64,000 nucleotides of DNA, taken from assembly GCA_018780035.1 (NCBI GenBank), contig JADMKE010000003.1, forward strand, positions 82,753 through 146,752, written 5' to 3'. The notes under the pieces are model-generated. The model had not been told where the DNA came from. It was given only the letters and a program-made list of their open reading frames with translations, and made no database searches. Source of the stretch: Candidatus Sericytochromatia bacterium (GTDB taxonomy: Bacteria > Cyanobacteriota > Sericytochromatia > UBA7694). The position numbers and the translations under genes are program-made. Positions 1 to 64,000 of this stretch are shown here, one piece after another (positions within the stretch are counted from its first letter, which is position 1; each line of letters begins with the position of its first letter).

Positions 1-639
1 GGGGCCTTTCACCAGCCCCGTTGGGTACTTTGTGATTCGGCATTATTGAACAGTTTGCCCGCCCGTGACGTGGTCTCGGGTCTGGGAGAGATGTTGAAAT
101 ACGGATTGATCTACGATGCCGCCTTTTTTGACTGGCTGATGGCCCATTTGCAAGACCTGCAGGCCCTGGATACAGATTGCTTGGTTGCTGCGATTGGCCG
201 CTGTGTGGACTTTAAACTGCAGGCCGTGGCCGCCGACGAACGCGACGAAAGCGGGGTGCGCGAAATCCTCAATTTTGGTCACACGGTGGGTCATGCGCTG
301 GAGAGCTTGATTGATTATGGCTATTACCGCCACGGCGAAGCTGTGATTTTGGGCATGTGGGCTGCGATTGAAATCTCTGCCAGATCTGGCCTGCTGGCAG
401 AGTCATGCGCAAAAGAGTTGCAAAACAGCCTCGAAAAATTAAAGCTGCCACCCATTCCCGAAATTATCACCGACAATGCGATCTGGGCCAAGTTGCGCTA
501 CGACAAAAAAGCCGAAGGCAGTTCCCTGCGCCTGATTCTGCTCAAAAATCTGGGCCAACCCGTGGTGGTCAAGGACACCCCCGTTACACTTATTCGGGAA
601 GCGATTCAGGCGCTGTTGAAGCGCTTTCAAGCCCTTTAA
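1..639 (+). CDS. aroB: 3-dehydroquinate synthase, C-terminal part (5' end outside the window)
   Basis: Open frame runs from position 1; the ORF track reports it as 46..639. NFGHTVGHALE matches the conserved DHQS metal-binding motif, and overall the sequence looks like an AroB C-terminal domain. Confidence 0.75.
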   Translation, partial: GAFHQPRWVLCDSALLNSLPARDVVSGLGEMLKYGLIYDAAFFDWLMAHLQDLQALDTDCLVAAIGRCVDFKLQAVAADERDESGVREILNFGHTVGHALESLIDYGYYRHGEAVILGMWAAIEISARSGLLAESCAKELQNSLEKLKLPPIPEIITDNAIWAKLRYDKKAEGSSLRLILLKNLGQPVVVKDTPVTLIREAIQALLKRFQAL

Positions 640-1378
640 AATACGCCATTAAGCGCGTCAGCAAAAGCTGTTTGTGTCCGGCCGGTGCCAATCGTTCAAA
701 GATTGCTTCAAAGCGATCTGCCAAAGGTGTAAAGGCATAAAGCAAGAGGTTTTGGCCTTGGCTGACCTCAGTTTGAATACGCAGAGCCTCTGAATGGCAC
801 GTCAGCGGCAGCGGCTTCTTGCGCGCCATCATTTGCTGCAAAAAACCCGAGAGTGGCAGGGGTTTTTCGCCAGGCAGGCGTTTGCTAAAAAAATAGCCCA
901 TGGCCCGGCAGCTCAGGGGCCTGTAGGCATAAACGGAGCAGCGCCCATCGATTAAGAGTGGGCAGCCGAGTTGGGCATAGGCATTGCGGGGGTGACGGGG
1001 CCAGCCTTGGCTGTCAAAATCGGCTTCAGGAATCGCAGATACCTGGGCCTGCACCCGCGCGCGGGTTGTTTCGGGCATGTCTGAAAGCGCCACTTGTACC
1101 AGCTCCCACTCGGCCCGCGTGACTTCGGGCAGCGCATAGCTCTCGCAGCAACGGCTGCAGCCCTGGGCACAGCCAATATTGGGGTTGAGCTTTTGCAGCC
1201 GGTCGGTGAGAATATCCACGGCCAGCAGGCATTGCTCCAGCAAGAGGTGATCTTTGATTTCTTCGGCCAAAAAATGCACGTCTTCAATCCAGGACTTTTG
1301 CTCAGGGCTCAGTTGATCGTACAGGGCCCGGATTTCGGGCTGCATTTGCTTGGGCGGTTCAGGGCGTGGCATGGGCAA
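590..1378 (-). CDS. YkgJ/UPF0153-family Fe-S/zinc-chelating domain protein (FliB-like CxxCxxCC family)
   Basis: 262 aa. Contains CSRCCESYALP and a second Cys cluster, GRCSVYAYRPLSCRAMG. It is a paralog of the adjacent gene and overlaps it by 20 nt. Confidence 0.6.
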   Translation of the reverse strand: MPMPRPEPPKQMQPEIRALYDQLSPEQKSWIEDVHFLAEEIKDHLLLEQCLLAVDILTDRLQKLNPNIGCAQGCSRCCESYALPEVTRAEWELVQVALSDMPETTRARVQAQVSAIPEADFDSQGWPRHPRNAYAQLGCPLLIDGRCSVYAYRPLSCRAMGYFFSKRLPGEKPLPLSGFLQQMMARKKPLPLTCHSEALRIQTEVSQGQNLLLYAFTPLADRFEAIFERLAPAGHKQLLLTRLMAYFKGLESASTAPESLPE

Positions 1379-1964
1379 AATACCTCTCTAAGAAGACCAA
1401 TAAGCTCGAAGCGGGTTTGCCATCTAAGCCTTCCAGGGTTTGGAACAGGGTTTCGCGCGGGGGCAGATTTAAAGGCGGGGCATCTGCCATTTTGAGTTGT
1501 TTTTCCCAGCGCTCTTTTTCCATGCTGCAGCTGTAGATCTCCTGCCAATTGTCGGGGGCGGAGTCGGCGAAGAGACGCGTATTGCCAAAGGTGCGGCAGG
1601 TCAATGGGCGCGCCGCATAGACCGAACAGCGGCGGTCTTCCAAAAAAGGACAGGTGGTCTCAAACAAGGCCTCGCGCAAACTGACCAATTCGCCACTTTT
1701 AAGGTTCTGGCGCAGGCCCTGTTTGAGGGTCTCAAAACGCGCCTTTACGCGGGCTGTAAAGGCCGCATCTTGCGCTAGCAGGGCTTCTATGCCCTGCCAC
1801 TCCAGGGCATAGGTAATTGGGCTGCCGTGGTGTTCACAGCAAAAAGAACAGCCTGCATGGCAGATCATCTCTGGGTTTTGGCTGTGAACTTCCTGCTGCA
1901 GCCGATCGGCCTCGGCAAACAAGGCATTCAGGGCTTCGGCCTGTGAGGCGGGAGCGGATTCCAT
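1359..1964 (-). CDS. YkgJ/UPF0153-family Fe-S/zinc-chelating domain protein (second tandem copy)
   Basis: 201 aa. Contains CHAGCSFCCEHHGSPITYALEW and RCSVYAARPLTCRTFG, the same motif pair as the downstream paralog. Confidence 0.6.
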   Translation of the reverse strand: MESAPASQAEALNALFAEADRLQQEVHSQNPEMICHAGCSFCCEHHGSPITYALEWQGIEALLAQDAAFTARVKARFETLKQGLRQNLKSGELVSLREALFETTCPFLEDRRCSVYAARPLTCRTFGNTRLFADSAPDNWQEIYSCSMEKERWEKQLKMADAPPLNLPPRETLFQTLEGLDGKPASSLLVFLERYFAHATP

Positions 1965-1973
1965 CGGGCAACC

Positions 1974-2879
1974 TCAATCGGGCAAGTGATGCTGTATCTT
2001 ACCATTTTGGGGCAGGGACTGCTGCGCCGAGCTTGGACTGTGCTGCAAGACAAACAAGCTCGGAGCTGCGCCATCGTTGTCTGAACCCAGATAGAGTTTG
2101 CCGGGAGCCAGTGCCAAGCCCTCAATTTTGTGACCCACAAAGCGGGGATCGAGTTCGCTCAAATTAAGCCATTGACTGGGTTTGATCTCACTTTTGGTTG
2201 CGAGTTGGGAATAGTTTTCGACCCTGCCCAGATAAGAATCGCCAATTTGCCCATCTTCATAGACACTGCCTGTCAACTCAGTCGTGGCTGTAAACCAGAG
2301 TCGGTCGGTCTCGACCTCGTATTCCAACGCAGAAATCCCGGCAAAGGTTTCTGTGGGCAAATCCAAACGCTGTAGGCCCATGACCTGTTCGGCCTGGACC
2401 CGAATCAGGGTATTAACCGGCTGGCCCAAGTGACCGCGATTGGCCAAAAGCAACCCACCGCCAAAGGCCGCTGCCCCTTCGATATTCAATTCCAGACCTT
2501 TGGCCGCAATCTGACTGTAGACAGGGCTTAAGTTACCTATTTCAAAGGTTTGGCCATCAAGATCCACTTTGACCAAGCGATTGCGGATCGCAGCTAAAGC
2601 ACCAGAGCCAGATCCAAAAATCCAGAGCTGGCCATCGACCCAAGCCGAAGCCTCAAAATCTGATTTATGCGCCTTGGGAATTTCGGCAAAATCCCCATTG
2701 GGGTTCAAAGCCAAACGCGGAGAGATCTCAAAGGTGTTTAAATCGAGCTGATAAAGCCCATCAACATTGTCTGCCAAGAGCCAAAGACCTTCGGGGCTCC
2801 AATGCAAGGAAGAAATGCCGGGCAGGGCATTTAAAGTGAGCACCAACCAAAGTGAAAATGGGGCAAATAATTCTGCCAT
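1974..2879 (-). CDS. Hypothetical secreted protein, beta-propeller-like (phytase-like / SdiA-regulated-like fold?)
   Basis: 301 aa with a hydrophobic N-terminus and repeated beta-strand-like segments. Sits 10-12 nt from its flanking genes in the same minus-strand string. The family assignment is weak. Confidence 0.3.
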   Translation of the reverse strand: MAELFAPFSLWLVLTLNALPGISSLHWSPEGLWLLADNVDGLYQLDLNTFEISPRLALNPNGDFAEIPKAHKSDFEASAWVDGQLWIFGSGSGALAAIRNRLVKVDLDGQTFEIGNLSPVYSQIAAKGLELNIEGAAAFGGGLLLANRGHLGQPVNTLIRVQAEQVMGLQRLDLPTETFAGISALEYEVETDRLWFTATTELTGSVYEDGQIGDSYLGRVENYSQLATKSEIKPSQWLNLSELDPRFVGHKIEGLALAPGKLYLGSDNDGAAPSLFVLQHSPSSAQQSLPQNGKIQHHLPD

Positions 2880-2890
2880 AACTTCCTCTT

Positions 2891-4786
2891 TTAAATTGTA
2901 AGTTGCGTTTCATTCTCGGCGCGTTCAGAAGCCGGAACCGTCTCTGGCTCAGGCTGCAAAACGGGCCTCAAAACTTCATCAAAGGGCAAGTCCGATTCTT
3001 CAGTCAGACCATAGGCCTCAGTAAAGCTGCGCACCAGAAAAATACCTGCGACGATCAGGACCAGGCCCAAAAGGGGCTGTGGCGTCAGGCTTGCACTGAG
3101 ATTAAACACCATCAAAAGACTGAGATTGTAAAGGGCATGGGTCAAGATACTGGCCTTTAAACTGCCCGAATGGATATAGACCAGTCCCAGCAGACGCCCG
3201 ATCCACGCCAAATACAAAATAGCATGTAAATGAATCACCCCAAAAAAGAGCGAAGTGAGATTTAAGGCCTTGGGCAATGTCATCGTTGTTTTGAGCCGGT
3301 GTAATAACAGGCCGCGAAAAAAATACTCTTCGACAATCGGAGCGGCAATCACCACAGACAGCATCAAAAACAAATTGTGTAAAAATGCAGAAAGACTGTC
3401 GAGCGGTTTTAACAAGAGAGCCTCAGAGACTTGTGAGGTCTCCGAAACCTGGGGACCACTGACTTGAAAGACCTGCATCAAACCCAGAGAGATCATCAGC
3501 AGTCCCAGCGCGACTTTCCAAATCCAGTGTGGATCAAAATGGGGTTTAAGCTCTCCCAAAAACGCTTTCAGGGAAATCTGGTAGACCTTTAAGGCCTTGC
3601 CAATTTCTAGCAGCAAGAACAGATACACCCCCAAAACCCAAAACTGAATCAGGGGCGAGAGTTGGAAATCCACCCCTTGCACCTCTTGGCCGGGGCTTTC
3701 TGCCAAAAAATGAGGCGCCTGAAAAAGCAGGATTTCAAAAACGATGACCATGCCAAAACTGAGCAACGCGCGTAAGCAAAAGCCGGGCAACCAGGTGCGC
3801 AGGCGCATGTTTTCAAAGGGTTTGAAACTGTGCCATTGCAATGGGCGAAGCGGTTCAGCAAAATGCCCTTGTTGCCATCTGAGTTCCAAATAGGGGCAAG
3901 TCATTTGCAGCGGCTTGAGGGCCTGCTGTTCGGGATTTCCATTTCCAGGCAGATCAAACAGTGGCAGAGCTGGCAGTGGCAGAGTATGTTTAAAACACCA
4001 AATCCCCAGCCCAACAAAGCCCATCAGCCCCAACAGGCTCAGGGCCCAGAACCAGATCCGCAGGCTTTCAAACTCGGCCAAAGCAATTTCAGCCTGGGGA
4101 TAAAACCACAGCCAGAGCAGGAGCAAGGCTGTGAGTCCGATTTGCAAAAACAGCGTTTTGCGCAAGCTGCCCCCGGCAAAATAATGCAAACCGAGCAAAA
4201 CACCCAGCACTGCGCCCAGCAGCGGAACCAAGGGGTATAATACGGCTCCAAAAGCAGCCAAAGTAATCAGGGCAAGCCACTTGGGCCAACCTGCCTGGGT
4301 CGCTCGATGCAAAATTCCCAGGGTTCCCAGGCTATTGAAGAGCCAGGGCAAAACCCCCAAATAGAGTCCCAGCCCCACAGCGGCATACCCTATTTTGCCA
4401 CGAAAAACCCCAGCAAATACATACAGATCAGCAAAGACGCCCTCTGAAAAAAAAGCAATTAAATGAGGCCCTGCGTGTATCAGCGGGATTAATAGCGCCA
4501 AGGCAAAAAGACCATAGCTGAATTCCTGCACTGAAGTCAGCGGTCGCCGTTCAGCTTGAATTCCATGAAACAAGGGCCATTTGCGATAGACCAAAATTCC
4601 TGAACTGATCACCACCAGCCCAAAATCCAAGGTCAAAACCAGAATCTGCCACAAAAAAAGAAAAAGCAAAGCTTCGTCTGGCTCAGACAGGCTCAGTTTA
4701 AAGAGCAAGAAACTGCTGGATTGCAAAAAGAGCACAAGCGTGATCAGACTGCTTAAGAACCAGCCAAAATGAAACTGTTTATTCAA
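2891..4786 (-). CDS. Polytopic membrane protein with C-terminal CPBP (CAAX protease / Abi) intramembrane metalloprotease domain
   Basis: 631 aa with many TM helices. C-terminal EEYFFRGLLLHRL ... FGVIHLH ... HALYN matches the CPBP motifs (EExxxR, FxxxH, HxxxN). Its start overlaps the stop of the upstream radical SAM gene by 4 nt. Confidence 0.7.
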   Translation of the reverse strand: MNKQFHFGWFLSSLITLVLFLQSSSFLLFKLSLSEPDEALLFLFLWQILVLTLDFGLVVISSGILVYRKWPLFHGIQAERRPLTSVQEFSYGLFALALLIPLIHAGPHLIAFFSEGVFADLYVFAGVFRGKIGYAAVGLGLYLGVLPWLFNSLGTLGILHRATQAGWPKWLALITLAAFGAVLYPLVPLLGAVLGVLLGLHYFAGGSLRKTLFLQIGLTALLLLWLWFYPQAEIALAEFESLRIWFWALSLLGLMGFVGLGIWCFKHTLPLPALPLFDLPGNGNPEQQALKPLQMTCPYLELRWQQGHFAEPLRPLQWHSFKPFENMRLRTWLPGFCLRALLSFGMVIVFEILLFQAPHFLAESPGQEVQGVDFQLSPLIQFWVLGVYLFLLLEIGKALKVYQISLKAFLGELKPHFDPHWIWKVALGLLMISLGLMQVFQVSGPQVSETSQVSEALLLKPLDSLSAFLHNLFLMLSVVIAAPIVEEYFFRGLLLHRLKTTMTLPKALNLTSLFFGVIHLHAILYLAWIGRLLGLVYIHSGSLKASILTHALYNLSLLMVFNLSASLTPQPLLGLVLIVAGIFLVRSFTEAYGLTEESDLPFDEVLRPVLQPEPETVPASERAENETQLTI

Positions 4787-6666
4787 ACTAAAATCTGGCT
4801 CCGCAAGGTGAAGGGCTTGCCTTCCCAGTCTTTGTGATAGGCAATGGGCCTATTTTGGAGCGGCACAGGCTCACCCTTGCGGGCCCCTTGGAAATAGTCC
4901 CACAAATTCCAATTTAAGGCAATTTCAAAAGGGCCTGGGCGCATGTCCAAATCAAAAGCCAAGCGGCTGAGCTGAATTGCTTCGCTGAGCAGGTTGGCTG
5001 GGAGAACGAGTGATTTTTGTGCCAAGAGGTCTTGCAGCTGGGCCTGACATTCAGCGTAGACCGCATCGACTTGGCCGTTGAGAATCCACTGCAAAAACAG
5101 GTATTCATCCGCCAACCAGAAGACATCCCATTGGCCTTCTCCCATGATAAATTCATAATCGCCCGCTTGGATCGCAAGGGCCTTATCTCTGAGCAAACCC
5201 ATGGCGGCATGTAAGAGCGGTCGCTCTGGGGGAGCCTCCATGAGCCATTCCAGCATTTCGCGGTAGCTCAGGCCGTATTCTTGATGGAGCAGTATAAAAG
5301 GCAATTGCAGCCATTCTTTGCGAAAGTGAAAGAGTCCAGTGACCCAGGCAAAAACCCGCGTTTTGACCCAGTCTTCGCGGGGCATGGTGGCAGATCCCAC
5401 CACCAATTCTTGGCTCTCTTCGATGCCATCGATCGCCTCTTCGGGTTTGCGGTGAACATTGGCCAGGGGCACCATCACTGTTTCCAGGCCGTATTTGGCG
5501 ATATATGCCGGATCGCCCATTTCAGCATTGGGCAAAATCGCCAGATTGTGAAATTTAATGCAGCTGTGCTGGCCTTGCGAGAGCAGGGTGTCGATGCCAT
5601 TGGCAAAGGTCTCATAGCTCTCACCGGGCAGGCCGACGATGATATCTGTATAGGTCATGATCCCATCGCGGGTAAAGCGGCGCAGCAATTCTTGGTAAAA
5701 GGCCGAGGAGATATTTTCGCGCCGAATGCTGGCCAAAGTCTGGGTGTCGACAGATTGCATCGAAAGCGTCACTTCGCTGTTGAGACCCGCCCCATAGAGC
5801 AGGGTTTGGATCTGGTAGACCCGCTCAGTGGCATTTTTGGCATTCTGAAACGACATTAACTTGGGGTAGCCCCAATCTTTTTTGGTTTGGGCCAGATATT
5901 CTGCCAATTGAACATCGCGCGGCAAAATGCCAAAATTGGCATCGCAGCAAAAGACAAATTCCAATTGGTGTTTGACAAACCAGTCGATTTCGGCGTAAAG
6001 CCTTTCCAATTCAAAGCTAAAGACCTTGCTCTGAACCGCTGAACCCCAATCACAAAAGCTGCACGAAAACGGGCAACCGCGGTTGCTCTCCCACATCGCA
6101 GACCATTTTACGGGTTTGAGCTGGGATTGAATCAAGCGGTCAAAGACCCCACTTAAATAGGGTGAGGGAATGGTATTGAGATCTTTAATCCGGGCGGCTT
6201 TGGGGTGGTGAACAAATTGCTCCCCATTGAGATAGCTGATACCTGGAATATTTTGCCAATCGCGGGTTTCGATTTGTTCGAGGATCTTTAAAAAGGAGGC
6301 TTCTCCTTCGCCATGCACACAGAGGTCAATGAAGGGGTGGGAACGCAGAAAATCTTCGGCTCCGTCTGGCACCTGTGGCCCACCAAAGACAATCAAAACC
6401 TGGGGGTTGGCTTCTTTCACAGCCTGGGCCAGGGCCAGGGTGCGTTTAAAATTCCACATGTAGGTGCTAAAGCCCACGAGATCAGCTTCGCGAAAAAACC
6501 AGCGGGCCTGAGCCAAAGACACGGGTTTGTGAATGGGCAATAAAAATTCAAAGGATTCGGGCTGACTGAGGTACTTTTGAGCGTAGGCCTGAAGCAGCCC
6601 CACGGAGTAGGGCAGGTAATTCATCGCGTTGCTGTTGATCTGAACCAGGCCAATTTTCCAAGGCAT
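4783..6666 (-). CDS. B12-binding domain radical SAM protein with C-terminal extension (DUF4080-like)
   Basis: 627 aa. N-terminal B12-binding region (KIGLVQINSN ... VGFSTYMW ... LIVFGGPQVP), then the radical SAM cluster CPFSCSFC (CxxxCxxC). The protein is long beyond the radical SAM core. Confidence 0.8.
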   Translation of the reverse strand: MPWKIGLVQINSNAMNYLPYSVGLLQAYAQKYLSQPESFEFLLPIHKPVSLAQARWFFREADLVGFSTYMWNFKRTLALAQAVKEANPQVLIVFGGPQVPDGAEDFLRSHPFIDLCVHGEGEASFLKILEQIETRDWQNIPGISYLNGEQFVHHPKAARIKDLNTIPSPYLSGVFDRLIQSQLKPVKWSAMWESNRGCPFSCSFCDWGSAVQSKVFSFELERLYAEIDWFVKHQLEFVFCCDANFGILPRDVQLAEYLAQTKKDWGYPKLMSFQNAKNATERVYQIQTLLYGAGLNSEVTLSMQSVDTQTLASIRRENISSAFYQELLRRFTRDGIMTYTDIIVGLPGESYETFANGIDTLLSQGQHSCIKFHNLAILPNAEMGDPAYIAKYGLETVMVPLANVHRKPEEAIDGIEESQELVVGSATMPREDWVKTRVFAWVTGLFHFRKEWLQLPFILLHQEYGLSYREMLEWLMEAPPERPLLHAAMGLLRDKALAIQAGDYEFIMGEGQWDVFWLADEYLFLQWILNGQVDAVYAECQAQLQDLLAQKSLVLPANLLSEAIQLSRLAFDLDMRPGPFEIALNWNLWDYFQGARKGEPVPLQNRPIAYHKDWEGKPFTLRSQILV

Positions 6667-6674
6667 GGCGCTGA

Positions 6675-7787
6675 TTATTGCGTCGGAGCAGCGTAGCGAT
6701 TATAGATTTCTTCGTAGCGCGCGAGTTCTTCGGGAGAGGGCGGGATCCCCGCTTCCGCTTGGGTTCTTAAACGCAGAGCCCAGTCCCGTTCATGTTGCGC
6801 TACCGGTGCATCATGGGGCCGAATCAGGCTGGGATCATTGATATACAAGATTTCGACAATTTTTCCAGCCCGATCGAGTTCGGCAGCAGTGGGCTGATAG
6901 CCCTGTTCCATTTTGGCGGTCAATTCCTGGTGCCATTGAACGTCTTCGGAGGTCAGGGGCCTTCCCAGGTCGAGATTGGAAGTTGCCTGGTGGCGATTGT
7001 ATATTTCGGTATAGCGGGTGACTTCTTCTGGGGTGGCTTTGTGGCCTTTTTGGGTAATTTCATCGGCCAGATCCTGGGCCCACTTCAGTTCTTCTGGACT
7101 GGGAGGAGTCTGTTGTTTTTCTTCGGCTTTTTCAGCTTGGAAGCGGTTGTAGATGTCTTGATATTTTTCTTTTTCTTCAGTGGTGGCTTCGTACTTGATC
7201 CCATATGGGGGATGGGTAATCTTCTCTTCTAAGTTTTTGGCCCAGGTCAATTCTTCGGGGCTGACAGTCTTATAATCCGGAATACTGGGGGTTTGGTCTG
7301 CAATAAAGAGTCTAACTGCAATTTGCTGATAGTGTTTTAATTCTTCTGCATTGGGTTCGTAACCCCTGTTGACCATGTCTTCCAACTCCAACGTCCAATT
7401 CACTTCAGCCCGTGAAGGGGGCCCAGTGGTTGCTGCATCCTCTGAAGCAGCCAAATAACTTTCGATCTCATTGTAACGCAACGCCTCTGAGGCGTTGGGC
7501 TGGTAACCCATGCGATTTATTTTGGTATCCATGGCGTCGAACCAGGCCAGGTCTTCGCGGGTGGGGGGGGCCGGGGCTGAAGTGTCTTCAACAAAGGCCA
7601 GTGAGTTCACAGCCTGTCCAGGGGGGACTGCTGCCTGCTGGATTTGATCGCGTGGAGGTGTTACTTTGCTTGCCGAAGATGTGGACTGAACCGGTGCAGA
7701 CCCATTCAGGGAGGAGGGCTTTGTGGGACCTGCGCTGGGCAAGGCGGCTGAGAGCTGAGAGGAGGGACCCAGGGGCTTGAAGTCCAT
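6675..7787 (-). CDS. Tandem-repeat protein (about six ~45-50 aa repeats, motif [ST]PEEL-x-W ... GY-x-P ... Y-x-x-IYNR), function unknown
   Basis: 370 aa. Low-complexity Pro/Ser-rich N-terminus, then repeats such as SPEELKWAQDLADEITQKGHKATPEEVTRYTEIYNRHQA and SPEELARYEEIYNRYAAP. Ends 9 nt upstream of the radical SAM gene. Confidence 0.5.
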   Translation of the reverse strand: MDFKPLGPSSQLSAALPSAGPTKPSSLNGSAPVQSTSSASKVTPPRDQIQQAAVPPGQAVNSLAFVEDTSAPAPPTREDLAWFDAMDTKINRMGYQPNASEALRYNEIESYLAASEDAATTGPPSRAEVNWTLELEDMVNRGYEPNAEELKHYQQIAVRLFIADQTPSIPDYKTVSPEELTWAKNLEEKITHPPYGIKYEATTEEKEKYQDIYNRFQAEKAEEKQQTPPSPEELKWAQDLADEITQKGHKATPEEVTRYTEIYNRHQATSNLDLGRPLTSEDVQWHQELTAKMEQGYQPTAAELDRAGKIVEILYINDPSLIRPHDAPVAQHERDWALRLRTQAEAGIPPSPEELARYEEIYNRYAAPTQ

Positions 7788-7896
7788 AAAAAATCCTTTG
7801 GCTTTTTTGCTAATGACTAAATCTATTATGCCTATTTCAGGCCTCAGTCTTTCTTACAAAGTTAAGAATTTAGTCCAAGTTTAAACCCGGTTGAAT

Positions 7897-8487
7897 TTAT
7901 GAACTGTGTCCACGCTGCAAATTCGCAGCAGCCGTGGAGGGCATGGGGCCTACATTCAGGAGCATTCCTTTTACAGGTAAACCAGAGCGGTCACAGACAT
8001 AAATCAGATAAGACATTGTGGGTTCACTTCCCTGTTGGCCATTGCCCAGAAAACGGGTTGTGGCATTGCCCGTGCTATCCAGGCCAACATATATGACCAG
8101 GCCCTGTGAAAGGGCGCGGTCAGCATAGCTGCTGCCCAAGTCGCTGTCAGCGGCAGCGGCATCTCCGTCGTTATTGGTGCGCCAAGCCCCTTGGCCCGCA
8201 GCATCTGCCACCCCTTGAAATCCAGTAAAGGGGTTTTGCAGCACTTTGTAGGCATCCAATTCAGTGAAATCTGTGATCAGTGCAGGGTAGCGCTGATTAT
8301 CCACATAAAATGTCTCGGCCATGACCTGCAAGACATGGGCATTGGACTTGAGCGAGGCAATGCGGGCCCGATCCTGGGCGGCAGCGAATTGTGGCATTGC
8401 GACAGCAATCAAGATCCCGATGATAATCATCACCACCATCAACTCGACCAAGGTAAAGCCACTTTGTTGTCGTTTGATTCGGGTCAT
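7897..8487 (-). CDS. Type IV pilin-like protein (prepilin-type N-terminal cleavage/methylation domain)
   Basis: 196 aa. The N-terminus MTRIKRQQSGFTLVELMVVMIIIGILIAVAMP is a class III signal: cleavage after G, then F/E5 and a hydrophobic helix. Confidence 0.8.
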   Translation of the reverse strand: MTRIKRQQSGFTLVELMVVMIIIGILIAVAMPQFAAAQDRARIASLKSNAHVLQVMAETFYVDNQRYPALITDFTELDAYKVLQNPFTGFQGVADAAGQGAWRTNNDGDAAAADSDLGSSYADRALSQGLVIYVGLDSTGNATTRFLGNGQQGSEPTMSYLIYVCDRSGLPVKGMLLNVGPMPSTAAANLQRGHSS

Positions 8488-8595
8488 GATATCTACTCCC
8501 TGAACTGCCCGCGAAACGGGTTAATACAGGCATATTCCCGTATGTAAATTTTTGTAAACTTATTTTAAGATAGGTTACGGGAGGTTTGGCTCAGC

Positions 8596-11070
8596 TCAGA
8601 CCCTCTGCAGATCGGCATAACGTGAGAGCAGGCGTTTGCGTCCGACCTGTTCAAATTCCACTTCCAACATCAGGCCCAATTTGAGGTTGGGTTCCAAATG
8701 GATTATTTCACCTTCGCCGTATTGGGGATTGCGCACGCGCATACCCACTTTAAAGCCCTCGCTTGCCACTTGCTGATTGGGAGGGGAGTGAGGCACTTTC
8801 TTTGGCAATGGCGGTGCGTGCTCACGCAGATCGGCAAAGAGTTCGGGCTGCAAAGGCAGCGATATGGCGCCTTGCCAACGTTTCAATTGGCTGCCATCGA
8901 GGGCCAAAGGGCCCAACAATGCCATTTCCCCAGCGGCATGAAAGAGGCTTGCAATTTTCTGAGCTGCCAATTCGCGTTTTTCTGGCCCCTCCCACCAATG
9001 CAATAAATACCTTTCAAAATGCAGGCGCGAAGCATGCCGGGCCAAAGAGAGCACATCTGAGGTTTTCCAGTCTTGGGGAGCCTGCGAAAGGGCCTGACGC
9101 ACGGCTTGAACCCCTTCGAGGGTCTCATGATAACCCGCTTCGCGCAAAAAACGCGAGACTGGCGAAGAGTTCATAATCAACAGGTGCAATTCTTCACGGG
9201 GACGGGTCACAGCCACATAAAAGAGCCTGCGTTCTTCTTCCAAGCGCGCCTCTCCCCGGCCATAGGGCAAAAAACCCTGATTGCAATGGGGCACAAAAAC
9301 CACTTCCCACTCCAGCCCTTTGGCACGGTAGATCGTCGTCAATACGAGGGTTTCGCGGCTTTGTATTTCTGAGGCCTGGGCCAGATCGTTTAAATAATTT
9401 AAAAATTCTGCGACTGAGCCTTTGCCTCGGGCATAGTCCAACAGGGCTTCGACGGTCGCCGCTTTGGCTTCGCCATTTTCGGGAAAGCCGCTGCTCTTGC
9501 GCAGCCAGGCGCAATAGTCCAGCCGTTGTTCCAAAGCACTTAAGACACTGTCTGCGGGGTCAATTTGAATTTGAATGCCGAGCCAGGTGATTAAATCGGC
9601 CAGTTTTTCGAGGTTACGCGCAATATAGACCCGATCAACCCCTGCTGCGACTGTGTGCAGGACGGTGCTCAATGAGAGGCCAGAAGTGATGCCTTTGAGT
9701 AGATCTTCACTTTGCAAAGCCGAGATATAACGCAAGGGACGATTGATCACCAATTTGAGATCTTGGGCCAGGGTGCGCATTTCTGCGGGGGTCAGTGAGG
9801 CGCCTGCTTGGATCTTTAATTCTTGACGCGCCAAGCGCAAATAGGCCAGTAAAACCTGGACTTCGGCACGTTGAAAAAAGGGTACCGAACCGTCGATTCG
9901 GTAAGGAATACGGGCCTCGTTAAGGGCCTGTTCGATAAACGCTGTTTGGGCGTAGATTCGCAACAGGACAGACATTTGACTCAAACGATAGCCCCGCGCC
10001 TGGGCGGCGATCAATTCAGCCACCAGGGCTTTGGCCAACCCCTCAGCGTCTTCACTGCGGTGGATGCGGGTCAGGCCCGAAAAACCCTGGGTCAATTGCA
10101 GGGCTTTGGGCTCGCGTTTGCTGTTGTGGCAGATCACGGCATTGGCCAGGGCCAAATGGGAGGCGCGGGAGCGAAAATTATCCCGCAGCAGGTATTTGTG
10201 TGCCTGATAGCGCTGGCTGAATTCCAGAATAAAGCGTGGATTGGCCCCCCGCCATTCATAAATGGTCTGATCGTCGTCCCCAATCGCCATATAATTGCGG
10301 TGGGGAGCCACCAGCAAATCGAGCAATTCACTTTGCACGTGGTTAATATCTTGAAACTCATCCACCAAAACGGCCTGGTAGCGGCTCTGCACGCTGCTCA
10401 GTAGCTCAGGGAATTTGTGCATCAGCTCCCAGGCGGTCAGCAACATATCGTCAAAGGTCAAGATCCCCATTTCTTGCCGCACCTTTTCAAAGAGCGCAAA
10501 GAGATCGAGATAAACGGGCCAATCCCCTGGGGGTTCGGCCTCACTTAACAAGGCGCGGGCGGCATCAGGCAAGCCCTTGGGAAAGACCCCTGGATAGCGA
10601 AAATTGCCTTTACACAGGCCAATATAACTGAGAAAATCGGTTTCATCAAAATGGGCAGGCACATCCAGCCGCTCATGTCGGGCCCGAGCCAAAGTGCGGT
10701 GCAAAAGCAGACGTTCGGGGTTATTTCCAGCTTTATTGTCTTGATCTTCTTGCAGGCGCAGATCGTCGATCAATCCTTCACGCACGGCTTTTTGTACCAC
10801 CCGATAGCCCACCGCATGTAACGTGGCCGTATTGACGCCGCGACAGGCTGGCCACGTTTTAAGTGCGTTGCGTAAATCAGCCACTGTGGCCCGGCTAAAC
10901 GAGGTGGCCAAAATGGCAGAGGCGGGAAAAATTTGCTCGCGCACCAAACGTTCGATGCGGTGAACCATGGCTGTTGTCTTGCCAGCCCCAGCCACGGCGA
11001 AAACCAAGGCTGGGCCTTGATTGTGGTTGACGACTGCGCGTTGTTCTTCGGTCAATGGGAGTTCAGACAT
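8596..11070 (-). CDS. UvrD/Rep/PcrA-family ATP-dependent DNA helicase
   Basis: 824 aa. Walker A AGAGKTTAM near the N-terminus, UvrD motif Ia (ILATSFSRAT), DEFQD Walker B, and a UvrD-like C-terminal helicase domain followed by a small C-terminal domain. Confidence 0.85.
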   Translation of the reverse strand: MSELPLTEEQRAVVNHNQGPALVFAVAGAGKTTAMVHRIERLVREQIFPASAILATSFSRATVADLRNALKTWPACRGVNTATLHAVGYRVVQKAVREGLIDDLRLQEDQDNKAGNNPERLLLHRTLARARHERLDVPAHFDETDFLSYIGLCKGNFRYPGVFPKGLPDAARALLSEAEPPGDWPVYLDLFALFEKVRQEMGILTFDDMLLTAWELMHKFPELLSSVQSRYQAVLVDEFQDINHVQSELLDLLVAPHRNYMAIGDDDQTIYEWRGANPRFILEFSQRYQAHKYLLRDNFRSRASHLALANAVICHNSKREPKALQLTQGFSGLTRIHRSEDAEGLAKALVAELIAAQARGYRLSQMSVLLRIYAQTAFIEQALNEARIPYRIDGSVPFFQRAEVQVLLAYLRLARQELKIQAGASLTPAEMRTLAQDLKLVINRPLRYISALQSEDLLKGITSGLSLSTVLHTVAAGVDRVYIARNLEKLADLITWLGIQIQIDPADSVLSALEQRLDYCAWLRKSSGFPENGEAKAATVEALLDYARGKGSVAEFLNYLNDLAQASEIQSRETLVLTTIYRAKGLEWEVVFVPHCNQGFLPYGRGEARLEEERRLFYVAVTRPREELHLLIMNSSPVSRFLREAGYHETLEGVQAVRQALSQAPQDWKTSDVLSLARHASRLHFERYLLHWWEGPEKRELAAQKIASLFHAAGEMALLGPLALDGSQLKRWQGAISLPLQPELFADLREHAPPLPKKVPHSPPNQQVASEGFKVGMRVRNPQYGEGEIIHLEPNLKLGLMLEVEFEQVGRKRLLSRYADLQRV

Positions 11071-11290
11071 ACCCTATTCTAATCTGAACTGAGAGCGGGC
11101 GGTGAAAATGGGGGAAAAGTTGCTAATTAAATATAACAAATTAAGTTAAAAAAATTTTCCTGCTTTAAGTTTTTTTTAAAAAACGCCACAACCCTTTTGC
11201 ATACTTGTTTTGCTTGTTTACGTGTTTCAAAAATAGTCTTTGGTTTTTAAATTAACTCCCCCACTGGACCCATAAATGCAGAAAAATCAC

Positions 11291-11321
11291 TTGCAATTTA
11301 CTTAACAAATTTTGTTATAAT
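11291..11321 (+). promoter_or_regulatory. Putative sigma70-type promoter for the 11399 gene: TTGCAA ... TGtTATAAT (extended -10)
   Basis: TTGCAA at 11291-11296, TG at 11313-11314 and TATAAT at 11316-11321, in an AT-rich divergent intergenic region. The 19-nt spacer is long, but the extended -10 compensates. AGGAG RBS at 11383-11387. Confidence 0.4.
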
Positions 11322-11398
11322 ATTACTCAAGTGGTGGATGGCTGGGTGTAAATCAAATCAAGTCCATTCAAGACAAAAAAAAACAGGAGTTCCAACCT

Positions 11399-12499
11399 AT
11401 GAGAATTGAACAAAATCAGTTTGTGATCCAAGATAGAAGTCAGGTTTCGGGGGGGAACACCAAGCCGGAAGCCCAGAGCCAAGCGACGTCAGCACCGCCT
11501 TCTAATGCCCAGACCTTTGCGGGTAAACAAAATCAATCCCTGAACCAGGCTGAGTCCAACCAAGGGGGCGGAAACAAAGCCACAAGTTTACTCAGTCGTT
11601 TGGCTTCGCTCACTGGGGTCAATCCCATTCCTGTACTCCCGATCAAAGAGACCGAATTTTTCATCAATCCAAATACAAATGACAGCAACAATCACCACGA
11701 CCGATTTGTGCATATCAAAGGTGATGCCATTGATAGCGATGCCGAGCGCGATGATTTGCAAAATGCCTTGAAACAGGCAGAAAAAGAGGGCAATTCGGTG
11801 ATCTTTGTTCAGGGAGATGAAGATCACCCCCAGTATTTTGAAGCCACAAGCAGGGGGCTCGATGGTCAGGCACCGGGTTATATCAGCAACGTTCAATCCC
11901 TGGCAAAAGGTTCGACAGAAACCTTCTCACTCGACAATCTCGAAGCCCAAGTTACCCCCCTTGAAAGGCTGAAGCCCTCTGTTTTAACAACTTTAAAGTC
12001 CCTGGACAGTCGTGCGCATGCGCAATTGGATGCCCTTGGCGATCAAGGTGCTGCCTTTTTGAAGGTGGCTAAAAACAATGAATTGCTCAACATAGCTAAA
12101 AATCTTAATCCCCAACAGATTCAGATCTTGGCCTCGCTGAATGAAGCGCAACTTGAGGCTTTTAGACAAATTCCTGCACCTTCGCGGGCCTTAATTGATC
12201 TCCCTCCCAATGGCGATGGCAGCAGTGCAATTTCGAGCGAAGATTTTGACAAGATGAACAGGATTCCCCCCCAAACATTTGATGCAATGCGAAATCTGTC
12301 TGTCAAAGAATTGGTGGCTTTGCAGGATTTAAAGGGTATTCCACAACAAGCCTTGGCTATTTTAGATTGGGAAAAACCCCAGCTGAATGCAATCCAAAAT
12401 TTAAACCCAGACCAATTGAATCAATTGCAAGACATCATGCCCGAAGAGCTTATCGGCATGAAAACACTGAGAGCGCAGCTCTTGGCGTTTGGTCGTTAG
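11399..12499 (+). CDS. Hypothetical protein with Q/N/S-rich N-terminus and C-terminal helical repeats (NLNPxQ...)
   Basis: 366 aa with no signal peptide. Carries repeats NLNPQQIQILASLNEAQLEAF and NLNPDQLNQLQDIMPEEL. Good RBS. Confidence 0.5.
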   Translation: MRIEQNQFVIQDRSQVSGGNTKPEAQSQATSAPPSNAQTFAGKQNQSLNQAESNQGGGNKATSLLSRLASLTGVNPIPVLPIKETEFFINPNTNDSNNHHDRFVHIKGDAIDSDAERDDLQNALKQAEKEGNSVIFVQGDEDHPQYFEATSRGLDGQAPGYISNVQSLAKGSTETFSLDNLEAQVTPLERLKPSVLTTLKSLDSRAHAQLDALGDQGAAFLKVAKNNELLNIAKNLNPQQIQILASLNEAQLEAFRQIPAPSRALIDLPPNGDGSSAISSEDFDKMNRIPPQTFDAMRNLSVKELVALQDLKGIPQQALAILDWEKPQLNAIQNLNPDQLNQLQDIMPEELIGMKTLRAQLLAFGR

Positions 12500-12520
12500 G
12501 CTCAGGTCAACAAAGAAAAA

Positions 12521-12542
12521 GTCCGGGAGGGAGTTCCCGGAC
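12521..12542 (+). terminator. GC-rich hairpin downstream of the 11399-12499 gene (8-bp stem GTCCGGGA/TCCCGGAC), possible terminator lacking a clear U-tract
   Basis: gtccggga-gggagt-tcccggac lies 22 nt after the stop codon. Confidence 0.3.
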
Positions 12543-12626
12543 CAAGGGGTCATTGAGAATTATTGACAAGTTCAGGTAATCAGGAGTTAATTGCTTAGCT
12601 GTGACTGATCTGATTTTAATACATTA

Positions 12627-12658
12627 AATAATTAATATCAATAGATTTATTAATTATT
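12627..12658. promoter_or_regulatory. AT-rich 11-bp inverted repeat AATAATTAATA-N10-TATTAATTATT, candidate operator upstream of the 12748 gene
   Basis: A perfect palindrome seen directly in the 12500-12747 intergenic region. Confidence 0.3.
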
Positions 12659-12747
12659 CGTGCTGTGGTTCAAACTTTTCAGGTGTTCAATTCTCGCTCA
12701 GAATCTTGTATCCTGACTGCATGAGCCTATAAAAGAAAGTTTGAACC

Positions 12748-13854
12748 ATGTCTGGACTGCAGCAAACCCTCAAGAAATTTAACCTGCCCCGCTACCATCT
12801 GATCTTGCTGGGAGTTGCTGCCGTGCTTTCAGCCCTGCTGCTCTATCTGCCTTTTTTGTTTAAAGATGCCACGGTCTTAACTCGCTTTTGGGACGGCCCC
12901 AATTATATTTACGTGGCCAAGACCCTCTACCAGATTCCAGCCGATCACCCTTTTGTGCCCTACAAAACCACCCCGGCCTATTTTGCTTGCCATTTGCCCT
13001 TTTATCCTTTGGCGATCAAGCTTTTTTCGTTTATGACCTACCCTGTGGCGATGCTCTTTACAACTGTGCTCTTTGCGGTGTTGGCAACGTTGACCTTTTA
13101 CCAATTGCTACGCGAAAGTGGGGCCGTCGCCAACCCCTTTTGGTCGGCTTTGATTTCGCTGTTTTTGCCTGCCCGTTGGCTGATTTATCACAGTGTGGGC
13201 GCGACCGAAGCCCCCTTTTTGTTTTTGATCTGTCTCTCGATGCTGTTTTATTTGCGCAAGCAATACACCTGGGCTTTTTTGCTCGCAGGCTTGGCTGGCA
13301 TTACCCGAATCACAGGTATTTTGCTCGGGCTTGTTTACCTGATTATGTTGATCCGCGACAAAGCCTGGAAACGGATTCCGCTTTTGGTCATTATTGGCCT
13401 GCCACTATTGGCCACTTTTACCTTTTACCACTTTCAATACGGCGATTTTATGGCCTATTTCAGCTGGAACAACAAGCTGATTCACAGCCGTCCCCTGGAT
13501 ATCTTTTTTAATTATGCTGGCAGTGGCAATGCCCACGCCGCAGAACTGTATTTGGGCCTCTATTTGCTCTATGGTCTGGGCGTTCTGATGCTTTGGCGTT
13601 TTCCGCTCTTTTTTACCTATGGCGCGGTTTTTTATGTTTTTAACCTCTTTGTCTTTCACGAAGATCTCAGCCGCTATATGTTGCCTTTGGCACCGTTTGC
13701 CTTGGTGATCGGCTATGACGAAATCATCAAAACCCGCGCGTTTAAAATAGCCAGCCTCGGTTTGATTGCCATGGCGTATGTCTACGCCTGGGGCGTATTG
13801 CCTCATAATCTTGTCGCTGACTGGGTCTACGCCAACTTGATTAAAGTGCTTTAA
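12748..13854 (+). CDS. Polytopic integral membrane protein (GT-C-like / DUF2029-like glycosyltransferase fold?)
   Basis: 368 aa with about 10 predicted TM helices. No catalytic motif recognised with confidence. Confidence 0.4.
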   Translation: MSGLQQTLKKFNLPRYHLILLGVAAVLSALLLYLPFLFKDATVLTRFWDGPNYIYVAKTLYQIPADHPFVPYKTTPAYFACHLPFYPLAIKLFSFMTYPVAMLFTTVLFAVLATLTFYQLLRESGAVANPFWSALISLFLPARWLIYHSVGATEAPFLFLICLSMLFYLRKQYTWAFLLAGLAGITRITGILLGLVYLIMLIRDKAWKRIPLLVIIGLPLLATFTFYHFQYGDFMAYFSWNNKLIHSRPLDIFFNYAGSGNAHAAELYLGLYLLYGLGVLMLWRFPLFFTYGAVFYVFNLFVFHEDLSRYMLPLAPFALVIGYDEIIKTRAFKIASLGLIAMAYVYAWGVLPHNLVADWVYANLIKVL

Positions 13855-13944
13855 ACGACTTTGAGAAAAAAAACTTGTCATTTTAAGTCTCTATAATTTA
13901 ATATTGAAAGATATAAACTTAAAACATTTAAAGGATGACACTTC

Positions 13945-14529
13945 ATGAAATCACTCAAATCGCTCTTTGCTGCTGGTCTGGCCTTCGGCCTGATTGCTAC
14001 CATGCCCGCTCTGGCTGCAGATAAATATGAAATCGATCCGATTCACTCTCACCTCTTGTTTAAAATCAAGCACCTCGGTTTGGGGTATCAATATGGCCGC
14101 TTTAATAAATTCAGCGGCACCGTTGTCGTGGACGAAAAAAATCCCGCCAATAGCAAAGTCGAACTCAAAGCAGAAACCGCCAGTGTGGATACCAACACCC
14201 CCAAACGCGATGACCATCTGCGCAGCCCCGACTTTTTTAACGCCAAACAATTCCCCACTTTGAGCTTTAAAAGCAGCAAAGTCGAAAAAGCCGGCGCCAA
14301 TGCTTATAAAGTGAGCGGTACCTTGACCATGCACGGCGTCAGCAAACCTGTCAGCTTTACGTTTCACAAAACCGGCCAAGGCAAAGGCATGCAAGGTGAA
14401 TTCCGCATGGGCGGCGAAACCACTTTTACAATCAAACGCAGCCAATGGGGCATCACCACTTATATCAAAGAGGGTGGCCTGAGTGACGACGTGACGCTGA
14501 TCCTCAGCTTTGAAGGCATCAAGAAGTAA
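13945..14529 (+). CDS. yceI: YceI-family periplasmic polyisoprenoid-binding protein
   Basis: 194 aa. Signal peptide, then the YceI signature YEIDPIHSHLLFKIKHLGLGYQYGRFNKFSGTV. Confidence 0.85.
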   Translation: MKSLKSLFAAGLAFGLIATMPALAADKYEIDPIHSHLLFKIKHLGLGYQYGRFNKFSGTVVVDEKNPANSKVELKAETASVDTNTPKRDDHLRSPDFFNAKQFPTLSFKSSKVEKAGANAYKVSGTLTMHGVSKPVSFTFHKTGQGKGMQGEFRMGGETTFTIKRSQWGITTYIKEGGLSDDVTLILSFEGIKK

Positions 14530-14547
14530 ACCGAAACCAGTAAACCC

Positions 14548-15438
14548 ATGGCAATTGTGCAGGCCCTGATTTTTTCATTGCTCTTCGCCCTGATGGGGGG
14601 TGGATTCTTGCTGGGCCTGCCGTTGCTTTTGCGGGGGCGTCTGGGAAAACGGGGGGAATATCCCCACTGGTTGATTCCGCCCGCGCTGGCCTTGGGCTTT
14701 GCCCTGGGTTTTTCCCGTTTGTTCGAAATCTGGGCTCCGCCCTTTCCTCCGGTGGACAGCACCACATGGATTTTTTATCTTTTGCCTTTGGGCGCACTTT
14801 GGGGTGGATTTCAAGCTGCAAAAACGCCCCCCCGTTGGTTAAACCTAGCCATGGGTTTGGCTTTGAGCGGCCTGAGCCAAGCATTGGTTTTGAGCCCTTT
14901 GCGTGAAAATGCAGGCCCCACCCCTTGGCTGCTCTGGTCAATGGGTTTGGCTTTGCTCTCAACGGCCCTTTGGACGGGACTGGAGATTCAAGCCCAAACC
15001 GATGGCAGTGTCTGGCAAATTCTGACGGGTACAGGTGTCGCTGCCGCCTTGGGGGCGCTGCTGATGCTGGGCCACAGTGTGGTATTGAGCCAACAGGCCC
15101 TGATCTTGGCGGGGCTCCTGGGGCTGGTTTTTCTTTTGGGCCTGCTGCAAAGGCGCCAACAGGATCTTGGTGATTGGCGTGGGTTCTGGGCTGTGCCCCT
15201 GCTTGGGCTCGGGATGCTCGCCTCGGGTGGCCGCTTCTTTGCCGATCTCTCGCCCGCTGTTTTGCTCTTATTGCCTGCCCTGCTCACACCCCTGCTCTCA
15301 AACAGCCCCTGGCTTGCAGCCAAACCCCTCTGGCTCAAACGGGGCTTGCCGCTGCTGCTGAGCATCTTGCTCTGTGGCCTGGCTGTGGGGGGCGTCTATT
15401 TGAGCCAACCCCCCGACACCTCGGGTGGGTCTTATTAA
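14548..15438 (+). CDS. Hypothetical integral membrane protein
   Basis: 296 aa, rich in Gly/Leu/Ala TM segments. It follows yceI after an 18-nt gap. Confidence 0.45.
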   Translation: MAIVQALIFSLLFALMGGGFLLGLPLLLRGRLGKRGEYPHWLIPPALALGFALGFSRLFEIWAPPFPPVDSTTWIFYLLPLGALWGGFQAAKTPPRWLNLAMGLALSGLSQALVLSPLRENAGPTPWLLWSMGLALLSTALWTGLEIQAQTDGSVWQILTGTGVAAALGALLMLGHSVVLSQQALILAGLLGLVFLLGLLQRRQQDLGDWRGFWAVPLLGLGMLASGGRFFADLSPAVLLLLPALLTPLLSNSPWLAAKPLWLKRGLPLLLSILLCGLAVGGVYLSQPPDTSGGSY

Positions 15439-16484
15439 TACACCCGTTTAAACACCTCACAGACCACAGGCATCTGTGGTTCAAAGGCTATCCCCGTTTC
15501 TTTGAGTTCCCTTTCAAAGAAAGCGATGTGGGCCCTGCGCCAATAGTCCACTGAACCATCTCCCTCGCCTTCGATCGATGCAAATTCCGCTGAGACCTGC
15601 TCAAAGGGCATTATTTCGATGGATTGGGTCTGGATCAGGCATTGGGCCTCACCCAACCCATTCAGAATCAGGCTGTATTCGCCCTCTTTGGGCAGGGGTT
15701 CTGCTCCGGTTTGGTACCAATGGTAAAGGCTGGTGGTGGCACGTTTGATGCCTGTTTTGACCAATTCTGCCAAATGGTCGGCATCGGTGGGATTATCGCA
15801 GAAATGCCACGCTGTATAGGTTTTGGCCGTCAAGCCTGGGCTCTCACCCAAAGAAGCCAGATATTCCCGCCAAAGGGATGTTACCGATGGGTGATATTCA
15901 GGCCCAAGCGGTAAATCTAACTTGTACAAAATTCCCTGTCCACCAGCAAAAGGCATTTCAGCAAAGCCAAAGGCTTTGTCTAAATCTATGCAGGCCAAAT
16001 TTTGAGCCTCGACCCAACAATAGACAGTTTTGCAGGCCTGGGAGCGCAGCCAATTGAGCCGGGCCTGGGTCAGGGCTTTGCCCACGCCCAGACGGCGATA
16101 GCGTTGTGCCACCATCACCCCGTCCAAATACCAGCCCGTGGGTGCCAAGTTGGGAAGATCAGCCGGAGGAGTATCTGAGGAAGTATCTGTGGGCCATTGA
16201 AAATGCCTCAATTTTGCAAAACCGAGCAGTTCATCCTGCCACATGGCCACCCAGAGCAGTGGGAGGTCTAATTTGGCGGCTTCGGCAAAACAGTGCTGAA
16301 GTGCTTGTCGAGACTCTGGCTGAGAAGGCCCTTCTTGTACTGCGGCGATCCGTGTAATTGCCTCTAAATCTGAGGCTTTAGCGGGCCTGGCTTGCAATTC
16401 CAGGCTTAAAACCGCTGGACGGCGGCGCTGGGCGCCAGGGAGATATTCAGCAAAGTGGGCCACAGTTTTTCCTTTGAAGTTCAA
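15435..16484 (-). CDS. GNAT-family N-acetyltransferase fused to a C-terminal ASCH domain
   Basis: 349 aa. GNAT motif A region VAQRYRRLGVGKALTQARL. The C-terminal part reads ILNGLGEAQCLIQTQSIEIMPFEQVSAEFASIEGEGDGSVDYWRRAH, which looks like an ASCH domain. Confidence 0.6.
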   Translation of the reverse strand: MNFKGKTVAHFAEYLPGAQRRRPAVLSLELQARPAKASDLEAITRIAAVQEGPSQPESRQALQHCFAEAAKLDLPLLWVAMWQDELLGFAKLRHFQWPTDTSSDTPPADLPNLAPTGWYLDGVMVAQRYRRLGVGKALTQARLNWLRSQACKTVYCWVEAQNLACIDLDKAFGFAEMPFAGGQGILYKLDLPLGPEYHPSVTSLWREYLASLGESPGLTAKTYTAWHFCDNPTDADHLAELVKTGIKRATTSLYHWYQTGAEPLPKEGEYSLILNGLGEAQCLIQTQSIEIMPFEQVSAEFASIEGEGDGSVDYWRRAHIAFFERELKETGIAFEPQMPVVCEVFKRVY

Positions 16485-16569
16485 ATTCTTCCAGTTATTT
16501 TAGCACCCACTCACGCGCAAAGTGGCCTGTTTTGGTATATTAGAAGCAATCTGATCAGGAGTTTTTTCC

Positions 16570-18711
16570 ATGACGTCATTGCAACACCGTATCAACGCAT
16601 TTGCCCTCCGTCTGCTGCTGAGTACAAGTCTGTGTGTTGGCCTCTCTGCGGGTCTGTCTTTAAGTCTCAGTTCACCCGCTTGGGCCCTTCCGACGGGCCA
16701 ATGGCAAGGTTTTATCCAGGTCCCCGGGCAAAAGCTCGCAGTGCTTGTCAAACTCAATCAAGATGCCCAGGGCCAGTGGAGTGGCAGTATCGATATCCCG
16801 GCCCAAAACGCCAAAGATCTCCCGCTCAAAGCCATTCGCTACGAAAAAAACAAACTGCAGTTTGTGATCAGTGGCGTGCCCGGTGACCCCAGCTTTGAGG
16901 GAGAAGTCAATCCCGAAGAAACCCATTTCAGTGGCCAATTCAGCCAAGCGGGTCAAAAGATGAAATTTGAATTGGAGCGGCCATCTGAGGCCAAAACCGC
17001 CCAGGCCGCAGAAAAAGACAAAATTCAACGCGATAAGGTGCTCAGTACGATCGAAAGCCTGCGCCAAAGCTGGAAAACCCCTGGCCTGGCTGTGGCGATT
17101 GTCAAAGACGACCAAATCTGGTTGGCGAATGGCTTTGGCCTGCGCAGCCTGGAAGAAAAACAGCCAGTAGACGCCGACACCCTCTTTGCGATTGGCTCAT
17201 GTACCAAGGCTTTTACCTCAACCCTGCTGGCGATCTTGGTCGACGAAGGTAAATTGGACTGGGATGCCCCTGTGCGCAACTATTTGCCTAAGTTTCAGCT
17301 CAAAGAGAGCTATGCCACAGAACATATGACCTCCCGTGATTTACTCACCCATGTCTCGGGCTTGCCCCGTCACGATTTGGCCTGGTATGGTACTTCGCTG
17401 ACAGGCCCCGAATTGTTGGCCAAACTCAAATATCTGTCACCCAGTGCAGATTTGAGGGCCCGCTTTCAATACCAAAACCTGATGTATATGAGCGCCGGAT
17501 TGCTGGCTGAAGAAATCACGGGCCAGAGTTGGGAACAATTGATCCAAACCCGCTTTTTTCTTCCCTTGGGCATGAAACGCAGCAATGCCACTTTGACTGA
17601 ATTGCAAACCGATCCCAACCACGCTTTGCCCCACCGCAAAAAGGGCGAGAGTGTCCAGCGTATTCCCTTTCGCTCGGCAGCAGGAGCTGCTCCTGCTGGG
17701 GCCATCAATGCCTCTGTGAATGACATGGCACAGTGGATCCGCCTGAATTTAGCTCAGGGTCGCTTGGATGACAAAACAATGATAAGTGAGCTGGCTTTCA
17801 AAGAAGTACTCAGCCCCCAAGTGGTGATGCAAAGCCGGGGCAGCCAACCCGAAATTCCGTATATGCTCTATGGCATGGGCTGGATGATTCACCCCTATCG
17901 GGGGGTACAGATGATTCAACACGGGGGCAATATTGATGGCTTTTCGGCTCTGGTTTCGCTGATTCCCGAAAAGAAACTGGGCATTGTGATCCTCAGCAAT
18001 AAAGACGGCGATGCCCTGCCCAATTTGCTCAATCTCAGTCTGACTGATTTGCTTTTGGATTTGGAGCCTGTGGATTGGAATGGCCGTCTCAAACAGGGCC
18101 TGGAGCAGGCCGAAAAAATCAGCAAAAGTTCGGATGCCACAATGCGGGTGCCCCATACCCGAACCTCCCACGATTTAACTGATTTTGCAGGTGTCTACAG
18201 CCACCCTGCTTATGGCGATTTGACTATTCGCAAAGAGGGAGCGGGCCTGAAACTCAAGTACCACGACTTTGCGGGTCATTTAGAACATTGGCATTACGAC
18301 AGCTTTGTTTTGCGCCAGAGCGATTCGGTCCTCGATGGCATGCGTCTGCATTTCCAGATCAATGAAGAGGGTGATTTGGAGCGGGTCTCACTCAAATTGG
18401 AACCCTTGGGAGAGGCCATTGTCTTTGCCCGCACAGCCCCAGAGCAAATGAAAAACCCGGACTATCTCAAACGGTACACAGGCCAGTTTGACATGGCGGG
18501 ACTCAAGATCAAAATTGAACTCAAAGGCAATGCCTTGATTGCTCATGCCACGGGGCAACCGCCTTTTGAGTTAATTCCACAAAAATTGCATCAGTTTAAA
18601 CTCAAAGGTTTGGACGGCTATCAAATCCGCTTTGAATTCAAAGGGGAAAAACCCGACAAAGTGGTGTTTATTCAGCCCAATGGCAGCTTCGAAGCCAAGC
18701 CTGAGAAATAG
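16570..18711 (+). CDS. Beta-lactamase-family serine hydrolase (class C / PBP-like) with signal peptide and extra N- and C-terminal domains
   Basis: 713 aa. SxxK active site in FAIGSCTKAFTS, then a YxN-like YQN and HGG. Signal peptide present. Long C-terminal extension. Confidence 0.75.
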   Translation: MTSLQHRINAFALRLLLSTSLCVGLSAGLSLSLSSPAWALPTGQWQGFIQVPGQKLAVLVKLNQDAQGQWSGSIDIPAQNAKDLPLKAIRYEKNKLQFVISGVPGDPSFEGEVNPEETHFSGQFSQAGQKMKFELERPSEAKTAQAAEKDKIQRDKVLSTIESLRQSWKTPGLAVAIVKDDQIWLANGFGLRSLEEKQPVDADTLFAIGSCTKAFTSTLLAILVDEGKLDWDAPVRNYLPKFQLKESYATEHMTSRDLLTHVSGLPRHDLAWYGTSLTGPELLAKLKYLSPSADLRARFQYQNLMYMSAGLLAEEITGQSWEQLIQTRFFLPLGMKRSNATLTELQTDPNHALPHRKKGESVQRIPFRSAAGAAPAGAINASVNDMAQWIRLNLAQGRLDDKTMISELAFKEVLSPQVVMQSRGSQPEIPYMLYGMGWMIHPYRGVQMIQHGGNIDGFSALVSLIPEKKLGIVILSNKDGDALPNLLNLSLTDLLLDLEPVDWNGRLKQGLEQAEKISKSSDATMRVPHTRTSHDLTDFAGVYSHPAYGDLTIRKEGAGLKLKYHDFAGHLEHWHYDSFVLRQSDSVLDGMRLHFQINEEGDLERVSLKLEPLGEAIVFARTAPEQMKNPDYLKRYTGQFDMAGLKIKIELKGNALIAHATGQPPFELIPQKLHQFKLKGLDGYQIRFEFKGEKPDKVVFIQPNGSFEAKPEK

Positions 18712-18736
18712 AACAAGTACTAGAAAGCAGATCGGT

Positions 18737-19516
18737 TTAGTAGTTGAGGTGATAACTCAAATGGCCGATTGTGCCCTGTTGTCGGTCATTGGAAAGGCCT
18801 GCGCGCAAATAGGAGATTCCGTCCGACGGCCCCACTTGAACGTGTGAAACACTGCGTTGATAAGAAAGACCCACGCGGTCGTCTTGGGGCTTGTACTCTA
18901 AATCGAGATTCCAATGTTTATTGCCGCTGTAGCCAGGGCTCTGGTTGGGGCTTAAGCTGACCTTGGCCCCTGCAAAGTCCAGATCTCCGTGACCGCTGAC
19001 CAACCCCAGGCCAGACTTGAGTTTATAATCACCCAATTCGGTTTGGTGTAAAGTCAAACGGGATTTGATCTCGGTCGGAGAATACAGGGCTGCGGCCAAA
19101 GCGCCAACACCCAAACCCACGGCACGCACCGAAGTGCTGTCCCATTCACGGCTTTTCCAGGCCTCTTTTAAAGGGGTCTGGATGACTGCTTTGCCAAAAT
19201 TTTGGGCCTGTTTTTGCAAAAATGGCGAACGCAGGCCGCCAATTTCATGTTGGGGTGTTCCGCCCAAGCTGTAGTCGGGTGGATCAATTTTGAGTGCGAG
19301 CAGAGCACGGGTGTCTGAATAACGGTGGTTAAACAATTCAATGCGATCGTGATTCAAACGCAATTCAGTTGGTGCTTCAGGCTGTAAGTCAAACACGGGC
19401 GATTGGGTTTCTGCCTCTGATTGGGCCGTGGGGAGAATTTTGGCGGTGGCTGCGGTTGGCTGAGCCGGGGAAGCCCCTTCTGGCGTGTACTGAAAACCCA
19501 GACGACCGATATCCAT
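18737..19516 (-). CDS. Hypothetical protein, possibly an outer-membrane beta-barrel (aromatic C-terminus ...HLNY)
   Basis: 259 aa with alternating hydrophobic segments and a terminal Y. The N-terminus and true start are uncertain. Confidence 0.3.
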   Translation of the reverse strand: MDIGRLGFQYTPEGASPAQPTAATAKILPTAQSEAETQSPVFDLQPEAPTELRLNHDRIELFNHRYSDTRALLALKIDPPDYSLGGTPQHEIGGLRSPFLQKQAQNFGKAVIQTPLKEAWKSREWDSTSVRAVGLGVGALAAALYSPTEIKSRLTLHQTELGDYKLKSGLGLVSGHGDLDFAGAKVSLSPNQSPGYSGNKHWNLDLEYKPQDDRVGLSYQRSVSHVQVGPSDGISYLRAGLSNDRQQGTIGHLSYHLNY

Positions 19517-19599
19517 ACCTAAAAGCTCCTTAACCGGGAATGCGCCGGAAAATTGTATTTATTGAATCATAACCTATTTTTTAGCGCATTTCCAGTTTT

Positions 19600-20085
19600 T
19601 TATTTGTTGGGATTCTCCAAAGCCAATAGCTTGGACTTGGCTTCAAGACCGTTGGCAAAACCTGTCAATTGACCGTTTGCCCCGATCACGCGGTGGCAGG
19701 GCAAGACAATCGACAGCGGGTTTTTGCCATTGGCCGCTCCCACGGCCCGCGCCGCTTTGGGCCTGCCCACACGCAGGGCCAATTCCCCGTACGACAAGGT
19801 CTGACCATAGGGAATGGTCGCAAGGGTTCTCCAAACTTCCAGTTGAAATGCGCTGCCGACAGGATCCAGGGGCAGATCAAAGGTTGTGATTTCCCCTTTA
19901 AAATAGGCGTTTAATTGTTTTGCTGCGGCTTTGAGCACCGGATGATCGGGCTTTTCGGGCCCCAGCTCAATCGGTACCCTGCCGGGTTTTTCATTTTCCC
20001 AGAGAACCGCTTTTAGGGCTGTCTCTGAAGCCACCAGCGTCAATTGACCCACAGGGCTGGACATTTTAAGATAGGCGTTTGGCAT
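19600..20085 (-). CDS. ogt: Methylated-DNA-protein-cysteine methyltransferase (O6-alkylguanine-DNA alkyltransferase)
   Basis: 161 aa. Active site PCHRVIGANG and C-terminal HTH-like region LSYGELA. Located immediately downstream of adaA-alkA. Confidence 0.85.
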   Translation of the reverse strand: MPNAYLKMSSPVGQLTLVASETALKAVLWENEKPGRVPIELGPEKPDHPVLKAAAKQLNAYFKGEITTFDLPLDPVGSAFQLEVWRTLATIPYGQTLSYGELALRVGRPKAARAVGAANGKNPLSIVLPCHRVIGANGQLTGFANGLEAKSKLLALENPNK

Positions 20086-20146
20086 CGGGAATCTCCTTCA
20101 ATCATCATTTCTTTTAAATTCACATGCGACGAAAAAGGGCCGGCAA

Positions 20147-21628
20147 TCAGGGGGATTCGCGGGAGGACTCCACCCAAGCCTGTTCCCAAATTGCAATGGC
20201 AGCATAGGCCCGCCAGGGTTTGAGCTTATCGATTTCCAAGCCTGGATGGGCCTTTAACATCCGTTTGATAATCAGATCATTGGCGGGAAAAGCATCGGTG
20301 TCTCCCAAGACCCTGAGCGCGATCATTTCTGTCGTCCAGGGGCCGATACCCGGCAATTTTTGCAATTGGGCACGAAAGCGCTGGGGGTCTTGGGCCGGTG
20401 AAAGCGATAATTGTCCAGAAACCACCATTCGGGCCAGATTCTGGATGGTGTGCAAACGTTGCCGGGTCGTACCGAGTTGGAGTTCTGGTGCATTTGCCAG
20501 GGTTTCTGGCGAGGGAAAAATTTGAACAGGGTTTAACGTGCGGGGATGGAGCACGCTGGGACCATAAAGTTGAATCAGTTCAGCCAATAAATGACGGGCC
20601 CGCGCCAGCGAAACCATCTGACCCAGGATGATGGCCACTGTTGTCTCAAAGCCGTCCCAAGCCCCAGGCAAGCGCAAGCCTGACGGAGAGCCTGAATTGC
20701 TTAATTGTGTGTCTTTTAAATAGCTGCCAGCTAACAGGGGCACGCCCTCAAAGGCCTGAGCAAGCAAGAGTGGATCCGAATCCAAATCCCACATCCGGCG
20801 CAAGCGATGAACCACCAGGCTTAAAATCCGGGGGTCGGGACACATTAAGCTGAGTTGTAAACTGGCTTGGTTGGGCAGATTGTGCAATTCAAGCCAGCCA
20901 ATCTGATCCTTGAGCGAAAATACCCGTTCATAATGGTTTTCTCCAAAATACTCGGGTCCTTGCAAAGCATGGCGTTTAAAAAAACGGTAAATACCCGCCC
21001 AATCAAAAGGAGAGCGATAGGGCAGGCTCAACGTGATCAGGGAAGTGCTGTTCCTGCCTGCTTCGCTCCCCATTTTAGCCGTGCGGAAGTCAGACGGGGG
21101 GCGCGAAAAGCGCTCTTTAAACGCAGCATTAAAGCGCCGCAAAGAGCGAAAACCTGCACTCAGGGCCACAGTGGTCAACGGCAATGCGGTTTCACATACC
21201 AGTTTTCGGGCAAAATTGAGACGCAAAGTCGCAGCAATTTGTTTGGGGGTCCTGCCAAATTCAGCTTGAAACAAGCGGCGCAAATGGCGCGCAGAAATCC
21301 CCAATTGTTCGGCGTAATCGGCCTCTTGCAAAAGGGGACCACTTTCGGAAGCGATCAACTGCAAGGCCCGTATGACCAAGGGCGAATGCCCCGAACCAAC
21401 GGGGGCTCCCTCGGGGCGACAACGCAAGCAGGGTCGGTAGCCTTTTTGTTCAGCCGCAAACGCGGTCTTAAAAAATTCCACATTTTTAAACTGGGGCCGG
21501 GCCGGACAAATTGGACGGCAATAAATCCCTGTGGTTTTGACACCCACAAAAAACTTGCCGTCAAAGCGATTGTCGCGGGCCAACATGGCCTGATAATACA
21601 TTTTTGCTTGGGTTGGATTGACTTTCAT
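20147..21628 (-). CDS. alkA: AdaA-AlkA fusion: Ada Zn-binding methylphosphotriester domain + AraC HTH + DNA-3-methyladenine glycosylase II (HhH-GPD)
   Basis: 493 aa. N-terminal FFVGVKTTGIYCRPICPARP is the Ada zinc domain. AraC-type HTH follows (RHLRRLFQ ... GFRSLRRFNAAFKERF). C-terminal AlkA_N and HhH-GPD, ending in PGIGPWTTEMIALRVLG. Confidence 0.8.
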   Translation of the reverse strand: MKVNPTQAKMYYQAMLARDNRFDGKFFVGVKTTGIYCRPICPARPQFKNVEFFKTAFAAEQKGYRPCLRCRPEGAPVGSGHSPLVIRALQLIASESGPLLQEADYAEQLGISARHLRRLFQAEFGRTPKQIAATLRLNFARKLVCETALPLTTVALSAGFRSLRRFNAAFKERFSRPPSDFRTAKMGSEAGRNSTSLITLSLPYRSPFDWAGIYRFFKRHALQGPEYFGENHYERVFSLKDQIGWLELHNLPNQASLQLSLMCPDPRILSLVVHRLRRMWDLDSDPLLLAQAFEGVPLLAGSYLKDTQLSNSGSPSGLRLPGAWDGFETTVAIILGQMVSLARARHLLAELIQLYGPSVLHPRTLNPVQIFPSPETLANAPELQLGTTRQRLHTIQNLARMVVSGQLSLSPAQDPQRFRAQLQKLPGIGPWTTEMIALRVLGDTDAFPANDLIIKRMLKAHPGLEIDKLKPWRAYAAIAIWEQAWVESSRESP

Positions 21629-21729
21629 AACTTCAGTTTAAAGCTATTTGGTCAACTTGACTCGCCGTTTTCGGACAAGAACGACCCTGGGAATGCGACA
21701 CCCAGGGCCGCTCTACAAAACAATAAAAA

Positions 21730-22899
21730 TTAGACCAGCAGGGCGTCTCCATCCAAGGTCTCTTCTTCTTTGATGAGCACTTGGCTGTTCTGCTGATCGT
21801 TAAAGGTATCTTGGTAGAGATGGTCCATTGGCAGGGGCAAACGGCGCTGCAAGGTTTCTTTGATCGCCAAAGATTTGATCTCGTTGACCACACCCCGATC
21901 GTGGAAAGTGGCGATTTTGTTTAAGAAAAGCCCCAATGCCTGTTCGGGTTGGGCAAAAATTTGCTTGAGCCCTTGGATATCGATATCAACCAAATGCATT
22001 AATTTTTGCTGTTTATCCGAGAAGTCGAACAGCAATTCGGCCTCCTCGGGGCCGACAAAGGCCAAAAAGCGCTGGAAGAGAATGGCGATGACGTCAGAGT
22101 AGCCTTTGAGCATCATGCCCTCGTCTTGTTTGCCAAAGAGATCCATGCCCATGTCGATATTGTAGAGGCGATTGAGGAAGGTCTCCATGATCTCTCCCTG
22201 CAAAATCGCACCATGCTGAGGCACAATCATCAGCGGCGGGGGATCCAAGGCCCGAATGGCATCAATGGTATGCTGGATGGCTTTTTTGGAAGGCATGTAG
22301 ATTTGATGAAAGGTTTTGATGCCATCCCAATGGCCTTCTCCCGCAAAGAGACCCAAATCACCTGGGGGATTGAGTCCGCCAAAGACATCGCCCGTAAACA
22401 GGGCCCGTGCGTGGCGGTCGTAGATCGCAAAGGCCCCAACAAAGTGCGCATAAGGGGTGGGCACAAAGTCGAGCACATGGGATTTGTCGGTCGCCAAAGT
22501 GACCCGGCGTTGGTCAAATGAATGGATATTTTTATAGGTCTTTGAGGGAATCTCAAAAAAGCGAATCAAGCGCCAGGTATCTTCGGTGCAAAGGCAGAGA
22601 GAACGGGGATTCATTTTACTGATAAAAGTGGAGTTCATCCCTACATCAGGGTCTTGGTGGTTGATGGAATACATCTGCACCTGGGTGATATCGTTGATAA
22701 TCGAACCCACTTTGCGAGAAATGGTGGGAAAAAACTCGGAGGGGCCTGGATCAATCAAAAAATTAATCGCTTTGCCGTTGGCGCGAAATCGGCGCAAAAA
22801 AACGTTGATTTGCAATAAACTATTGGGATCTCTTTGACTTACCCAAAAAATATCTGGGGAAATCTCGACTGCTTTTTCTAAATCGTGACTCATGATCAT
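21730..22899 (-). CDS. MBL-fold metallo-hydrolase-like protein (ODP/di-iron-like beta-lactamase fold, degenerate HxHxDH)
   Basis: 389 aa. NHQDPDVG sits at the position of the metallo-beta-lactamase motif, and Asp/His ligand candidates follow (TGDVFGG, HWDG, QHGA). The family call is tentative. Confidence 0.4.
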   Translation of the reverse strand: MIMSHDLEKAVEISPDIFWVSQRDPNSLLQINVFLRRFRANGKAINFLIDPGPSEFFPTISRKVGSIINDITQVQMYSINHQDPDVGMNSTFISKMNPRSLCLCTEDTWRLIRFFEIPSKTYKNIHSFDQRRVTLATDKSHVLDFVPTPYAHFVGAFAIYDRHARALFTGDVFGGLNPPGDLGLFAGEGHWDGIKTFHQIYMPSKKAIQHTIDAIRALDPPPLMIVPQHGAILQGEIMETFLNRLYNIDMGMDLFGKQDEGMMLKGYSDVIAILFQRFLAFVGPEEAELLFDFSDKQQKLMHLVDIDIQGLKQIFAQPEQALGLFLNKIATFHDRGVVNEIKSLAIKETLQRRLPLPMDHLYQDTFNDQQNSQVLIKEEETLDGDALLV

Positions 22900-23103
22900 T
22901 GCCTCTGTCTCTGTAGATTGATACTGTCAGTGTTTCGATTTCAATAACCCAAATACCAAAAATCTAATTGTTTTTTGTATTGGTAAGGTGGCTCATTATC
23001 ATTTTCGCACTGAAAAGCGGGCTCTCCCTTGATATGTGTGAAGACAAAACTTGATTTATGTCAATTTTAATTTAAACACAAAATTTTATAGACCGCATTA
23101 AAT

Positions 23104-23841
23104 TTGTTACTTCGATCACACCCTCGTTCCACTCAAAAGAGACACAATAAGGATATGAAGTGTATTTCTCTGGGTTTAATTTTTTCTATTTTGGCGCTGA
23201 CTGGTTGTAAAACGGCACTACAACCAGCTTCTCAGGCCTGGGATGAACCCAAACCCCAGCTTTTTTACCAAGCCAAAGCCCCTAAAAAATCCGTCCCAGT
23301 CAAACAAGCTTTGACACCTCCGGCCCCCAAAACGAGCAAGACCAGTCTGAACAAGCAATGGCGTGTAGAGCCCCCTGCTTTAAATACCGGCGCACAGATC
23401 TTGGAATTGCCTGTCAAACCGGGAGACCAAATGCCTCAGGGTTTGTTTGAGTGGCCAACGGGTCTGAGCCGGGATGCCCAGGTGATCGAGCTGGCACGGC
23501 AGTATTTGGGTGTGCCTTATAAATATGGGGGAGAGACCCCGCAAGAGGGCTTCGATTGCTCTGGATTGGTGCAATATGTCTTCTCTTTGCGCGGCGTGGC
23601 CCTGACCCGTCTGGCCAATGAGCAGTTTTTGCAAGGCCAATTTGTGAGCAAAGCCGAATTGCAGCCCGGAGATCTGGTCTTTTTTAATATCTCAGGCAAA
23701 GGGGTCGATCACGTCGGTATTTATGCGGGCGAAGCCCAGTTTATCCACGCTCCCCGCACGGGAAGAGTGGTTTCTTACGACCGGCTCGACTCTCCTTATT
23801 TTACCCGCTACTACCAAGGGGCCCGCCGCGTGATCACATAA
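23104..23841 (+). CDS. NlpC/P60-family (C40) peptidoglycan endopeptidase lipoprotein
   Basis: 245 aa. Lipobox LALTGC, catalytic Cys in GFDCSGLVQYVF, His in DHVGIY, then IHAP. Confidence 0.85.
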   Translation: MLLRSHPRSTQKRHNKDMKCISLGLIFSILALTGCKTALQPASQAWDEPKPQLFYQAKAPKKSVPVKQALTPPAPKTSKTSLNKQWRVEPPALNTGAQILELPVKPGDQMPQGLFEWPTGLSRDAQVIELARQYLGVPYKYGGETPQEGFDCSGLVQYVFSLRGVALTRLANEQFLQGQFVSKAELQPGDLVFFNISGKGVDHVGIYAGEAQFIHAPRTGRVVSYDRLDSPYFTRYYQGARRVIT

Positions 23842-23864
23842 ATGACAAGTGCCTGGGTCCATAA

Positions 23865-23900
23865 AAAAAGCGCCTTTGCACATTCGCAAAGGCGCTTTAA
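23865..23900. terminator. Bidirectional rho-independent terminator: AAAGCGCCTTTGC-acattc-GCAAAGGCGCTTT flanked by A- and T-runs
   Basis: A perfect 13-bp stem between the convergent genes ending at 23841 (+) and 23912 (-). Confidence 0.7.
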
Positions 23901-23911
23901 TCTAGAGATCT

Positions 23912-24424
23912 TTAGTCGAGTTTAAAGTTAAAATCTTTAAACGAAGACAGGGGATCAACGACAACTTTATTGCCATCAGCATCTTCTGCTCCACTATAAC
24001 CAATGCCAATGGCGAAACTCATGGTGGCTTCTTTGGATTTGACTTCAGAATCATCATAGACGCTGTTGCCATTGGTATCGTTAAAGGCAAAAATTTTCAG
24101 AAATGCGCCATGGGCTTTTTGGGGGGCTTTGGGCAGGGCAAAATTATAAGCGCCATCTTTGACGGGAGCCACAACCAAGGTAATATCTGTATCAATGGTT
24201 TGGTTTTCTGCGTCAATTTTATTGCCTGAGACATTTGTAAATGCGCCAAAGACAGCAATTTTGGTGCTGGATCCGACTTTGCTGCCTGTCACTTTGCCAG
24301 AAATCGCCTTGTCTCCTTCAACAGTTTTGCCTGTGGATGTTTGCGTCAGGGGGGCACTCGGGCCGCAGGCCACAAGGGCAGTGGTCATCAGGGCCAGGAG
24401 GGCCAGAGATTTCTTGAATTGCAT
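23912..24424 (-). CDS. Hypothetical lipoprotein
   Basis: 170 aa. Signal plus lipobox LVACG; Gly/Ser/Thr/Lys-rich, beta-strand-like. Confidence 0.5.
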   Translation of the reverse strand: MQFKKSLALLALMTTALVACGPSAPLTQTSTGKTVEGDKAISGKVTGSKVGSSTKIAVFGAFTNVSGNKIDAENQTIDTDITLVVAPVKDGAYNFALPKAPQKAHGAFLKIFAFNDTNGNSVYDDSEVKSKEATMSFAIGIGYSGAEDADGNKVVVDPLSSFKDFNFKLD

Positions 24425-24511
24425 AAAATAGTCATACCTCGTTTTTTTTCAATTGTATCGTTGCTGAGAGCGGATGCACAGTCGGAAGACGCAATTTATG
24501 CCAAAAAGGTT

Positions 24512-25684
24512 TCAGCGGGGCCGTTTTGATGAGACTTTGCGCCCGGATTCCCCCAACCAAATTCCCGATTTGCGCCAGCGTTGTGTGGGGATGGGGGCCA
24601 TCTCTTGAAATTGGCCCTGTTGATTGGCTTGCCAGAAATGTAGGTAATCTTCTGGCAATTTGGCCTGGGGGGCGTGTAAATAAGCCGCTTTTGTGGGGAT
24701 ACTCAAACGGTTGAGTATTTTGGGTAAGGCGCGCGTCTCTTCGGCCTGATAGGCCTGAAACAGGGCTTTGGTGCTGAGATAGGCCAGAATGGCTCGGGTC
24801 GAGGGATCGCCAAATTTGCGTTTGTAGCGATCCCAAAAATCAGCGGGATAATCCACACGCGGATAGAGGGCGACCACATTGCCGACATTGCTTTTCCCGG
24901 CCTGCCTGACAAATTCGCGATTGAATAATTCTTGGGGGCCTGCCAAAACCAATTTGAGCTTTTGATTGGAAAGTACCTCTGCCCATTGGGCAGCCAGGGG
25001 ATAATTGCCACAATAAATAATGCCTTCACTGCCTGCCGCCAAGAGGGCATCCAGATTTTCAGCCACAGGTTCTGCACTGGCGCGATTTTCCCAAACGGGC
25101 TCCAACCCCTGAAAACGCAAGTGACGCCGCACTTCTTTGCGCAAGGTCTGCCCGTATAGCCCTGCGTCATGGACCAATGCCAGGCGGCGATAGCCTGAAT
25201 CAACCATAAATTGCACCAAACGTTGGGCCTCTTGTGAGGGGTTGGCCAAGTTCTGACGCGTCAAATTGGCAGAAGCCGGATCACTCATCAAGGGACTGCT
25301 GGGACTGAGCACCATGATCTTTTCTTGGGTATAGAGCGGTACCACGATCCGACTAATCTCAGGTTCTAAAGCGACAAAAACAGCGGCAGGTCTTTCACTG
25401 ATTAACTCACCGGCAATTTTTTGGGCCTGCTCCAAAAGCCCCTGATCATCGCGAATGCTCATGGAGACGCCCCGCCCATCAATGCCACCCGCTTGATTCA
25501 ATTCTTCGACAGCCAACATTACTCCATTGACGATGCTCTGTCCCTGTTGCGAGCGAGGCCCCGTTAGGGGGACAGCCACAGCCACTTTCAGACCATCTCC
25601 AGAATCAGGGCAGCCCGAAAGCAGACCCAAGCTGAGCCAGAGCGAACAAAAACGGAAAAGAAGTTTCAAAGATTTAGACTGCAC
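24512..25684 (-). CDS. Periplasmic binding protein type 1 (LivK/branched-chain amino acid binding-like) lipoprotein
   Basis: LKVAVAVPLTGPRSQQGQSIVNGVMLAVEELNQAGGIDGRGV is a LivK-like N-terminus, preceded by lipobox LLSGC. The ORF track extends to 25810, but that would overlap the kinase gene. A GTG start at 25684 lies 7 nt after the kinase stop and is more likely. Confidence 0.6.
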   Translation of the reverse strand: MQSKSLKLLFRFCSLWLSLGLLSGCPDSGDGLKVAVAVPLTGPRSQQGQSIVNGVMLAVEELNQAGGIDGRGVSMSIRDDQGLLEQAQKIAGELISERPAAVFVALEPEISRIVVPLYTQEKIMVLSPSSPLMSDPASANLTRQNLANPSQEAQRLVQFMVDSGYRRLALVHDAGLYGQTLRKEVRRHLRFQGLEPVWENRASAEPVAENLDALLAAGSEGIIYCGNYPLAAQWAEVLSNQKLKLVLAGPQELFNREFVRQAGKSNVGNVVALYPRVDYPADFWDRYKRKFGDPSTRAILAYLSTKALFQAYQAEETRALPKILNRLSIPTKAAYLHAPQAKLPEDYLHFWQANQQGQFQEMAPIPTQRWRKSGIWLGESGRKVSSKRPR

Positions 25685-27755
25685 TTTTGCGTTTGTTGAC
25701 CGGTTTGGCAAAGAGCAAGATGGTCTTTGGGTTTGGGGTTGCCGGTTCGGCCTGAATCGGTTGGTTTGAGGCATTTGGACGTGGACGTATCCTTTTGCGC
25801 TCGCTGCCAAGACGGCCCTTGAGGAATTGAAGATCTTGCAAGACCTGTTGTTCCATGCCTGAGGTCAGGGTCGCAGTACAGCTCAGACATTGCTCCAAGG
25901 CCTGTTGTGCTTCTGCTTCTTTGCCCTGTTCGAAATAACCTCGGGCCATCAAAAAATAGACCACGGCTTCGCCGCTGCCCACAGGTAATTGAGAAATATA
26001 CATCAGGGTTTTAATCGCCTCTTCGAGTCGCAGTGCCTCGCGATAGGCAAAAGCCAAATAGAGGTAGGCATCCATTTGCTCTGGTTTACACAAAATGGCG
26101 TGTTTATACATTTCAATTGAAGCTGCCTGCAGATTCAGGCGACCATAGACAAATCCCAAGAGTCGGTAGCTGATTTCCCATTCGGGTGCATGAATCCAAT
26201 TGATCTCGTTTAAGAGTGCTTCAAGTAAATGTCGGGCCTGGGCCAGTTCACCCAAATGGTAATAGAGATTGGCCAGGTTGTGGCGGGTTTCGAATGAGCC
26301 CGGAAAATCTTGGTTGAGTTGCTGATAAAGGCGCAGGGCTTCGTGATAATAGCCCAACTCATGGTACAGCGATGCCAGATGATAAACTGTGTCAAAGGTC
26401 TGGGGCTGAAGCTCATAGGCCTTGCGGTAATGGTCGAGCGCCGCTTCTTTTTGACCTTCGAGATAATAGAGATTGCCCGCTTCAGTAAAAGGGGGTTCCC
26501 AAGTCTGGTCGAGTTGGATCAGGTTTTGAAATTGGGCCAGGGCCTCGTAACGCCGATTGAGCAATTGCAATAAACAGCCCATTTCAAAGGGATAAAGCAA
26601 ATTATTGGGGTCGAGTTGGTGGGCCTGCTCGACCAAGGAAAAAGCCGCTTCGATGAAGCCTTCGGCCTTTTCGATTTTGCAAAGAGCAAAATAAACGGCG
26701 GGATCGCGTTCTTGCAATTCGAGAATCCGCTCATAACAACGCCTTGCACGGGCCCACTGGGCCTGTTCTTGGTAAATTTGTCCCAACATTTTAAGCGAGG
26801 GCAGGTGGTAGCCGTTTTTTTGCAAAGCCAGCAGACAATACTCGCGACCGGCGTCCGCTTCTTGGTATTTTTCCAGGCGCAGACAGCCTTCCGCATAATA
26901 AATATCGGCATTTTCAAGCAGTTTTTCGATCTCTTGTGCCAGTTTGCGTGCTGTGGGAATGCGGTAATCCCGGTCTTTTTGTAAACTGTGGTACACCAAT
27001 TCTTCTAAACAGGGGGGTACCCAGGGATTGGCACTGCGAATGCGGGGCGGCGACTGGGTGAGCAGGTTTTGAACCAAGTCATTGAGTTCATCGCCTTCAA
27101 AGGGCAATTGGCCAGTCAAGAGCCGGTAAAAGACCACCCCCGTCGAAAAAAGGTCGGTGCGGTAATCCAAATCGGCATCACCCATAATTTGTTCGGGTGA
27201 CATATATGCCAATGACCCTTGCAACATGCGGGTTTGGGTCAGGCTTGGGGCAAAGACCTGACGGGCACAGCCAAAATCTGTCAGAAAAATCTGTTTTTGA
27301 TCATTGATCAGAATGTTTTCGGGTTTGATATCTCTGTGAATCACACCCTGATCGTGTAGATAGTGTAAGGCCTGACAGAGCTGTTGAATCAGAATCAGGG
27401 TTTCGAGCAGGGAGAGAGCGTGTTGGCTCTGCAGCAGGGTTTCAAGACTGGGGAAGGGTTTGTATTCCGTTACCAGACAAGGAAAACCTTCAAGGTCAAA
27501 GACATCCAAGGCGGGAACAATTCGGGGATGGCTGAGAAAATGGTGAATTTCACATTCGCGTCGAAAGCGCAGCAATTGCTCTTCGAAACTCAAATTGGTA
27601 CGGGAATCTGGCTGAAAGAGCTTGAGATGGACTTTTAATCCATGGGTATCACGCCCCAGAAAGAGGCGACTGCCTGAACGGGCAGGCAACTCAGCCAAGA
27701 TGGAATAATCTTTGATCATCCATCCCGTTGTGGTGCAAATAATTGGTTCCTGCAT
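25674..27755 (-). CDS. Serine/threonine protein kinase with C-terminal TPR repeat array
   Basis: 693 aa. Kinase motifs HRDIKPENILI, DFGCAR and AYMSPEQ, followed by multiple TPR-like repeats. Confidence 0.85.
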   Translation of the reverse strand: MQEPIICTTTGWMIKDYSILAELPARSGSRLFLGRDTHGLKVHLKLFQPDSRTNLSFEEQLLRFRRECEIHHFLSHPRIVPALDVFDLEGFPCLVTEYKPFPSLETLLQSQHALSLLETLILIQQLCQALHYLHDQGVIHRDIKPENILINDQKQIFLTDFGCARQVFAPSLTQTRMLQGSLAYMSPEQIMGDADLDYRTDLFSTGVVFYRLLTGQLPFEGDELNDLVQNLLTQSPPRIRSANPWVPPCLEELVYHSLQKDRDYRIPTARKLAQEIEKLLENADIYYAEGCLRLEKYQEADAGREYCLLALQKNGYHLPSLKMLGQIYQEQAQWARARRCYERILELQERDPAVYFALCKIEKAEGFIEAAFSLVEQAHQLDPNNLLYPFEMGCLLQLLNRRYEALAQFQNLIQLDQTWEPPFTEAGNLYYLEGQKEAALDHYRKAYELQPQTFDTVYHLASLYHELGYYHEALRLYQQLNQDFPGSFETRHNLANLYYHLGELAQARHLLEALLNEINWIHAPEWEISYRLLGFVYGRLNLQAASIEMYKHAILCKPEQMDAYLYLAFAYREALRLEEAIKTLMYISQLPVGSGEAVVYFLMARGYFEQGKEAEAQQALEQCLSCTATLTSGMEQQVLQDLQFLKGRLGSERKRIRPRPNASNQPIQAEPATPNPKTILLFAKPVNKRKSAV

Positions 27756-27894
27756 TCTGTTTCCGGGTCAAGCTATAACTGAAAAGGGGTCATTCCGCTG
27801 CTGCGAACCCAGCATAACATAGTTGGAGATCTGAGAATATAGCAAACGACACAATTGAAGTGACAGTTTGGAAATTTATCGATAAGGTAAGAAA

Positions 27895-28824
27895 TCATGG
27901 CTTCAATTGCGTCAAAATCCGCTCAGCTTGTTGGTGTAAAAGCGCCAATTCATCGCCATCTGCCCCTTGTGGTTGAAAGCGCAGATGATCGCAGTGGTGC
28001 AAATAAATTTCTAACTCATCCAGGAGGGCCTCAGCGACGCCCTGTGCTTTTAGCCAATTGACGATTTCTTGGCTGGTCAGCCCGCTGGGCAAATTTGCAT
28101 AATGCTGTCCCAATTCAATCCGAAACGCATTCCGCAAGGCTTCGAGCGAGTCAGGTACGGGCAAAATTGCATTTGCTTTCATGGCTGAAGCTGCCGGTGG
28201 ACTTGTCTCAACCGTAATGGTGACCCTTTCAAGCGGCTCATCTTTTTGTGCTTGATTTTGTCCCTGTTTATCTTGCGTCTTGACTTTTGGGCTGGATTTT
28301 CGGCGCAAAAGCCAAAGGCCAACAGCGAACACGGGCAAAATTCCAAACAGCAAAACCCAAAACCAGTTGCCCCCGCCTTGATCGGGTGGTGACTGAACCT
28401 TGAGGGTCAATTCATCTGAAAGCAAGACTTTGTCTTGATCATAACCCATGCTCAAAGGGGGGATTGGAAAATTACCTGTTTGCGTGGCAACCAGAATAAA
28501 GTGGTAGCGCAACAAAACCCGCACCTGATTGTTCTGGGTTGAAATATTCTGGCCGACCTGGCTTGAGAGCAGACTTAAACCCGGAATAATGGGAAACTCC
28601 GGGTTGGGGGTTTGTAACGTGGTCTGTGTGGCAGACATATCTTCAATTCGGTCGATGCGCAAATGCACCTGTTCCCCCACCTGGGCTGGGTTGGGTGAAA
28701 GTGTGGTTTTGAGCAGCACCTTAGCGCTGGCGGGCAATGCCACCAGCACCAGCACCAAAGCCAGAATCAGGGCGTTGAGGCCCTGAATCAGGAAACGCCT
28801 TTGCCTGCGACGCGTCGGATCCAT
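27895..28824 (-). CDS. Membrane-anchored hypothetical protein with BatD-like architecture
   Basis: 309 aa. N-terminal signal/TM, a central TM (WFWVLLFGILPVFAVGLWLL), and a basic patch after the TM. It overlaps the upstream ATPase gene by 37 nt. Confidence 0.3.
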   Translation of the reverse strand: MDPTRRRQRRFLIQGLNALILALVLVLVALPASAKVLLKTTLSPNPAQVGEQVHLRIDRIEDMSATQTTLQTPNPEFPIIPGLSLLSSQVGQNISTQNNQVRVLLRYHFILVATQTGNFPIPPLSMGYDQDKVLLSDELTLKVQSPPDQGGGNWFWVLLFGILPVFAVGLWLLRRKSSPKVKTQDKQGQNQAQKDEPLERVTITVETSPPAASAMKANAILPVPDSLEALRNAFRIELGQHYANLPSGLTSQEIVNWLKAQGVAEALLDELEIYLHHCDHLRFQPQGADGDELALLHQQAERILTQLKP

Positions 28825-30515
28825 TGGCTCATTTGCTCAGGGTTGTCAGACAGCGCCAAGGCGTCTGAACCGCTGATCACACAATTATCATAAAATTCAA
28901 ACAGCGACATATTGCCCGATTGCATGCCGTCGTAAGGGCTGGTCTCAATGACCTTATACAGCTCATTGATTTCATTGCGACGAATATAATCGCGGGAGTT
29001 GTCACCACGGGCATTGGGGGTGATCAACAAAATCTCGATTGAGCAGACGCGGCCGGGGCGATCCCAGCGTTTGAGCAGACGTTGCGAGATCGAGGCTCGA
29101 ATCGTCTCAGAGAGCTGCAAACGCACCTGTTCCTGCTCGTGGGGTGGGAAGGTATTGATGATACGGTTAATCGTCTGAACTGCGTCGTTGGTATGCAAGG
29201 TGCTTAAGACCAAGTGACCGGTTTCCGCCGCTTTGAGACCCGCGATAATCGTGTCTTGGTCGCGCATTTCCCCGATCAGGATGATATCCGGCTTTTGACG
29301 CAAGCCAGCACGCATACCCATCGGAAAGCTGAGCGAGTCGATTTCAATCGCCCGCTGGGTAAAGACGGAGTTTTTATTGGTGTAGACATATTCCACCGGA
29401 TTTTCCAGGGTCAAAACGTGACTCTGTCGATTTTGGTTGGCAAACTCGATGATGGAGGCCAAGGTGGTTGTTTTGCCCGAACCTGTTTGGCCGGTTACCA
29501 GAACCAATCCCAAACGTTCAAAAACCAATTTCTTGAGAATCTGGGGAATGATCAATACGTGGGTGGGCAAAGGATCGTTGGGAATCAAACGGAGAACCAT
29601 GCCGACTGTGCCCTGGGCCCAATAGACATTACAGCGGAAACGGGCCACACCCGGTACCGAAAAGGATGTATCCATTTCGCGGGTCTCTTCAAATTGCATA
29701 ATCTGCTCTTCGCTCAAGGCGCGGAAAGCGTAGTGCTGGGTGTCTTCTGCTTCCAAAAAGGTGAGAAACTCGGGGTGTGCCACAACATCACCCCGCAAGA
29801 CCCCCAGCGGACGGCAGGCCGCTTTAATATGGATATCGTCTGCGCCCCATTGCACCATGGCTTTGAGAATATTAAACAGCGAAGGAATATTCCGTTCGCG
29901 TTCGTATTCATCTTGCTGAAAGCCACTTTGATCCAACTCTTTGACTTCGGCGGTCATCGCCCTGAAACGGCTGTCGACAATTTCTTCAATATCCGGGCGC
30001 AGGGCTTCGAGTTCATTGCCCACCTGGTCGGGCATACCCAAAGGCTCTACGACCTTCATGAAGTTTTTGATTTCCAAATACTGGTCGGTGTGTCCCAGTG
30101 GACTGTCACCCAAATTGCGCATGATTTCGCGGAAGCCCGGCATTCTGTGATTGACAATGCCGTGAACAATTTCCATGGGAATAACCAGGTTTTTATTGGT
30201 GATCGGATTGGCCACCTCCAGGTAAACCCCTTCGATAATGGCATCGTCACCCGGCACGCTCGATTTGGTGCGTTGGTTGCGGAAGTGTTTAATACAATAG
30301 GGCTTTTTCTTGTCTTTGCACTCTTGCACCACTTCTTGCACGATCTGATCGTGAATTTGGCGCAATTCTAGATTGTCAAAGACACTGCGTACCGCAGGCA
30401 GGTATTTTTCCATCACCATGTCTCTCAACATGTTTTCACTCATCAGCTGGCGAAAATAGGCGGCAGTGGCGTCTAATTTCTGAGGAGAGAGCATATTCGG
30501 TAGATCTTGCGACAT
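28788..30515 (-). CDS. PilT-like type IV pilus retraction / secretion ATPase with ~200-aa N-terminal extension
   Basis: 575 aa. Motifs ADDIHIKA, Walker A GQTGSGKTTTLA, HVLTLENPVEY, GEMRD and His-box GHLVLSTLHTNDA. Confidence 0.75.
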   Translation of the reverse strand: MSQDLPNMLSPQKLDATAAYFRQLMSENMLRDMVMEKYLPAVRSVFDNLELRQIHDQIVQEVVQECKDKKKPYCIKHFRNQRTKSSVPGDDAIIEGVYLEVANPITNKNLVIPMEIVHGIVNHRMPGFREIMRNLGDSPLGHTDQYLEIKNFMKVVEPLGMPDQVGNELEALRPDIEEIVDSRFRAMTAEVKELDQSGFQQDEYERERNIPSLFNILKAMVQWGADDIHIKAACRPLGVLRGDVVAHPEFLTFLEAEDTQHYAFRALSEEQIMQFEETREMDTSFSVPGVARFRCNVYWAQGTVGMVLRLIPNDPLPTHVLIIPQILKKLVFERLGLVLVTGQTGSGKTTTLASIIEFANQNRQSHVLTLENPVEYVYTNKNSVFTQRAIEIDSLSFPMGMRAGLRQKPDIILIGEMRDQDTIIAGLKAAETGHLVLSTLHTNDAVQTINRIINTFPPHEQEQVRLQLSETIRASISQRLLKRWDRPGRVCSIEILLITPNARGDNSRDYIRRNEINELYKVIETSPYDGMQSGNMSLFEFYDNCVISGSDALALSDNPEQMSQWIRRVAGKGVS

Positions 30516-30616
30516 GGAAACGGTTCCCTCTTTTTCTTGTGTCTTTGCGTTCAGTGCGTTCAGTATACCACCCTGTTCTCTGGACCACGAATAGAGGGAT
30601 TAGGTTTTAGGTTCTG

Positions 30617-30661
30617 GGGGAGAGGTTTTAGGAACAACGTCCCTGCCTAAAACCTCTCCCC
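30617..30661. promoter_or_regulatory. Perfect 16-bp inverted repeat (GGGGAGAGGTTTTAGG-N13-CCTAAAACCTCTCCCC) in a divergent intergenic region; a 9-bp tandem GCGTTCAGT x2 lies nearby at 30547-30564
   Basis: Seen directly, between the PilT-like gene start (30515, -) and the FAAL gene start (30722, +). Confidence 0.4.
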
Positions 30662-30721
30662 TATCCACTCAGACCTGATTCATTTCTCAGCCTGCTTAAG
30701 TTAAAATAGGCTAGTCTGACT

Positions 30722-32434
30722 TTGCCGCCCCAGGAGTTTTGGATGTCTCAATTGCTTGTCTCCTGTTTAGACCCCGCCAAAAATGGCGAAGAAATCGTTT
30801 ATGCACAATGGCATGAAAACCCTGACAAACGTTTGCAACTGAGTGGGACAGAGGTCTTAAAACAGGTCGAGGCAGTGGCTGCAAGTTTGGCCAAGCGCTA
30901 CCCACCCCAGAGCCGTATTTTGCTCTTGTTTGAGCCCGGGCTTGAATTTCCTTTGGCTTTTTGGGCCTGCCTGCGTGCAGGCATGGTGGCCATTCCCACC
31001 TTTCCGCCAGCAGACCCGCGCACCCGCACACGTTTCTTGGGCATTGCCGAAGATGCCCAAGCCGTGGCTGTCTTGACTTCTTCGCCCCTGCTCAAACTCT
31101 CAAAATGGGTCAAGTGGCTGGTGGGGAGCCTGCGACGCATGCATTGGCATGCCTTGGAGGACCTGGCCGCTGAAGTCCCACAGGGCCAAGGACCTGCTTT
31201 GCCCAGCGAAAATGACCTGGCTCTTTTGCAATACACCTCGGGTTCGACAGGCAGCCCGCGGGGGGTAATGTTGAGCCATGGCAATGTCTACGCTAATTTG
31301 CTCTCACTGGTCGCACCTTGGCAAACCATGCCCGCTATCAAGGAACATATTGTCTCTTGGCTGCCGCTTTATCACGATATGGGCCTGATGGCGGGCATTG
31401 TCTTTCCGCGCTTTATCAACGCCCGCGCGACAACGTTTTCGCCTTTGTATTTTTTGCAAAAGCCCAAGCGTTGGCTGATGGCGCTGAGTGAAACCCAGGG
31501 TACTATCAGCTGTGCGCCCAATTTTGCCTTTGGTATGTGCCTAAAAAAGATTTCCGAAGAACAATTGGCAGGATTAGACCTTCGCCATTGGCGCATCTCT
31601 CTCAATGGCGCCGAAGCTATCAATCCCGAGACCCTGGAGCGCTTCGCTGAACGCTTTGCTCCCTGTGGATTTAAGAATACGGCTTATTACAATGCCTACG
31701 GTATGGCGGAAACAGCTGTGTTTGTGACAGGTGGAAAACCCCTGAACACCCCCGTTGTACGCAGTTTTGAACGCGAAGCCCTGAGTCAACACCACGTTGT
31801 TCCCAGCCCAGAGGGGCGTGTCATGGTTGGGCTGGGCCAAAGCTGGGCAGATACCCAGCTTTGTATTGTCGATCCCGAGACCTGTCAACGCCTGGGGCCC
31901 ACACAGGTCGGCGAAATTTGGATTCAGGGAGGCAGCGTCGGCTTGGGCTATTGGCGGCGCCCCGAAGAGACCCAAGCGACATTTGCTGCCGAAATTGCCG
32001 CAGAACCCACGGCCGGAAAATGGCTGCGCAGCGGTGATCTGGGGTTTATCTTTGAAGGTGATTTGTTTATCACGGGGCGGCGCAAAGAACTGATCATTTT
32101 GCAGGGGCAAAACCACTCTCCCCCGGTCATTGAACAGGCCGTCCAAACCGCCAATACCCACTTTCGCACGGGCTGTGGGGCGGCCTTTTCGGTAGGAGAA
32201 TCCCCTGAAAAACTAATTCTGGTCCAAGAAGTGCGCAATGAATGCCCTCTTTCTGCCTCTGAACTCGAAGCCATTGCCCGCAAGGCCTTGGCTGAAGCAG
32301 AAGGTTTGCACCTCGATGAATTGGTCTTGGTCGAGACAGGGTCCTTGCCCAAGACCTCCAGTGGCAAAATCCAACGTAATCTTTGCCAAAATGTGTATCT
32401 CAAAGGAAAACTAAAAAAATGGAAAAAACGTTAA
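30722..32434 (+). CDS. Fatty acyl-AMP ligase (FAAL-type AMP-dependent synthetase)
   Basis: 570 aa. AMP-binding motif LQYTSGSTGSPRGVMLSHGNV and a FAAL-like insertion region. An acyl carrier protein gene follows directly. Confidence 0.8.
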   Translation: MPPQEFWMSQLLVSCLDPAKNGEEIVYAQWHENPDKRLQLSGTEVLKQVEAVAASLAKRYPPQSRILLLFEPGLEFPLAFWACLRAGMVAIPTFPPADPRTRTRFLGIAEDAQAVAVLTSSPLLKLSKWVKWLVGSLRRMHWHALEDLAAEVPQGQGPALPSENDLALLQYTSGSTGSPRGVMLSHGNVYANLLSLVAPWQTMPAIKEHIVSWLPLYHDMGLMAGIVFPRFINARATTFSPLYFLQKPKRWLMALSETQGTISCAPNFAFGMCLKKISEEQLAGLDLRHWRISLNGAEAINPETLERFAERFAPCGFKNTAYYNAYGMAETAVFVTGGKPLNTPVVRSFEREALSQHHVVPSPEGRVMVGLGQSWADTQLCIVDPETCQRLGPTQVGEIWIQGGSVGLGYWRRPEETQATFAAEIAAEPTAGKWLRSGDLGFIFEGDLFITGRRKELIILQGQNHSPPVIEQAVQTANTHFRTGCGAAFSVGESPEKLILVQEVRNECPLSASELEAIARKALAEAEGLHLDELVLVETGSLPKTSSGKIQRNLCQNVYLKGKLKKWKKR

Positions 32435-32685
32435 AACCCAAGCGCAGCGAGCTTGAAAGTTGGTTCTTGAGCGAAATCGCTGAGCAGACCGAACGCGCTG
32501 TCTCAGAGATTGATCCCGAACAACCCTTTGCTGCTTTGGGATTGGATTCCACTGTGATAATTTCGCTCACGGGTGAAATGGAAGACAAATGGGGCTTGGA
32601 GTTGGATCCCACTTTGGTCTTTGAATACCCCAGCATTTCCCGGCTTTTGAGCTATTTGGAGGCAGAAGGTGTGGTTGCTGCCTGA
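32419..32685 (+). CDS. Acyl carrier protein / PCP (phosphopantetheine attachment site LGLDS)
   Basis: About 88 aa starting at MEKTLKP; the ORF track has it from 32383. Contains FAALGLDSTVIISLTGEMEDKWG. Overlaps the FAAL stop by 16 nt. Confidence 0.75.
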   Translation: MEKTLKPKRSELESWFLSEIAEQTERAVSEIDPEQPFAALGLDSTVIISLTGEMEDKWGLELDPTLVFEYPSISRLLSYLEAEGVVAA

Positions 32686-33886
32686 TCTCCTGCAGGCCCT
32701 GCAAATAGCTCAAATCCATTTGAGTGTGCAGGGGGGAGAATTACATGTTCGAGCCCCCCGTGGCGCCCTCACCCCTGAGCTGCAAAGGGGCATCCGCGAC
32801 ATGCGCGGTGAATTGCTTGCCCATTTGATGCCACTTGAAAAAATAACCAAATTCAGCCTGTTTTTCTTTGGCAAAGCCGATTATGCCCAGGCTCAGGGCT
32901 ACGAAAGCTTGATTCAAATTGCCAAACAGGCTGATCAATGGGGCTATGCGGGCATTTGGACTCCCGAACGGCATTTTGACTCGCTGGGGGGATTTTTTCC
33001 CAGCCCAGCGGTGCTGGCAGCCGCGCTGGCACGCGAGACAAAACAGCTGAAGTTGCGGGCTGGCAGTGTCGTCTTACCCCTGCATAACCCGATTCGCGTG
33101 AGCGAAGATTGGGCTGTGGTGGATCATCTCAGTGGAGGACGGGTGGAATTGTCGTTTGCCACTGGCTGGCACAGCCATGATTTTGCTCTGGCACCAGAAC
33201 ATTATGCGGATCGCCATGCGCACATGTACAAAAATATCGAAGCCGTCAGAGCGCTCTGGCGCGGCGAAAAACGTGAATTGCGTGAAGGCAGTGGGAGTAC
33301 CATTGCCATTCAGACCCACCCACGCCCAGTGCAAACAGAGCTGCCTATCTGGATCACCGCTATCGGCAATCCCGAATCGTATCAGAAAATTGGCTCAGTC
33401 GGAGCCCATCTTCTGACCTGTCTTTTGGATCAAGAAGTCGAAGAACTGAGCGCTAAACTCAAGCTCTACCGCCAAGCACTGGCGGAGGCGGGCCATGACC
33501 CCGCCCAGTTTCAAGTTTGCGTTTTTTTGCATACCTTTTTGGGCCGCGATCTCGCAACTGTGCGCGCCACGGTGGCTGAACCTTTAAAAGACTATTTGCG
33601 CAGCACCTTACACCTGCTGGGCAAACTGAGCCAAAGTGCGGGGCTTGAACTGAATCCCGAGGCCTTTTCCGCTGAAGATACCGAGACCCTTTTGGAATTT
33701 GCCTTCGAACGCTATTTCTCCCGCAGGTCCCTGATGGGGACTCCCGAAAGCGTGGCCCCTTTATTGCAAGCACTTAAAGCGGCAGGGGTCAACGAAATTG
33801 CCTGTTTGGTGGATTTTGGCCCCAGCCCTGAAGCCATTCTGGGCAGCCTGGAAATTTTAGCGGGCATGTTCTCCAACCCAGACTAA
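32669..33886 (+). CDS. Luciferase-like (LLM-class) flavin-dependent monooxygenase, natural-product (MupA/Atu3266-like) type
   Basis: 405 aa. FSLFFFG ... YAGIWTPERHF ... LPLHNPIRVSEDWAVVDHLSGGRVELSFATGW fits the LLM TIM barrel. Overlaps the ACP stop. Confidence 0.7.
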   Translation: MWLLPDLLQALQIAQIHLSVQGGELHVRAPRGALTPELQRGIRDMRGELLAHLMPLEKITKFSLFFFGKADYAQAQGYESLIQIAKQADQWGYAGIWTPERHFDSLGGFFPSPAVLAAALARETKQLKLRAGSVVLPLHNPIRVSEDWAVVDHLSGGRVELSFATGWHSHDFALAPEHYADRHAHMYKNIEAVRALWRGEKRELREGSGSTIAIQTHPRPVQTELPIWITAIGNPESYQKIGSVGAHLLTCLLDQEVEELSAKLKLYRQALAEAGHDPAQFQVCVFLHTFLGRDLATVRATVAEPLKDYLRSTLHLLGKLSQSAGLELNPEAFSAEDTETLLEFAFERYFSRRSLMGTPESVAPLLQALKAAGVNEIACLVDFGPSPEAILGSLEILAGMFSNPD

Positions 33887-33954
33887 ACTTGCTCCATGCT
33901 TGAAATGCGCAACCAGAAAATGGCATAATCTGAATATCCCTGAAGGAGCCTGCA

Positions 33955-34527
33955 ATGCCAGCCATTCAATTCTGCCCGGCCTGTGGAGGGCCGATCCAAG
34001 AACTGATTCCCGTCGGAGATAACCGCAAACGGCCAGTCTGCTCGGCCTGTGCACGGGTGCATTACCAAAATCCGAATGTGGTTGTGGGCTGTGTCGCTTA
34101 TTATCAAGAGGGCTATTTGCTCTGCCGGCGCGCCATTGAGCCCCGCAGCGGATTTTGGACCATTCCCGCTGGTTATCTTGAACTCAACGAAAGTACCGAA
34201 GAAGGGGCCTTGCGCGAGGCCCATGAGGAGTCGGGGGCCCATTTGGAAATCCGTTCACTTTTGGCTGTTTATAATTTGCCCCACCTCTCACAAGTACAAT
34301 TGCTCTATTTGGCTGAAATGACAACCCCTGCTCTGATGCCCGGTGAAGAGAGCTTGGAAGCTGAGATTTTTGCCTGGCAAGATATTCCCTGGTCAGAACT
34401 GGCTTTCCCGACGGTCTTTTGGGCCTTGCATCACGCCCGTTTGATGCGCACGAACAAAACGCTCAGCCCAGATTTGGCTTCGGAAAAGTTATTAAGACCG
34501 GCCCCCACCAACCCTTTAGAGGCCTAA
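33955..34527 (+). CDS. NUDIX hydrolase with N-terminal zinc ribbon
   Basis: 190 aa. CPACGG ... CSACARVHY zinc ribbon, then Nudix box GYLELNESTEEGALREAHEESG. Confidence 0.75.
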   Translation: MPAIQFCPACGGPIQELIPVGDNRKRPVCSACARVHYQNPNVVVGCVAYYQEGYLLCRRAIEPRSGFWTIPAGYLELNESTEEGALREAHEESGAHLEIRSLLAVYNLPHLSQVQLLYLAEMTTPALMPGEESLEAEIFAWQDIPWSELAFPTVFWALHHARLMRTNKTLSPDLASEKLLRPAPTNPLEA

Positions 34528-34530
34528 GGC

Positions 34531-35946
34531 GTGCGTGCCAAGGTTGCCGTAGCGGGAGCCAGCGGCTATATTGGCTCATGCCTGATTCAGGCGCTTTTGC
34601 CCCATTATGATGTGATTGCGCTCAGTCGTTCGCCCCAGGCCGATTCTCCCGGTGTGGAGTGGCGCTACTGTGATTTATTCTCCTTGCTCCAGGCCGAAAT
34701 GGGATTGCAGGGCGCCGATTACGCCTTTTACTTGGTGCATTCGATGTTGCCTTCGGCCCATTTGAGCCAAGGCCACTTTGCCGATATGGACCTGATTCTG
34801 GCAGATAATTTTGCCCGTGCCTGTCAACAGACGGGCGTTGAACATATTGTCTACCTTGGTGGGATTATTCCCGAATTTGGCGATCTCTCAAACCATTTGC
34901 GCAGCCGCCTGGAAGTCGAACAAACCCTGGCGGATTACCGTGTGCCAGTGACTTCGATTCGGGCTTCGATCATTGTAGGGCCCCGTGGGTCCTCCTTTCA
35001 AATTATTGAAAAGCTGGTCAAACGGCTGCCGATCATGCTTTGCCCGCCCTGGACCTTGACCCAAACCCAACCCATTGCCCTTGATGATGTGATCGCGATT
35101 TTGGTCAAAACCCTGGGACAAACTGAATTTTATTGGCGTTTCTTTGATGTGGGAGGGCCAGATATTCTCAGTTACCTCGATCTGATGAAAGAGACCGCCC
35201 GGGTCATGAATCTCAAGCGTTTGATACTGCCGGTTCCCTGGATGCCTGTCAATATCTCTCGTTTTTGGGTCAGTTTAATCGCAAGTGCCCCACCAGAATT
35301 GGTCAATCCCCTGGTGGAAAGCCTCAAACACCCTATGGTGGCGCATTCGCTTGAATTGCAAACCCAATTGGGGATTCAAGGTCTGGGCTTTTCTGAATCG
35401 GTCGAAAAAGCACTCTTGATTCAGAGACAGGCCCCCACTATCAGACGGCCCAAACGGGCCAAGTATACTGAAAGTCTGCAATTCTCAGACAATATTTATC
35501 CCGAATTGGAAAAAATTGTGCGTTCGGTCCAGCGTTTACCTTTGCCTGCTGGCAAAAACGCCCTCTGGATCGCCGAAAAATACACCCTGTGGTTGCCGCG
35601 TTTTTTGCATCCCTTTGTGCGGGTCGATGTAGACAGTCAGCGCACCTGCCGGTTTTATCTCAAGGGTATTCGTTCGCCCCTGCTCGTGCTCAAGTTCTCA
35701 GTCGAACGCAGCAATTTACACCGCACACTTTTTTATATCACCGGGGGCCTTTTGGCCAGCCGCAAAACCCGCCTGCGCGGTCGACTGGAATTTCGCGAAG
35801 TTTTGGGGCAAAATTACGTGATTGCAGCCATTCACGATTTTTCCCCCAGTTTGCCCTGGTTCATTTATAACTGGACCCAGGCTTTGATGCACCTCTGGGT
35901 GATGCACGGTTTTCGCCGCTACCTGCGCTCGCTGGATGTGATGTAA
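34531..35946 (+). CDS. NAD(P)-binding SDR/epimerase-family protein with C-terminal DUF2867-like domain
   Basis: 471 aa. Rossmann fold VAVAGASGYIGSCL and a long C-terminal extension. Starts 3 nt after the NUDIX stop. Confidence 0.6.
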   Translation: MRAKVAVAGASGYIGSCLIQALLPHYDVIALSRSPQADSPGVEWRYCDLFSLLQAEMGLQGADYAFYLVHSMLPSAHLSQGHFADMDLILADNFARACQQTGVEHIVYLGGIIPEFGDLSNHLRSRLEVEQTLADYRVPVTSIRASIIVGPRGSSFQIIEKLVKRLPIMLCPPWTLTQTQPIALDDVIAILVKTLGQTEFYWRFFDVGGPDILSYLDLMKETARVMNLKRLILPVPWMPVNISRFWVSLIASAPPELVNPLVESLKHPMVAHSLELQTQLGIQGLGFSESVEKALLIQRQAPTIRRPKRAKYTESLQFSDNIYPELEKIVRSVQRLPLPAGKNALWIAEKYTLWLPRFLHPFVRVDVDSQRTCRFYLKGIRSPLLVLKFSVERSNLHRTLFYITGGLLASRKTRLRGRLEFREVLGQNYVIAAIHDFSPSLPWFIYNWTQALMHLWVMHGFRRYLRSLDVM

Positions 35947-35961
35947 GTTTTAAACCTTCAA

Positions 35962-37644
35962 CTAAAGTGGCAAAGCCTCTGATGTTGGCGATTTCATCAG
36001 AACATAAATCACCGTCGCAGCTGCTTCACGCAAATGAATGGCTTGAATGCCCAGATTTTCAAAGACCTCCCGGCCTTTCAGATCGTTGATCACCGAAATC
36101 AGTCTTACCTCTGGGTTGATCTTTTTGACGATTTGACAGACACGCAAATTCAGCCAATCGTCTTCGGAGGTTGTGATCAAGGTGGTGATATTTTTGAGTT
36201 GATGGAGTGCATCTTTGTATATTTTTTCTTCACGGGCGTCAGCACTGATCACATAGACGCCTTCTGAGCTCAGTTTTTTTAGCGATTCCAAGCGCTGGGG
36301 ATCATTTTCAATTAAAATAATTCCCTCTTTTTGGGTCGCCTTGAGCTGCTCTATCAACTTTTTGCCCACGACACCGCCACCCACAATCAAGACGCTCGAA
36401 GGCGCGATATCCAAGATTGAAGCCATATACTTTGCACCTGCTCCTTCAATAATTACCGTTATCAAGACGGTCATAAAGACCATACCGCGGATGATGCCAC
36501 TGCCTTCAATCCCATAGGCATCCATTTCCAAACTAAAAAAAGTGGCCGCTGAGGCTGCGACAATCCCCCGTGGGCCCAACCAGGATATAAAGATCCGCTC
36601 TCGCCAGCTGATCTTTTCAAAGGCGGTGGAGAGCAGAACCCCCACAGGCCTGACTACCCACATCAGAATCAACACGCAGAGAGCCCCCGGCAAACCAATT
36701 TTTTTCAATAAATTGAGGTCCAAACTGGCTGAGAGCAACAGAAAAACAACTGTAATCGATAATAAAGTCAGATCCCCTTTAAACTCTTTGATTGAGCTTT
36801 TATGGGGAAAAGGGGTGTTGCCAATAATCATTCCCGCCACAGCCACAGAAGCAATTCCGCTTTCATGGGACACCAATTCACCGAGCATATATGCCGAAAC
36901 GGTTGTGCCCAAAACCAACATGCGCACGACTTCGCCCCGCATGGGGCTAAACAGGGTCGCTGTGCGACGGGCCAACCAAGCACAAAAGGAACCTGTGGCC
37001 GCACCCAAGACCAAGCTGAGCAACATGTTTTTTAAAATAGGCATTAAACCCGCGTCGGGCCCATGACTGGCGCCCGCAATAATATAGTTAAAAATGCTGA
37101 CAGCGGCAATCACACCCACGGCATCCACCAAAACCGCTTCGGTTTCGAGAATCGTTTTGACTTTTTGGCTGACATGAATGCGGCGCAAAATGGGCGCGAT
37201 CACCGTCGGCCCCGTTACAGAAACCAAACCGGCATACATCAAGGCAATCCGCCATTCGATGCCCAATAAATGACTCGTCACCCACGCCATGGCTAAAATG
37301 GTGATCAGGACATTGAGCGTAATCAAACCCAGAACACTGACCAAATGGTGGCGTAGATGATTAAAATCTATCATCAAGCCCCCTTCAAAAACCACAATCG
37401 CCACCGCCACGGCAATGATCGCGCGAATGCCTACCGAACTGTAAACATCGGGGTTGATCCAATTGAGCCCCTGTTTGCCCAATAAACTGCCGAAGAGCAA
37501 AAGAAAGATAATGGCAGGTAAAGATGTTTTGTCTGAAAGGATTTGGGCGATGGTGCCCAAAAGGAAAATCAAAGCTGTTGTCAGAACTATGACCAAAGAG
37601 GGATAGTGAGAAAGATATTCTCCAAGTTGAGTCAAATCATTCAT
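35962..37644 (-). CDS. Cation:proton antiporter (CPA family) with C-terminal RCK/TrkA-N domain
   Basis: 560 aa. About 11-12 TM helices, then the Rossmann motif VLIVGGGVVGKKLIEQL. Confidence 0.75.
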   Translation of the reverse strand: MNDLTQLGEYLSHYPSLVIVLTTALIFLLGTIAQILSDKTSLPAIIFLLLFGSLLGKQGLNWINPDVYSSVGIRAIIAVAVAIVVFEGGLMIDFNHLRHHLVSVLGLITLNVLITILAMAWVTSHLLGIEWRIALMYAGLVSVTGPTVIAPILRRIHVSQKVKTILETEAVLVDAVGVIAAVSIFNYIIAGASHGPDAGLMPILKNMLLSLVLGAATGSFCAWLARRTATLFSPMRGEVVRMLVLGTTVSAYMLGELVSHESGIASVAVAGMIIGNTPFPHKSSIKEFKGDLTLLSITVVFLLLSASLDLNLLKKIGLPGALCVLILMWVVRPVGVLLSTAFEKISWRERIFISWLGPRGIVAASAATFFSLEMDAYGIEGSGIIRGMVFMTVLITVIIEGAGAKYMASILDIAPSSVLIVGGGVVGKKLIEQLKATQKEGIILIENDPQRLESLKKLSSEGVYVISADAREEKIYKDALHQLKNITTLITTSEDDWLNLRVCQIVKKINPEVRLISVINDLKGREVFENLGIQAIHLREAAATVIYVLMKSPTSEALPL

Positions 37645-37738
37645 TTACTTATTTTCTTCTGATTAAGCTTAGATTGTCAATCCAATATAGTCAATTGCCT
37701 GGCTCACAGGTATGATGATATACACATAAGGTAATCTG

Positions 37739-38464
37739 GTGAAGGGGCTTTTTTTCATGGCCGAATCTGAAATACTCGGAACGCTCTTAATTAAACAGGG
37801 TAAATTGACCCATGAGCAACTCACTGAAGTTTTGGAGTATCAATGCCGTTTGCCCTCTTCGCAAATGATGAGCCTGGAAGAAATCTTGATTTCTTTTGAA
37901 TATGCCTCCGAAGCAGATATACAGGCTTTAAGACCCGAATTGTCTGCTCCCAATACGTACACCAATGTTGAGAATACTTTTGCAGCCCCAGCCGTCTCGA
38001 ACGATATGGAGACGATGTTAACTCTGAACCCCCCCAAAAAGCTCGGGCAAATCATGCTCGAAGAGCGCCTACTTGAAGAATGGCAATTGACCCATGCTCT
38101 CTTGGCCCAAAAAGAGCCCACCAACCAAGGTAAGCGTTTGGGCAGCCTACTACTGGAATTGGGCTATGTGGCCCAGGATAAATTATCTCGGGCTTTAAGC
38201 ATTCAATTGTCTGGGGCAGCAGCCCCTTATTTTGAACCGCTTCCGCCCAATGTGCCTAAATTGGGCGAACGACTGGTCAATGCAGGGATTATTCAAGAGT
38301 GGCAATTATTACATGCCCTGACCCTGCAAAGAGAAAACACAGATAAAAAAACAGGCTTGGGCACCTTATTGGTTCGACTCGGTTATGCCCCACAGGATGT
38401 CGTGGCCAAAGCCTTGGGTGAACAAGCCCAAGACAAACAAGACGACAGAGCTATTGGAAAATAA
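37739..38464 (+). CDS. Protein of three tandem T2SS-E N-terminal-like (GSPII_E_N) repeats
   Basis: 241 aa. Repeats LGTLLIKQGKLTHEQLTEVLEYQ, LGQIMLEERLLEEWQLTHALLAQ/LGSLLLELGYVAQDKLSRAL and LGERLVNAGIIQEWQLLHAL/LGTLLVRLGYAPQDVVAKAL. Confidence 0.55.
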   Translation: MKGLFFMAESEILGTLLIKQGKLTHEQLTEVLEYQCRLPSSQMMSLEEILISFEYASEADIQALRPELSAPNTYTNVENTFAAPAVSNDMETMLTLNPPKKLGQIMLEERLLEEWQLTHALLAQKEPTNQGKRLGSLLLELGYVAQDKLSRALSIQLSGAAAPYFEPLPPNVPKLGERLVNAGIIQEWQLLHALTLQRENTDKKTGLGTLLVRLGYAPQDVVAKALGEQAQDKQDDRAIGK

Positions 38465-39443
38465 CCACACCTGTCACATTGTCTTTGGGCACAATTGTAA
38501 ACGTTGTTGAACTGGCAGTGCCTTCAGCTGAAGACACGGTGATCACACCCGTGGTGGCTCCCTGGGGAATCGTTACCGTCACGCTATTGGCTGTGGTTGC
38601 TGTGATTGTGGCTTGAGCTCCCCCTGAAAAAGTGACAGTGGCTGCACTGGTTTGGGGATTAAATCCGCTCACTGTCAGGGTCACAGACTCCGAGACACTG
38701 CCCTGAGCAACACTCAAGGCTGTCACTTGCACAGTCGTGCCTGCTGGCGTTCCACCACCACCGGCGGGAGGGGCTCCTCCGCCACCGCCACCGCCGCCGC
38801 CGCCACCACCGCCGCCTGAGGATGGCGCACTGATGACTACTTCGATCTCAGCTTTGACAGTGGGATCGGACTTGAGGCTAACCACCACTTTGTAGCTGCC
38901 CGAGGTGGTTTTTGAGCGAATGACACCTTTGTTATCCACGCTGATCAGGCTTGGCGAAAGCGACTCCCAATTAAATTCGTATTTGGTTAAATCCAAATTA
39001 TTGCCATTGAGATCTTGAAGCAAGAGCTGAATGGACTGTTCGCTGCCAAAGCCAGACAATTCGACCCGGCCCGGAATTGCCCGTAATTTTAATGATGGAA
39101 CCGTATCACTCACACCTTTGACAGGTGCCTCAGGGGGTGTTTTTTCGGGGATTGTTGCCACCGGTGGCAGGGCTGTCGTTTTACTCGCCCCTGCAGGGCC
39201 CGTACTTCCGCCATCTCCGATGCCCCGATCATTGGGCGTGGGTGAGGGGACAGGCACCCGCTGCTGCTCAAAATTGTCTTGAATATTGGGATTGTTGGCA
39301 TTGCGGTTGCGTTCACTGAGATTCACCAAACCGCTCAGTGGCGCGCCATAATTCAGCTGAACATCGCTGCAGCTCCCAAAGACAAGCAAGCTAAGCGTTA
39401 ATGCAGTAAAAAGGTGAAAGGGTTTTTTTATGTTACTCATCAA
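38451..39443 (-). CDS. Surface lipoprotein with Big_2 Ig-like domain, poly-Gly linker and C-terminal IPT/TIG domain
   Basis: 330 aa. Lipobox LVFGSC, a Big_2-like segment, a G15 run, and IPT/TIG at the C-terminus (VTLTVSGFNPQTSAATVTFSGG...). Its start overlaps the upstream gene stop by 4 nt. Confidence 0.65.
   Translation of the reverse strand: MMSNIKKPFHLFTALTLSLLVFGSCSDVQLNYGAPLSGLVNLSERNRNANNPNIQDNFEQQRVPVPSPTPNDRGIGDGGSTGPAGASKTTALPPVATIPEKTPPEAPVKGVSDTVPSLKLRAIPGRVELSGFGSEQSIQLLLQDLNGNNLDLTKYEFNWESLSPSLISVDNKGVIRSKTTSGSYKVVVSLKSDPTVKAEIEVVISAPSSGGGGGGGGGGGGGGAPPAGGGGTPAGTTVQVTALSVAQGSVSESVTLTVSGFNPQTSAATVTFSGGAQATITATTANSVTVTIPQGATTGVITVSSAEGTASSTTFTIVPKDNVTGVVIFQ
38751..38817. repeat. 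GC-rich simple sequence (CCN/GGN)n tract encoding the Gly15 linker
   Basis: ccaccaccaccggcgggaggggctcctccgccaccgccaccgccgccgccgccaccaccgccgcc, a candidate site for slipped-strand length variation. Confidence 0.6.
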
Positions 39444-42400
39444 TTATTGACCGGCAAAGGTTGATAGCGATCGATTCGGCGAATGCCCCAACTTGTATCC
39501 GCTATATACAGTGTACCATCTGGGGCGAAGTCAATGCCTCTCGGGCTGCTAAATGTGGCCACGGTCAATGGTTTCCCTTCTGCTAAACCACTGGAGCCTG
39601 TTCCGGCGATCCTTGAGATCTGGCCAGAGGGGGTGATTCTGTAAATTTTAGAAGCACTGTTAAAGCCAAAATTACAGCAGGTAGCGGGCACAAAGACATT
39701 GCCATAGGGATCTACGCGGATCTCATGCATTTCCACCCAGGGGAGAGAATCCGAATTGGGCGGTGCAAAGGAATAACTCAAGGTCGCAAAAACCGTGACT
39801 TGGTTTGTCTGGAAATTGATTTTGCGAATCTGGTAATTATTCACATCGGCCACATAGACGTTGCCATCGCCATCGATGCCCAGGCCTTCCAAATGTAAGA
39901 AGCGGGCATCAGCAATCGGGCTCACGGGTGTGGCTCCGGCAGCACCCGCTGGCGCCCCCCCTGCAATAATCTGCACGTTGGGGGTGAGGGTTTTATTCAG
40001 ATCGTAGAGCTGGGTCTCTGCCAAGGTGGGCAAGGTATTGAGATTGGCAATTTTGGCCACAAAGACATTGGTGACGGTTGTGGTCGCATTCGGGGGATCT
40101 GTACAGGTTACAAACAATTCGTTGTTTTTGTTGATTTCGATCCCTTCTGGACCAGGCAAACGGGCGATGACCTGTACTTTTCCATCGGTGGTTATCTTTC
40201 GAATGGCGTGGTTACTGGTGTCTGCCACATAAATATTGCCAAAGCTGTCATTGGCCAAATCTTCTGGGCCAGAGAAACGGGCATTGGCCAAGGTGGTCTC
40301 TTTGAGTTTATCTGCGGGGAAAAACAATTCATCTTTGCGGAATCCCGCTGTACTGTCGCCAGAGACCCACTGGTTTTGGCCTGCCTGGTTAAATTTGTAA
40401 ATTTTGTGGCTGAGCGAGGCGATGTAAATATTGCTGTTGTGATCAACATTGATCCCGTGTGCGTTTTCGATTGCAAAGTTGATATCGGTGCGTGTCACCA
40501 GCGCCGCGTTGCCAACAAAATTGATCACGTCTTTGTACAACAGAGAAGAAACGGCACTGCCCGCTGGGTTAAAAATAGTCACGGTATCAAGCGGGTTGCC
40601 CACAGGCGGGGTGTTGATTGTAATTTGCGTGGAACTGTTGATGGTATAGGCGTTGGTGTTTAGGACAGTGGTTCCAATCATGACGACGGAACCTGTCACA
40701 TAACCTGTGCCTGTTAAAACAATCGGTCCGGTGGGTTGCAGGGGATCATTGGCAACATTTGTGATCGTCGGTGGTTTGAGCACTTGGAATTGGGTGGCAG
40801 AGTTACCGGATCCAGCTGGGGTGGTGACACTGATCGGCCCATCGGTGGCCCCGGCAGGCACCGTTACGGTGATTGTGCCATCATTATTAACCGTAAAGGT
40901 GGGGGCATTGACCCCATTAAATTGAATTTGGGTGGCACCTGTAAAATTGGCCCCAGTTAAAGTGACCTGATTCCCAATGGCTGCTGTCGGAGTGAAACTG
41001 CTGATCACAGGGGTGCTGACTGTATAAGTGGGGCTCTGCAGTGGATTGCCCCCATTAGGCGTGACCGTAATTGGCCCTGTTGTTGCTCCAGCAGGCACTG
41101 TCACCGTCACCGTATTGGCAGTTGTGCCGGTAATTGTAGCCGGTGTCCCCCCATTGAAAGTGACCGTTGGATTGCTCGTCGCAGGATTAAAGCCAGAGAC
41201 AGTAATGGTGACGCTGTCATTGGGTTTTCCACCAGGAGAACTGAGTGCAACCACTTGTTGGGGAATGGTCAGATTGTTGGCAGAGGTGCCCGTACCCAGG
41301 GGGGTTGTCACCTGAACAGGGCCTGTCGAAGCGCCCGGTGGAATGGTAAAGGTCAGGGTATTGTCGTTGACAACGGTCACGTTGTTTACGGCCAAACCAT
41401 TGACAGTGACTCCCGTTGCGCCAGTCAAATTGGCGCCTGTCAAGGTGACGGTGGCTCCCACACTGGCTGAGTCTGGTGTGACTGCGCTGATCACTGGGGT
41501 ATTGATGGCATAATTTGTGCTCTGCAGCGCTGTGCCCCCTTGGGGGGTGACGGAAATGGGGCCTGTGCTTGCCCCAGCAGGCACCGTGACAACCAAGGTT
41601 CCTGCTGTGGTCAGAGCGGTATTGATCGTGGCGGTTACGCCATTGGAGAAAACCACAGTCGGATTTTGGGTGGCATCAAAGCCTGAAACCTGAATACTGA
41701 GCGTATCTCCAACCTTGCCACCCGGACTGCTGAGTGAGACGATCCGGGTATCTACCGTAAAATTAGCCGTGTTGCTCAGTTTGCCATTGTTTGTCACTTG
41801 GATTGGCAGGGTGCCGCTGATACCGGGCGGCACCTTGACCACCAGCGAAGTGGCGGTTGACAATTCCACTGTGGCGGTGACGGTTCCAAATTTAACCACA
41901 TTGCCACCGGCAGGGTTAAAACCATCCCCACTGATTGTGATTTGGCTACCACTGGCCCCTTGTGTGGCACTTAATGCTTTCATGACAGGAGGCAAAACAA
42001 GGGGATTGTTGGTCGTTCCTTCAGTCAAGGTAACATTGCCATTGGCGTCCACTGTCAGATTTGTGCGGCTGCTGACGCCGCCATTCAGTCCGTCAATTTT
42101 GGCTATCGCCTGCCAGGTTCCCGGAATAATTTGGGGCAAATTGCCCGTGTCTTGACCGGCTGCAATCGAAATCGGCGCAGAAGCCGGATCGGTGATCTGC
42201 AATTGAATTGCTGAATTAAAAGCCACATTATTGGGCGTTCTCACCACCACATTCAGATTGGCCATCTGTTTGATCCAGGCCCCAGGGGGGGGATCCCCCT
42301 GATTGAGGGTGGGTACCTGACCATTGTTGTCCACCAACGCCTTGGCGAGAGCTTCAGCATTGACCCGCGAGGGATGCAGGGCAAAGGTATTGCCCCCCAC

Positions 42401-43147
42401 CGGGTGATTGCCATAAATGACCTGATCAAGCAGGGCGTTTAATTGGGTCAGATTGAGGTTCTCAACCAGTGCCGTGACTTGTTCTGGGGTCATATTGCCA
42501 GTGACAGCGGGCACCCGGTTGATCAGGGCTTCGAGAATCGCGGCGGTGGCGGTGCTGCGCCAGGTAAAGGTCAAAACCACCTCATTGCTGTTTTCAGGTG
42601 ATGAATAAACCGCTTTGAGCAGGGCTCCGGGTATTTCAAGGTGATTGGCTGAATTGTCATAGCCCTGAACACTGACAATGCGATTTTTGCCCCTGGGCAC
42701 GGTCTGTATTCGCAAAGCCGTATTTTCGCCATTGGAACTCACTGCGACATATTGGTTGAGATTGTAAATCGGAGCCGTGAGATCCGAACCCGTGACCCAG
42801 GCCCGCAAATGGGATATTTTATCGAGTTCCAACTGTTGGGTGCGCAGGCCTGGTCTTTGAATAATCACTTTTAAACGCAGCTCATCGCCTTTACCGCTAT
42901 TTGTAATCTGGGCTTGAGCAGAATCAATCAGCGGAACCTGAGGCAGGGTTTGTTGGGGCAGGTGTGGGTGGGTCTCTGCTTTGTCTGGCTGAAGGGGATT
43001 GCGATTGCCTGCATGCAAGACAGCGGGTGTAGAATGGGTGCCAGAAGGCAAGCTGCTACACGAAACCATTAAAAGGGCCAAAGCAACTTTAGCGTACTTC
43101 AAGTGATTTCCCCCTCTTGCTGAAGGCGGGCAATAGCAGACAGGCAA
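39440..43147 (-). CDS. Large cell-surface protein: about seven IPT/TIG Ig-like domains plus a C-terminal six-bladed NHL-repeat beta-propeller
   Basis: 1235 aa. N-terminal signal/lipobox (LLMVSC). Repeated G[AT]TGPI[ST]VTT-type IPT/TIG modules. NHL repeats at the C-terminus (GNIYVADTSNHAIRKI, GNVYVADVNNYQIRKI, GTLYIADTSWGIRRI). Confidence 0.75.
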   Translation of the reverse strand: MPVCYCPPSARGGNHLKYAKVALALLMVSCSSLPSGTHSTPAVLHAGNRNPLQPDKAETHPHLPQQTLPQVPLIDSAQAQITNSGKGDELRLKVIIQRPGLRTQQLELDKISHLRAWVTGSDLTAPIYNLNQYVAVSSNGENTALRIQTVPRGKNRIVSVQGYDNSANHLEIPGALLKAVYSSPENSNEVVLTFTWRSTATAAILEALINRVPAVTGNMTPEQVTALVENLNLTQLNALLDQVIYGNHPVGGNTFALHPSRVNAEALAKALVDNNGQVPTLNQGDPPPGAWIKQMANLNVVVRTPNNVAFNSAIQLQITDPASAPISIAAGQDTGNLPQIIPGTWQAIAKIDGLNGGVSSRTNLTVDANGNVTLTEGTTNNPLVLPPVMKALSATQGASGSQITISGDGFNPAGGNVVKFGTVTATVELSTATSLVVKVPPGISGTLPIQVTNNGKLSNTANFTVDTRIVSLSSPGGKVGDTLSIQVSGFDATQNPTVVFSNGVTATINTALTTAGTLVVTVPAGASTGPISVTPQGGTALQSTNYAINTPVISAVTPDSASVGATVTLTGANLTGATGVTVNGLAVNNVTVVNDNTLTFTIPPGASTGPVQVTTPLGTGTSANNLTIPQQVVALSSPGGKPNDSVTITVSGFNPATSNPTVTFNGGTPATITGTTANTVTVTVPAGATTGPITVTPNGGNPLQSPTYTVSTPVISSFTPTAAIGNQVTLTGANFTGATQIQFNGVNAPTFTVNNDGTITVTVPAGATDGPISVTTPAGSGNSATQFQVLKPPTITNVANDPLQPTGPIVLTGTGYVTGSVVMIGTTVLNTNAYTINSSTQITINTPPVGNPLDTVTIFNPAGSAVSSLLYKDVINFVGNAALVTRTDINFAIENAHGINVDHNSNIYIASLSHKIYKFNQAGQNQWVSGDSTAGFRKDELFFPADKLKETTLANARFSGPEDLANDSFGNIYVADTSNHAIRKITTDGKVQVIARLPGPEGIEINKNNELFVTCTDPPNATTTVTNVFVAKIANLNTLPTLAETQLYDLNKTLTPNVQIIAGGAPAGAAGATPVSPIADARFLHLEGLGIDGDGNVYVADVNNYQIRKINFQTNQVTVFATLSYSFAPPNSDSLPWVEMHEIRVDPYGNVFVPATCCNFGFNSASKIYRITPSGQISRIAGTGSSGLAEGKPLTVATFSSPRGIDFAPDGTLYIADTSWGIRRIDRYQPLPVNN

Positions 43148-43324
43148 TGGGTAAAGCGGCTGAGAGAATCATAACTGAGCTGGCCTTTAAATAATCACAC
43201 TATTTTTATTAAAACAATGTTGGTTTGGTCACAATCCACCTTATCTCAGTGTATACCCTTACCCTGTTTTAATTCTGCTGAATAGCTGGGATATTTAATC
43301 GTATTTTAATCAACAAAAAACAGT

Positions 43325-45076
43325 GTGCTCCCCAGACAGGGAACATTTGGCAAAAACCAACAAAGAAAGACAGTATCTGTTAAAATTATGTTAAACACTG
43401 TTGAAGAATGCAGAGACCTATTGAAGAGAGTTTTTCCCATGTCTGCCAAAGCTAAGCGGATTTTGATTTTTGACAACGACACTTCCCACCACAAACATCT
43501 TTTGCAATTACTTCCCGCGTCTGAGTGGGAATTGTCCATCGAACACGAACTGTATCAAGCCACCCAGCGCTTTAAAAATCGCCCCTTCGATTTTGTGATC
43601 TCCTGTTTGGACATGCCCGATGATGAAGGTGAAGAGTTCGCTTTTTGGGTGTGCGAAAATTATCCCAAGCGCAAAGTGATTTTGATTGGCTCTCCAGACG
43701 AAGATTTTTCCGATCAGGTCGATGAGCTGCGCCAGCATAAATCCGTTTTGGGGTTTATTCCCAAACCCGTGCCTGGATTGCGACTTTTGGGCCTTTTAGA
43801 CCAACAATCTCAGGGCCTTGAAGGGCAAGTTCAACGCATGAATTTGCTCGATCTGCTGCAAATGATGCGGATGAATAAACCCCAATGCCTGGTCTCTTTT
43901 AGCGATAAATTGACCCGGCAAGAGGGCATTCTCTATTTGCGCAGCGGAGAAATCATCCATGCAGAACTTTATGAAACCCACCCCAAAACCCTGGAACGCT
44001 ACCAAAAAGCAGAGGGGATAGAGGCCTTCAACCATATTGTGCAATTTAAAAATGGCGAGTTTCAAGAGAAAAACTGGACCGAACCTGCCCAAATCACCAT
44101 TCAATTGCCTTTTGACAGTCTCTCGATGAATGCCGCTCAGTTTATGGATGAAAGCGCTGGGCCAATTGATCCCTTTGCGACCGCCCAAGAGAATATCATA
44201 TTGAGAAATATTCTCTTGGTCGATACCGACCCCATGAGCAGGATGATCATTCAGCGTGCGCTTTTTGCCGAGGGCTTTAACTGTATTTCACTCAAAACGC
44301 CCCAAGAGGCCATGATGGCCATTGATGGCGATCCCATTGATCTGGTGATTACAGACACCCTGAGCCAGCACAGCTTTTTGCGTTGGTTGCAAAAACACTA
44401 TCCCCAATCCCCGGTGGTTGCGATTGTCAATGCCAGTGAAGAAGAATTGGAAGAAATTGAAAAGCTGGGACATGCCCGTTTGCTGGCCAAACCAATTGAC
44501 CTGCGCAAACTCAAACAATTATTGGCTGAGATCGGCCAGACGGGTTTTAAAGGCTTTCTCAGTCAGATTGGGGTTTTTGACTTCATTCAACTCAATCTCT
44601 CGGCCCTTGATCGCAAAAAGCTACATATCCGCGATTTGGCCACGAATATCGATGCCAAAGTGTATATCGACCGTGGACGTTTCGTTCACGCTATTTACAA
44701 AGAACTCGAAGGCCAAGAGGCTTTTTATAAAATCGTGGCAATTGAAAACGGTGATTTTTTCGAAGATCCTTCGTTTGATCCCCCCAAAGACACGCTCTCA
44801 GACATTATGCCCCACAAGCTGATGATTCAGGCCGCGCGCTTCTTGCCCGTTAAGACCACAGAAGCCCCCCCCGTTGCAGCACCGGCCTCAGGTGTGACCT
44901 CCCTCTTTGGGGACGATGAACCGCTTTCAATCAATCTGGGGCAAAACCCGCTGGCAGCGGGTGGCGTTTCTCCAGAAGGCGGTCTTTCCTCGCTTTTTGG
45001 TGACGAAGAAATCACCCTGAATCTGGGTGGAAGTTCAGACCAGGGCGGTATCACTTCACTCTTTGGCGATGATTAA
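43325..45076 (+). CDS. Multi-domain signalling protein: REC - DUF4388 - REC-like - DUF4388 with C-terminal SLFGD[DE]E repeats
   Basis: 583 aa. The likely true start is MSAKAKRILIFDND at 43439. REC-like phospho-acceptor region DFVISCLDMPDDEG. Two DUF4388-like segments (MNLLDLLQMMRMNKPQCLVSF ... GILYLRSGEIIHAEL, and FLSQIGVFDFIQLN ... KVYIDRGRFVHAIY). Three SLFGDD/EE repeats at the C-terminus. Confidence 0.6.
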   Translation: MLPRQGTFGKNQQRKTVSVKIMLNTVEECRDLLKRVFPMSAKAKRILIFDNDTSHHKHLLQLLPASEWELSIEHELYQATQRFKNRPFDFVISCLDMPDDEGEEFAFWVCENYPKRKVILIGSPDEDFSDQVDELRQHKSVLGFIPKPVPGLRLLGLLDQQSQGLEGQVQRMNLLDLLQMMRMNKPQCLVSFSDKLTRQEGILYLRSGEIIHAELYETHPKTLERYQKAEGIEAFNHIVQFKNGEFQEKNWTEPAQITIQLPFDSLSMNAAQFMDESAGPIDPFATAQENIILRNILLVDTDPMSRMIIQRALFAEGFNCISLKTPQEAMMAIDGDPIDLVITDTLSQHSFLRWLQKHYPQSPVVAIVNASEEELEEIEKLGHARLLAKPIDLRKLKQLLAEIGQTGFKGFLSQIGVFDFIQLNLSALDRKKLHIRDLATNIDAKVYIDRGRFVHAIYKELEGQEAFYKIVAIENGDFFEDPSFDPPKDTLSDIMPHKLMIQAARFLPVKTTEAPPVAAPASGVTSLFGDDEPLSINLGQNPLAAGGVSPEGGLSSLFGDEEITLNLGGSSDQGGITSLFGDD

Positions 45077-45232
45077 CTCAAAATTGATCTGAATCAATTC
45101 AGCATTTGATCCAGCCTCAGGAAATTGTATCTCTTCCTGTTTATGCTAAAGGCACCCGCTCTCTGCATTGATCTTCTTGATCATGTATTTCGGAGGGCAT
45201 TTAGGGATTTTGCTTAATTTTAGGAGAGCCCG

Positions 45233-48200
45233 ATGCAGCAGGACGTGGATACAGCCCAAACGATGGACGGCAATGAAGCCGTTGCAGATGTCGCTTATCG
45301 ATTAAATGAGGTCATTGCCCTTTATCCGATTACCCCCTCTTCTTCGATGGGTGAGTGGTCCGACAGCTGGGCTTCCGCCGCCCGACCCAATCTTTGGGGC
45401 ACGGTGCCCCGGCTGGTTGAAATGCAAAGCGAAGGCGGCGCAGCGGGTGCTTTACATGGGGCTCTGCAGGGAGGAACCCTGGCCACCAGTTTTACCGCTT
45501 CTCAAGGCCTCTTGTTGATGGTTCCCAATTTATACAAAATAGCGGGAGAATTAACGCCCCTGGTTTTGCACGTGGCTTCGCGCGCTTTGGCTGCCCAGGG
45601 CCTGTCCATTTTTGGCGATCACAGCGATGTGATGGCTTGCCGAGGTACAGGTTGCGCCCTCTTGGCCTCAAACACTGTCCAAGAGGCCCATGACTTTGCA
45701 CTCTTGGCCCAGGCAGCCAGTCTGCAAAGCCGAATTCCGTTTATCCACTTTTTTGATGGCTTTCGCACCTCTCACGAAATCAGCAAAATTCAGGTCTTGA
45801 GTGACACGATCTTAAAAAAACTGATCGATCCCCTTTGGATCCAAGCGCATCGCAAGCGGGCCCTCTCCCCTGAACACCCCTTTATTCGGGGCACAGCCCA
45901 AAATCCCGATGTCTATTTTCAGTCGCGCGAAACTGTAAATCCTTTTTATGCTGCCTTGCCCACCCTTTTACAGGCCCAGATGGACCAATTTGCAAGCTTG
46001 ACAGGACGTCAGTACAAACTCTATGAATACCAGGGCCACCCAGAGGCCGAAAGGGTGATTGTGGTAATGGGCTCAGGGGCAGAAACCGTTTTGCGGGCTG
46101 TTCAGCAATGCAATGCCCGTGGTGAAAAAGTGGGGGTGCTTAAGGTGCGCCTCTATCGGCCTTTTGGGGCTTCGACTTTTGTCTCGGCACTGCCAGCCAG
46201 TGTCAAACGGGTGGCTGTGTTGGATCGTTGCAAGGAACCCGGCAGTGGAGGTGAACCCCTTTTTCTCGATGTTGTCTCCGCGTTGCAACAGGCCCATATG
46301 CAGGGGGATTTTGCCGAATTTCCCAAAATCATAGGCGGGCGTTTTGGCCTCTCCTCAAAAGAATTTACCCCGGCCATGGCTGAGGGCATCTTTGCCCATT
46401 TAAACAGTTCTCAACTCAAACACGGATTTACAATTGGGATCGAAGACGATGTCAGCTTTACCCATTTGGCTTACGACCCCCTGCTGTTTCATGAGCCTGA
46501 GGGGGCCAATTGTGGCATCTTCTACGGTCTGGGCTCTGATGGCACCGTCGGTGCCAATAAAAACACGATCAAGATCATTGGCGAAGAAACCGCGCAACAC
46601 GCTCAAGGCTATTTTGTCTACGATTCCAAAAAAGCTGGAGCCATCACCATTTCGCATCTGCGTTTTGGCCCCGAGCGCTTTGAGGCCCCTTACTTGATTC
46701 AGCAGGCCCATTTTATTGCCTGTCACCAGCCGATGTTTTTGGAGCGACCAGATTTGCTCGATGCTCTTTTGCCGGGGGGTGTTTTTCTGCTCAACAGTCC
46801 CTTGGACAAAGAGACCGTCTGGGACCAACTCCCTCACCCCGTTCAGGCCCGTTTGATTGAACAAAAAGCCCGCTTTTATGTGATTGATGCCGGACGGGTG
46901 GCCAGCCTGTGTGGCATGCGTGGCCGCATCAATACGATCATGCAAACCTGTTTCTTTGCCATTTCGGAAGTTTTGCCCCGCGAACAGGCCCTGGATGCGA
47001 TCCGGGGAGCCATTCGCAAGTCGTATGCCGCCAAAGGCGAAGCGGTGATCAAGCGCAATCTGGAGGCCGTCGATCAGACCCTGTCCCATCTCTATCAGAT
47101 CCCTCTGCCAGAAAGTTGCAATAGTACCCGTGAACGCCATCTCTCTGTCCCAGCAAATGCCCCTGCATTTGTTCAAAATGTGTTGGGTGCAATGTTGGCT
47201 GGCAGAGGTGATCTCTTGCCTGTCAGTGCCTTGCCCGTCGATGGAACCTATCCCAGTGGCACCTCACAATGGGAAAAACGCAATCTGGCAGCCGAAATTC
47301 CGATCTGGGATCCGGCTGTCTGCATTCAATGCAACAAATGTGCCCTGGTCTGCCCCCACGCCGCGATTCGCGCCAAGGTTTACGAACCTGCTTTGTTAAG
47401 CACCGCCCCAGCCGGATTTCGCTCAGTTTCTGCCAGCGAACGCAGTTGGGACGGCCTCAATTACACCCTTCAGGTGGCTCCCGAAGACTGTACAGGTTGT
47501 GGCCTTTGCGTCGATGTCTGCCCTGCCCGCAACAAATCCGAGGCCCGGCTCAAAGCCATCAATATGGCTCCCCAACCTGCTCACAAAGCCGTTGAAATTG
47601 AAAATTGGGATTATTTCCTGAGCTTGCCAGAACTCAAACGCAGCATGATCAAACAGACCTCTGTGCGCCAACAACAAGTCATGTTGCCGCTGTTTGAATT
47701 TTCGGGGGCCTGTTCGGGCTGCGGCGAAACCCCTTATCTCAAGTTGCTCAGCCAACTCTTTGGTGACCGGCTGCTGGTGGCCAATGCCACGGGCTGTTCT
47801 TCGATCTATGGTGGCAATTTGCCCACGACCCCCTGGAGCCAAAACAGCGAAGGTCGGGGACCGGCTTGGTCCAATTCACTCTTTGAAGACAATGCCGAAT
47901 TTGGACTGGGTCTGCGTTTGGCCTTGGATAAACAACAGGAAATGGCGCTGGAATTGTTGCTCAAACTAGAACCTGCCTTGGACTGGAATCTGGTACAGGC
48001 CCTGATTGGGGCCGATCAAAGTGAAGAGTCCGAAATTTACGCCCAACGTGAAAGGGTTCAACTCCTCAAAAAAGCACTGGCTGAACTCTCACACGGCCTT
48101 GAAGCATCCCAAGCGCAACAGATTCAACAATTGCTGGAATTGGCAGATGCCTTGGTGCGCAAGAGCCTGTGGATAGTGGGCGGCGATGGTTGGGCCTATG

Positions 48201-48823
48201 ACATCGGCTTTGGGGGCCTCGATCATGTGCTGGCCAGTGGGGCCAATGTGAATATTTTGGTGCTTGACACCGAAGTCTATTCCAATACGGGCGGGCAAAT
48301 GTCCAAATCGACACCCAAAGGAGCTGTGGCCAAATTTGCCACTGGAGGCAAACCCCTGGGCAAAAAAGACCTGGGCATGATGGCTTTGACTTATGGTCAT
48401 GTCTATGTGGCCAAAGTCGCCATGGGGGCCAAAGACGAACAGACTCTGCGGGCCTTCTTGGAGGCCGAAGCCTGGCCTGGTCCTTCGATTATCATTGCCT
48501 ACAGCCATTGTATTGCCCACGGCATTCCCATGAATACCGGTATGCAAGAACACAAAGCGGCGGTAGACAGCGGTGCCTGGCCGCTCTATCGCTATCACCC
48601 TGCACGGACAGAAAAGGGCGAATCGCCCCTGCAACTCGACAGCAAGGGCCCCAAAATGCCGCTCAAAAATTATTACGACCGGCAAAATCGCTTCCGGTTG
48701 CTGGGCAGCACGCGGCCGCAACAGGCCCAATTCTTGTTGGAACAGGCCCAGCAAGAAATTCATTCTCGCTGGAAACTCTACCAGCAGATGGCAGAAACGA
48801 CCCCGAACCAAGGAGAAAATTAA
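45233..48823 (+). CDS. nifJ: Pyruvate:ferredoxin (flavodoxin) oxidoreductase, single-polypeptide type
   Basis: 1196 aa. PFOR domain order; two 4Fe-4S ferredoxin motifs (CIQCNKCALVCP, CTGCGLCVDVCP); TPP-binding GDG region (WIVGGDGWAYDIGFGGLDH). Confidence 0.9.
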   Translation: MQQDVDTAQTMDGNEAVADVAYRLNEVIALYPITPSSSMGEWSDSWASAARPNLWGTVPRLVEMQSEGGAAGALHGALQGGTLATSFTASQGLLLMVPNLYKIAGELTPLVLHVASRALAAQGLSIFGDHSDVMACRGTGCALLASNTVQEAHDFALLAQAASLQSRIPFIHFFDGFRTSHEISKIQVLSDTILKKLIDPLWIQAHRKRALSPEHPFIRGTAQNPDVYFQSRETVNPFYAALPTLLQAQMDQFASLTGRQYKLYEYQGHPEAERVIVVMGSGAETVLRAVQQCNARGEKVGVLKVRLYRPFGASTFVSALPASVKRVAVLDRCKEPGSGGEPLFLDVVSALQQAHMQGDFAEFPKIIGGRFGLSSKEFTPAMAEGIFAHLNSSQLKHGFTIGIEDDVSFTHLAYDPLLFHEPEGANCGIFYGLGSDGTVGANKNTIKIIGEETAQHAQGYFVYDSKKAGAITISHLRFGPERFEAPYLIQQAHFIACHQPMFLERPDLLDALLPGGVFLLNSPLDKETVWDQLPHPVQARLIEQKARFYVIDAGRVASLCGMRGRINTIMQTCFFAISEVLPREQALDAIRGAIRKSYAAKGEAVIKRNLEAVDQTLSHLYQIPLPESCNSTRERHLSVPANAPAFVQNVLGAMLAGRGDLLPVSALPVDGTYPSGTSQWEKRNLAAEIPIWDPAVCIQCNKCALVCPHAAIRAKVYEPALLSTAPAGFRSVSASERSWDGLNYTLQVAPEDCTGCGLCVDVCPARNKSEARLKAINMAPQPAHKAVEIENWDYFLSLPELKRSMIKQTSVRQQQVMLPLFEFSGACSGCGETPYLKLLSQLFGDRLLVANATGCSSIYGGNLPTTPWSQNSEGRGPAWSNSLFEDNAEFGLGLRLALDKQQEMALELLLKLEPALDWNLVQALIGADQSEESEIYAQRERVQLLKKALAELSHGLEASQAQQIQQLLELADALVRKSLWIVGGDGWAYDIGFGGLDHVLASGANVNILVLDTEVYSNTGGQMSKSTPKGAVAKFATGGKPLGKKDLGMMALTYGHVYVAKVAMGAKDEQTLRAFLEAEAWPGPSIIIAYSHCIAHGIPMNTGMQEHKAAVDSGAWPLYRYHPARTEKGESPLQLDSKGPKMPLKNYYDRQNRFRLLGSTRPQQAQFLLEQAQQEIHSRWKLYQQMAETTPNQGEN

Positions 48824-48826
48824 ACA

Positions 48827-49840
48827 ATGGATCTGTCTACCCATTATCTGGGCATGGAATTGCGCACACCTTTGGTGGCCTCTGCCTCTCCCCTTTCCGA
48901 AAACCTCGACAATATCCGCGCTTTGGAAGAAGCGGGCATTTCTGCTGTGGTCATGCACTCTCTGTTTGAAGAACAATTGGTGCAAAGCCACGATGAATTG
49001 GAGTATTACCACAGCTTTGCCAGCGATAGCTTTGCCGAAGCCCAGAGTTTTTTTCCGGGTTCGCCCCAATTTCACGTGGGCCCCGAACGCTATCTCGAAC
49101 ATATCGCCGCCGCTCGGCAATCCCTCAAAATCCCAATCATTGCCAGCCTCAATGGCTATAGCCGGGGCGGCTGGATTCGCTATGCCAAAGATCTGGAAGC
49201 GGCAGGGGCCAATGCACTTGAACTCAATCTCTATCAAATCCCGACCGATCCCATGCTTTCCGCAGCGGTGATCGAGCAAAACTATCTCGACATTGTGCAT
49301 GAGATCAAATGCAGTCTCACCATTCCTGTGGCGGTAAAACTGAGCCCGTTTTTTACCAATTTTGGCCATTTTGCTCAGCAGCTTTCGGCACTGGGTGCGG
49401 ATGGCTTGGTGCTGTTTAACCGTTTTTACCAGCCGGATATCAATATCGAGACCTTGGAAGTCGAGCCCCATTTGCTCTTGAGTTCGCCCCAGGAATTGCG
49501 CCTGCCGCTGACTTGGATTGGCCTGCTCTTTGGCCGGATTGAAGCCGATCTGGCAGCCAGCACAGGGGTGCATCAAGCCAAAGACGTACTCAAATTGCTG
49601 ATGGCGGGCGCCAAAATTACCCAAATGGCTTCGGTCTTGCTGCGCAGGGGCATCGGCTATGTGCGCACCCTGGAATTGGAGTTGATCAATTGGCTGGAAG
49701 AACATGAATATGATTCCATACGCCAATTGCAGGGCAGTGTCAGCCAAATGTACTGCCCCGACCCCTCTGCCTTTGAACGGGTGCAATATGTCAAAATGTT
49801 GCAGGGGGGTTATACAGGGCATTCGTCTCTGACACTATAG
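48827..49840 (+). CDS. Dihydroorotate dehydrogenase-like (DHOD/DHPD family) flavoprotein
   Basis: 337 aa. TIM barrel; N-terminal LGMELRTPLVASASPLSENLDNIRALEEAGISAVVMHSLFEEQ. Starts 3 nt after the PFOR stop. Confidence 0.65.
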   Translation: MDLSTHYLGMELRTPLVASASPLSENLDNIRALEEAGISAVVMHSLFEEQLVQSHDELEYYHSFASDSFAEAQSFFPGSPQFHVGPERYLEHIAAARQSLKIPIIASLNGYSRGGWIRYAKDLEAAGANALELNLYQIPTDPMLSAAVIEQNYLDIVHEIKCSLTIPVAVKLSPFFTNFGHFAQQLSALGADGLVLFNRFYQPDINIETLEVEPHLLLSSPQELRLPLTWIGLLFGRIEADLAASTGVHQAKDVLKLLMAGAKITQMASVLLRRGIGYVRTLELELINWLEEHEYDSIRQLQGSVSQMYCPDPSAFERVQYVKMLQGGYTGHSSLTL

Positions 49841-49927
49841 CGGCCACTTAAAACCACTGGTTTTCTGAGGCTTTTTGAGGTAAAATATAGATGTATACTT
49901 CTGTATTTATTTTGAAGGAGACCCCGT

Positions 49928-51589
49928 TTGCCTCATCCCTCCCCTGTTTTGGGCACCATCATTGAAGGTTCACTTTCGGGCGGCTTAAAAATGCGGCTGG
50001 CAGCTGATCAAAACGTGGAAGATATTCGCGTGGGTCAATTTGTCGTGGTCGAAGGCCAACTCAAACGCTTTTTCTGCCTGATTACCGATGTCGCCCTGAG
50101 CACCTCCAACCCCCAGATTTTGCTCAATCCCCCTGCCCAGGGCGATTTTTTGGCTCAGATTTTGCAGGGCACAGGCACCTTGGGCACGGTTTCTCTCCAG
50201 CCGATGTTGATGCTCGAAAAAAATGCCTCCCTTGCGGATGCCAACGCCGATCCCGAAGAGGAATTGCGGCCCGTCAAAACCATTCCCTCCCATTTTGCCC
50301 CCGTGAAGGTTGCCTCAGAGCAAGATTTTGCCACCGTCTTTGGCCAAGAAGACGATCCCCACAAGGCCCGTTTTTTTATTGGCATGCCCCTGGATATGGA
50401 CGTGCCACTCTGTCTCGATCTCGACCGTTTGGTCGAGCGCAGCAACGCGATTTTTGGCAAATCTGGCACAGGCAAGTCTTTTTTGACCCGGCTTGTGCTC
50501 TCAGGGATTATCAAAAAACAGGTGGCCGTCAATCTGATCTTTGATATGCACAACGAATATGGTTGGCAGGCCCTGAGCGAAAACAAAGGCGAAAAAGTGG
50601 TCAAAGGCCTCAAACAGCTCTTTGGCCGGGATGTGGTGGTCTTTACCCTCGATCTCAAATCCTCGCGCCAGCGCGGAATCAAAGACGCCCAAGAACTCAG
50701 CATTCCCCTGCGCCAGATCCAGATCGAAGACCTGGCCCTGATCAAACACGAACTCAATCTCTCCGAGGCCAGCATTGAATCGGCGATGATTCTCGAAGAG
50801 GCCCTGGGCCGCAATTGGCTCAAACAATTTTTGCAGATGTCGGCCAACGAGATCGAGGACTTTGTCAGCAGCGCCAAGGGCCACAGCGGTGCGCTCAAGG
50901 CCCTGCAGCGCAAATTGATCAAGGTCACGAACCTGAGTTATATCAAAGATGAGGGCAGCGGCGACGCGATTCAGATGATTCTGAAATACCTCGAAAGTGG
51001 CAAACATGTCGTGCTCGAATTTGGCGGCCACAACAGCCTGCTCAGTTATATGCTGGCCACCAATATTATCACCCGCCGGATTCACCAGAGTTATGTCGAA
51101 AAATCCGACATCTACAATGCCGACCCGCTCAACAACGTCAAACCCCGCCAATTGGTGATCACCATCGAAGAGGCGCATAAATTTTTGTCCCCGGCCATTG
51201 CCCGGCAGACGATCTTTGGCACCATCGCCCGTGAGATGCGCAAATATTCCGTCACCCTGTTGATTGTCGATCAGCGCCCGTCGAGTATCGACAGCGAAAT
51301 TCTCAGCCAGGTCGGCACGCGTATCACGGCCCTGCTCAACGACGACAAAGACATTGACGCGGTTTTTACGGGCGTGAGTGGCAGCCAGAGTTTGCGCACC
51401 GTGCTCTCGCAGCTCGATCCCAAACAGCAGGCCCTGATCTTGGGCTATGCCGTGCCCATGCCGGTGGTGATCCGCACCCGCCCCTACAATACCGACTTTT
51501 ACAAAGCCGTGGGCGACAAAAGTGCAGAAAAGCCCGAAGAACTCGAAGTTCGCGCCCAGAGCAATATTGTTCGGCTGTTTCCCGGCTAA
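49928..51589 (+). CDS. HerA-family (DUF87) P-loop ATPase with N-terminal HAS-barrel-like domain
   Basis: 553 aa. N-terminal GTIIEGSL ... VGQFVVVEG barrel-like segment, Walker A GKSGTGKSF, Walker B LVITIEEAHKFL, and LLIVDQRPS. Confidence 0.65.
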   Translation: MPHPSPVLGTIIEGSLSGGLKMRLAADQNVEDIRVGQFVVVEGQLKRFFCLITDVALSTSNPQILLNPPAQGDFLAQILQGTGTLGTVSLQPMLMLEKNASLADANADPEEELRPVKTIPSHFAPVKVASEQDFATVFGQEDDPHKARFFIGMPLDMDVPLCLDLDRLVERSNAIFGKSGTGKSFLTRLVLSGIIKKQVAVNLIFDMHNEYGWQALSENKGEKVVKGLKQLFGRDVVVFTLDLKSSRQRGIKDAQELSIPLRQIQIEDLALIKHELNLSEASIESAMILEEALGRNWLKQFLQMSANEIEDFVSSAKGHSGALKALQRKLIKVTNLSYIKDEGSGDAIQMILKYLESGKHVVLEFGGHNSLLSYMLATNIITRRIHQSYVEKSDIYNADPLNNVKPRQLVITIEEAHKFLSPAIARQTIFGTIAREMRKYSVTLLIVDQRPSSIDSEILSQVGTRITALLNDDKDIDAVFTGVSGSQSLRTVLSQLDPKQQALILGYAVPMPVVIRTRPYNTDFYKAVGDKSAEKPEELEVRAQSNIVRLFPG

Positions 51590-51646
51590 GCGGAATGTGT
51601 AATAATATCTTTACGATTCGCTGAAAGCTAAGTGTTGAGGTAGTGC

Positions 51647-52867
51647 ATGGATATAGATATCGAGAATCTGAACCACGAAGAAGCCCTGAAATTTGTTGAA
51701 CGCTTTCAGGTATTATTGGAAATCAACAACAGCATTAACTCCTCAATGGAGTTGGATGTCCTGCTTCGCACCATTATTGACGTGGCCAAAATCGTGATGA
51801 ATGCCGAAGCCTCTTCGCTGGCGCTCTTGGACAAAAGCACCCAAGAACTGGTTTTTCACTTTGCCCAGGGCGAAGCGGGCAAAGTGGTTGAGAGTATGCG
51901 CATTCCCGTGGGAACAGGCATTGCTGGCCATGTAGCTGAAACGGGCCAGCCTTTGATTGTACCCGATGTGACTCAAGACGAGCGCTTTTACAAAGGCGTG
52001 GACGAAGAAAGCAAATTCCAAACCCGCTCGATTATCTGTGTGCCCATGTCCCGTTCGGGGGATCAGGTGATGGGTATTTTGCAGGTGCTCAATAAAATCG
52101 AAGGCACCTTCGACGAAACCGACCTGATTCTCTTTTCGTCTTTGGCCAATATTGCCGCGATCGCAATTGAGAACTCTCAGCTCTATACCTTGCTGCAACA
52201 AACCCTCGACAAGCTCAAAGAAGACAATACCCGCCTGAATATGATTCTCGGCAAGCTCGAACAATCCGAGGCCGAGGTCCGCGAAATGAAAACCCTGATG
52301 CAAGGAGACGACACAGGCGCCGTGCGCGGCAGCCTCTCGGTGATTATCCCACCCAATATTCTGCAAATGCTCGGCAACGACGCCAAAACAGGTTCAGTCA
52401 CAATCAACAGCAAACCCCAATCGGGCAAAATTTATCTGCAGCGGGGCGAGGTGCATTATGCCGAAACATCTGGCTCCCCGCCCTTTTTAACCGGCCCCAT
52501 GGCCGCTTATGAGATGATGGGCTGGACCGAAGGCACCTTTTCGTTTAACGAAAACGAAGAGCCCCCCGGCCGCACCATCCAGGTCTCCGTCATGCATCTG
52601 ATTATCGAAGGCATGCGCCGCAGCGACGAAACCAAAGTCATGTTGGAGATGTTCCCCGATGATTCGGTGGTGATTAAATTGGCAGAGGCCCCCCCCGAGA
52701 ATATCGATCCCCACGCAGAAGCCTGTTTCTGGGGCCTGACCACCGGCCAGACCTTGGGCGATGTGCGCCGCCGTGTGCCTGTGGACAGCCACACCTTCTA
52801 CAGTGCAGTCAAAGACTTCAGCGAAAACCGATTGATTCAAATCGCGCAGGTGGTTGAAGAAGCCTAA
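51647..52867 (+). CDS. GAF domain protein with C-terminal DUF4388-like domain
   Basis: 406 aa. GAF region LLRTIIDVAKIVMNAEASSLALLD ... IAGHVAETGQPLIVPDV ... ICVPM. C-terminal GSVTINSKPQSGKIYLQRGEVHYAE ... MMGWTEGTFSF. Confidence 0.6.
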   Translation: MDIDIENLNHEEALKFVERFQVLLEINNSINSSMELDVLLRTIIDVAKIVMNAEASSLALLDKSTQELVFHFAQGEAGKVVESMRIPVGTGIAGHVAETGQPLIVPDVTQDERFYKGVDEESKFQTRSIICVPMSRSGDQVMGILQVLNKIEGTFDETDLILFSSLANIAAIAIENSQLYTLLQQTLDKLKEDNTRLNMILGKLEQSEAEVREMKTLMQGDDTGAVRGSLSVIIPPNILQMLGNDAKTGSVTINSKPQSGKIYLQRGEVHYAETSGSPPFLTGPMAAYEMMGWTEGTFSFNENEEPPGRTIQVSVMHLIIEGMRRSDETKVMLEMFPDDSVVIKLAEAPPENIDPHAEACFWGLTTGQTLGDVRRRVPVDSHTFYSAVKDFSENRLIQIAQVVEEA

Positions 52868-52916
52868 TTGCGAACTTAAGTCTATTGATTGTAACGCAAA
52901 GTGAGGATTCCTTAAA

Positions 52917-53309
52917 ATGTATCAAATTGAACGTAAAGACTATGGCTATTATTTGACCTTTGGCGATCTGATCAAGGCCGATGAGATGAATCGATGGGTG
53001 TCTGAATCCAAACAGGAAATGCTGAGTGCCCCCTCCCAATTTGGGGTGTTTGTAGATATGCGTACTTTGGCACCCTTGCCTGAAGATGCTCAAGTGGCGA
53101 TGCAAGAAGGCCAAAAACTCTACAAATCCAAAGGTATGACGCGCTCCGTGGTGATTGTCAACAGCAAGATTACCAAAATGCAATTTATGCGCATAGCCAA
53201 AGAAACCGGGATTTATGAGTGGGAACGGTATATTGATGCCACCGCTGTCCCAAATTGGGAAGACGTGGGCGTGGCGTGGCTGACCGAGGCAACAGATCCT
53301 GACCTCTGA
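52917..53309 (+). CDS. Small hypothetical protein
   Basis: 130 aa. Good spacing after the upstream gene. No recognisable family (possibly STAS-like). Confidence 0.4.
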   Translation: MYQIERKDYGYYLTFGDLIKADEMNRWVSESKQEMLSAPSQFGVFVDMRTLAPLPEDAQVAMQEGQKLYKSKGMTRSVVIVNSKITKMQFMRIAKETGIYEWERYIDATAVPNWEDVGVAWLTEATDPDL

Positions 53310-53356
53310 TTGCCAGACTTTCGCTAAAAAAGGCTTTTTTCCACTTAGGGGAACAA

Positions 53357-55351
53357 GTGCCACTCTCGCTCCGTCTTGCAAAGGATCACTTTGCCAGAGG
53401 GGATGCTTTGATGGGAATGCAGCAATCGCAAACCGCTCAAATCGGGTTCTGCTGTCTGGTTTTTTGCCTCTTGGGCTGTGAACCCCGGTCGCAATCCCCG
53501 CTCTCGCTCTCTTCCCCCTCGCCGCTCATTCCCACACCTGATTCAATGTCTTCCTCGCCACATGCCCGCCTCAATCTCAGCCTGGAACCCATTGCCGCAG
53601 CCTTTTATGAGCTGCGCTGGAATACCCAACCCGAGGCCTACAACTACCGCCTCTGGCTCGATGACAAGCCTTTTAAAGACAATTTGGTCTTGCCGCGCGA
53701 GGTCTTGGATTTAACCGGGTATGCCCTGGGCAGCCACACCCTCAAACTGGAGAGTATCAACGCCAGTAAACAAGTGACTGCGGTGGGAGAACTCGCTTTT
53801 GAGATCCAGGCTTCGATGCCAAGCCCAACCGCGTACCCCACCCCCAGCTCTCATCCCAACGCCTATCGGCCGGTATTGTTGCCCACCCCGACGCCCCGGC
53901 CACAGGTCAGCCCCACCCCTGTGGTGGTGGTTTTGCCGAGTCCTTATCAAACGCCTGCTTGTGATCTCGCTTATTATTGTGACTTCGAAAGAACCACCTT
54001 CAATGGCAAGGTTTTTGATGATAACTACTTACCTTTGAAGGGGGTAACTGTTATAGCCAAGTCTCTCAGCAGCAATGTGCCCTTTAATGCTGAAACAGTA
54101 ACGACTGACGGGACTTATACTTTCAACAGAGCACCTTCTGGCGTTCAGGTTGAAATCACCGCATCCAAAGCGGGCTTTGCTACCCGCAAACGCGTCGAGG
54201 TGCTCAGGTCCAACAAACAGGGAGATCCCAATGCCAACCGCTTTGACTTTGGCACCGATGGGGGCGCAGCGACCTTCTCTGCCGTTTACAACGCGCTGAG
54301 CGACAAACCCGAAGTGGTGATGGTCACTCCGGCCCGCAATGGCTCCGGTGTAGCGTTCAACACCAGCTTCGTGCTGAAATTCTCTGAACCCATGGTTAAA
54401 CAAACCGTGGAAAACAGTTTGATGATCTCCGCATTTAACAGGCGAAAAATCACAGTGGATGCCGACAATCGGCGTGTGGCAGGGGGGACCGATACGGTGA
54501 TTGGCAACGGAACGATTTTCACTAATTTCTTGCCGGGCAATAGCACACCAATTTGGGATGCAACGGCCTTTGAGAGCAGTTGGAACAGCGATGCCACCGA
54601 AATCACCCTGCGCTTCAAAGAGGGCAAAAACCTACCCAGCGACAGAGACAGCAATTTGGTGCCCGATTACAACGTGTCCTTTCATGGTTTGGATATCAAC
54701 AAACGTTTTATTCAAGACGCCAGTGGGGTGATCCGCAACGATAAATTTTTTAAACTGACCGACGGGGATTTTGAAGAGTCTTACAAATTCTCGATCAAAA
54801 GCGACGAAGTCAAACCCACGCTGACGCAGATGACTCCCGATCCCCAGTCGCCACACGGGGGCGGGTTTATTCTGCACTACAGCGAGCCCATGATACTCGA
54901 AACCCTGGGCGTGAACATTGCGGGCGGTATGAGCGACACCCCCACAGCTTTTATACATGCCCCCGCTGGATATCCAGGGGCTGTGTATAGCACAGCTGCC
55001 AAAGCGGCTGAAAACTACCATTTGCTCGTCAAAGACGCGCTGGGGCAAACCCGGTTTGAAGGCAGTTGGGCCCAACTCGGTGGGCGGGTGGAGTATCTCA
55101 GCCGCGATGCCAGCCGCAAAAGTGTCAGGCTGACATTGCCCCCTTTTGCCGGAACAGCAACAGATCCCGACGTTCAAACCCGTTTGACTCAGCTTCTAAG
55201 CCGTGGCCACACATTGAGCGAAGGGGTGGTGCCGAGCTTGTTTGAAATTGGAGAGCGTCTCACCTTTCGGGTCGAAGCAGGGGTGATGGACCCCGCAGGC
55301 AATACTGTGGATAGTGCCCGCAATAACGTGGGCCTGACCTTAAATGGGTGA
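53357..55351 (+). CDS. Paralog A (1 of 5): lipoprotein with FN3-like + CarboxypepD_reg-like + Big_5 (SbsA) Ig-like domains and an uncharacterised conserved C-terminal domain
   Basis: 664 aa from the ORF track. The more likely start is ATG 53411 (MGMQQSQ...), which has an AGAGGGGA RBS. Lipobox LLGC. Motifs YNYRLWLDDKPF, TFNGKVFDDNYLPLKGVTVIAKS, LSDKPEVVMVTPARNGSGV ... LKFSEPM, HFKLTDGDFEESYKF. Confidence 0.7.
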   Translation: MPLSLRLAKDHFARGDALMGMQQSQTAQIGFCCLVFCLLGCEPRSQSPLSLSSPSPLIPTPDSMSSSPHARLNLSLEPIAAAFYELRWNTQPEAYNYRLWLDDKPFKDNLVLPREVLDLTGYALGSHTLKLESINASKQVTAVGELAFEIQASMPSPTAYPTPSSHPNAYRPVLLPTPTPRPQVSPTPVVVVLPSPYQTPACDLAYYCDFERTTFNGKVFDDNYLPLKGVTVIAKSLSSNVPFNAETVTTDGTYTFNRAPSGVQVEITASKAGFATRKRVEVLRSNKQGDPNANRFDFGTDGGAATFSAVYNALSDKPEVVMVTPARNGSGVAFNTSFVLKFSEPMVKQTVENSLMISAFNRRKITVDADNRRVAGGTDTVIGNGTIFTNFLPGNSTPIWDATAFESSWNSDATEITLRFKEGKNLPSDRDSNLVPDYNVSFHGLDINKRFIQDASGVIRNDKFFKLTDGDFEESYKFSIKSDEVKPTLTQMTPDPQSPHGGGFILHYSEPMILETLGVNIAGGMSDTPTAFIHAPAGYPGAVYSTAAKAAENYHLLVKDALGQTRFEGSWAQLGGRVEYLSRDASRKSVRLTLPPFAGTATDPDVQTRLTQLLSRGHTLSEGVVPSLFEIGERLTFRVEAGVMDPAGNTVDSARNNVGLTLNG

Positions 55352-55505
55352 TCGTGCATTAAAAGACATCTTTTACAGCCATTTTCACAGACAGGGCTCA
55401 GCTCTGTCGCTTGGGGGTATTTTGCTTTTGGTGCTGGGGGGAGTCAGCGCCTGCAATTCAACTCCTTTGAGCCCCGCAGCCAGTCCCAGTCCGATGCAAA
55501 CACTC
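54521..55505 (+). repeat. Direct repeat copy 1 (~1 kb; near-identical to 58573-59575)
   Basis: A long tract identical to copy 2 apart from a few substitutions and one 9-bp indel. It spans the 3' half of paralog A and the 5' end of paralog B. Confidence 0.85.
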
Positions 55506-57350
55506 GCGTCGGCTATGCCTTCTCTCATCGCTACATCCGCTCCAAATGCGAGCCCATCTCCGTTGTCGACAACTCAGCCCAGTGCTGATTCCTTTTATAA
55601 ACCAACCAATGGTAATTTGATGATTCAAAAGTCAGAAATTCAGCAAGGCAAAGTCTACGATGGCAATGGCCAACTACTTGATGATGTGAACATTCAAATC
55701 CGCTCATTAAATCCATCGGTCCCTTTCCATGTTAAAACTAAAGCAGTCAGGGGAGAGTATTCTTTTGACAAGGCACCGATGGGAATCTCACTCGAAATTA
55801 AAGCTGAAAAACAGGGCTATGCCAGCCGCAGAAAGGTAGAATTAATTAGCTGGTATTCACCCAGCAATGTAGGGAAATTTGATTTTGGTACAGAATTTCC
55901 TTTGCTTTGGAGCAATGGATCTGCTTTTTACTTTCGTTTAAATGATCAACCCGAAGTCATTCAAGTTACCCCTTCCCGCAATGGCTCTGGTGTATCTCCC
56001 AAAACGGATTTTACCTTGCTTTTTTCTGAACCGATGGACCGACAGTCAGTGGAAGATAATTTTACAATTCGCAGTTTCAATTCTCGGCTGCTCACAGTTG
56101 ATGGCGGCCCGCTGCCTTACGGTCGCATCGATGTTCCAATCCCTCACACTGTCAAAGGCAATGGCATCATTGCCAGCAATTATCAAACAGGCCAAGGCAC
56201 CCCGATCTATGAACGCTCAGCTTTTGATATCAGCTGGAATGCCGACAATACCCAAGTGACCTTTTCCTTTAAAGATGGCAAAGCCCTGCCCACTGATAGA
56301 GACCAGGATTCAGTCCCTGATTACAATATCTCCTTTAAAAACTTTAGAGATGAAAACCGCACAATCAGAGACAAATCAGGCATTGAGCGCCAAGAGAAAC
56401 ACTTCAAACTGACCGATGGCGACTTTGAAGAATCGTATAAATTCTCAATCTTGCCCGATTTAATTTCACCCACCCTTGAATCCGCGAAGTGGACAGGGGT
56501 AACACCCCAGACAGCCTCCTTATTACTCCAATACAGCGAGCCGATGATGCTCAAGACCCACAGCCTGAAAATCGCAGGCGGTATGAAAGATAACCCAGCT
56601 TCTTGTAAACAGGCCCCAGCCGGGTATCCCGATGCACAAAGCTGCATTTCAGCCCGCGCGTCCCAAAATTATTCAGTTAAAGTCACAGGGGCCAATGGTA
56701 TCCCTCGCTTTGAAGGGACTTTGTCTCAATTGGGGGGCAAAGCCGAATATGACAGCCAAGACCCCACACAAAAAACAGTCAAGCTCTCATTGGCTCCTTA
56801 CCTTGGCCTAAACCGAACCCATTATTATGCAGCAGATCAGATTCTACTCACAGATTCAGGCCGTTATCACACGGGCAATTTTCAGGACAACTTCAGCTTT
56901 TTATTGGACAAAATCGACGGAACACAAACCAAGGTGGAAGTCAGTTTGAGTGCCAATTTAAGCTCAGGAGAAAGTCTCAGCCAAGATTTGATGGTTAAAC
57001 TGAATCAGAAGCTCGGTGAAATAGGCAGCTCAGCCCGATTTACCAGTACTTTTATCGCGGATCCCGGCTTTCCTCCCGGTTTAAATGCACCGGGCCGAAT
57101 CAGTCTCAAACTTTTGGATGCCCAATCTGATCATCTGGGGTTTTCTGCCCTGCCCACGCCAGCAGCCAATAGCAGTGAAGATGTCTTGCCCAATTTTCAA
57201 GTGGGGGGCCGTTCTCTGCAAACAGGCATGTTTTTGTTTGACTTTCAAGCTGGAGACCAACTTGAAATTACAGCTGGAGCAAGTATCGTGGATCCTGCAG
57301 GCAACCCCCTTGCCGCAAATTCTCCGTCTCTGAGTATTGATGTGCCATGA
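55344..57350 (+). CDS. Paralog B (2 of 5): lipoprotein of the same family (no FN3-like segment)
   Basis: 668 aa. Start overlaps the paralog A stop by 8 nt. Lipobox GVSAC. Motifs LNDQPEVIQVTPSRNGSGV ... FSEPMDRQSVEDNFTIRSF, AFDISWNADNTQVTF, EKHFKLTDGDFEESYKF, LLQYSEPMMLKTHSLKIAGGM, CKQAPAGYPDA. Confidence 0.7.
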   Translation: MGDRALKDIFYSHFHRQGSALSLGGILLLVLGGVSACNSTPLSPAASPSPMQTLASAMPSLIATSAPNASPSPLSTTQPSADSFYKPTNGNLMIQKSEIQQGKVYDGNGQLLDDVNIQIRSLNPSVPFHVKTKAVRGEYSFDKAPMGISLEIKAEKQGYASRRKVELISWYSPSNVGKFDFGTEFPLLWSNGSAFYFRLNDQPEVIQVTPSRNGSGVSPKTDFTLLFSEPMDRQSVEDNFTIRSFNSRLLTVDGGPLPYGRIDVPIPHTVKGNGIIASNYQTGQGTPIYERSAFDISWNADNTQVTFSFKDGKALPTDRDQDSVPDYNISFKNFRDENRTIRDKSGIERQEKHFKLTDGDFEESYKFSILPDLISPTLESAKWTGVTPQTASLLLQYSEPMMLKTHSLKIAGGMKDNPASCKQAPAGYPDAQSCISARASQNYSVKVTGANGIPRFEGTLSQLGGKAEYDSQDPTQKTVKLSLAPYLGLNRTHYYAADQILLTDSGRYHTGNFQDNFSFLLDKIDGTQTKVEVSLSANLSSGESLSQDLMVKLNQKLGEIGSSARFTSTFIADPGFPPGLNAPGRISLKLLDAQSDHLGFSALPTPAANSSEDVLPNFQVGGRSLQTGMFLFDFQAGDQLEITAGASIVDPAGNPLAANSPSLSIDVP

Positions 57351-57459
57351 ACTGGCTAAATAACTCGATTTTTTTCTGAACACGACAACAATCGCCTGAT
57401 CATACCCAGATTTTTGCCAATATGGGAACATCCACTGCCATAGCAGCGTCTAGAGAAAA

Positions 57460-59403
57460 ATGGCTGCGCTGAAGGGGGAAAGTTTGATGAGAATCAGGGC
57501 CTTTTTACTTACTTTGCTCAGTGTCAGTGTTGGTCTGGTGGGCTGTGAAACCCGTTCTCAAAAACCACTTGCATTCCCCTCGCCGACGATGTCCATGCCT
57601 GTTTCAACGCTTTTGGCCCCTCTCGTTCACATCAATCTCAGTATGCTCCCAATTAAAGCCGCTTTTTTTGAGTTGCGCTGGAATTCACAACCCGAGGCCG
57701 ATCGTTATCGCCTCTGGCTCGATAGCAAGCCCTTTAAAGACAATTTGGTTTTGCCGCGCGAGATATTGGATTTAACCGGCTATGCCCTGGGCAGCCACAC
57801 CCTTAAATTGGAAAGTATCAACGCCAGAGGTCAGGTGACTGCGGTGGGAGAACTCAGATTTGAGCTCCAAGCCCCTGGCCCCAGTCCGACAGTTTACCCT
57901 ACATCCAGTGCCGTTCCCAAAGCCTCTCCGGCTGTGGGGCCAACCTCACCACCCCAGCCGAAGGTCAGTCCCACACCTGTGGTGGTGGTTTTGCCAAGCC
58001 CCATACCCAATGATATCTGTGATGCTTGTTTCTCTGAAAAAACAACTTTTAATGGTTATGTTTATGATGATCAATTTATGCCCATGCCTGGTGTTACGAT
58101 CCAGGTCAAATCATTGATCAGCAATATCCAATTTGATATGCAAAAAACGACATCATCAAATGGCCAATTTTACTTTTCCAATGCACCAAGTGGCGTTCAC
58201 ATTGAAATAATTGCTTACAAAGCAGGATTTACTCCCCGCAAACGTGTTGAGTTTCTACATTCCAACAAAGAAGACAATCCCATTATAAATTGGTATAACT
58301 TTGGTACTGATGGTAGAGAACCCTTCAATTCTACTGGATATGATGCACTGAGCGACAAACCCGAAGTCACCACAATTACTCCATCTCGAAATAGCTCCGG
58401 TGTAGCGTTCAACACCAGCTTTGTGCTGAAATTCTCTGAACCCATGGCAAAACAAACCGTGGAAAAAAGTTTTATGATCTCCGCTTTTAACAGGCGGAAA
58501 CTCACGGTGGATGCCGACAATTTGCGTACTGCTGGCGGAGCCAATACTGTCATTGGTACTGGAAAGATCGCCACTAATTTCTTGCCGGGCAATAGCACAC
58601 CAATTTGGGATGCAACAGCCTTTGAGAGCAGTTGGAACAGCGATGCCACCGAAATCACCCTGCGCTTCAAAGAGGGCAAAAACCTACCCAGCGACAGAGA
58701 CAGCAATTTGGTGCCCGATTACAACGTGTCCTTTCATGGTTTGGATATCAACAAACGTTTTATTCAAGACGCCAGTGGGGTGATCCGCAACGATAAATTT
58801 TTTAAACTGACCGACGGGGATTTTGAAGAGTCTTACAAATTCTCGATCAAAAGCGACGAAGTCAAACCCACGCTGACGCAGATGACTCCCGATCCCCAGT
58901 CGCCACACGGGGGCGGGTTTATTCTGCACTACAGCGAGCCCATGATACTCGAAACCCTGGGCGTGAACATTGCGGGCGGTATGAGCGACACCCCCACAGC
59001 TTTTATACATGCCCCCGCTGGATATCCAGGGGCTGTGTATAGCACAGCTGCCAAAGCGGCTGAAAACTACCATTTGCTCGTCAAAGACGCGCTGGGGCAA
59101 ACCCGGTTTGAAGGCAGTTGGGCCCAACTCGGTGGGCGGGTGGAGTATCTCAGCCGCGATGCCAGCCGCAAAAGTGTCAGGCTGACTTTGCCCCCTTTTG
59201 CCTCGGCCGCAACAGATCCCGACGTTCAAACCCGTTTGACTCAGCTTTTAAGCCGTGGCCACACATTGACCGAAGGGGTGGTGCCGAGCTTGTTTGAAAT
59301 TGGAGAGCGTCTCACTTTTCGGGTCGAAGCAGATGTGATGGACCCCGCAGGCAATACTGTGGATAGTGCCCGCAACAACGTGGTCCTAACTTTAAATGGG
59401 TGA
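57460..59403 (+). CDS. Paralog A' (3 of 5): duplicate of paralog A; the C-terminal ~270 aa are essentially identical
   Basis: 647 aa from the ORF track. The likely start is ATG 57487 (MRIRAFLL...), with RBS AGGGGGA 8 nt upstream. Lipobox LVGC. FN3-like YRLWLDSKPF. The C-terminal half is nucleotide-identical to 54521-55350. Confidence 0.7.
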   Translation: MAALKGESLMRIRAFLLTLLSVSVGLVGCETRSQKPLAFPSPTMSMPVSTLLAPLVHINLSMLPIKAAFFELRWNSQPEADRYRLWLDSKPFKDNLVLPREILDLTGYALGSHTLKLESINARGQVTAVGELRFELQAPGPSPTVYPTSSAVPKASPAVGPTSPPQPKVSPTPVVVVLPSPIPNDICDACFSEKTTFNGYVYDDQFMPMPGVTIQVKSLISNIQFDMQKTTSSNGQFYFSNAPSGVHIEIIAYKAGFTPRKRVEFLHSNKEDNPIINWYNFGTDGREPFNSTGYDALSDKPEVTTITPSRNSSGVAFNTSFVLKFSEPMAKQTVEKSFMISAFNRRKLTVDADNLRTAGGANTVIGTGKIATNFLPGNSTPIWDATAFESSWNSDATEITLRFKEGKNLPSDRDSNLVPDYNVSFHGLDINKRFIQDASGVIRNDKFFKLTDGDFEESYKFSIKSDEVKPTLTQMTPDPQSPHGGGFILHYSEPMILETLGVNIAGGMSDTPTAFIHAPAGYPGAVYSTAAKAAENYHLLVKDALGQTRFEGSWAQLGGRVEYLSRDASRKSVRLTLPPFASAATDPDVQTRLTQLLSRGHTLTEGVVPSLFEIGERLTFRVEADVMDPAGNTVDSARNNVVLTLNG

Positions 59404-59575
59404 TCGTGCATTGAAAGACATCTTTTACAGCCATTACAGCCATTTTCACAGACAGCGCTCAGCTCTGTCGCTTGGGGGTATTTTGCTTTTGGGGCTGGGG
59501 GGAGTCAGCGGCTGCAATTCAGCTCCTTTGAGCCCCGCAGCCAGTCCCAGTCCGATGCAAACACTCCTCCCTTCG
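58573..59575 (+). repeat. Direct repeat copy 2 (~1 kb; near-identical to 54521-55505)
   Basis: Offset 4052 bp from copy 1. Contains the YSH 9-bp insertion (cattacagc) relative to copy 1. Confidence 0.85.
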
Positions 59576-61030
59576 ACTAAGCCAACAATGGCAGTGCAAC
59601 CCAATGCCACTCCTTCTCCCACATTGGTTCCAATAGCTACTCCCTATGCAAGCCCTACACCGAATCCTGTCGAACCCTCTCCCCTTATGCCCAGTGCCTC
59701 ACCGATTTTGTATAGCACTGAAGGGATAGAAAAATCTGCTTTCTCTGGACAGATTTTTGATGATACACACAAACCACTGAATGATGTTCAGATCCGTCTT
59801 CGCTCTCTAAATGAGCTGGTCCCTTTTGGTGCCGAGACGGTGGCTTTAAACGGTCAATATGTTTTCAACAACATCCCTTCAGGAATCCTGGTTGAAATCA
59901 CAGCCTCCAAACCCGGTTTTGCCACGCGCAGACGGATGGAAGTTGCAAAATCGAGCTTTAGAGGGCCAGATGTCAATAGTCGCTACGACTTTGGTACCAA
60001 TGGTGGTTCAGCAATGTACTCTGCTGCTTATAACGCTCTGACCGACAAACCCGAAGTTATCCGAGTGACTCCCGCCCGCAATGGAGCGGGGATTTCACCG
60101 AAAACAGATTTCAACTTGTTCTTTTCAGAACCCATGGATCGCAGATCTGTCGAAGAGAGTTTCACTGTTCGCAGTTTTAAAAACAACAAATTATCTGTGG
60201 ATAATACCATGAATAAATTCCCTTCTGAACAAGGATTTAAGTATACTTTGAACGGGAAAGATGCAAATACCCATTTTGGATCGCCTCATTTTTACGAAAT
60301 AAGCAACGGCACCCCCATTTACGATTCATCCGCCTTTAATATCACCTGGAATGCGGATGATACCCAAGTGACCTTTCAATTCAAACCAGGTTTGTCCTTG
60401 CCGACAGATAAAACACCTGAACTCGCCCCCCATTACCAAGTGGCATTTAAACCTTTCACAAATAAAAACCTCACCCTGCGCGATAAAACAGGCGTTGAGC
60501 GCCAGGAGAAACATTTTAAATTAACCGATGGCGATTTTGAGGAAGCATACCAGTTTCAAGTCAAAGAAGATCTGCAAGCGCCCAGCCTGCAAGCGGCCCG
60601 GTGGGCTGGATTTTATGGGCAAATGCCCACACTATTGCTCCAATACAGCGAGCCGATGTTGCTTAAAACTTACAGTTTAAATATTGCCGGGGGAATGGCC
60701 GATGAGCCGCCCTCTTGCAAACAGGCCCCGGCAGGATTTCCGGGGGCGAAAGCCTGTACTGCCAGCAAAGCAGCTGAAAATTATCAGGTGAAAGTCAGAG
60801 CCCCCAGTGGCTCACTCAGCTATCAAGGGACTTGGGCAAATTTGGGAGGAGAAGCCAGTTATGCGTCTTGGGATGCCAGTTTTAGAACAATAGTTTTGAG
60901 TACACAAACACCCCAACCCACTTTTATCTCAGGAGCCCAAGTTGAAATCACCGCCAATCCTGAAGTTGTTGAACCAGCGGGCAATCCAATTTCAAACAGC
61001 CAAACGCCCTTGACTGTATTGATACCATGA
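59396..61030 (+). CDS. Paralog B' (4 of 5): duplicate-type of paralog B (shared MGDRALKDIFYSH start), diverged after the signal peptide
   Basis: 544 aa. Overlaps the A' stop by 8 nt. Lipobox VSGC. Motifs LTDKPEVIRVTPARNGAGI, AFNITWNADDTQVTF, EKHFKLTDGDFEEAYQF, CKQAPAGFPGA. Confidence 0.7.
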   Translation: MGDRALKDIFYSHYSHFHRQRSALSLGGILLLGLGGVSGCNSAPLSPAASPSPMQTLLPSTKPTMAVQPNATPSPTLVPIATPYASPTPNPVEPSPLMPSASPILYSTEGIEKSAFSGQIFDDTHKPLNDVQIRLRSLNELVPFGAETVALNGQYVFNNIPSGILVEITASKPGFATRRRMEVAKSSFRGPDVNSRYDFGTNGGSAMYSAAYNALTDKPEVIRVTPARNGAGISPKTDFNLFFSEPMDRRSVEESFTVRSFKNNKLSVDNTMNKFPSEQGFKYTLNGKDANTHFGSPHFYEISNGTPIYDSSAFNITWNADDTQVTFQFKPGLSLPTDKTPELAPHYQVAFKPFTNKNLTLRDKTGVERQEKHFKLTDGDFEEAYQFQVKEDLQAPSLQAARWAGFYGQMPTLLLQYSEPMLLKTYSLNIAGGMADEPPSCKQAPAGFPGAKACTASKAAENYQVKVRAPSGSLSYQGTWANLGGEASYASWDASFRTIVLSTQTPQPTFISGAQVEITANPEVVEPAGNPISNSQTPLTVLIP

Positions 61031-62832
61031 GCCAAGAAAATCACAGGACAGTCTCAAGTCAGTTTTTGCAGGCTCTGATTCTGGCCGGTCTTTCTGCCTG
61101 TGAACCTCCGGCCATGCATCCCTCAGAACCCCCTGCCAGCCAGAACAGTCAAGCAACGGCTACTTCGGCTCCCATGGCATTCGAAAACAGAACTGCAAGT
61201 ATTGTGGTTGAAAGAGAGGAAGGCAATCGCTATAAACTAAGCTGGCCAACGATTCCAGGGGCCGCTAATTACAAGCTCTTTCTCGATGGGGAATTGCTGA
61301 AAGATCAATTAAAAACCAGCCAATATCAAATGGATATTTCTCAATTGAGTTGGGGGCTCCATAAATTGGGGTATGAATCTTTCGATCGGAATCATCGACT
61401 CATAGGCTATTTGGCCCAAGAGTGGGATCTGCGCCCGCTATTACCAGAACCCATTAAGTCTATAAAACCTTGCCCAGAGAGCAAAATGATTGATCTTTGG
61501 ACATATCAGGACTGTTACGATGGAATTACTTATACAGGTTCAATAGAAAAAAATATCATTTTTGGAAAGATCTATTCTGATTCTCAACGTTTATTAGCTG
61601 GAACAAACGTTCTTGTTCGGTTAATTAATAGTCGTTTTCAGTTTTCTAAAGAGACCATATCGACTGATGGGATTTTTCGTTTAGTCGATATACCAGTAGG
61701 TTATCAAGTTGAAATAATTGCTTCAAAGACAGGTTATACAACCAGAAGAAGAATAGAAATTGTAAAATCACCTGGCAAAAGTGATCCTAATGCAAATCGA
61801 TATGACTTTGGTGCAGATCTGGCAACAGCCAGCGGTTTCTCTGCCTCATACAATACACTCAGCGACAAACCCGAAGTAACCATGGCCCTGCCCAGTCGCA
61901 GTCAAAGAAATGTGGCTCCCAATAACGCTTTTGAGCTGACTTTTTCTGAGCCCATGGATCATCAGGGGGTTGAAAACAATTTTGCGATTCGCAGTTTTGT
62001 GTCGGGAAAAATCTCAGTCGATGCTCAGTCTGGAGGGGATACCTTTAATGGCACAGTCCCAATCCAGAGAGAATACCAGCCAGACGCATTCAAGACCGGT
62101 GAAACACTTCCGAGATACGGCAATCTCGCTCAATACCAAACAGGCACGCCCATCTTCGACAGCTCTGCCTTTGATATCTCCTGGAATGCCGACGATACGC
62201 AGGTTACATTTGCCTTTAAACCCGGCAAAGCCCTGCCCACAGACAAAGATCTCGCCCGCTTGCCAATCTATACCCTGGCTTTCGATTCATTTGGCAATCA
62301 ACAGCGCGATATTCGTGACAAAAGCGGCGTGGCCCGCAGTGAGAAACACTTTAAGCTCACCGATGGCGATTTTGAAGAGGCGCTGGCCTTTGAGGTGCAG
62401 GCCGACACCACCCCACCGCGTTTGGAGAACGTGGCACAATTAGAATTGCCCATGCGTGCTTTGGCCTTTGCTTTGACATTTAGCGAACCGATGCTGCTCA
62501 AAACCCACAGCCTGGATATCGCAGGCGGCATGGCTGATACGCTTGAATCTTGCAAACAGGCTCCAGCGGCTTATCCAGGTGCAAAAGTCTGCACCGCTTC
62601 ACGGGCCGGGCAAAACTATACCCTCACTGTCAAAGCCGCCGATGGGCGCATCAAATTCCAGGGCCCTTGGTCTCTGTTGGGTGGAGAAGCCCATTACGAT
62701 GCAGGTGATCCCAGCTTCACACGGGTGATCTTAAGTGCCTCAACTCTGCCTTTTTTGCAAGCAACTGATGATCACTACCACGTTCAGGCCCTTTCCCCGC
62801 TTTCGGACCCAGCGGGCAATTTTCTGGATTGA
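61027..62832 (+). CDS. Paralog A'' (5 of 5): the same family, with a divergent FN3-like N-terminal domain
   Basis: 601 aa. ATGA overlap with the preceding gene. Lipobox LSAC. Motifs YKLSWPTIPGAANYKLFLDG, LSDKPEVTMALPSRSQ, AFDISWNADDTQVTF, EKHFKLTDGDFEEALAF, CKQAPAAYPGA. Confidence 0.7.
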   Translation: MSQENHRTVSSQFLQALILAGLSACEPPAMHPSEPPASQNSQATATSAPMAFENRTASIVVEREEGNRYKLSWPTIPGAANYKLFLDGELLKDQLKTSQYQMDISQLSWGLHKLGYESFDRNHRLIGYLAQEWDLRPLLPEPIKSIKPCPESKMIDLWTYQDCYDGITYTGSIEKNIIFGKIYSDSQRLLAGTNVLVRLINSRFQFSKETISTDGIFRLVDIPVGYQVEIIASKTGYTTRRRIEIVKSPGKSDPNANRYDFGADLATASGFSASYNTLSDKPEVTMALPSRSQRNVAPNNAFELTFSEPMDHQGVENNFAIRSFVSGKISVDAQSGGDTFNGTVPIQREYQPDAFKTGETLPRYGNLAQYQTGTPIFDSSAFDISWNADDTQVTFAFKPGKALPTDKDLARLPIYTLAFDSFGNQQRDIRDKSGVARSEKHFKLTDGDFEEALAFEVQADTTPPRLENVAQLELPMRALAFALTFSEPMLLKTHSLDIAGGMADTLESCKQAPAAYPGAKVCTASRAGQNYTLTVKAADGRIKFQGPWSLLGGEAHYDAGDPSFTRVILSASTLPFLQATDDHYHVQALSPLSDPAGNFLD

Positions 62833-62887
62833 ACACCTGTGAAGGGTTGGTGTGTCTTTGAATCAAACCACCCCGGAGGAAGCCCCC

Positions 62888-64000
62888 ATGAACCGCAAAT
62901 CCATCTCTTTCAAAGCCCCGTTTAAAGCCAGTTTGAGTTTGAGCCTGACCCTCTTGCTGCTCCTGAGCAGCTGTTATGCCAACCAAGATAGCTCACAGAT
63001 CGCCGACAAGAGCCAAACAGCGCCCCCCAAAGTCGACCAACAAAACACCGAAGAAACCGATGACGAAAAAAAACTGATGAACCTTCAGGCCCCCGCTCCC
63101 CCCCGCAAACTCAAATCCGAAGCCCTGGCCAATAAACCCGTCACCACCGGCATGGTAACGGGTGGCAAGGTGAACGAAAGCACAGTTCTGAGACAGGCCC
63201 CCAAAGAGCAGATCCCCCAAGATCAGACGCCAACAGATAAAGAATTTAACACCGAAGGCTACGACAAAATTGCAGAGAATCCCTTTCTTGAGGCCTTAAA
63301 AAACCCACTTTCGACCTTTTCAATTGATGTAGATACCGCTGCTTACAGCAATGTGCGGCGCTTTATTCAACAGGGCAATTTGCCGCCCCAAGATGCCGTC
63401 AGAATCGAAGAGATGATCAATTATTTTGAATATAACTATCCCGATCCCCAGAGTCAGCACCCTTTTTCGCTGGTCACTGAAATCTCCGACTGCCCCTGGA
63501 ATACCAAACACAAACTTTTACATGTGGGCCTGCAGGCCAAACGCCTGAATCTCAAACAGACACCCCCCAATAATCTGGTCTTTTTGTTGGATGTCTCAGG
63601 TTCGATGGAAGACGATAACAAACTTCCCCTGCTGAAAAAATCCCTGCGCCTGCTGATCGACGAATTGCGGGAACAAGACAGCGTCTCGATCGTGGTCTAC
63701 GCGGGGGCTGCGGGCCAGGTTCTGCCCCCCACCAGTGGTGCCAACAAAGCCAAGATCATCGACGCGCTTGAGAATTTACAGGCCGGGGGCTCGACCGCAG
63801 GCTCAGAAGGAATTCAATTGGCCTACGAATTGGCACGCAAAAACTTCAAACAAAATGGCAATAACCGCGTCATTTTGGCCACCGATGGCGATTTTAACGT
63901 CGGTCCCTCCAGCGATGGCGAACTCGTGCGCATGATCGAAGAAAAACGCAAAGGCGGGGTCTTTTTAACCGTCTTGGGCTTTGGCATGGGCAATTACAAA
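62888..64000 (+). CDS. YfbK-like von Willebrand factor type A domain protein with signal peptide (3' end outside the window)
   Basis: No stop codon within the window. GGAGGA RBS at 62874-62879. Signal peptide; FSIDVDTAAYSNVRRFIQQGNLPPQDAVRIEEMINYF (YfbK N-domain-like); vWA MIDAS start VFLLDVSGSM ... SIVVYAG. Confidence 0.7.
   Translation, partial: MNRKSISFKAPFKASLSLSLTLLLLLSSCYANQDSSQIADKSQTAPPKVDQQNTEETDDEKKLMNLQAPAPPRKLKSEALANKPVTTGMVTGGKVNESTVLRQAPKEQIPQDQTPTDKEFNTEGYDKIAENPFLEALKNPLSTFSIDVDTAAYSNVRRFIQQGNLPPQDAVRIEEMINYFEYNYPDPQSQHPFSLVTEISDCPWNTKHKLLHVGLQAKRLNLKQTPPNNLVFLLDVSGSMEDDNKLPLLKKSLRLLIDELREQDSVSIVVYAGAAGQVLPPTSGANKAKIIDALENLQAGGSTAGSEGIQLAYELARKNFKQNGNNRVILATDGDFNVGPSSDGELVRMIEEKRKGGVFLTVLGFGMGNYK

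Follow-up and report, generated by a model that had tools for sequence, protein, structure and literature searches.

Positions 30722-35946 of the window, the 64-kb stretch of DNA from an uncultured Sericytochromatia bacterium that was analysed as a whole, carry five open reading frames on the plus strand. Five plus-strand genes had been described here in a first-pass annotation, and ORF calling bore out their coordinates. [quoted passage not shown] The features of the locus are the following:

30743 (ATG) to 32434, plus strand: FAAL, 563 aa; alternative start TTG 30722
32419 (ATG) to 32685, plus strand: stand-alone ACP, 88 aa; alternative start 32383
32669-33886, plus strand: stand-alone LLM of the MupA/Atu3671 type, FMN-dependent by family, 405 aa
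about 32684-32827, plus strand: N-terminal beta-hairpin docking domain (TubC_N) of the LLM, aa 6-53
33900-33929, plus strand: promoter-like element in the LLM/NUDIX spacer, from an in silico consensus scan
33955-34527, plus strand: zinc-ribbon NUDIX hydrolase, 190 aa, first gene of a probably separate pair
34531-35946, plus strand: YbjT-family atypical SDR with a DUF2867-like C-terminal domain, 471 aa, second gene of the same pair

The 563-aa ATG form of the FAAL matches exactly the NCBI protein MBT9544134.1 ('fatty acyl-AMP ligase'). For the ACP, the ATG at 32419 is a more likely start than 32383, and at the related locus L001 the ACP gene overlaps the end of the FAAL gene by the same 16 nt. 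The junctions had been described as overlapping or 3 nt long, which holds for three of the four (a 16-nt overlap between FAAL and ACP, a 17-nt overlap between ACP and LLM and a 3-nt gap between NUDIX and SDR) but not for LLM and NUDIX, which are separated by a spacer of 68 nt. Both overlaps among the FAAL, ACP and LLM genes recur in L001 and L003, and span 13-17 nt across these loci and the window. The FAAL, ACP and LLM reading frames (hereafter the trio) are intact, with their overlaps preserved, in at least three diverged species in which LLM identity is 64-91%. Across species the trio shows a dN of 0.2-0.35 against a saturated dS and evolves faster than its housekeeping neighbours, whose dN is 0.05-0.15. 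As previously noted, no condensation or KS domain occurs in any ORF of at least 150 aa in the 64-kb window, in which no PPTase, flavin reductase, thioesterase or acyltransferase was found either. The cassette is therefore incomplete within the window.

The FAAL matches Pfam AMP-binding (E 3.6e-56). Its best NCBIfam models are FAAL families (E 5e-124 to 1e-91), acyl-CoA ligase (FACL) models reach 1e-41 or worse, and all of these matches lie below the equivalog cut-offs. The best 15 matches in the PDB are all FAALs, with 7R7F (4.6e-112) followed by FadD23, FadD32, FadD28 and 3PBK. In the region of the N-terminal-domain insertion by which FAALs block the CoA-ligation conformation (aa ~330-370), the comparison with the single FAAL structure 7R7F gives gaps of 1-2 residues only. 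The ACP matches PP-binding (PF00550, 54.1 bits, cut-off 20.8) and carries the LGLDS serine. Alignment supports the carrier assignment on the point of its serine context, as LGLDS, including G-x-D-S, is invariant among the orthologues. The conserved 13-16-nt overlap between the two genes suggests that the FAAL may hand its acyl-AMP to holo-ACP and not to CoA. The ACP ends in a short C-terminal tail (...LEAEGVVAA) of about 8-9 residues without a basic residue. The tail, LEAEGV(V/L)(A/T)(A/V), is conserved within the trio clade and different in L002, and is a candidate docking motif.

The LLM matches Pfam Bac_luciferase and, over aa 62-398, the TIGR04020 MupA/Atu3671 family (456.8 bits, cut-off 244.45; model positions 1-338 of 341). 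Among solved structures, the oxygenase domain of PuwE (PDB 6KET, E 1.6e-106, aa 58-397) is nearest to it. By homology to this domain, and from the literature, the enzyme would need FMNH2 and O2 and would oxygenate a carrier-bound substrate. Against LuxA chains, the LLM scores 60-65 bits. The N-terminal aa 6-53 match TubC_N at 40.1 bits (cut-off 26), a docking domain absent from the first-pass annotation. [quoted passage not shown] Orphan docking-LLM genes also occur in related genomes (L006, L007). The domain matches, the conserved translational coupling and the PDB matches (7R7F, FadD23 and FadD32 for the ligase, 6KET for the oxygenase) support the earlier proposal of a FAAL that would load a stand-alone ACP coupled to an LLM of the NRPS/PKS type.

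In the LLM tree, the trio clade is sister to a clade (L002 and L005) whose members are linked to a synthetase. At L002, the ACP and the LLM are directly followed by a TubC_N-C-A-PCP-KS-AT-KR-ACP-TE synthetase, and at L005 the LLM is followed by the same enzyme, that is, a single NRPS module plus a single PKS module, provided with a docking domain that matches. At L002, TubC_N is present in the LLM as well as in the synthetase, and the stand-alone ACP has the only free carrier-protein C-terminus at this locus, which indicates acyl-ACP as the LLM substrate. When the docking-C region of L002 was used as the query in a protein search, only distant matches were obtained. Such a synthetase is missing from the window, which covers about 30 kb to either side of the trio, and from the surrounding 10 kb in L001 and L003.

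The spacer between LLM and NUDIX contains the promoter-like element TTGAAA-18-(TG)CATAAT, and L001 retains both its -35 and its -10 hexamer. Similar elements precede the NUDIX gene in L096, L098 and L003, and the spacer extends to 736 nt in L003. The NUDIX protein matches Zn_ribbon_Nudix (PF14803, 51.7 bits) and NUDIX (PF00293, 46.3 bits). Its translation shows the N-terminal zinc-ribbon motifs CPACG...CSAC and a Nudix box, GYLELNESTEEGALREAHEESGA, which is intact relative to GX5EX7REUXEEXGU. The protein matches PDB 3CNG (E 6.6e-47, aa 4-155).

The SDR matches Epimerase and NAD_binding_10 in its N-terminal part only, where it carries GASGYIG, a GxxGxxG NAD(P)-binding site. With E. coli YbjT (b0869; family COG0702), BLASTP gave an alignment over aa 1-295 at E 2e-37 and 29% identity, in line with a homologous N-terminal Rossmann domain. 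The two proteins have the same length, a two-domain layout and an HLRxR motif in common. The AF2 model (pLDDT 87) has NDUFA9 and SimC7 as top Foldseek matches, its N-terminal domain resembles the ketoreductase SimC7, and residues 330-470 form a beta-sheet and a long helix. The previously proposed DUF2867-like tail is defensible, as hhalign aligned the SDR family profile with YbjT from end to end, with the C-terminal motifs GRLxF...P..Y...HL in common. However, Pfam DUF2867 (PF11066) is detected in E. coli YbjT at 332-463 and is not detected in the SDR even at E<=10. The comparison of the NUDIX and SDR proteins with 3CNG and YbjT yields no mechanism, as YbjT and 3CNG are without known function.

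From the gene content, coupling and family memberships seen at these loci, we infer the substrate, regiochemistry, docking partner and product fate of the trio as follows. The FAAL would adenylate a free fatty acid, probably long-chain, and load the acyl chain onto the 88-aa ACP at its phosphopantetheine arm. The docking domain of the LLM would then bind the ACP, presumably via its conserved C-terminal tail, and the LLM would oxygenate the tethered chain with O2 and with FMNH2 from a reductase whose gene lies elsewhere. The likeliest reaction would be a 2-hydroxylation, by analogy with the LLM domains of PuwE, microginin and palmerolide. The Ox domain of PuwE is credited with the 2-hydroxyl of a 3-amino-2-hydroxy acyl chain (PMC4219810), and in palmerolide an LLM domain coincides with alpha-hydroxylation (PMC8739492). 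In the microginin cluster, micD carries an LLM domain by annotation only (PMC9594780), and the hydroxylation role considered for it here is our own suggestion and not a claim of that paper. Since these LLM precedents act on beta-keto, beta-amino or aminoacyl thioesters or on polyketide intermediates, and not on a plain saturated acyl thioester, the C2 regiochemistry is an extrapolation. In LLMs of the LadA type, hydroxylation takes place at an unactivated terminus. The hydroxyacyl-ACP would finally be passed to an acceptor outside the window, which could be a lipid acyltransferase or an NRPS/PKS with a docking domain like that of the sister clade.

The five genes had been read as a single operon and pathway, in which the SDR would give an aldehyde or alcohol by reduction or release of the acyl chain, with the NUDIX hydrolase as an accessory. 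They do lie on the same strand, and wherever the trio was seen, namely in the window, L001, L003/L004 and L091/L092, the NUDIX-SDR pair comes next after it, which, together with the NAD(P)-binding site and the SimC7-like domain of the SDR, favours one pathway. Furthermore, because no terminator-like site is found between LLM and NUDIX, read-through co-transcription may take place, and a functional link between the trio and the pair may exist. However, all five genes occur together only in this clade, while the pair is found without FAAL, ACP or LLM in four related genomes (L087, L096, L097 and L098). In assembly GCA_053550095.1 the two sets lie apart, with contig 11 (L002) carrying ACP-LLM and contig 5 (L087) carrying NUDIX-SDR. 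No homologue of the NUDIX or SDR gene occurs within 10 kb at any of 80 other LLM loci. The two genes are hence dispersed in related genomes, which argues against their membership of the pathway. The conserved promoter-like element and the 736-nt spacer of L003 also speak for a break after the LLM. As for the proposed chemistry, the SDR belongs to the widespread YbjT family, whose full-length members are about 50% identical between unrelated phyla and have different neighbours there. It falls outside the NAD_binding_4 type of thioester reductases, and the catalytic Tyr-x3-Lys of classical SDRs is replaced by S120-x-H122-L-x-S125-R126, invariant in 24 family members, so that His and Arg stand in place of Tyr and Lys. 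An aldehyde- or alcohol-forming role thus finds no support, and the one-pathway reading is improbable. The split co-occurrence is better accounted for by two units, an acyl loading and oxygenation cassette (30743-33886) and an independent NUDIX-SDR pair (33955-35946), and we favour this reading with moderate confidence. The NUDIX-SDR genes would form a lineage-conserved pair, separate from the trio and probably with its own promoter. The genes fabG-acpP-fabF precede the pair in L087 and L096, a context that might point to a role connected with ACP or lipids.

Within the two-unit reading, the fate of the product can be seen differently. The trio could be a detached initiation cassette, whose hydroxyacyl-ACP would dock onto a C-A-PCP-KS-AT-KR-ACP-TE synthetase encoded elsewhere, leading to an N-(hydroxy)acyl amino-acid-derived product. 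This is compatible with the favoured explanation, with which it agrees on the chemistry, and refines the product fate. It is consistent with the gene order at L002 and L005, with the sister position of the two clades, with the docking domain kept by the LLM and with the ability of a single short motif to recruit several docking-domain partners (PMC9113145). Because the sister-clade LLM directly precedes an NRPS/PKS synthetase, a partner synthetase may lie elsewhere in the genome, and the earlier suggestion that the product is not a lipopeptide is not established. The lack of the synthetase around the trio, over the distances given above for the window, L001 and L003, weighs against a detached cassette, which we regard as possible but distinctly less probable than the two-unit reading as such. 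It is very unlikely that the trio is a leftover of a lost NRPS-PKS cluster, now without a useful product. Such an origin would fit the partner enzymes not found nearby, the orphan genes of L006 and L007 and a trio dN of 0.21-0.35 against 0.05-0.15 in the housekeeping neighbours. However, this dN is far under the saturated dS, the catalytic and carrier motifs are kept, and the reading frames and overlaps persist in the diverged species described above. A further speculation, to which we give little weight, is that in Sericytochromatia, which are non-photosynthetic Cyanobacteria, the trio makes hydroxy-fatty acids on its own and without an assembly line. The docking domain, of a kind usually at work within NRPS/PKS megasynthases, would then have been retained to couple the LLM to the ACP, the chain would be delivered to a membrane or envelope lipid and not to a peptide/polyketide line, and the NUDIX/YbjT-like pair might share in the ACP-linked lipid metabolism.

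The trio is probably a starter-unit cassette of a known type in a stand-alone form, and as such a modest variant of known lipid-tailoring machinery. If the mechanism proposed for it is true, it would represent a minimal three-protein system in which to study how a beta-hairpin docking domain brings a flavin LLM together with a fatty acid on its carrier, free of a megasynthase and possibly portable as a hydroxylation cassette. It adds an observation on the biosynthetic capacity of Sericytochromatia, a subject that has received little study, and has no bearing on any long-standing open question. It is also worth noting that same-strand adjacency and short spacers alone do not define a pathway, as two of the five genes belong to another conserved unit.

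Several known systems resemble the trio in part. In puwainaphycin biosynthesis, PuwC (FAAL) and PuwD (ACP) likewise form a pair in which a FAAL loads a stand-alone ACP, and the Ox domain of PuwE belongs to the same TIGR04020 family as the LLM. The mic cluster of microginin likewise has a FAAL and an ACP besides the LLM domain annotated in micD. However, the puwainaphycin and microginin LLMs are domains inside a PKS/NRPS megasynthase, placed after a KS extension and beside an aminotransferase, whereas here the enzyme is stand-alone with its own docking domain, and unlike in those clusters no aminotransferase, NRPS or KS is found in the 64-kb window. The predicted layout of the LLM, a TubC_N domain followed by a flexible linker and a catalytic domain, is common to the SLiM / beta-hairpin docking pairs TubB-TubC, Kj12B-Kj12C and enacyloxin Bamb_5917-Bamb_5915, and as in these pairs the gene just before it encodes a stand-alone carrier protein whose C-terminal tail is free. 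A review (PMC9113145) gives C, E, Cy, TE and MT domains, reductase and halogenase as partners of beta-hairpin docking domains, and includes neither an LLM partner nor use outside an assembly line.

The Lux system, LuxAB with LuxCDE, and the trio both combine a TIM-barrel LLM fold with an AMP-forming acyl-activating enzyme. Unlike the Lux system, the trio is without a LuxB partner, a LuxC reductase and a LuxD transferase, and its LLM falls in a secondary-metabolism subfamily. A light-emitting role for the LLM finds no support. In the JamA-JamB-JamC alkyne cassette and in CylA/CylB with the CylC halogenase, a fatty acid is activated, tethered to a dedicated ACP and modified before hand-over. The tailoring enzymes of these cassettes are a membrane desaturase or a di-iron halogenase within large PKS/NRPS clusters, whereas the trio would use a flavin LLM. 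The TIGR04020 namesakes MupA (mupirocin) and Atu3671, to which the LLM is linked via its score against the family model, lie in polyketide or siderophore clusters.

The positions 30722-35946 of the plus strand are occupied by five ORFs, the presence of which at this place had been proposed in the first-pass annotation and was confirmed by ORF coordinates together with Pfam and NCBIfam domains:

30743-32434, plus strand, ATG start: FAAL with an AMP-binding domain, the top NCBIfam models being FAAL families (E 5e-124)
32419-32685, plus strand, ATG start: 88-aa ACP with a PP-binding domain and the LGLDS motif
32669-33886, plus strand: LLM matching TIGR04020 (MupA/Atu3671) at 456.8 bits (cut-off 244.45), with TubC_N at aa 6-53
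33955-34527, plus strand: NUDIX hydrolase with Zn_ribbon_Nudix and NUDIX domains
34531-35946, plus strand: 471-aa SDR with Epimerase and NAD_binding_10 matches confined to the N-terminal ~110 residues

The domains had largely been read correctly, but the TubC_N docking domain of the LLM had been overlooked. The genes had also been described as tightly joined throughout, which holds for three of the four junctions (FAAL/ACP and ACP/LLM, with overlaps of 16 and 17 nt, and NUDIX/SDR, with a 3-nt spacer) but not for that between LLM and NUDIX, where the spacer measures 68 nt. FAAL and SDR are identical in sequence to the NCBI entries MBT9544134.1 and MBT9544138.1, the LLM is present in NCBI as a 403-aa form (MBT9544136.1), and generic names were already assigned to these genes by PGAP. 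The G+C content across the five-gene region is unremarkable and an Rfam scan of the window gave no match. Pfam scans of all other ORFs of at least 150 aa in the window revealed no condensation, KS, PPTase, flavin reductase or thioesterase domain, in agreement with the earlier observation that condensation and KS domains are missing.

The best PDB match of the FAAL is the FAAL structure 7R7F (4.6e-112), followed by FadD23, FadD32, FadD28 and E. coli 3PBK, while acyl-CoA ligases score far below. The LLM matches 6KET “PuwE” across aa 58-397 (1.6e-106), its next matches, to generic LLMs and to luciferase, being no better than 1e-21. A lux-like light-emitting system was discarded, as LuxB, LuxC and LuxD are all missing. 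The NUDIX protein matches the uncharacterised structure 3CNG (6.6e-47); an acyl-CoA- or ACP-cleaving NUDIX is without family support, the top NCBIfam match reaching 31.8 bits against a cut-off of 158.

The TubC_N and LLM layout was found in all LLM homologues at 59-91% identity, the named sources of which are Sericytochromatia and Obscuribacter. All five genes and both flanks are present in the relative L001 (LLM identity 72%). The five genes are also found in a species represented by the loci L003/L004 and L091/L092 (64%), with a different upstream flank and an LLM/NUDIX spacer of 736 nt. In L003, this spacer is filled by three tandem ~133-nt units with a 33-nt core, AAAGCCTTGAAGTCGTCAAAACGGCAAGAGGGC (L003 11368-11677), and an IS605 OrfB/TnpB-like gene is located nearby (15792-16976). 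The PhyH dioxygenase encoded upstream of FAAL in L003 was rejected as a conserved partner, because no homologue was detected in the window by tblastn. A metagenome scan with the SDR as query returned five loci, two of which were the L003 species again.

In the locus L002 (LLM identity 56%), the ACP gene is followed by the LLM gene and a gene for a 2,678-aa synthetase, and in L005 (57%) the LLM precedes a 2,712-aa synthetase, both synthetases being organized as TubC_N-C-A-PCP-KS-AT-KR-ACP-TE. In a neighbour-joining LLM tree, with LLM domains embedded in megasynthases as outgroup, the L002/L005 clade is sister to the trio clade, and the orphan docking-LLMs of L006 and L007 (45% and 44%) are placed in a separate docking-LLM clade. 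Within 10 kb of these orphan genes, which come from other Sericytochromatia genomes (L006 10001-11218, L007 10001-11194), ACP, FAAL and NRPS/PKS are all lacking. Between the relatives compared, synonymous sites are saturated, hence the trio dN (0.2-0.35) can be placed far below dS in a qualitative sense only; together with the intact ORFs, this indicates that the trio genes are maintained.

A further 80 LLM loci from GTDB genomes were scanned with all five window proteins. Strong FAAL homologues were present at approximately 14 of them, always within or beside megasynthases, and NUDIX or SDR homologues at none. The SDR belongs to a full-length family with ~50% identity in Bacillota, Myxococcota and Planctomycetota, where its neighbours are unrelated and include no NUDIX. 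An adjacent NUDIX-SDR pair occurs in four genomes (SDR 57-62% identical) with no FAAL, ACP-LLM or LLM nearby, its upstream neighbours being fabG-acpP-fabF in L087 and L096, pgk in L097 and a divergent phosphorylase in L098. The ACP-LLM genes of L002 and the NUDIX-SDR pair of L087 lie on different contigs (11 and 5) of one assembly, GCA_053550095.1, and are thus physically apart there; dispersal in relatives, which the first-pass annotation had considered contrary to its five-gene operon, was therefore found for NUDIX-SDR. Placing NUDIX and SDR in the acyl pathway is consequently wrong or at least unsupported, given the pair without the trio in four genomes and its absence from the 80 LLM loci. 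The interpretation was right for the coupling of FAAL, ACP and LLM, with their domain matches and conserved overlaps.

A downstream Na+/H+ antiporter accompanies NUDIX-SDR in L087, L096, L001, L003 and the window, so that trio and pair are adjacent in the window clade through the ordinary synteny of the lineage. A promoter-like element is contained in the 68-nt spacer, TTGAAA-18-(TG)CATAAT, identified by sequence scan; both hexamers are kept in L001, comparable -35/-10 pairs lie 5′ of NUDIX in L096 and L098, and L003 has TAGAAT. No terminator-like site was found in this spacer, so that read-through from LLM into NUDIX is possible. From these sequence comparisons, we conclude that the region comprises two putative units, FAAL-ACP-LLM and NUDIX-SDR. 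The NUDIX-SDR-antiporter block is conserved in Sericytochromatia-like genomes (window 33955-37644; L087 5108-13249; L096 3821-9819), directly behind fabG-acpP-fabF in two relatives and directly behind FAAL-ACP-LLM in the window clade, so that in either case it follows lipid genes centred on an ACP.

The DUF2867-like tail ascribed to the SDR received no Pfam match even at E<=10. The domain is carried by E. coli YbjT (L099) at 332-463, to which the window SDR is 29% identical over aa 1-295, and a 24-member SDR family profile aligns end to end with YbjT and has C-terminal motifs in common with it, so that calling the tail DUF2867-like is tenable. The window SDR is a YbjT-family protein. A PDB search gave only NDUFA9-like complex I subunits, weakly. 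Its AF2 model (pLDDT 87) consists of a Rossmann domain, a disordered linker (307-325) and a beta-sheet/long-helix domain (330-470); Foldseek retrieved NDUFA9, SimC7 and triphenylmethane reductase, but the search was dominated by the Rossmann domain and the C-terminal domain gave no identification. H122, S125 and R126 are invariant in the family at the position of the classical SDR YxxxK. Nothing suggests a thioester reductase type.

Within the trio, the FAAL would pass a fatty acyl group to the ACP, a step that is standard for the family and supported by the conserved translational coupling. [quoted passage not shown] Such domains bind short C-terminal motifs of carrier proteins, and one motif can recruit several docking partners (PMC9113145). 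The ACP tail LEAEGVVAA is kept within the trio clade in the orthologue alignment. In L002, LLM and synthetase both carry TubC_N and the only free carrier C-terminus is that of the stand-alone ACP, hence the acyl-ACP starter is the most plausible substrate of the LLM. A search for partner synthetases in the trio-bearing lineage with the L002 docking-plus-C region as protein query was uninformative, yielding 12 distant matches from which the query's own protein was missing. The 2-hydroxyl of the puwainaphycin fatty chain has been attributed to the PuwE Ox domain (PMC4219810), the annotation of micD in the microginin cluster includes an LLM domain (PMC9594780), and in palmerolide an LLM domain coincides with alpha-hydroxylation (PMC8739492). 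By analogy with these precedents, the reaction favoured for the tethered acyl chain is hydroxylation at C2, which extrapolates to an acyl thioester that is not activated.

The trio is a variant of the FAAL/ACP starter-unit cassettes with an LLM oxygenase that are already known, from which it differs in standing alone and in being equipped with a docking domain. Its parts are well known, although the trio itself is uncharacterised, and no description of the trio as such was found in the literature searched.

Upstream, the minus-strand block at 24512-30515 encodes a Peripla_BP_6 protein, a Ser/Thr kinase with TPR repeats, a BatD-domain protein and a T2SSE ATPase extended at its N-terminus by ~325 aa; its order is kept in L001, and it is missing upstream of the trio in L003. 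Three DUF4388/PatA_N proteins are encoded within 15 kb (37739-38464, 43325-45076 and 51647-52867), one of them also containing a receiver domain and another GAF; a 1,235-aa TIG/NHL-repeat protein (39440-43147) and the T2SSE-type ATPase (28788-30515) are encoded in their vicinity. At 48089-49840, a 577-aa minus-strand ORF without Pfam match overlaps almost the whole of an ORF on the plus strand (337 aa, weak DHO_dh match), and the real gene may be either. The minus-strand run at 1974-8487 may represent a peptide-modification or pilin-related set; it comprises genes for a DUF6929 protein, an Rce1-like CAAX protease-domain protein (631 aa) and a B12-binding radical SAM enzyme (627 aa), a 370-aa ORF without Pfam match and a gene for a protein with a prepilin-type N-methylation motif. 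Finally, five consecutive plus-strand ORFs of 544-668 aa at 53357-62832, four of which have weak Big_5 Ig-like matches, resemble a tandem array of paralogues for surface or secreted proteins.

Follow-up and report, generated by a model that had tools for sequence, protein, structure and literature searches.

Paralogous Ig-like lipoproteins encoded next to a YfbK-type vWA gene in a Candidatus Sericytochromatia genome

Five consecutive plus-strand ORFs at positions 53357-62832 of the window (the whole 64,000-nucleotide stretch of DNA that was analysed) encode lipoproteins whose shared C-terminal region a preliminary description could assign to no named family. The locus raises two questions: what this region is built from, and what such a set of proteins does for its host, an uncultured member of the Sericytochromatia, a non-photosynthetic sister lineage of the cyanobacteria.

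Layout and conservation of the array

The five ORFs correspond to five paralogous lipoprotein genes, designated A, B, A', B' and A'', and are followed by a sixth gene on the same strand:

53357-55351, + strand: paralogue A; ORF opens with GTG at 53357; lipobox LLGC
55344-57350, + strand: paralogue B; 668 aa; lipobox VSAC; without the FN3-like unit
57460-59403, + strand: paralogue A'; 647 aa from ATG 57460; lipobox LVGC
59396-61030, + strand: paralogue B'; 544 aa; the paralogue whose structure was modelled
61027-62832, + strand: paralogue A''; 601 aa; lipobox LSAC; one FN3-like unit
62888-64000, + strand: YfbK-type vWA lipoprotein; first 371 codons within the window, the gene continuing past the window end

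The likely start of A is ATG 53417, which yields a protein of 644 aa, the same length as database entry P0025, and a second ATG is present in A' at 57487 (MRIRAFLL...). B' is 100% identical to P0001, a protein from a Ca. Sericytochromatia MAG named 'Ig-like domain-containing protein'. The paralogy of the five lipoproteins is real: they align mutually over ~440 aa (39-77% identity), and a family HMM matches each of them far beyond chance (E of 1e-133 to 1e-151). Three junctions overlap, A|B and A'|B' by 8 nt (ATGGGTGA in both) and B'|A'' by 4 nt (ATGA), whereas gaps of 109 nt and 55 nt separate B from A' and A'' from the vWA gene, so that the four overlapping junctions initially counted become three. 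Stoichiometric co-expression had been over-read from these junctions, because overlapping start and stop codons are frequent in operons and one 109-nt gap lies inside the array. What stays supported is a close-packed series of paralogous lipoprotein genes, all facing one way and built by duplication. The locus is one same-strand cluster and probably an operon, a structure read from gene spacing only since promoter and terminator scans were uninformative.

Copy number at the locus varies, with five genes in the window and four or nine in related genomes, and individual paralogues have orthologues across these genomes. The conserved neighbourhood is flanked by genes for PFOR, a DHO dehydrogenase-like protein, a HerA-like ATPase and a GAF-DUF4388 protein. 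Within the array a tract of ~1 kb is present in two copies:

54540-55500, + strand: first copy of the conversion or recent-duplication tract, running from the 3' part of A across its overlap with B into the 5' end of B
58590-59560, + strand: second copy of the conversion tract (family D7), running from the 3' part of A' across its overlap with B' into the 5' end of B'

DNA identity between the A-B and A'-B' copies is 93-100% in 100-nt bins, falling to 50-70% in the flanks, and the array probably evolves by gene gain and loss together with gene conversion. Comparison with orthologues gave dN/dS values of 0.11-0.5 for the folded domains and 0.3-1.45 for the linkers; the low values in the folded domains argue that the array genes are functional. 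The C-terminal motifs described as invariant are conserved, but in the alignment of the five paralogues strict invariance is limited to the motif cores (FKLTDGDFEE, SEPM.L.T....IAGGM, APA.[YF]P.A and WN.D.T). Apart from a single 1.6-kb contig with a Bacteroidota bin assignment, the FKLTDGD signature was found only in Sericytochromatia genomes, and a literature search found no paper on this Ig-like lipoprotein family.

Domain architecture of the paralogues

Every paralogue is predicted to comprise a lipoprotein signal peptide, a flexible Pro/Ser/Thr-rich tether of 40-100 aa and a string of β-sandwich domains, arranged in B' as follows:

59396-59515, + strand: signal peptide and lipobox (Cys40)
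59516-59725, + strand: disordered tether rich in Pro, Ser and Thr (residues 41-110), with pLDDT <50 as far as residue 103
59726-59965, + strand: CarboxypepD_reg-like β-sandwich, residues 111-190; Pfam score under the curated cutoff
60038-60571, + strand: Ig#1, Big_5 domain; variable loop at residues ~261-306
60572-61027, + strand: Ig#2, divergent Big_5-type domain; second SEPM motif; terminal [DE]PAGN

Searching the first 60 residues with the pattern [LVI][ASTVI][GAS]C identified a canonical lipobox in four of the five paralogues (VSAC, LVGC, VSGC, LSAC), while LLGC of paralogue A is near-canonical, being off-consensus at position -2. From these sequences we infer that the paralogues are exported and lipid-anchored. 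The proposed Pro/Ser/Thr-rich linker is borne out both by composition (41-53% Pro, Ser and Thr in the B-type tethers) and by the AF2 model of B', in which residues 1-103 are predicted to be disordered.

Beyond the tether, the CarboxypepD_reg family (PF13620) matches four of the five paralogues with 28.9, 18.0, 23.9 and 25.8 bits, all under the cutoff of 32.3, and Pfam gives no match in A''. On the strength of these scores, whose E-values lie between 1e-6 and 4e-3, and of the seven-strand sandwich that the B' model shows here, the domain can be labelled only 'CarboxypepD_reg-like'; the original assignment holds for four paralogues at this reduced strength. The A-type paralogues carry an additional unit, so that the order in A (+ strand) is linker, FN3-like unit, second Pro/Ser/Thr-rich linker, CarboxypepD_reg-like domain, Ig#1 and Ig#2:

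53564-53815, + strand: extra 'FN3-like' unit of ~84 aa in A; pattern L.W...A..Y.L.L
57625-57876, + strand: extra unit in A'
61195-61440, + strand: extra unit in A''

The FN3-like label is not upheld for this unit, which has no Pfam match, fn3 included, at E up to 10 and whose profile finds Fn3-like proteins as its best PDB matches at a non-significant E of 0.6-0.7. Its W...A..Y.L pattern is compatible with a β-sandwich.

As judged from sequence profiles and structural models, the ~300-aa C-terminal region is the rest of a Pfam-detected Big_5 domain (Ig#1) followed by a second Ig-like domain, probably of a divergent Big_5 type (Ig#2). Big_5 (PF13205) scores above its cutoff of 23.6 at the start of Ig#1 in all five paralogues (25.2-31.3 bits), confirming the Big_5/SbsA Ig-like domain first recognized there. 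The AF2 model of B' contains three confident β-sandwich domains, with pLDDT >90 from residue ~110, and a model of the C-terminal region alone reaches a pLDDT of 85; the fold is an Ig-like β-sandwich resembling the SbsA/SbsC domains. Ig#1 carries a near-invariant β-hairpin (EKHFKLTDGDFEE, residues 371-383), the acidic FKLTDGDFEE hairpin that closes the domain. Ig#2 contains a loop (IAGGM...C-KQAPAG.PGA..C) with Cys441 and Cys454, and an insertion hot-spot at residues 501-510. An internal repeat (KPEV...FSEPM) links the two domains, which hhalign aligns over 30 columns with a probability of 85%. For the C-terminal module, Foldseek ranks the two-Ig module of LdtMt2 and LdtMt5 first and also retrieves Fabs; because the TM-scores are low (0.2-0.33) this likeness is at the level of fold only.

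That the C-terminal ~300 aa instead constitute a new domain family with its own function, unexplained by known domains, is extremely improbable. Such a reading draws on the near confinement of the FKLTDGD signature to Sericytochromatia and on the sequence searches, in which the window's paralogues matched nothing in Pfam, NCBIfam or PDB beyond the first ~55 residues of Big_5 and their own Ig#2 domains stayed below every Pfam threshold, with no Big_5 match. It is largely refuted by the confident models of two Ig-like sandwiches and by distant members of the family, where the homologous last domain taken alone matches positions 1-96 of the 105 in the Big_5 profile with 25.4 bits, exceeding the threshold of 23.6 (further distant members score 18.3 and 18.0 bits). 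All 19 trimmed C-terminal modules match Big_5 (best E of 3e-14), and the family profile retrieves giant proteins with 9-22 Big_5 repeats. The claim of an unassignable domain thus fails, and the family is a lineage-specific envelope protein family, not fundamentally new, built from ordinary Ig-like domains.

Among 56 sequences the Ig#2 cysteines are both present in 22 and both absent in 34, and never occur singly. The loop is predicted from sequence and model to be disulfide-bonded, and this all-or-none pattern points to an extracytoplasmic location. The core is conserved and the loops are variable, those of both Ig#1 and Ig#2 being rich in indels; one Ig#2 loop accommodates inserts of up to 336 aa in 23 of the 56 sequences, and in paralogue B an Ig#2 loop contains an insertion of ~125-140 aa.

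The adjacent vWA lipoprotein

The YfbK-like vWA gene reported beside the array is confirmed, with matches to vWF_A (PF12450; E of 2e-43, 146.6 bits) and VWA (PF00092; E of 2e-16, 61.4 bits). Its product has a lipobox (LSSC) followed by a Pro-rich linker and retains an intact MIDAS motif (DVSGS, GGSTAG and ATDGD; consensus DxSxS...T...D). The window stops before the part corresponding to YfbK_C (PF12034), a domain recognized with 249 bits when the full-length orthologue from locus L001 is used. The gene is thus a member of the YfbK-type vWA lipoproteins (PF12450 + PF00092 + PF12034), to which the five paralogues do not belong.

The conserved placement of the array beside a vWA gene is supported: a YfbK-type vWA gene follows the array in the window, L001, L002/L006 and L008, and lies 4.3 kb downstream of it in L010, but the distant family members at L003, L016, L017, L013 and L015 have no such neighbour. 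The adjacency is shared by closely related genomes whose flanking genes also agree, and may therefore stem from common ancestry and not from function. Homologues P0052-54 are fused to VWA, and at L011 a CarboxypepD_reg+VWA gene overlaps the gene for a TPR protein bearing the family's module. From adjacency and domain fusions only, we infer a functional link between the vWA protein and the paralogues.

The Bacteroides and Leptospira Bat operons also combine vWA and TPR proteins, which recur with the family's module (fusions P0042-45 and P0052-54, and the L011 gene pair). The vWA gene is YfbK-type and not BatA or BatB, the BatA model (NF047508) reaching 23.6 bits where its cutoff is 380, and the cluster has no TPR or BatD gene and no BatA-E order that would denote a Bat aerotolerance operon. 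The only BatD-like gene is located at 27895-28824, ~25 kb upstream of the cluster.

Possible roles in the cell envelope

Pfam, NCBIfam and PDB sequence searches detected no catalytic or further domain in the paralogues, and the non-enzymatic envelope or surface role first suggested for them stands as a reasonable reading. On the combined sequence and model evidence we favour, as fairly probable, that they are lipid-tethered, non-enzymatic binding or scaffold proteins of the extracytoplasmic space, partnered with the vWA lipoprotein. They would extend from the cell envelope, on the surface or across the periplasm; the conserved Ig core would give all of them a shared means of docking or assembly, with the adjacent vWA protein as a possible partner, whose MIDAS site would take an acidic ligand residue, while the variable loops and inserts would confer specificity on each paralogue. 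That the FKLTDGDFEE hairpin docks onto this MIDAS site is speculation.

Big_5 was originally defined on the Ig domains of SbsA-type S-layer proteins, and the Geobacillus S-layer protein SbsC (PDB 4uj6, 2ra1), a Big_5 protein, is among the closest known counterparts. The paralogues differ from SbsC-type proteins in being N-terminally lipid-anchored through a Pro/Ser/Thr-rich tether, in having two Big_5 units only, and in the extra acidic hairpin of Ig#1 and the disulfide loop and insertion site of Ig#2; they lack the coiled-coil/SCWP-binding N-terminal domain of SbsC. We regard it as distinctly unlikely that they are true S-layer subunits, self-assembled into a paracrystalline lattice and held by the N-terminal lipid and long tether. 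The origin of Big_5, the Ig core conserved among the paralogues and a weak NCBIfam match to the Kustd1514 anammox S-layer family (E of 0.0013) speak for such subunits, but the last amounts to 16.2 bits where the cutoff is 1400. The fold is uninformative on lattice formation, its scores being almost as high with domains of CopC, alpha-2-macroglobulin and L,D-transpeptidases; Pfam detects no anchoring domain of the S-layer kind (SLH, CWB2 or others), and a locus with four to nine diverged paralogues departs from the pattern usual for S-layers, a single abundant gene or a few. The 'S-layer-like' description accordingly reduces to a generic fold resemblance, with no S-layer anchoring or lattice domain found. 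CopC itself (PF04234) gave only weak Pfam matches, in 2 of 19 sequences (best E of 0.065), and since the domain is internal in the paralogues a CopC-type N-terminal His copper ligand is impossible.

The mycobacterial L,D-transpeptidases LdtMt2 and LdtMt5 (PDB 4hu2, 4z7a) are, like the paralogues, lipoproteins with two tandem Ig-like (BIg) domains, A and B, although the paralogues have no YkuD catalytic domain and share ~10% identity with them at the TM-scores given above; bacterial alpha-2-macroglobulin lipoproteins (MG domains) possess a thioester and bait region that the paralogues lack. By analogy with the Ig-like stalks of either group, the paralogues could be periplasmic spacer or scaffold lipoproteins that hold a partner, for instance the vWA protein, at a fixed distance above the membrane, or that form a bridge to the wall or the outer membrane. 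Such an arrangement fits the long, Pro-rich tethers and the proposal that membrane-tethered vWA proteins with proline-rich linkers form a class of periplasmic force transducers, E. coli YfbK being termed a periplasmic protein (PMC12204202). We nonetheless consider this periplasmic reading unlikely, given that the paralogues have no effector domain of their own and that so many copies with variable inserts would be more usual among binding proteins exposed to the outside.

Exposed binding could also serve nutrient acquisition, the paralogues capturing glycans, proteins or particles in a manner functionally comparable to the tandem SusE/SusF-type surface lipoproteins of Bacteroidota, each with its own specificity. 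CarboxypepD_reg-like domains are known from carbohydrate-binding contexts, and a lipid anchor, flexible linker and tandem β-sandwiches encoded by tandem-duplicated genes with variable loops and inserts would suit such proteins. In the conserved neighbourhood, however, genes for transporters, glycoside hydrolases and TonB-dependent receptors are absent, Pfam detects no CBM family, and we judge ligand capture highly unlikely.

The favoured binding or scaffold reading can be extended, as a long shot, to a Sericytochromatia-specific surface apparatus formed by the array and the vWA protein, in which hairpin-to-MIDAS (or paralogue-paralogue) docking would build a heteromeric coat or adhesion layer; its exposed loops and inserts would diversify as genes are gained, lost and converted, with phages or grazers as one conceivable source of selection. 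If this is true, the apparatus would be a lipoprotein-based alternative to the classical S-layer in a sister lineage of the cyanobacteria.

A tandem array of five lipoprotein genes

Five consecutive plus-strand ORFs encode the paralogous lipoproteins A, B, A', B' and A'', in agreement with the preliminary description; they are pairwise 39-77% identical over ~440 residues in an alignment of the five, and an HMM of their C-terminal module (Ig#1 and Ig#2, below) matches each of them (E 1e-133 to 1e-151). Canonical lipoboxes are found in four of the five (VSAC in B, LVGC in A', VSGC in B' and LSAC in A''), the corresponding sequence in A being LLGC, and in all five the lipobox is followed by Pro/Ser/Thr-rich sequence.

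Paralogue genes of the array
A, 53357-55351, plus strand, ORF of 664 aa from GTG, or 644 aa from ATG at 53417
B, 55344-57350, plus strand, ORF of 668 aa
A', 57460-59403, plus strand, ORF of 647 aa
B', 59396-61030, plus strand, ORF of 544 aa
A'', 61027-62832, plus strand, ORF of 601 aa

Translation of A from ATG 53417 gives the 644-aa length of its database entry (P0025). The A'' ORF is open for 601 aa and has a lipobox and full-length orthologues; its NCBI entry (P0041, 'hypothetical protein IV090_02055', on the same 406-kb contig as the database match of B') comprises only the last 316 aa, so that the public annotation probably begins too late. All five paralogue genes are real and under constraint.

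Junctions of the array, read directly from the sequence
A to B, 8-nt overlap, ATGGGTGA
B to A', 109-nt gap
A' to B', 8-nt overlap, ATGGGTGA
B' to A'', 4-nt overlap, ATGA
A'' to the vWA gene, 55-nt gap

Overlapping start and stop codons are thus present at A-B, A'-B' and B'-A'', making three such junctions rather than the four originally counted, with B and A' separated by a gap. B, too, ends in an ATGA, the ATG of which opens only a 10-codon ORF (MNWLNNSIFF, 57347-57379); this may be the relic of a formerly coupled junction, or chance. Scans for promoters and terminators returned numbers near the shuffle expectation (18 vs 10.3 and 17 vs 14.3, respectively), with no convincing candidate of either kind at the gene boundaries.

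The A-type paralogues carry an additional conserved unit of ~85 aa (pattern L.W...A..Y.L.L), which occurs in two copies in some relatives. Neither a Pfam search nor a PDB profile search with this unit gave a significant match, so the FN3-like label first attached to it stays a plausible guess; a secondary HMM match of the unit to Ig#2 was likewise not significant (i-E 8).

The C-terminal region as two predicted Big_5-type Ig-like domains

The C-terminal region had been put forward as a domain of unknown family. On the combined evidence of models, motifs, profile links and negative PDB and NCBIfam searches, it is instead predicted to be the rest of one Big_5 (PF13205) Ig-like domain (Ig#1) followed by a second, divergent one (Ig#2). 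The only Pfam matches are to CarboxypepD_reg (PF13620, under cutoff, in four of the five paralogues) and, over cutoff in all five, to the initial ~55 positions of Big_5; an NCBIfam search gave nothing meaningful, and the family profile, full-length or C-terminal only, has no sequence match among PDB chains. The full-length model of B', built from a 56-sequence alignment (mean pLDDT 81.8, exceeding 90 from about residue 110), resolves the protein into the following segments.

Segments of the B' model
Residues 1-103, disordered tether
Residues 113-183, seven-strand sandwich
Residues 221-389 and 398-542, two further beta-sandwiches

Foldseek searches with this model return tandem Ig/FN3 arrays, while a separate model of the C-terminal 337 residues (pLDDT 85.3) most resembles the two-Ig stalk of the lipoproteins LdtMt2/LdtMt5, which ranks first, followed by Fab and scFv pairs.

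The motifs of Ig#1 run in the order KPEV...FSEPMD, W-N-x-D-D-T, Y-x-V-x-F, D-K-[ST]-G and F-x-[VI], an arrangement that matches Big_5 except for one hairpin inserted into it, EKHFKLTDGDFEE. Ig#2 opens with a second ...SEPM and closes with [DE]PAGN, and hhalign aligns the Ig#1 half with the Ig#2 half at 85% probability over 30 start columns. The last domain of distant members, when isolated, matches Big_5 profile positions 1-96 of 105 (25.4 bits against a cutoff of 23.6, then 18.3 and 18.0). The window's own Ig#2 pieces, which contain the loop IAGGM...CKQAPAGYPGA..C, have no match in Pfam, and the Big_5 kinship of Ig#2 is visible there only through the distant homologues. Giant proteins in which Big_5 is repeated 9-22 times are also drawn in by the family profile, their matches being limited to profile positions ~10-55. 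A low-complexity artefact is rejected as the source of the motifs, which map to strands and hairpins modelled with confidence and evolve under purifying selection. CopC-like copper binding was dismissed, the matches being weak and the ligand geometry absent.

Superimposed on these ordinary domains is a family-specific signature. The most conserved stretch across the 56 sequences, EKHFKLTDGD (mean column conservation 0.89), forms in the models a beta-hairpin just ahead of the last Ig#1 strand. The cysteine pair of the Ig#2 loop (C441 and C454 in B') is complete in 22 sequences and missing altogether from 34, neither cysteine ever occurring singly, a both-or-neither pattern that indicates a putative disulfide and an extracytoplasmic location. 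The Ig#1 loop at residues ~271-300 is variable (conservation 0.23 over the 56 sequences), and at Ig#2 residues 501-510 inserts of up to 336 aa occur in 23/56 homologues; the insert of B at this hot-spot (~125-140 aa, window 56700-57200) has no family match.

Distribution and evolution of the locus

The family appears confined to the Sericytochromatia, a group of uncultured bacteria related to cyanobacteria but non-photosynthetic, with several copies per genome. B' is 100% identical to an 'Ig-like domain-containing protein' from the 406-kb contig of a Candidatus Sericytochromatia MAG, and all named homologues derive from Sericytochromatia or Blackallbacteria MAGs except one on a 2.3-kb contig labelled Roseimicrobium. 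A signature-peptide scan of GTDB species genomes located 12 loci in five Sericytochromatia/Blackallbacteria MAGs, plus one 1.6-kb contig binned as Bacteroidota that is probably mis-binned. An exhaustive profile search gathered 129 clusters (50% identity, E <1e-30), most spanning the whole two-domain module; of ten remote members looked up, a single one carries a source name, again Sericytochromatia.

The arrays occupy one shared chromosomal site. Its upstream side holds genes for PFOR, a DHO dehydrogenase-like protein, a HerA-like ATPase and a GAF-DUF4388 protein, the last being a conserved upstream neighbour in the homologous loci L001 and L002; on the downstream side lies the YfbK-type vWA gene. 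The window has two DUF4388 (PatA_N) proteins (43325-45076 and 51647-52867, plus strand), in which DUF4388 is combined with receiver domains in one case and with a GAF domain in the other. Between the GAF-DUF4388 gene and A lies a 130-aa ORF (52917-53309, plus strand) with no Pfam match. L001 and L002 lack this ORF at the syntenic position, their gap being just 134 nt.

Copy number at homologous loci
L001, JGI metagenome contig: 9 family copies, vWA directly downstream
L002/L006, Blackallbacteria MAG mt_P12: 4 family copies, vWA directly downstream
L008: at least 3 family copies, vWA directly downstream
L007: at least 5 family copies, contig stops short of the vWA position
L010: at least 1 family copy (locus starts inside the gene), 1398-aa gene before vWA

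The 1398-aa gene (L010 1324-5550, MAG CA_2019_TPBF_205) separates the YfbK-type vWA gene from the final family member.

In a neighbour-joining tree A groups with L001_1 and L007_1, B with L001_2, B' with L001_5 and L002_2, and A'' with L008_3. By this sequence grouping with orthologues from other genomes, the paralogues are older than these species and the arrays differ through gain and loss. Two DNA tracts of ~1 kb (54540-55500 and 58590-59560), 93-100% identical with flanks at 50-70%, span the 8-nt overlap junction of the A-B and A'-B' units and point either to gene conversion or to partial duplication of very recent date. In comparisons with orthologues the folded domains have a dN/dS of 0.11-0.5 and the linkers one of 0.3-1.45; dS differs several-fold among domains within one gene pair, indicating mosaic histories.

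The vWA neighbour and a possible envelope role

As had been noted, a YfbK-like vWA gene follows the array: it starts at 62888 and runs past the window end, and its predicted lipoprotein has a lipobox (LSSC), an intact MIDAS motif and Pfam matches to vWF_A (146.6 bits) and VWA (61.4 bits). The genomes in which array and vWA gene adjoin are close relatives, and a YfbK-type neighbour is absent beside the distant members in L003, L016, L017, L013 and L015. A functional tie to vWA gains some independent support from other associations, namely homologues with the order CarboxypepD_reg, Ig#1, VWA (P0052-54), homologues in which TPR repeats precede the family module (P0042-45), and a CarboxypepD_reg+VWA gene that overlaps a TPR+module gene (L011, 6360-10996). 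Proteins proposed to be periplasmic force transducers include YfbK-like vWA folds, according to one paper (PMC12204202).

A Bat operon was dismissed, the vWA subtype and the gene content being wrong. A BatD-like gene (27895-28824, minus strand), ~25 kb from the array, overlaps a T2SSE-type secretion ATPase gene (28788-30515, minus strand). Elsewhere in the window a 1235-aa protein with three IPT/TIG domains and NHL repeats (39440-43147, minus strand) is predicted to be a further extracytoplasmic beta-rich protein.

The predicted architecture, from sequence and models, combines a signal peptide and lipobox, a flexible tether, a beta-sandwich rod and a disulfide, with no catalytic domain. Such paralogues would be exported and lipid-anchored, and most likely work in the envelope as extended proteins with a binding or scaffold role, facing the periplasm or outward. 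Less likely, they could form a true S-layer, serve as a purely periplasmic stalk or spacer, or act as substrate-capture lipoproteins. For binding or scaffold proteins, the conserved Ig core would supply a common docking or assembly surface and might bind the vWA lipoprotein, since a MIDAS site calls for an acidic ligand and the invariant hairpin could provide one, while the variable loops and inserts could confer binding specific to each paralogue. That the paralogues build a heteromeric lipoprotein-based surface coat docking on the vWA partner is improbable.

The locus consists of familiar domain types and already bears the annotation 'Ig-like domain-containing protein'. In the literature on Sericytochromatia lipoproteins and S-layers and on YfbK we found no paper on this lipoprotein family; accordingly the family architecture, the signature of hairpin, disulfide loop and insertion site, the restriction to Sericytochromatia and the variable tandem array beside a YfbK-type vWA gene appear undescribed. 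The main value of the check is negative, in that a supposed domain built from ordinary Ig-like (Big_5) modules does not indicate a new kind of system, and a fitting annotation would be 'Big_5/Ig-like domain lipoprotein, Sericytochromatia family'. To our knowledge, next to nothing is known of the Sericytochromatia cell envelope. Given its apparent confinement to this lineage and its multi-copy, fast-changing array, the family can reasonably be considered a candidate major component of the envelope or surface, and its locus a candidate marker of variation between strains.

What the first reader, a model, noticed from the sequence alone, without database searches (positions are those of the whole stretch)
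54521..59575. ~1 kb near-identical direct repeat 4.05 kb apart inside the paralog array, with mosaic identity upstream (gene-conversion signature)
54521-55505 and 58573-59575 are almost base-for-base identical, apart from a few substitutions and a 9-bp indel. Upstream, the two A-type genes are only ~75-90% identical, with a second high-identity island in the FN3-like region (around 53600 vs 57660). This mosaic pattern suggests recent gene conversion or segmental duplication, not ancient paralogy. The repeat is also a substrate for RecA-mediated deletion or amplification of a 4 kb A-B unit, giving possible copy-number (phase-like) variation. For assembly QC: a repeat this long may be collapsed or mis-joined by short reads.
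Basis: seen in the sequence. Interest (0 to 1): 0.6.

Follow-up and report, generated by a model that had tools for sequence, protein, structure and literature searches.

The report
Recent gene conversion between tandem lipoprotein paralogs
Two neighbouring copies of a surface-lipoprotein gene in an uncultured Sericytochromatia bacterium recently overwrote about 1 kb of one another by recombination; this is a well-known process, seen here in a gene array that is reshuffled unusually often within and between related genomes.

Summary
The repeat is real. 54520-55505 and 58572-59566 are 97.0% identical, with a 569-bp perfect core. The sequence upstream is 69% identical and the sequence downstream 47%. 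The repeat covers the last 277 codons of two A-type lipoprotein genes, the overlapping stop/start junction, and the first ~54 codons (signal peptide and lipobox) of the B-type genes that follow.

Evidence for gene conversion:
- Synonymous divergence falls from 0.5-0.8 to 0.00 inside the tract.
- A1 and A2 are sisters (100% bootstrap) in the tract, but A1 groups with its orthologue upstream.
- A run test gives p<1/2000.
- Sister genomes have no intra-array exact repeat longer than 76 bp.

This fits recent non-reciprocal gene conversion, probably A1 into A2. It does not fit a recent duplication or purifying selection.

Five syntenic loci from related Sericytochromatia/Blackallbacteria assemblies carry from 4 to at least 7 genes in the array. 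They show chimeric fusion genes at conserved blocks (A1::A4 in L007, B1::X in this window), swapped A-B partnerships, and patches 98-99% identical across lineages whose flanks differ by 13-18%.

The process is ordinary; the family is uncharacterised. Read-level confirmation of the assembly was not possible. High-frequency "phase-like" switching was not tested.

The parts
54520..55505 (+). Conversion tract, copy 1: last 277 codons of A1, the A1/B1 overlapping stop-start junction (ATGGGTGA), and the first ~54 codons of B1 (signal peptide, lipobox, start of linker)
   Evidence: 97.0% to copy 2; only 5 amino-acid differences in the A part
58572..59566 (+). Conversion tract, copy 2: last 277 codons of A2, the A2/B2 junction, and the first ~57 codons of B2
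54566..55134 (+). 569-bp perfectly identical core (= 58618-59186), the most recent event
   Evidence: pS = 0.00 for A1 aa 413-572
55135..55505 (+). 3' shoulder of the tract (92.4% to 59187-59566). The differences are polymorphisms shared with paralogs in other genomes, so this is a patchwork of older or other-donor exchanges, not decay after conversion
53417..55351 (+). A1 gene (MBT9544149.1, 644 aa; the mechanical ORF starts at GTG 53357). Lipoprotein built from an FN3-like domain, a Pro-rich linker, a CarboxypepD_reg-like domain, Big_5, and a C-terminal beta-sandwich region
55344..57350 (+). B1 gene (668 aa lipoprotein). Its last ~8 codons and the downstream spacer are of X type, so it is a B1::X fusion
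57487..59403 (+). A2 gene (MBT9544151.1, 638 aa; ORF from 57460). Its 5' half has no relative above 67% aa identity anywhere searched. Its 3' half matches A1
59396..61030 (+). B2 gene (544 aa lipoprotein), a mosaic of segments best matched by L001.g5, L007.g2, L005.g6 and L005.g2
61027..62832 (+). C gene (601 aa lipoprotein), the last member of the array. 61340-61800 is 98-99% identical to L003.g5
53640..53790 (+). Conserved island in the FN3-like domain (86.8% to 57701-57851). It is conserved among all A-type genes and is the crossover point of the A1::A4 chimera in L007
53836..54302 (+). Hypervariable cassette of A1 (linker plus CarboxypepD_reg-like domain), 63.5% identical to the A2 cassette at 57897-58354, which has low GC (0.41-0.45)
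57296..57460 (+). B1::X fusion junction at the conserved DPAGNP-coding block, followed by an X-type 3' end and the spacer that precedes the second A gene in L001 and L005. This is the scar of a deletion of gene X
   Evidence: (window at 57260)
59425..59444 (+). 9-bp tandem duplication (TTACAGCCA x2.2), the indel between the copies. It adds YSH to the n-region of the B2 signal peptide and is unique to this genome

Best explanation
The repeat is the footprint of a recent intragenomic, non-reciprocal homologous recombination event (ectopic gene conversion). It occurred between two tandem paralogs, A1 and A2, of a lipoprotein family so far found mainly in Sericytochromatia-type assemblies.

About 1 kb was copied from one A-B junction region onto the other, most probably from A1 onto A2. 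The copied stretch is the 3' 830 bp of an A gene, the translationally coupled stop/start overlap, and the first ~160 bp of the following B gene. Crossovers resolved in conserved sequence blocks: on the left at the start of the conserved 'TPIWDATAFE' strand after a variable loop of the Big_5 domain, and on the right just after the lipobox and linker start of B.

The 615-bp, 99.8% identical part is the latest event. The 92% shoulder on its 3' side is a patchwork from earlier exchanges.

This is one episode in a locus that evolves by constant recombination. Conserved blocks flank hypervariable, low-GC cassettes (the linker plus the CarboxypepD_reg-like domain, and a Big_5 loop). Those blocks act as homology arms for gene conversion, for unequal-crossover deletions that create fusion genes, and for import of cassettes from other lineages. 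The likely outcome is diversification of a cell-surface protein repertoire.

Shown here: the tract, its synonymous identity, the tree incongruence, the mosaicism and the fusion genes.

Inferred: RecA-type homologous recombination as the mechanism, the A1-to-A2 direction, surface exposure of the proteins, and diversifying selection as the cause.
For: Tract geometry and identity.

Synonymous divergence: pS between A1 and A2 is 0.5-0.8 over aa 1-330, 0.22-0.36 over aa 333-412, 0.00 over aa 413-572, and about 0.1 to the end. DNA-level homogenisation explains this; protein constraint does not.

Trees: neighbour-joining gives W_A1+L005_g1 96.5% bootstrap in 53836-54302, with W_A2 on an isolated branch, and W_A1+W_A2 100% in 54520-55134.

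Run test: 178 concordant polymorphic sites, the longest of 36 pairs; 0 of 2000 permutations reached it.

Sister arrays: the same A-type paralog region is 89.5% identical in L001 and 83.5% in L005. The longest exact intra-array repeat is 67-76 bp there, against 569 bp here.

Direction:
- The tract is 93% identical to L005_g1 and 91% to L001_g1, about the flank-level divergence of 95% and 91%.
- The positional counterparts of A2 in L005 and L007 (A4 type) carry a different sequence type in 54544-54780: 57-73% to A1, but 98-100% to each other.

Locus-wide recombination:
- 120-bp painting shows the best donor changing every few hundred bp.
- The SD of identity is 7-8 in the array against 2.6-4.3 in the flank.
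- L007_g1 is an A1(5')::A4(3') chimera, and W B1 is a B1::X fusion.
- The B1 orthologue follows A1 in this window and L001 but follows A4 in L005.

Protein nature:
- All five genes have lipoboxes.
- Big_5 scores above the Pfam gathering threshold.
- The AF2 model (pLDDT 84) is a string of beta-sandwich domains. Fold matches are only to FN3/Ig strings, the transthyretin-like domain of carboxypeptidase D, S-layer proteins and pilins.
Against: No reads were available. The exact identity of the core, and even the copy number, rest on a single MAG assembly.

The donor cannot be proven because A2 has no orthologue elsewhere.

The permutation test assumes equal rates across sites. Almost all A-type pairs are significant under it, so it measures mosaicism in general.

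Surface exposure and selective benefit are inferred only from domain types and the lipobox.

No evidence bears on the frequency of the events.
Confidence: 0.83

Rival explanations
1. Assembly or polishing artefact. The two copies are similar but not identical in the real genome, or belong to co-assembled strains. Repeat resolution, bubble popping or consensus polishing with multi-mapped reads then homogenised about 600 bp or mis-built the array.
For: The source is a MAG. A 569-bp exact repeat exceeds short-read k-mer lengths. The related records are SPAdes or MEGAHIT contigs (titles). The window's own contig is not in the indexed assemblies, so no independent assembly of it could be inspected.
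Against: Both copies lie in one 406-kb contig with distinct flanks on each side.

The assembler kept 20 substitutions and a 9-bp duplication apart in the 3' shoulder, so the copies were being distinguished.

Each right-hand junction is corroborated by independent assemblies: tract to B1 in L001 and L005, tract to B2 in L001 and L007.

The A1 5' half joined to the tract is corroborated by L005_g1 and L001_g1.

A linear path that uses all segments admits only the assembled order (inference).

Even if the core were homogenised by polishing, the copies must already have been nearly identical.
Confidence: 0.07
2. Inter-genomic homologous recombination. The 3' half of A2 (or A1) was replaced by DNA imported from a closely related strain's A-type gene, not copied from the resident paralog.
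For: Inter-lineage imports clearly occur in this array. Gene C 61340-61800 is 98-99% identical to L003, whose flanks are 82-87% identical. A2 57740-57860 is 98% identical to L007_g1.
Against: The resident paralog is the best match by far: 100% over 569 bp, against at most 98% in any 120-bp window for every external sequence. An external donor would have to be identical to the resident copy.
Confidence: 0.05
3. Recent tandem (segmental) duplication of the A-B unit followed by rapid divergence of everything except the junction region.
For: The A-B / A-B layout with 4.05-kb periodicity.
Against: Inside the unit, identity is 63-69% upstream and 47% downstream of the tract, with saturated pS of 0.5-0.8.

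B1 and B2 each have closer orthologues in other genomes (94% and 87% aa) than they are to each other, so the duplication predates the split of these lineages.
Confidence: 0.02
4. Ancient paralogy, with the 3' half kept identical by strong purifying selection on the protein or on an embedded DNA/RNA element.
For: The C-terminal half is the more conserved part of the family in all genomes.
Against: There are zero synonymous differences over 160 codons. Orthologues in other genomes show pS 0.1-0.4 in the same codons, and the same region differs by 10-17% between paralogs in sister genomes.
Confidence: 0.01

Closest known systems
Helicobacter pylori bab (babA/babB/babC) outer-membrane adhesin paralogs
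   Same: Full-length paralogs exchange segments by intragenomic gene conversion and produce chimeric genes. The 5' and 3' regions are homologous and the middle is diverse, and the genotype at each locus varies between strains (PMC4552749).
   Different: The bab genes sit at dispersed loci and encode beta-barrel OMPs of a host-restricted pathogen. Conversion there also moves CT-repeat phase-variation tracts. Here the genes are a tandem, same-strand array of beta-sandwich lipoproteins in an environmental, uncultured lineage, and no SSR tracts were found.
Treponema pallidum tpr gene family (tprGJ and tprGI chimeras)
   Same: [quoted passage not shown] Different chimeras and ORF deletions distinguish related lineages (PMC3656149).
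   Different: The tpr genes are dispersed and the variation is discussed in relation to host immunity. No inter-lineage low-GC cassette import has been described there. The tprK-type donor-cassette system has no counterpart here.
Chimeric genes formed by deletion between paralogs (experimental evolution of E. coli)
   Same: [quoted passage not shown] This matches the B1::X fusion in this window and the A1::A4 fusion in L007.
   Different: Those events were observed directly in the laboratory. Here they are inferred from comparison of metagenome-assembled loci.
Programmed antigenic-variation cassette systems (Neisseria pilE/pilS, Borrelia vlsE, Anaplasma msp2; reviewed in PMC4534519)
   Same: Segmental, non-reciprocal gene conversion generates mosaic surface proteins from a local repertoire of related sequences (own knowledge, plus the review listed).
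   Different: Those systems have one expression site plus silent, truncated cassettes. Here all five genes are complete, with start codons and lipoprotein signal peptides. No inverted repeats or specialised elements were seen. The frequency of events is unknown.

Membership tests
Ectopic gene conversion / concerted evolution between paralogs | A discrete tract of elevated identity between paralogs, bounded by diverged sequence on both sides | tested here: met
   97.0% identity (99.8% over 615 bp) against 68.8% upstream and 47.4% downstream
Ectopic gene conversion / concerted evolution between paralogs | Synonymous divergence collapses inside the tract, which excludes protein-level constraint | tested here: met
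   pS is 0.00 for aa 413-572 against 0.5-0.8 upstream. Orthologues show pS 0.1-0.4 in the same codons
Ectopic gene conversion / concerted evolution between paralogs | Phylogenetic incongruence: paralogs of one genome are sisters in the tract but group with their orthologues outside it | tested here: met
   NJ bootstrap is 100% for A1+A2 in the tract and 96.5% for A1+L005_g1 upstream
Ectopic gene conversion / concerted evolution between paralogs | Non-reciprocal transfer with an identifiable donor | tested here: inconclusive
   The tract matches A1 orthologues at background divergence, and the positional counterparts of A2 carry another sequence type. However, A2 has no orthologue that would show its pre-conversion state
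Ectopic gene conversion / concerted evolution between paralogs | Dependence on the homologous recombination machinery (RecA) | not testable with these tools
   Needs genetics. The organism is uncultured
Recent segmental duplication of the A-B unit | Uniformly high identity across the whole duplicated unit | tested here: not met
   47-69% identity outside the tract. B1 and B2 have closer orthologues elsewhere than they are to each other
Expression-site / silent-cassette antigenic variation | One expressed gene plus promoterless, truncated donor cassettes | tested here: not met
   All five genes are complete ORFs of 544-668 aa with ATG/GTG starts and lipobox signal peptides
Phase variation by simple-sequence repeats or DNA inversion | SSR tract in the promoter or 5' coding region, or inverted repeats flanking an invertible segment with a recombinase | tested here: not met
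   TRF finds only the 9-bp x2.2 duplication. There are 0 inverted repeats of at least 40 bp in 50000-64000
Diversity-generating retroelement target | Template/variable repeat pair near a reverse transcriptase | tested here: not met
   The 64 kb holds no other repeat apart from the array and a TIG-domain repeat. No RT was found among the ORFs scanned. The 0.0043 RVT_connect hit of the 130-aa ORF is below threshold. Not every ORF in the window was scanned
Pfam Big_5 (PF13205) domain proteins | Score at or above the gathering threshold of 23.6 bits | tested here: met
   A1 27.0, B1 31.3, A2 28.2, B2 25.2, C 28.0 bits
Pfam CarboxypepD_reg (PF13620) domain proteins | Score at or above the gathering threshold of 32.3 bits, or a matching transthyretin-like fold | tested here: inconclusive
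Bacterial lipoproteins | N-terminal signal peptide ending in a lipobox [LVI][ASTVI][GAS]C | tested here: met
   LLGC (A1), LVGC (A2), VSAC (B1), VSGC (B2) and LSAC (C), read from the translations. The consensus is from established knowledge. No dedicated predictor was run

The most novel reading that the evidence does not exclude
The array could be a dedicated combinatorial surface-variation locus of free-living Sericytochromatia. Conserved homology blocks would flank hypervariable, low-GC CarboxypepD_reg-like cassettes so that cassettes, whole C-terminal modules and A-B partnerships are shuffled at high frequency, both within a genome and between co-occurring lineages. Functionally this would resemble pathogen antigenic variation, but it would be driven by phage or grazer pressure in the environment. 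The 1-kb repeat would be a snapshot of that ongoing process.
Probability: 0.15. Interest if true: 0.6.

Novelty: new member of a known kind. Interest (0 to 1): 0.35.

Why it matters
This is a clean, well-bounded example of very recent gene conversion in a phylum-level lineage, the non-photosynthetic relatives of Cyanobacteria, that has no cultured members and almost no cell-surface biology.

The array has three features that mark it as a candidate for the main variable surface structure of these organisms, and so as a possible target of phages or predators:
- It varies in gene number and order among genomes whose flanking genes are 82-95% identical.
- It carries fusion genes at conserved blocks.
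- It exchanges cassettes across lineages.

Practically, the 569-bp exact repeat is a hazard for assembly and binning. It is also a natural marker for structural variants in population metagenomes.

The mechanism itself is textbook.

Tried and rejected
- Purifying selection as the cause of the identity: rejected on synonymous sites.
- Recent unit duplication: rejected on flank identity and orthologue relationships.
- Invertible or shufflon-type switching: no inverted repeats.
- SSR phase variation: only the 9-bp duplication was found.
- DGR: no template/variable repeat pair.
- Searching for an A2 orthologue to fix the direction of conversion: nothing above 67% aa identity among 5.8 billion proteins, and no exact match of an A2-specific 30-mer in JGI metagenome contigs.
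- Looking for an independent assembly of this very contig: the A1 and B1 products are not in the indexed assemblies, and the genome-contig scan returned no locus identical to the query, the best being 89% aa.
- Literature: nothing on these proteins in Sericytochromatia.

Full report
OBSERVATION

A self-comparison of 49-64 kb finds one long alignment, 53472-55505 vs 57539-59566, at 83.7% identity. A global alignment resolves it into very unequal parts:

| Segment | Partner | Identity |
|---|---|---|
| 53417-54519 (upstream) | 57487-58571 | 68.8% |
| 53836-54302 (hypervariable stretch) | 57897-58354 | 63.5% |
| 53640-53790 (island) | 57701-57851 | 86.8% |
| 54303-54519 (shoulder) | 58355-58571 | 81.1% |
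| 54520-55134 | 58572-59186 | 99.8% (1 mismatch) |
| 54566-55134 (core) | 58618-59186 | 100% (569-bp exact run) |
| 55135-55505 | 59187-59566 | 92.4% (20 substitutions plus one 9-bp indel) |
| 55506-57350 (downstream) | 59567-61030 | 47.4% |

Beyond 55505/59566 the alignment collapses. The whole tract, 54520-55505 vs 58572-59566, is 97.0% identical.

The indel is a 9-bp tandem duplication, TTACAGCCA x2.2, at 59425-59444. It is unique to this genome.

No other long repeat exists in the 64 kb. The only other hit is a 72% TIG-domain repeat at 40.9/41.4 kb.

The second copy ends at about 59566, and upstream identity is lower than the stated 75-90%.

WHAT THE SEQUENCE ENCODES

Five same-strand genes form the array:

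| Gene | Coordinates | Note |
|---|---|---|
| A1 | 53417-55351 | ORF from GTG 53357; MBT9544149.1 |
| B1 | 55344-57350 | |
| A2 | 57487-59403 | MBT9544151.1 |
| B2 | 59396-61030 | |
| C | 61027-62832 | |

The A/B pairs overlap by 8 nt (AATGGGTGA) and B2/C overlap by 4 nt. This suggests translational coupling, which is an inference.

All five proteins begin with a signal peptide that ends in a lipobox: LLGC, VSAC, LVGC, VSGC and LSAC.

Pfam finds Big_5 above threshold in all five, and CarboxypepD_reg just below threshold. NCBIfam has no family for A1, B1 or C.

An AlphaFold2 model of A1, built on a 54-sequence alignment (mean pLDDT 84.3), is a string of beta-sandwich domains:
- an FN3-like domain at aa 50-130;
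- a disordered Pro-rich linker at aa 135-179;
- a transthyretin/CarboxypepD_reg-like domain at aa 190-262;
- Big_5 at about aa 300-420, with a variable loop at about aa 340-377;
- a C-terminal region at aa 455-641.

The tract covers A1 ORF residues 388-664, from the conserved strand after the variable Big_5 loop to the C-terminus. It also covers the stop/start overlap and the first ~54 residues of B: the n-region, the lipobox and the start of the linker. Over the last 277 residues the two A proteins differ at only 5 positions.

ORGANISM AND RELATIVES

The closest database proteins are from 'Candidatus Sericytochromatia bacterium' MAGs, and the window belongs to a 406-kb contig.

Syntenic loci were retrieved from five other assemblies:
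- L001 and L005 are JGI metagenomes.
- L003 is GCA_050248915.1.
- L007 is GCA_051715345.1, 'Candidatus Blackallbacteria mt_P12'.
- L006 is a partial locus: its contig begins within the last ~350 bp of the GAF/PATAN gene and holds only two array genes.

L001, L003 and L007 share the upstream genes PFOR, a DHO_dh-like gene, a HerA-like DUF87 ATPase and a GAF+PATAN gene. The L005 contig starts within the DHO_dh-like gene.

Flank identity to the window is 95% for L005, 92.7% for L007, 91% for L001 and 82% for L003.

TESTS OF GENE CONVERSION

1. Synonymous sites. pS between A1 and A2 is 0.5-0.8 (saturated) over residues 1-330, 0.22-0.36 over 333-412, 0.00 over 413-572, and about 0.1 to the end. Orthologous comparisons in the same codons give pS 0.1-0.4. 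Purifying selection on the protein cannot produce this pattern.

2. Tree incongruence. In 53836-54302, W_A1 is sister to L005_g1 (96.5% bootstrap) and W_A2 sits on an isolated long branch. In 54520-55134, W_A1 and W_A2 are sisters with 100% support.

3. Run test. Among 1054 ungapped polymorphic columns of nine A-type genes, A1/A2 share a run of 178 concordant sites. This is the longest of all 36 pairs, and 0 of 2000 permutations reached it.

4. Baseline. In sister genomes the same paralog region is 89.5% (L001) and 83.5% (L005) identical. The longest exact intra-array repeat there is 67-76 bp, against 569 bp here.

A recent duplication of the whole A-B unit is excluded. B1 and B2 have closer orthologues elsewhere (94% and 87% aa) than they are to each other, and identity inside the unit is low outside the tract.

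DIRECTION AND HISTORY

The tract is 93% identical to L005_g1 and 91% to L001_g1, which matches flank-level divergence.

A2 sits where L001 and L005 have an 'A4-type' gene. The spacer and an X-type 3' remnant upstream of A2 align with the sequence upstream of L001_g4 and L005_g4.

In 54544-54780 the A4-type genes of L005 and L007 carry a different sequence type. It is 57-73% identical to A1, but 98-100% identical between the two of them.

A1 as donor and A2 as recipient is therefore the more likely reading. It cannot be proven, because the 5' half of A2 has no relative above 67% aa identity in 5.8 billion proteins. An A2-specific 30-mer is also absent from JGI metagenome contigs.

L001_g4 is A1-like in the same segment. 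This suggests an independent, older A1-to-second-A conversion in that lineage.

The differences in the 3' shoulder (55135-55461) are not new mutations. Nearly every variant is also present in paralogs of other genomes. The shoulder is therefore a patchwork of earlier or other-donor exchanges.

THE LOCUS AS A WHOLE

Painting the array in 120-bp windows against the other loci shows the best match changing every few hundred bp:
- B2 is best matched in turn by L001.g5, L007.g2, L005.g6 and L005.g2.
- Gene C 61340-61800 is 98-99% identical to L003.g5, although L003 flanks are only 82-87% identical.
- A2 57740-57860 is 98% identical to L007_g1.
- A2 57980-58340 matches nothing closely.

In the flank, the SD of identity is 2.6-4.3 and L003 is never the best match. 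In the array the SD is 7-8.

Hypervariable cassettes have low GC: 0.41 at 58200-58499 and 0.33 at 61500-61799. The conserved tract has GC 0.54-0.57.

Array content differs between genomes:
- this window has 5 genes;
- L007 has 4, followed by the same VWA gene;
- L001 and L005 have at least 7;
- L003 has at least 5.

Two fusion genes look like unequal-crossover deletion products:
- L007_g1 is A1-type for its first ~300 alignment columns and A4-type after column ~500, with the switch inside the conserved FN3 island.
- The window's B1 switches at the conserved DPAGNP-coding block to the 3' end of gene X of L001 and L005, then continues into the spacer that precedes the second A gene there. Gene X has been deleted.

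The B1 orthologue follows A1 in this window and L001 but follows the A4-type gene in L005. The A-3'/B-5' block has therefore also served as a crossover point.

They are between-lineage differences, however, not evidence of rapid switching.

COMPARISON WITH KNOWN SYSTEMS

The behaviour matches gene conversion and chimera formation in bacterial surface-protein paralog families:
- H. pylori bab genes (PMC4552749);
- T. pallidum tpr genes (PMC3656149);
- deletion-generated chimeric paralogs (PMC13626634).

It is not an expression-site/silent-cassette system, because all members are complete genes. It shows no inversion, SSR or DGR features.

No literature on these proteins in Sericytochromatia was found.

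CAVEATS

The sequence is from a MAG and reads were not available. The assembled order is the only linear path that uses all segments, and three of the four junctions are corroborated by other assemblies. Even so, homogenisation of the core by polishing cannot be excluded.

The mechanism (RecA-type homologous recombination), surface exposure and the selective driver are all inferred.

VERDICT

This is a real and very recent gene-conversion tract in a recombination-prone tandem array of uncharacterised lipoproteins. It is a new member of a known kind, of moderate-to-low general interest (0.35).

Noticed in passing
window 52868-53432: A ~560-bp segment between the GAF/PATAN gene and A1 is specific to this genome. 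It holds a 130-aa ORF (52917-53309) with no Pfam or NCBIfam family, has GC 0.44, and has a promoter-like site at 52889-52918. The syntenic loci L001, L003, L005 and L007 have only about 130-290 bp here and lack the ORF.
   Followed up: partly
window 61340-61800 (gene C) vs L003 17645-18249: This stretch is 98-99% identical to a genome whose flanking genes are only 82-87% identical, and its GC is only 0.33-0.43. It looks like a recent exchange of the linker/CarboxypepD_reg-like cassette between lineages. The match is cut off by the end of the L003 contig.
   Followed up: partly
window 57740-58340 (A2 5' half): A patchwork: 57740-57860 is 98% identical to L007_g1, 57860-57980 is 92% identical to L006_g1, and 57980-58340 has no close relative anywhere searched, with low GC (0.41-0.45).
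   Followed up: partly
window 54632-55177 (-) and 58684-59229 (-): Two identical-length 181-aa antisense ORFs lie inside the two tract copies. They are almost certainly mechanical by-products of the repeat, not genes.
   Followed up: no
window 37739-38464, 43325-45076, 51647-52867 and 49928-51589: Three PATAN/DUF4388-domain proteins (one with a receiver domain, one with GAF) and a HerA-like HAS-barrel/DUF87 ATPase lie upstream of the array. The response-regulator/PATAN, HerA-like and GAF/PATAN genes are conserved next to the array in the syntenic loci whose contigs reach that far. Any functional link to the array is unknown.
   Followed up: no
L001 2235-5814: The PFOR gene is split into two overlapping ORFs in L001 but is intact in the window, L003 and L007. 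This is either a frameshift or an assembly error in that metagenome contig.
   Followed up: no
L001 g1 vs g4 (10817-12107 vs 16609-17896): L001 has its own, older homogenised A-type 3' region, 89.5% identical overall, with pS 0.04 in a 40-codon window. L001_g4 carries A1-type sequence where L005_g4 and L007_g1 carry a distinct type, which suggests recurrent conversion in the same direction.
   Followed up: partly
window 39440-43147 (-), internal repeat 40932-41104 / 41415-41590: A large TIG/NHL-repeat protein (1235 aa) has a 72% internal DNA repeat that corresponds to tandem TIG domains. It is conserved at the edge of the syntenic loci.
   Followed up: no
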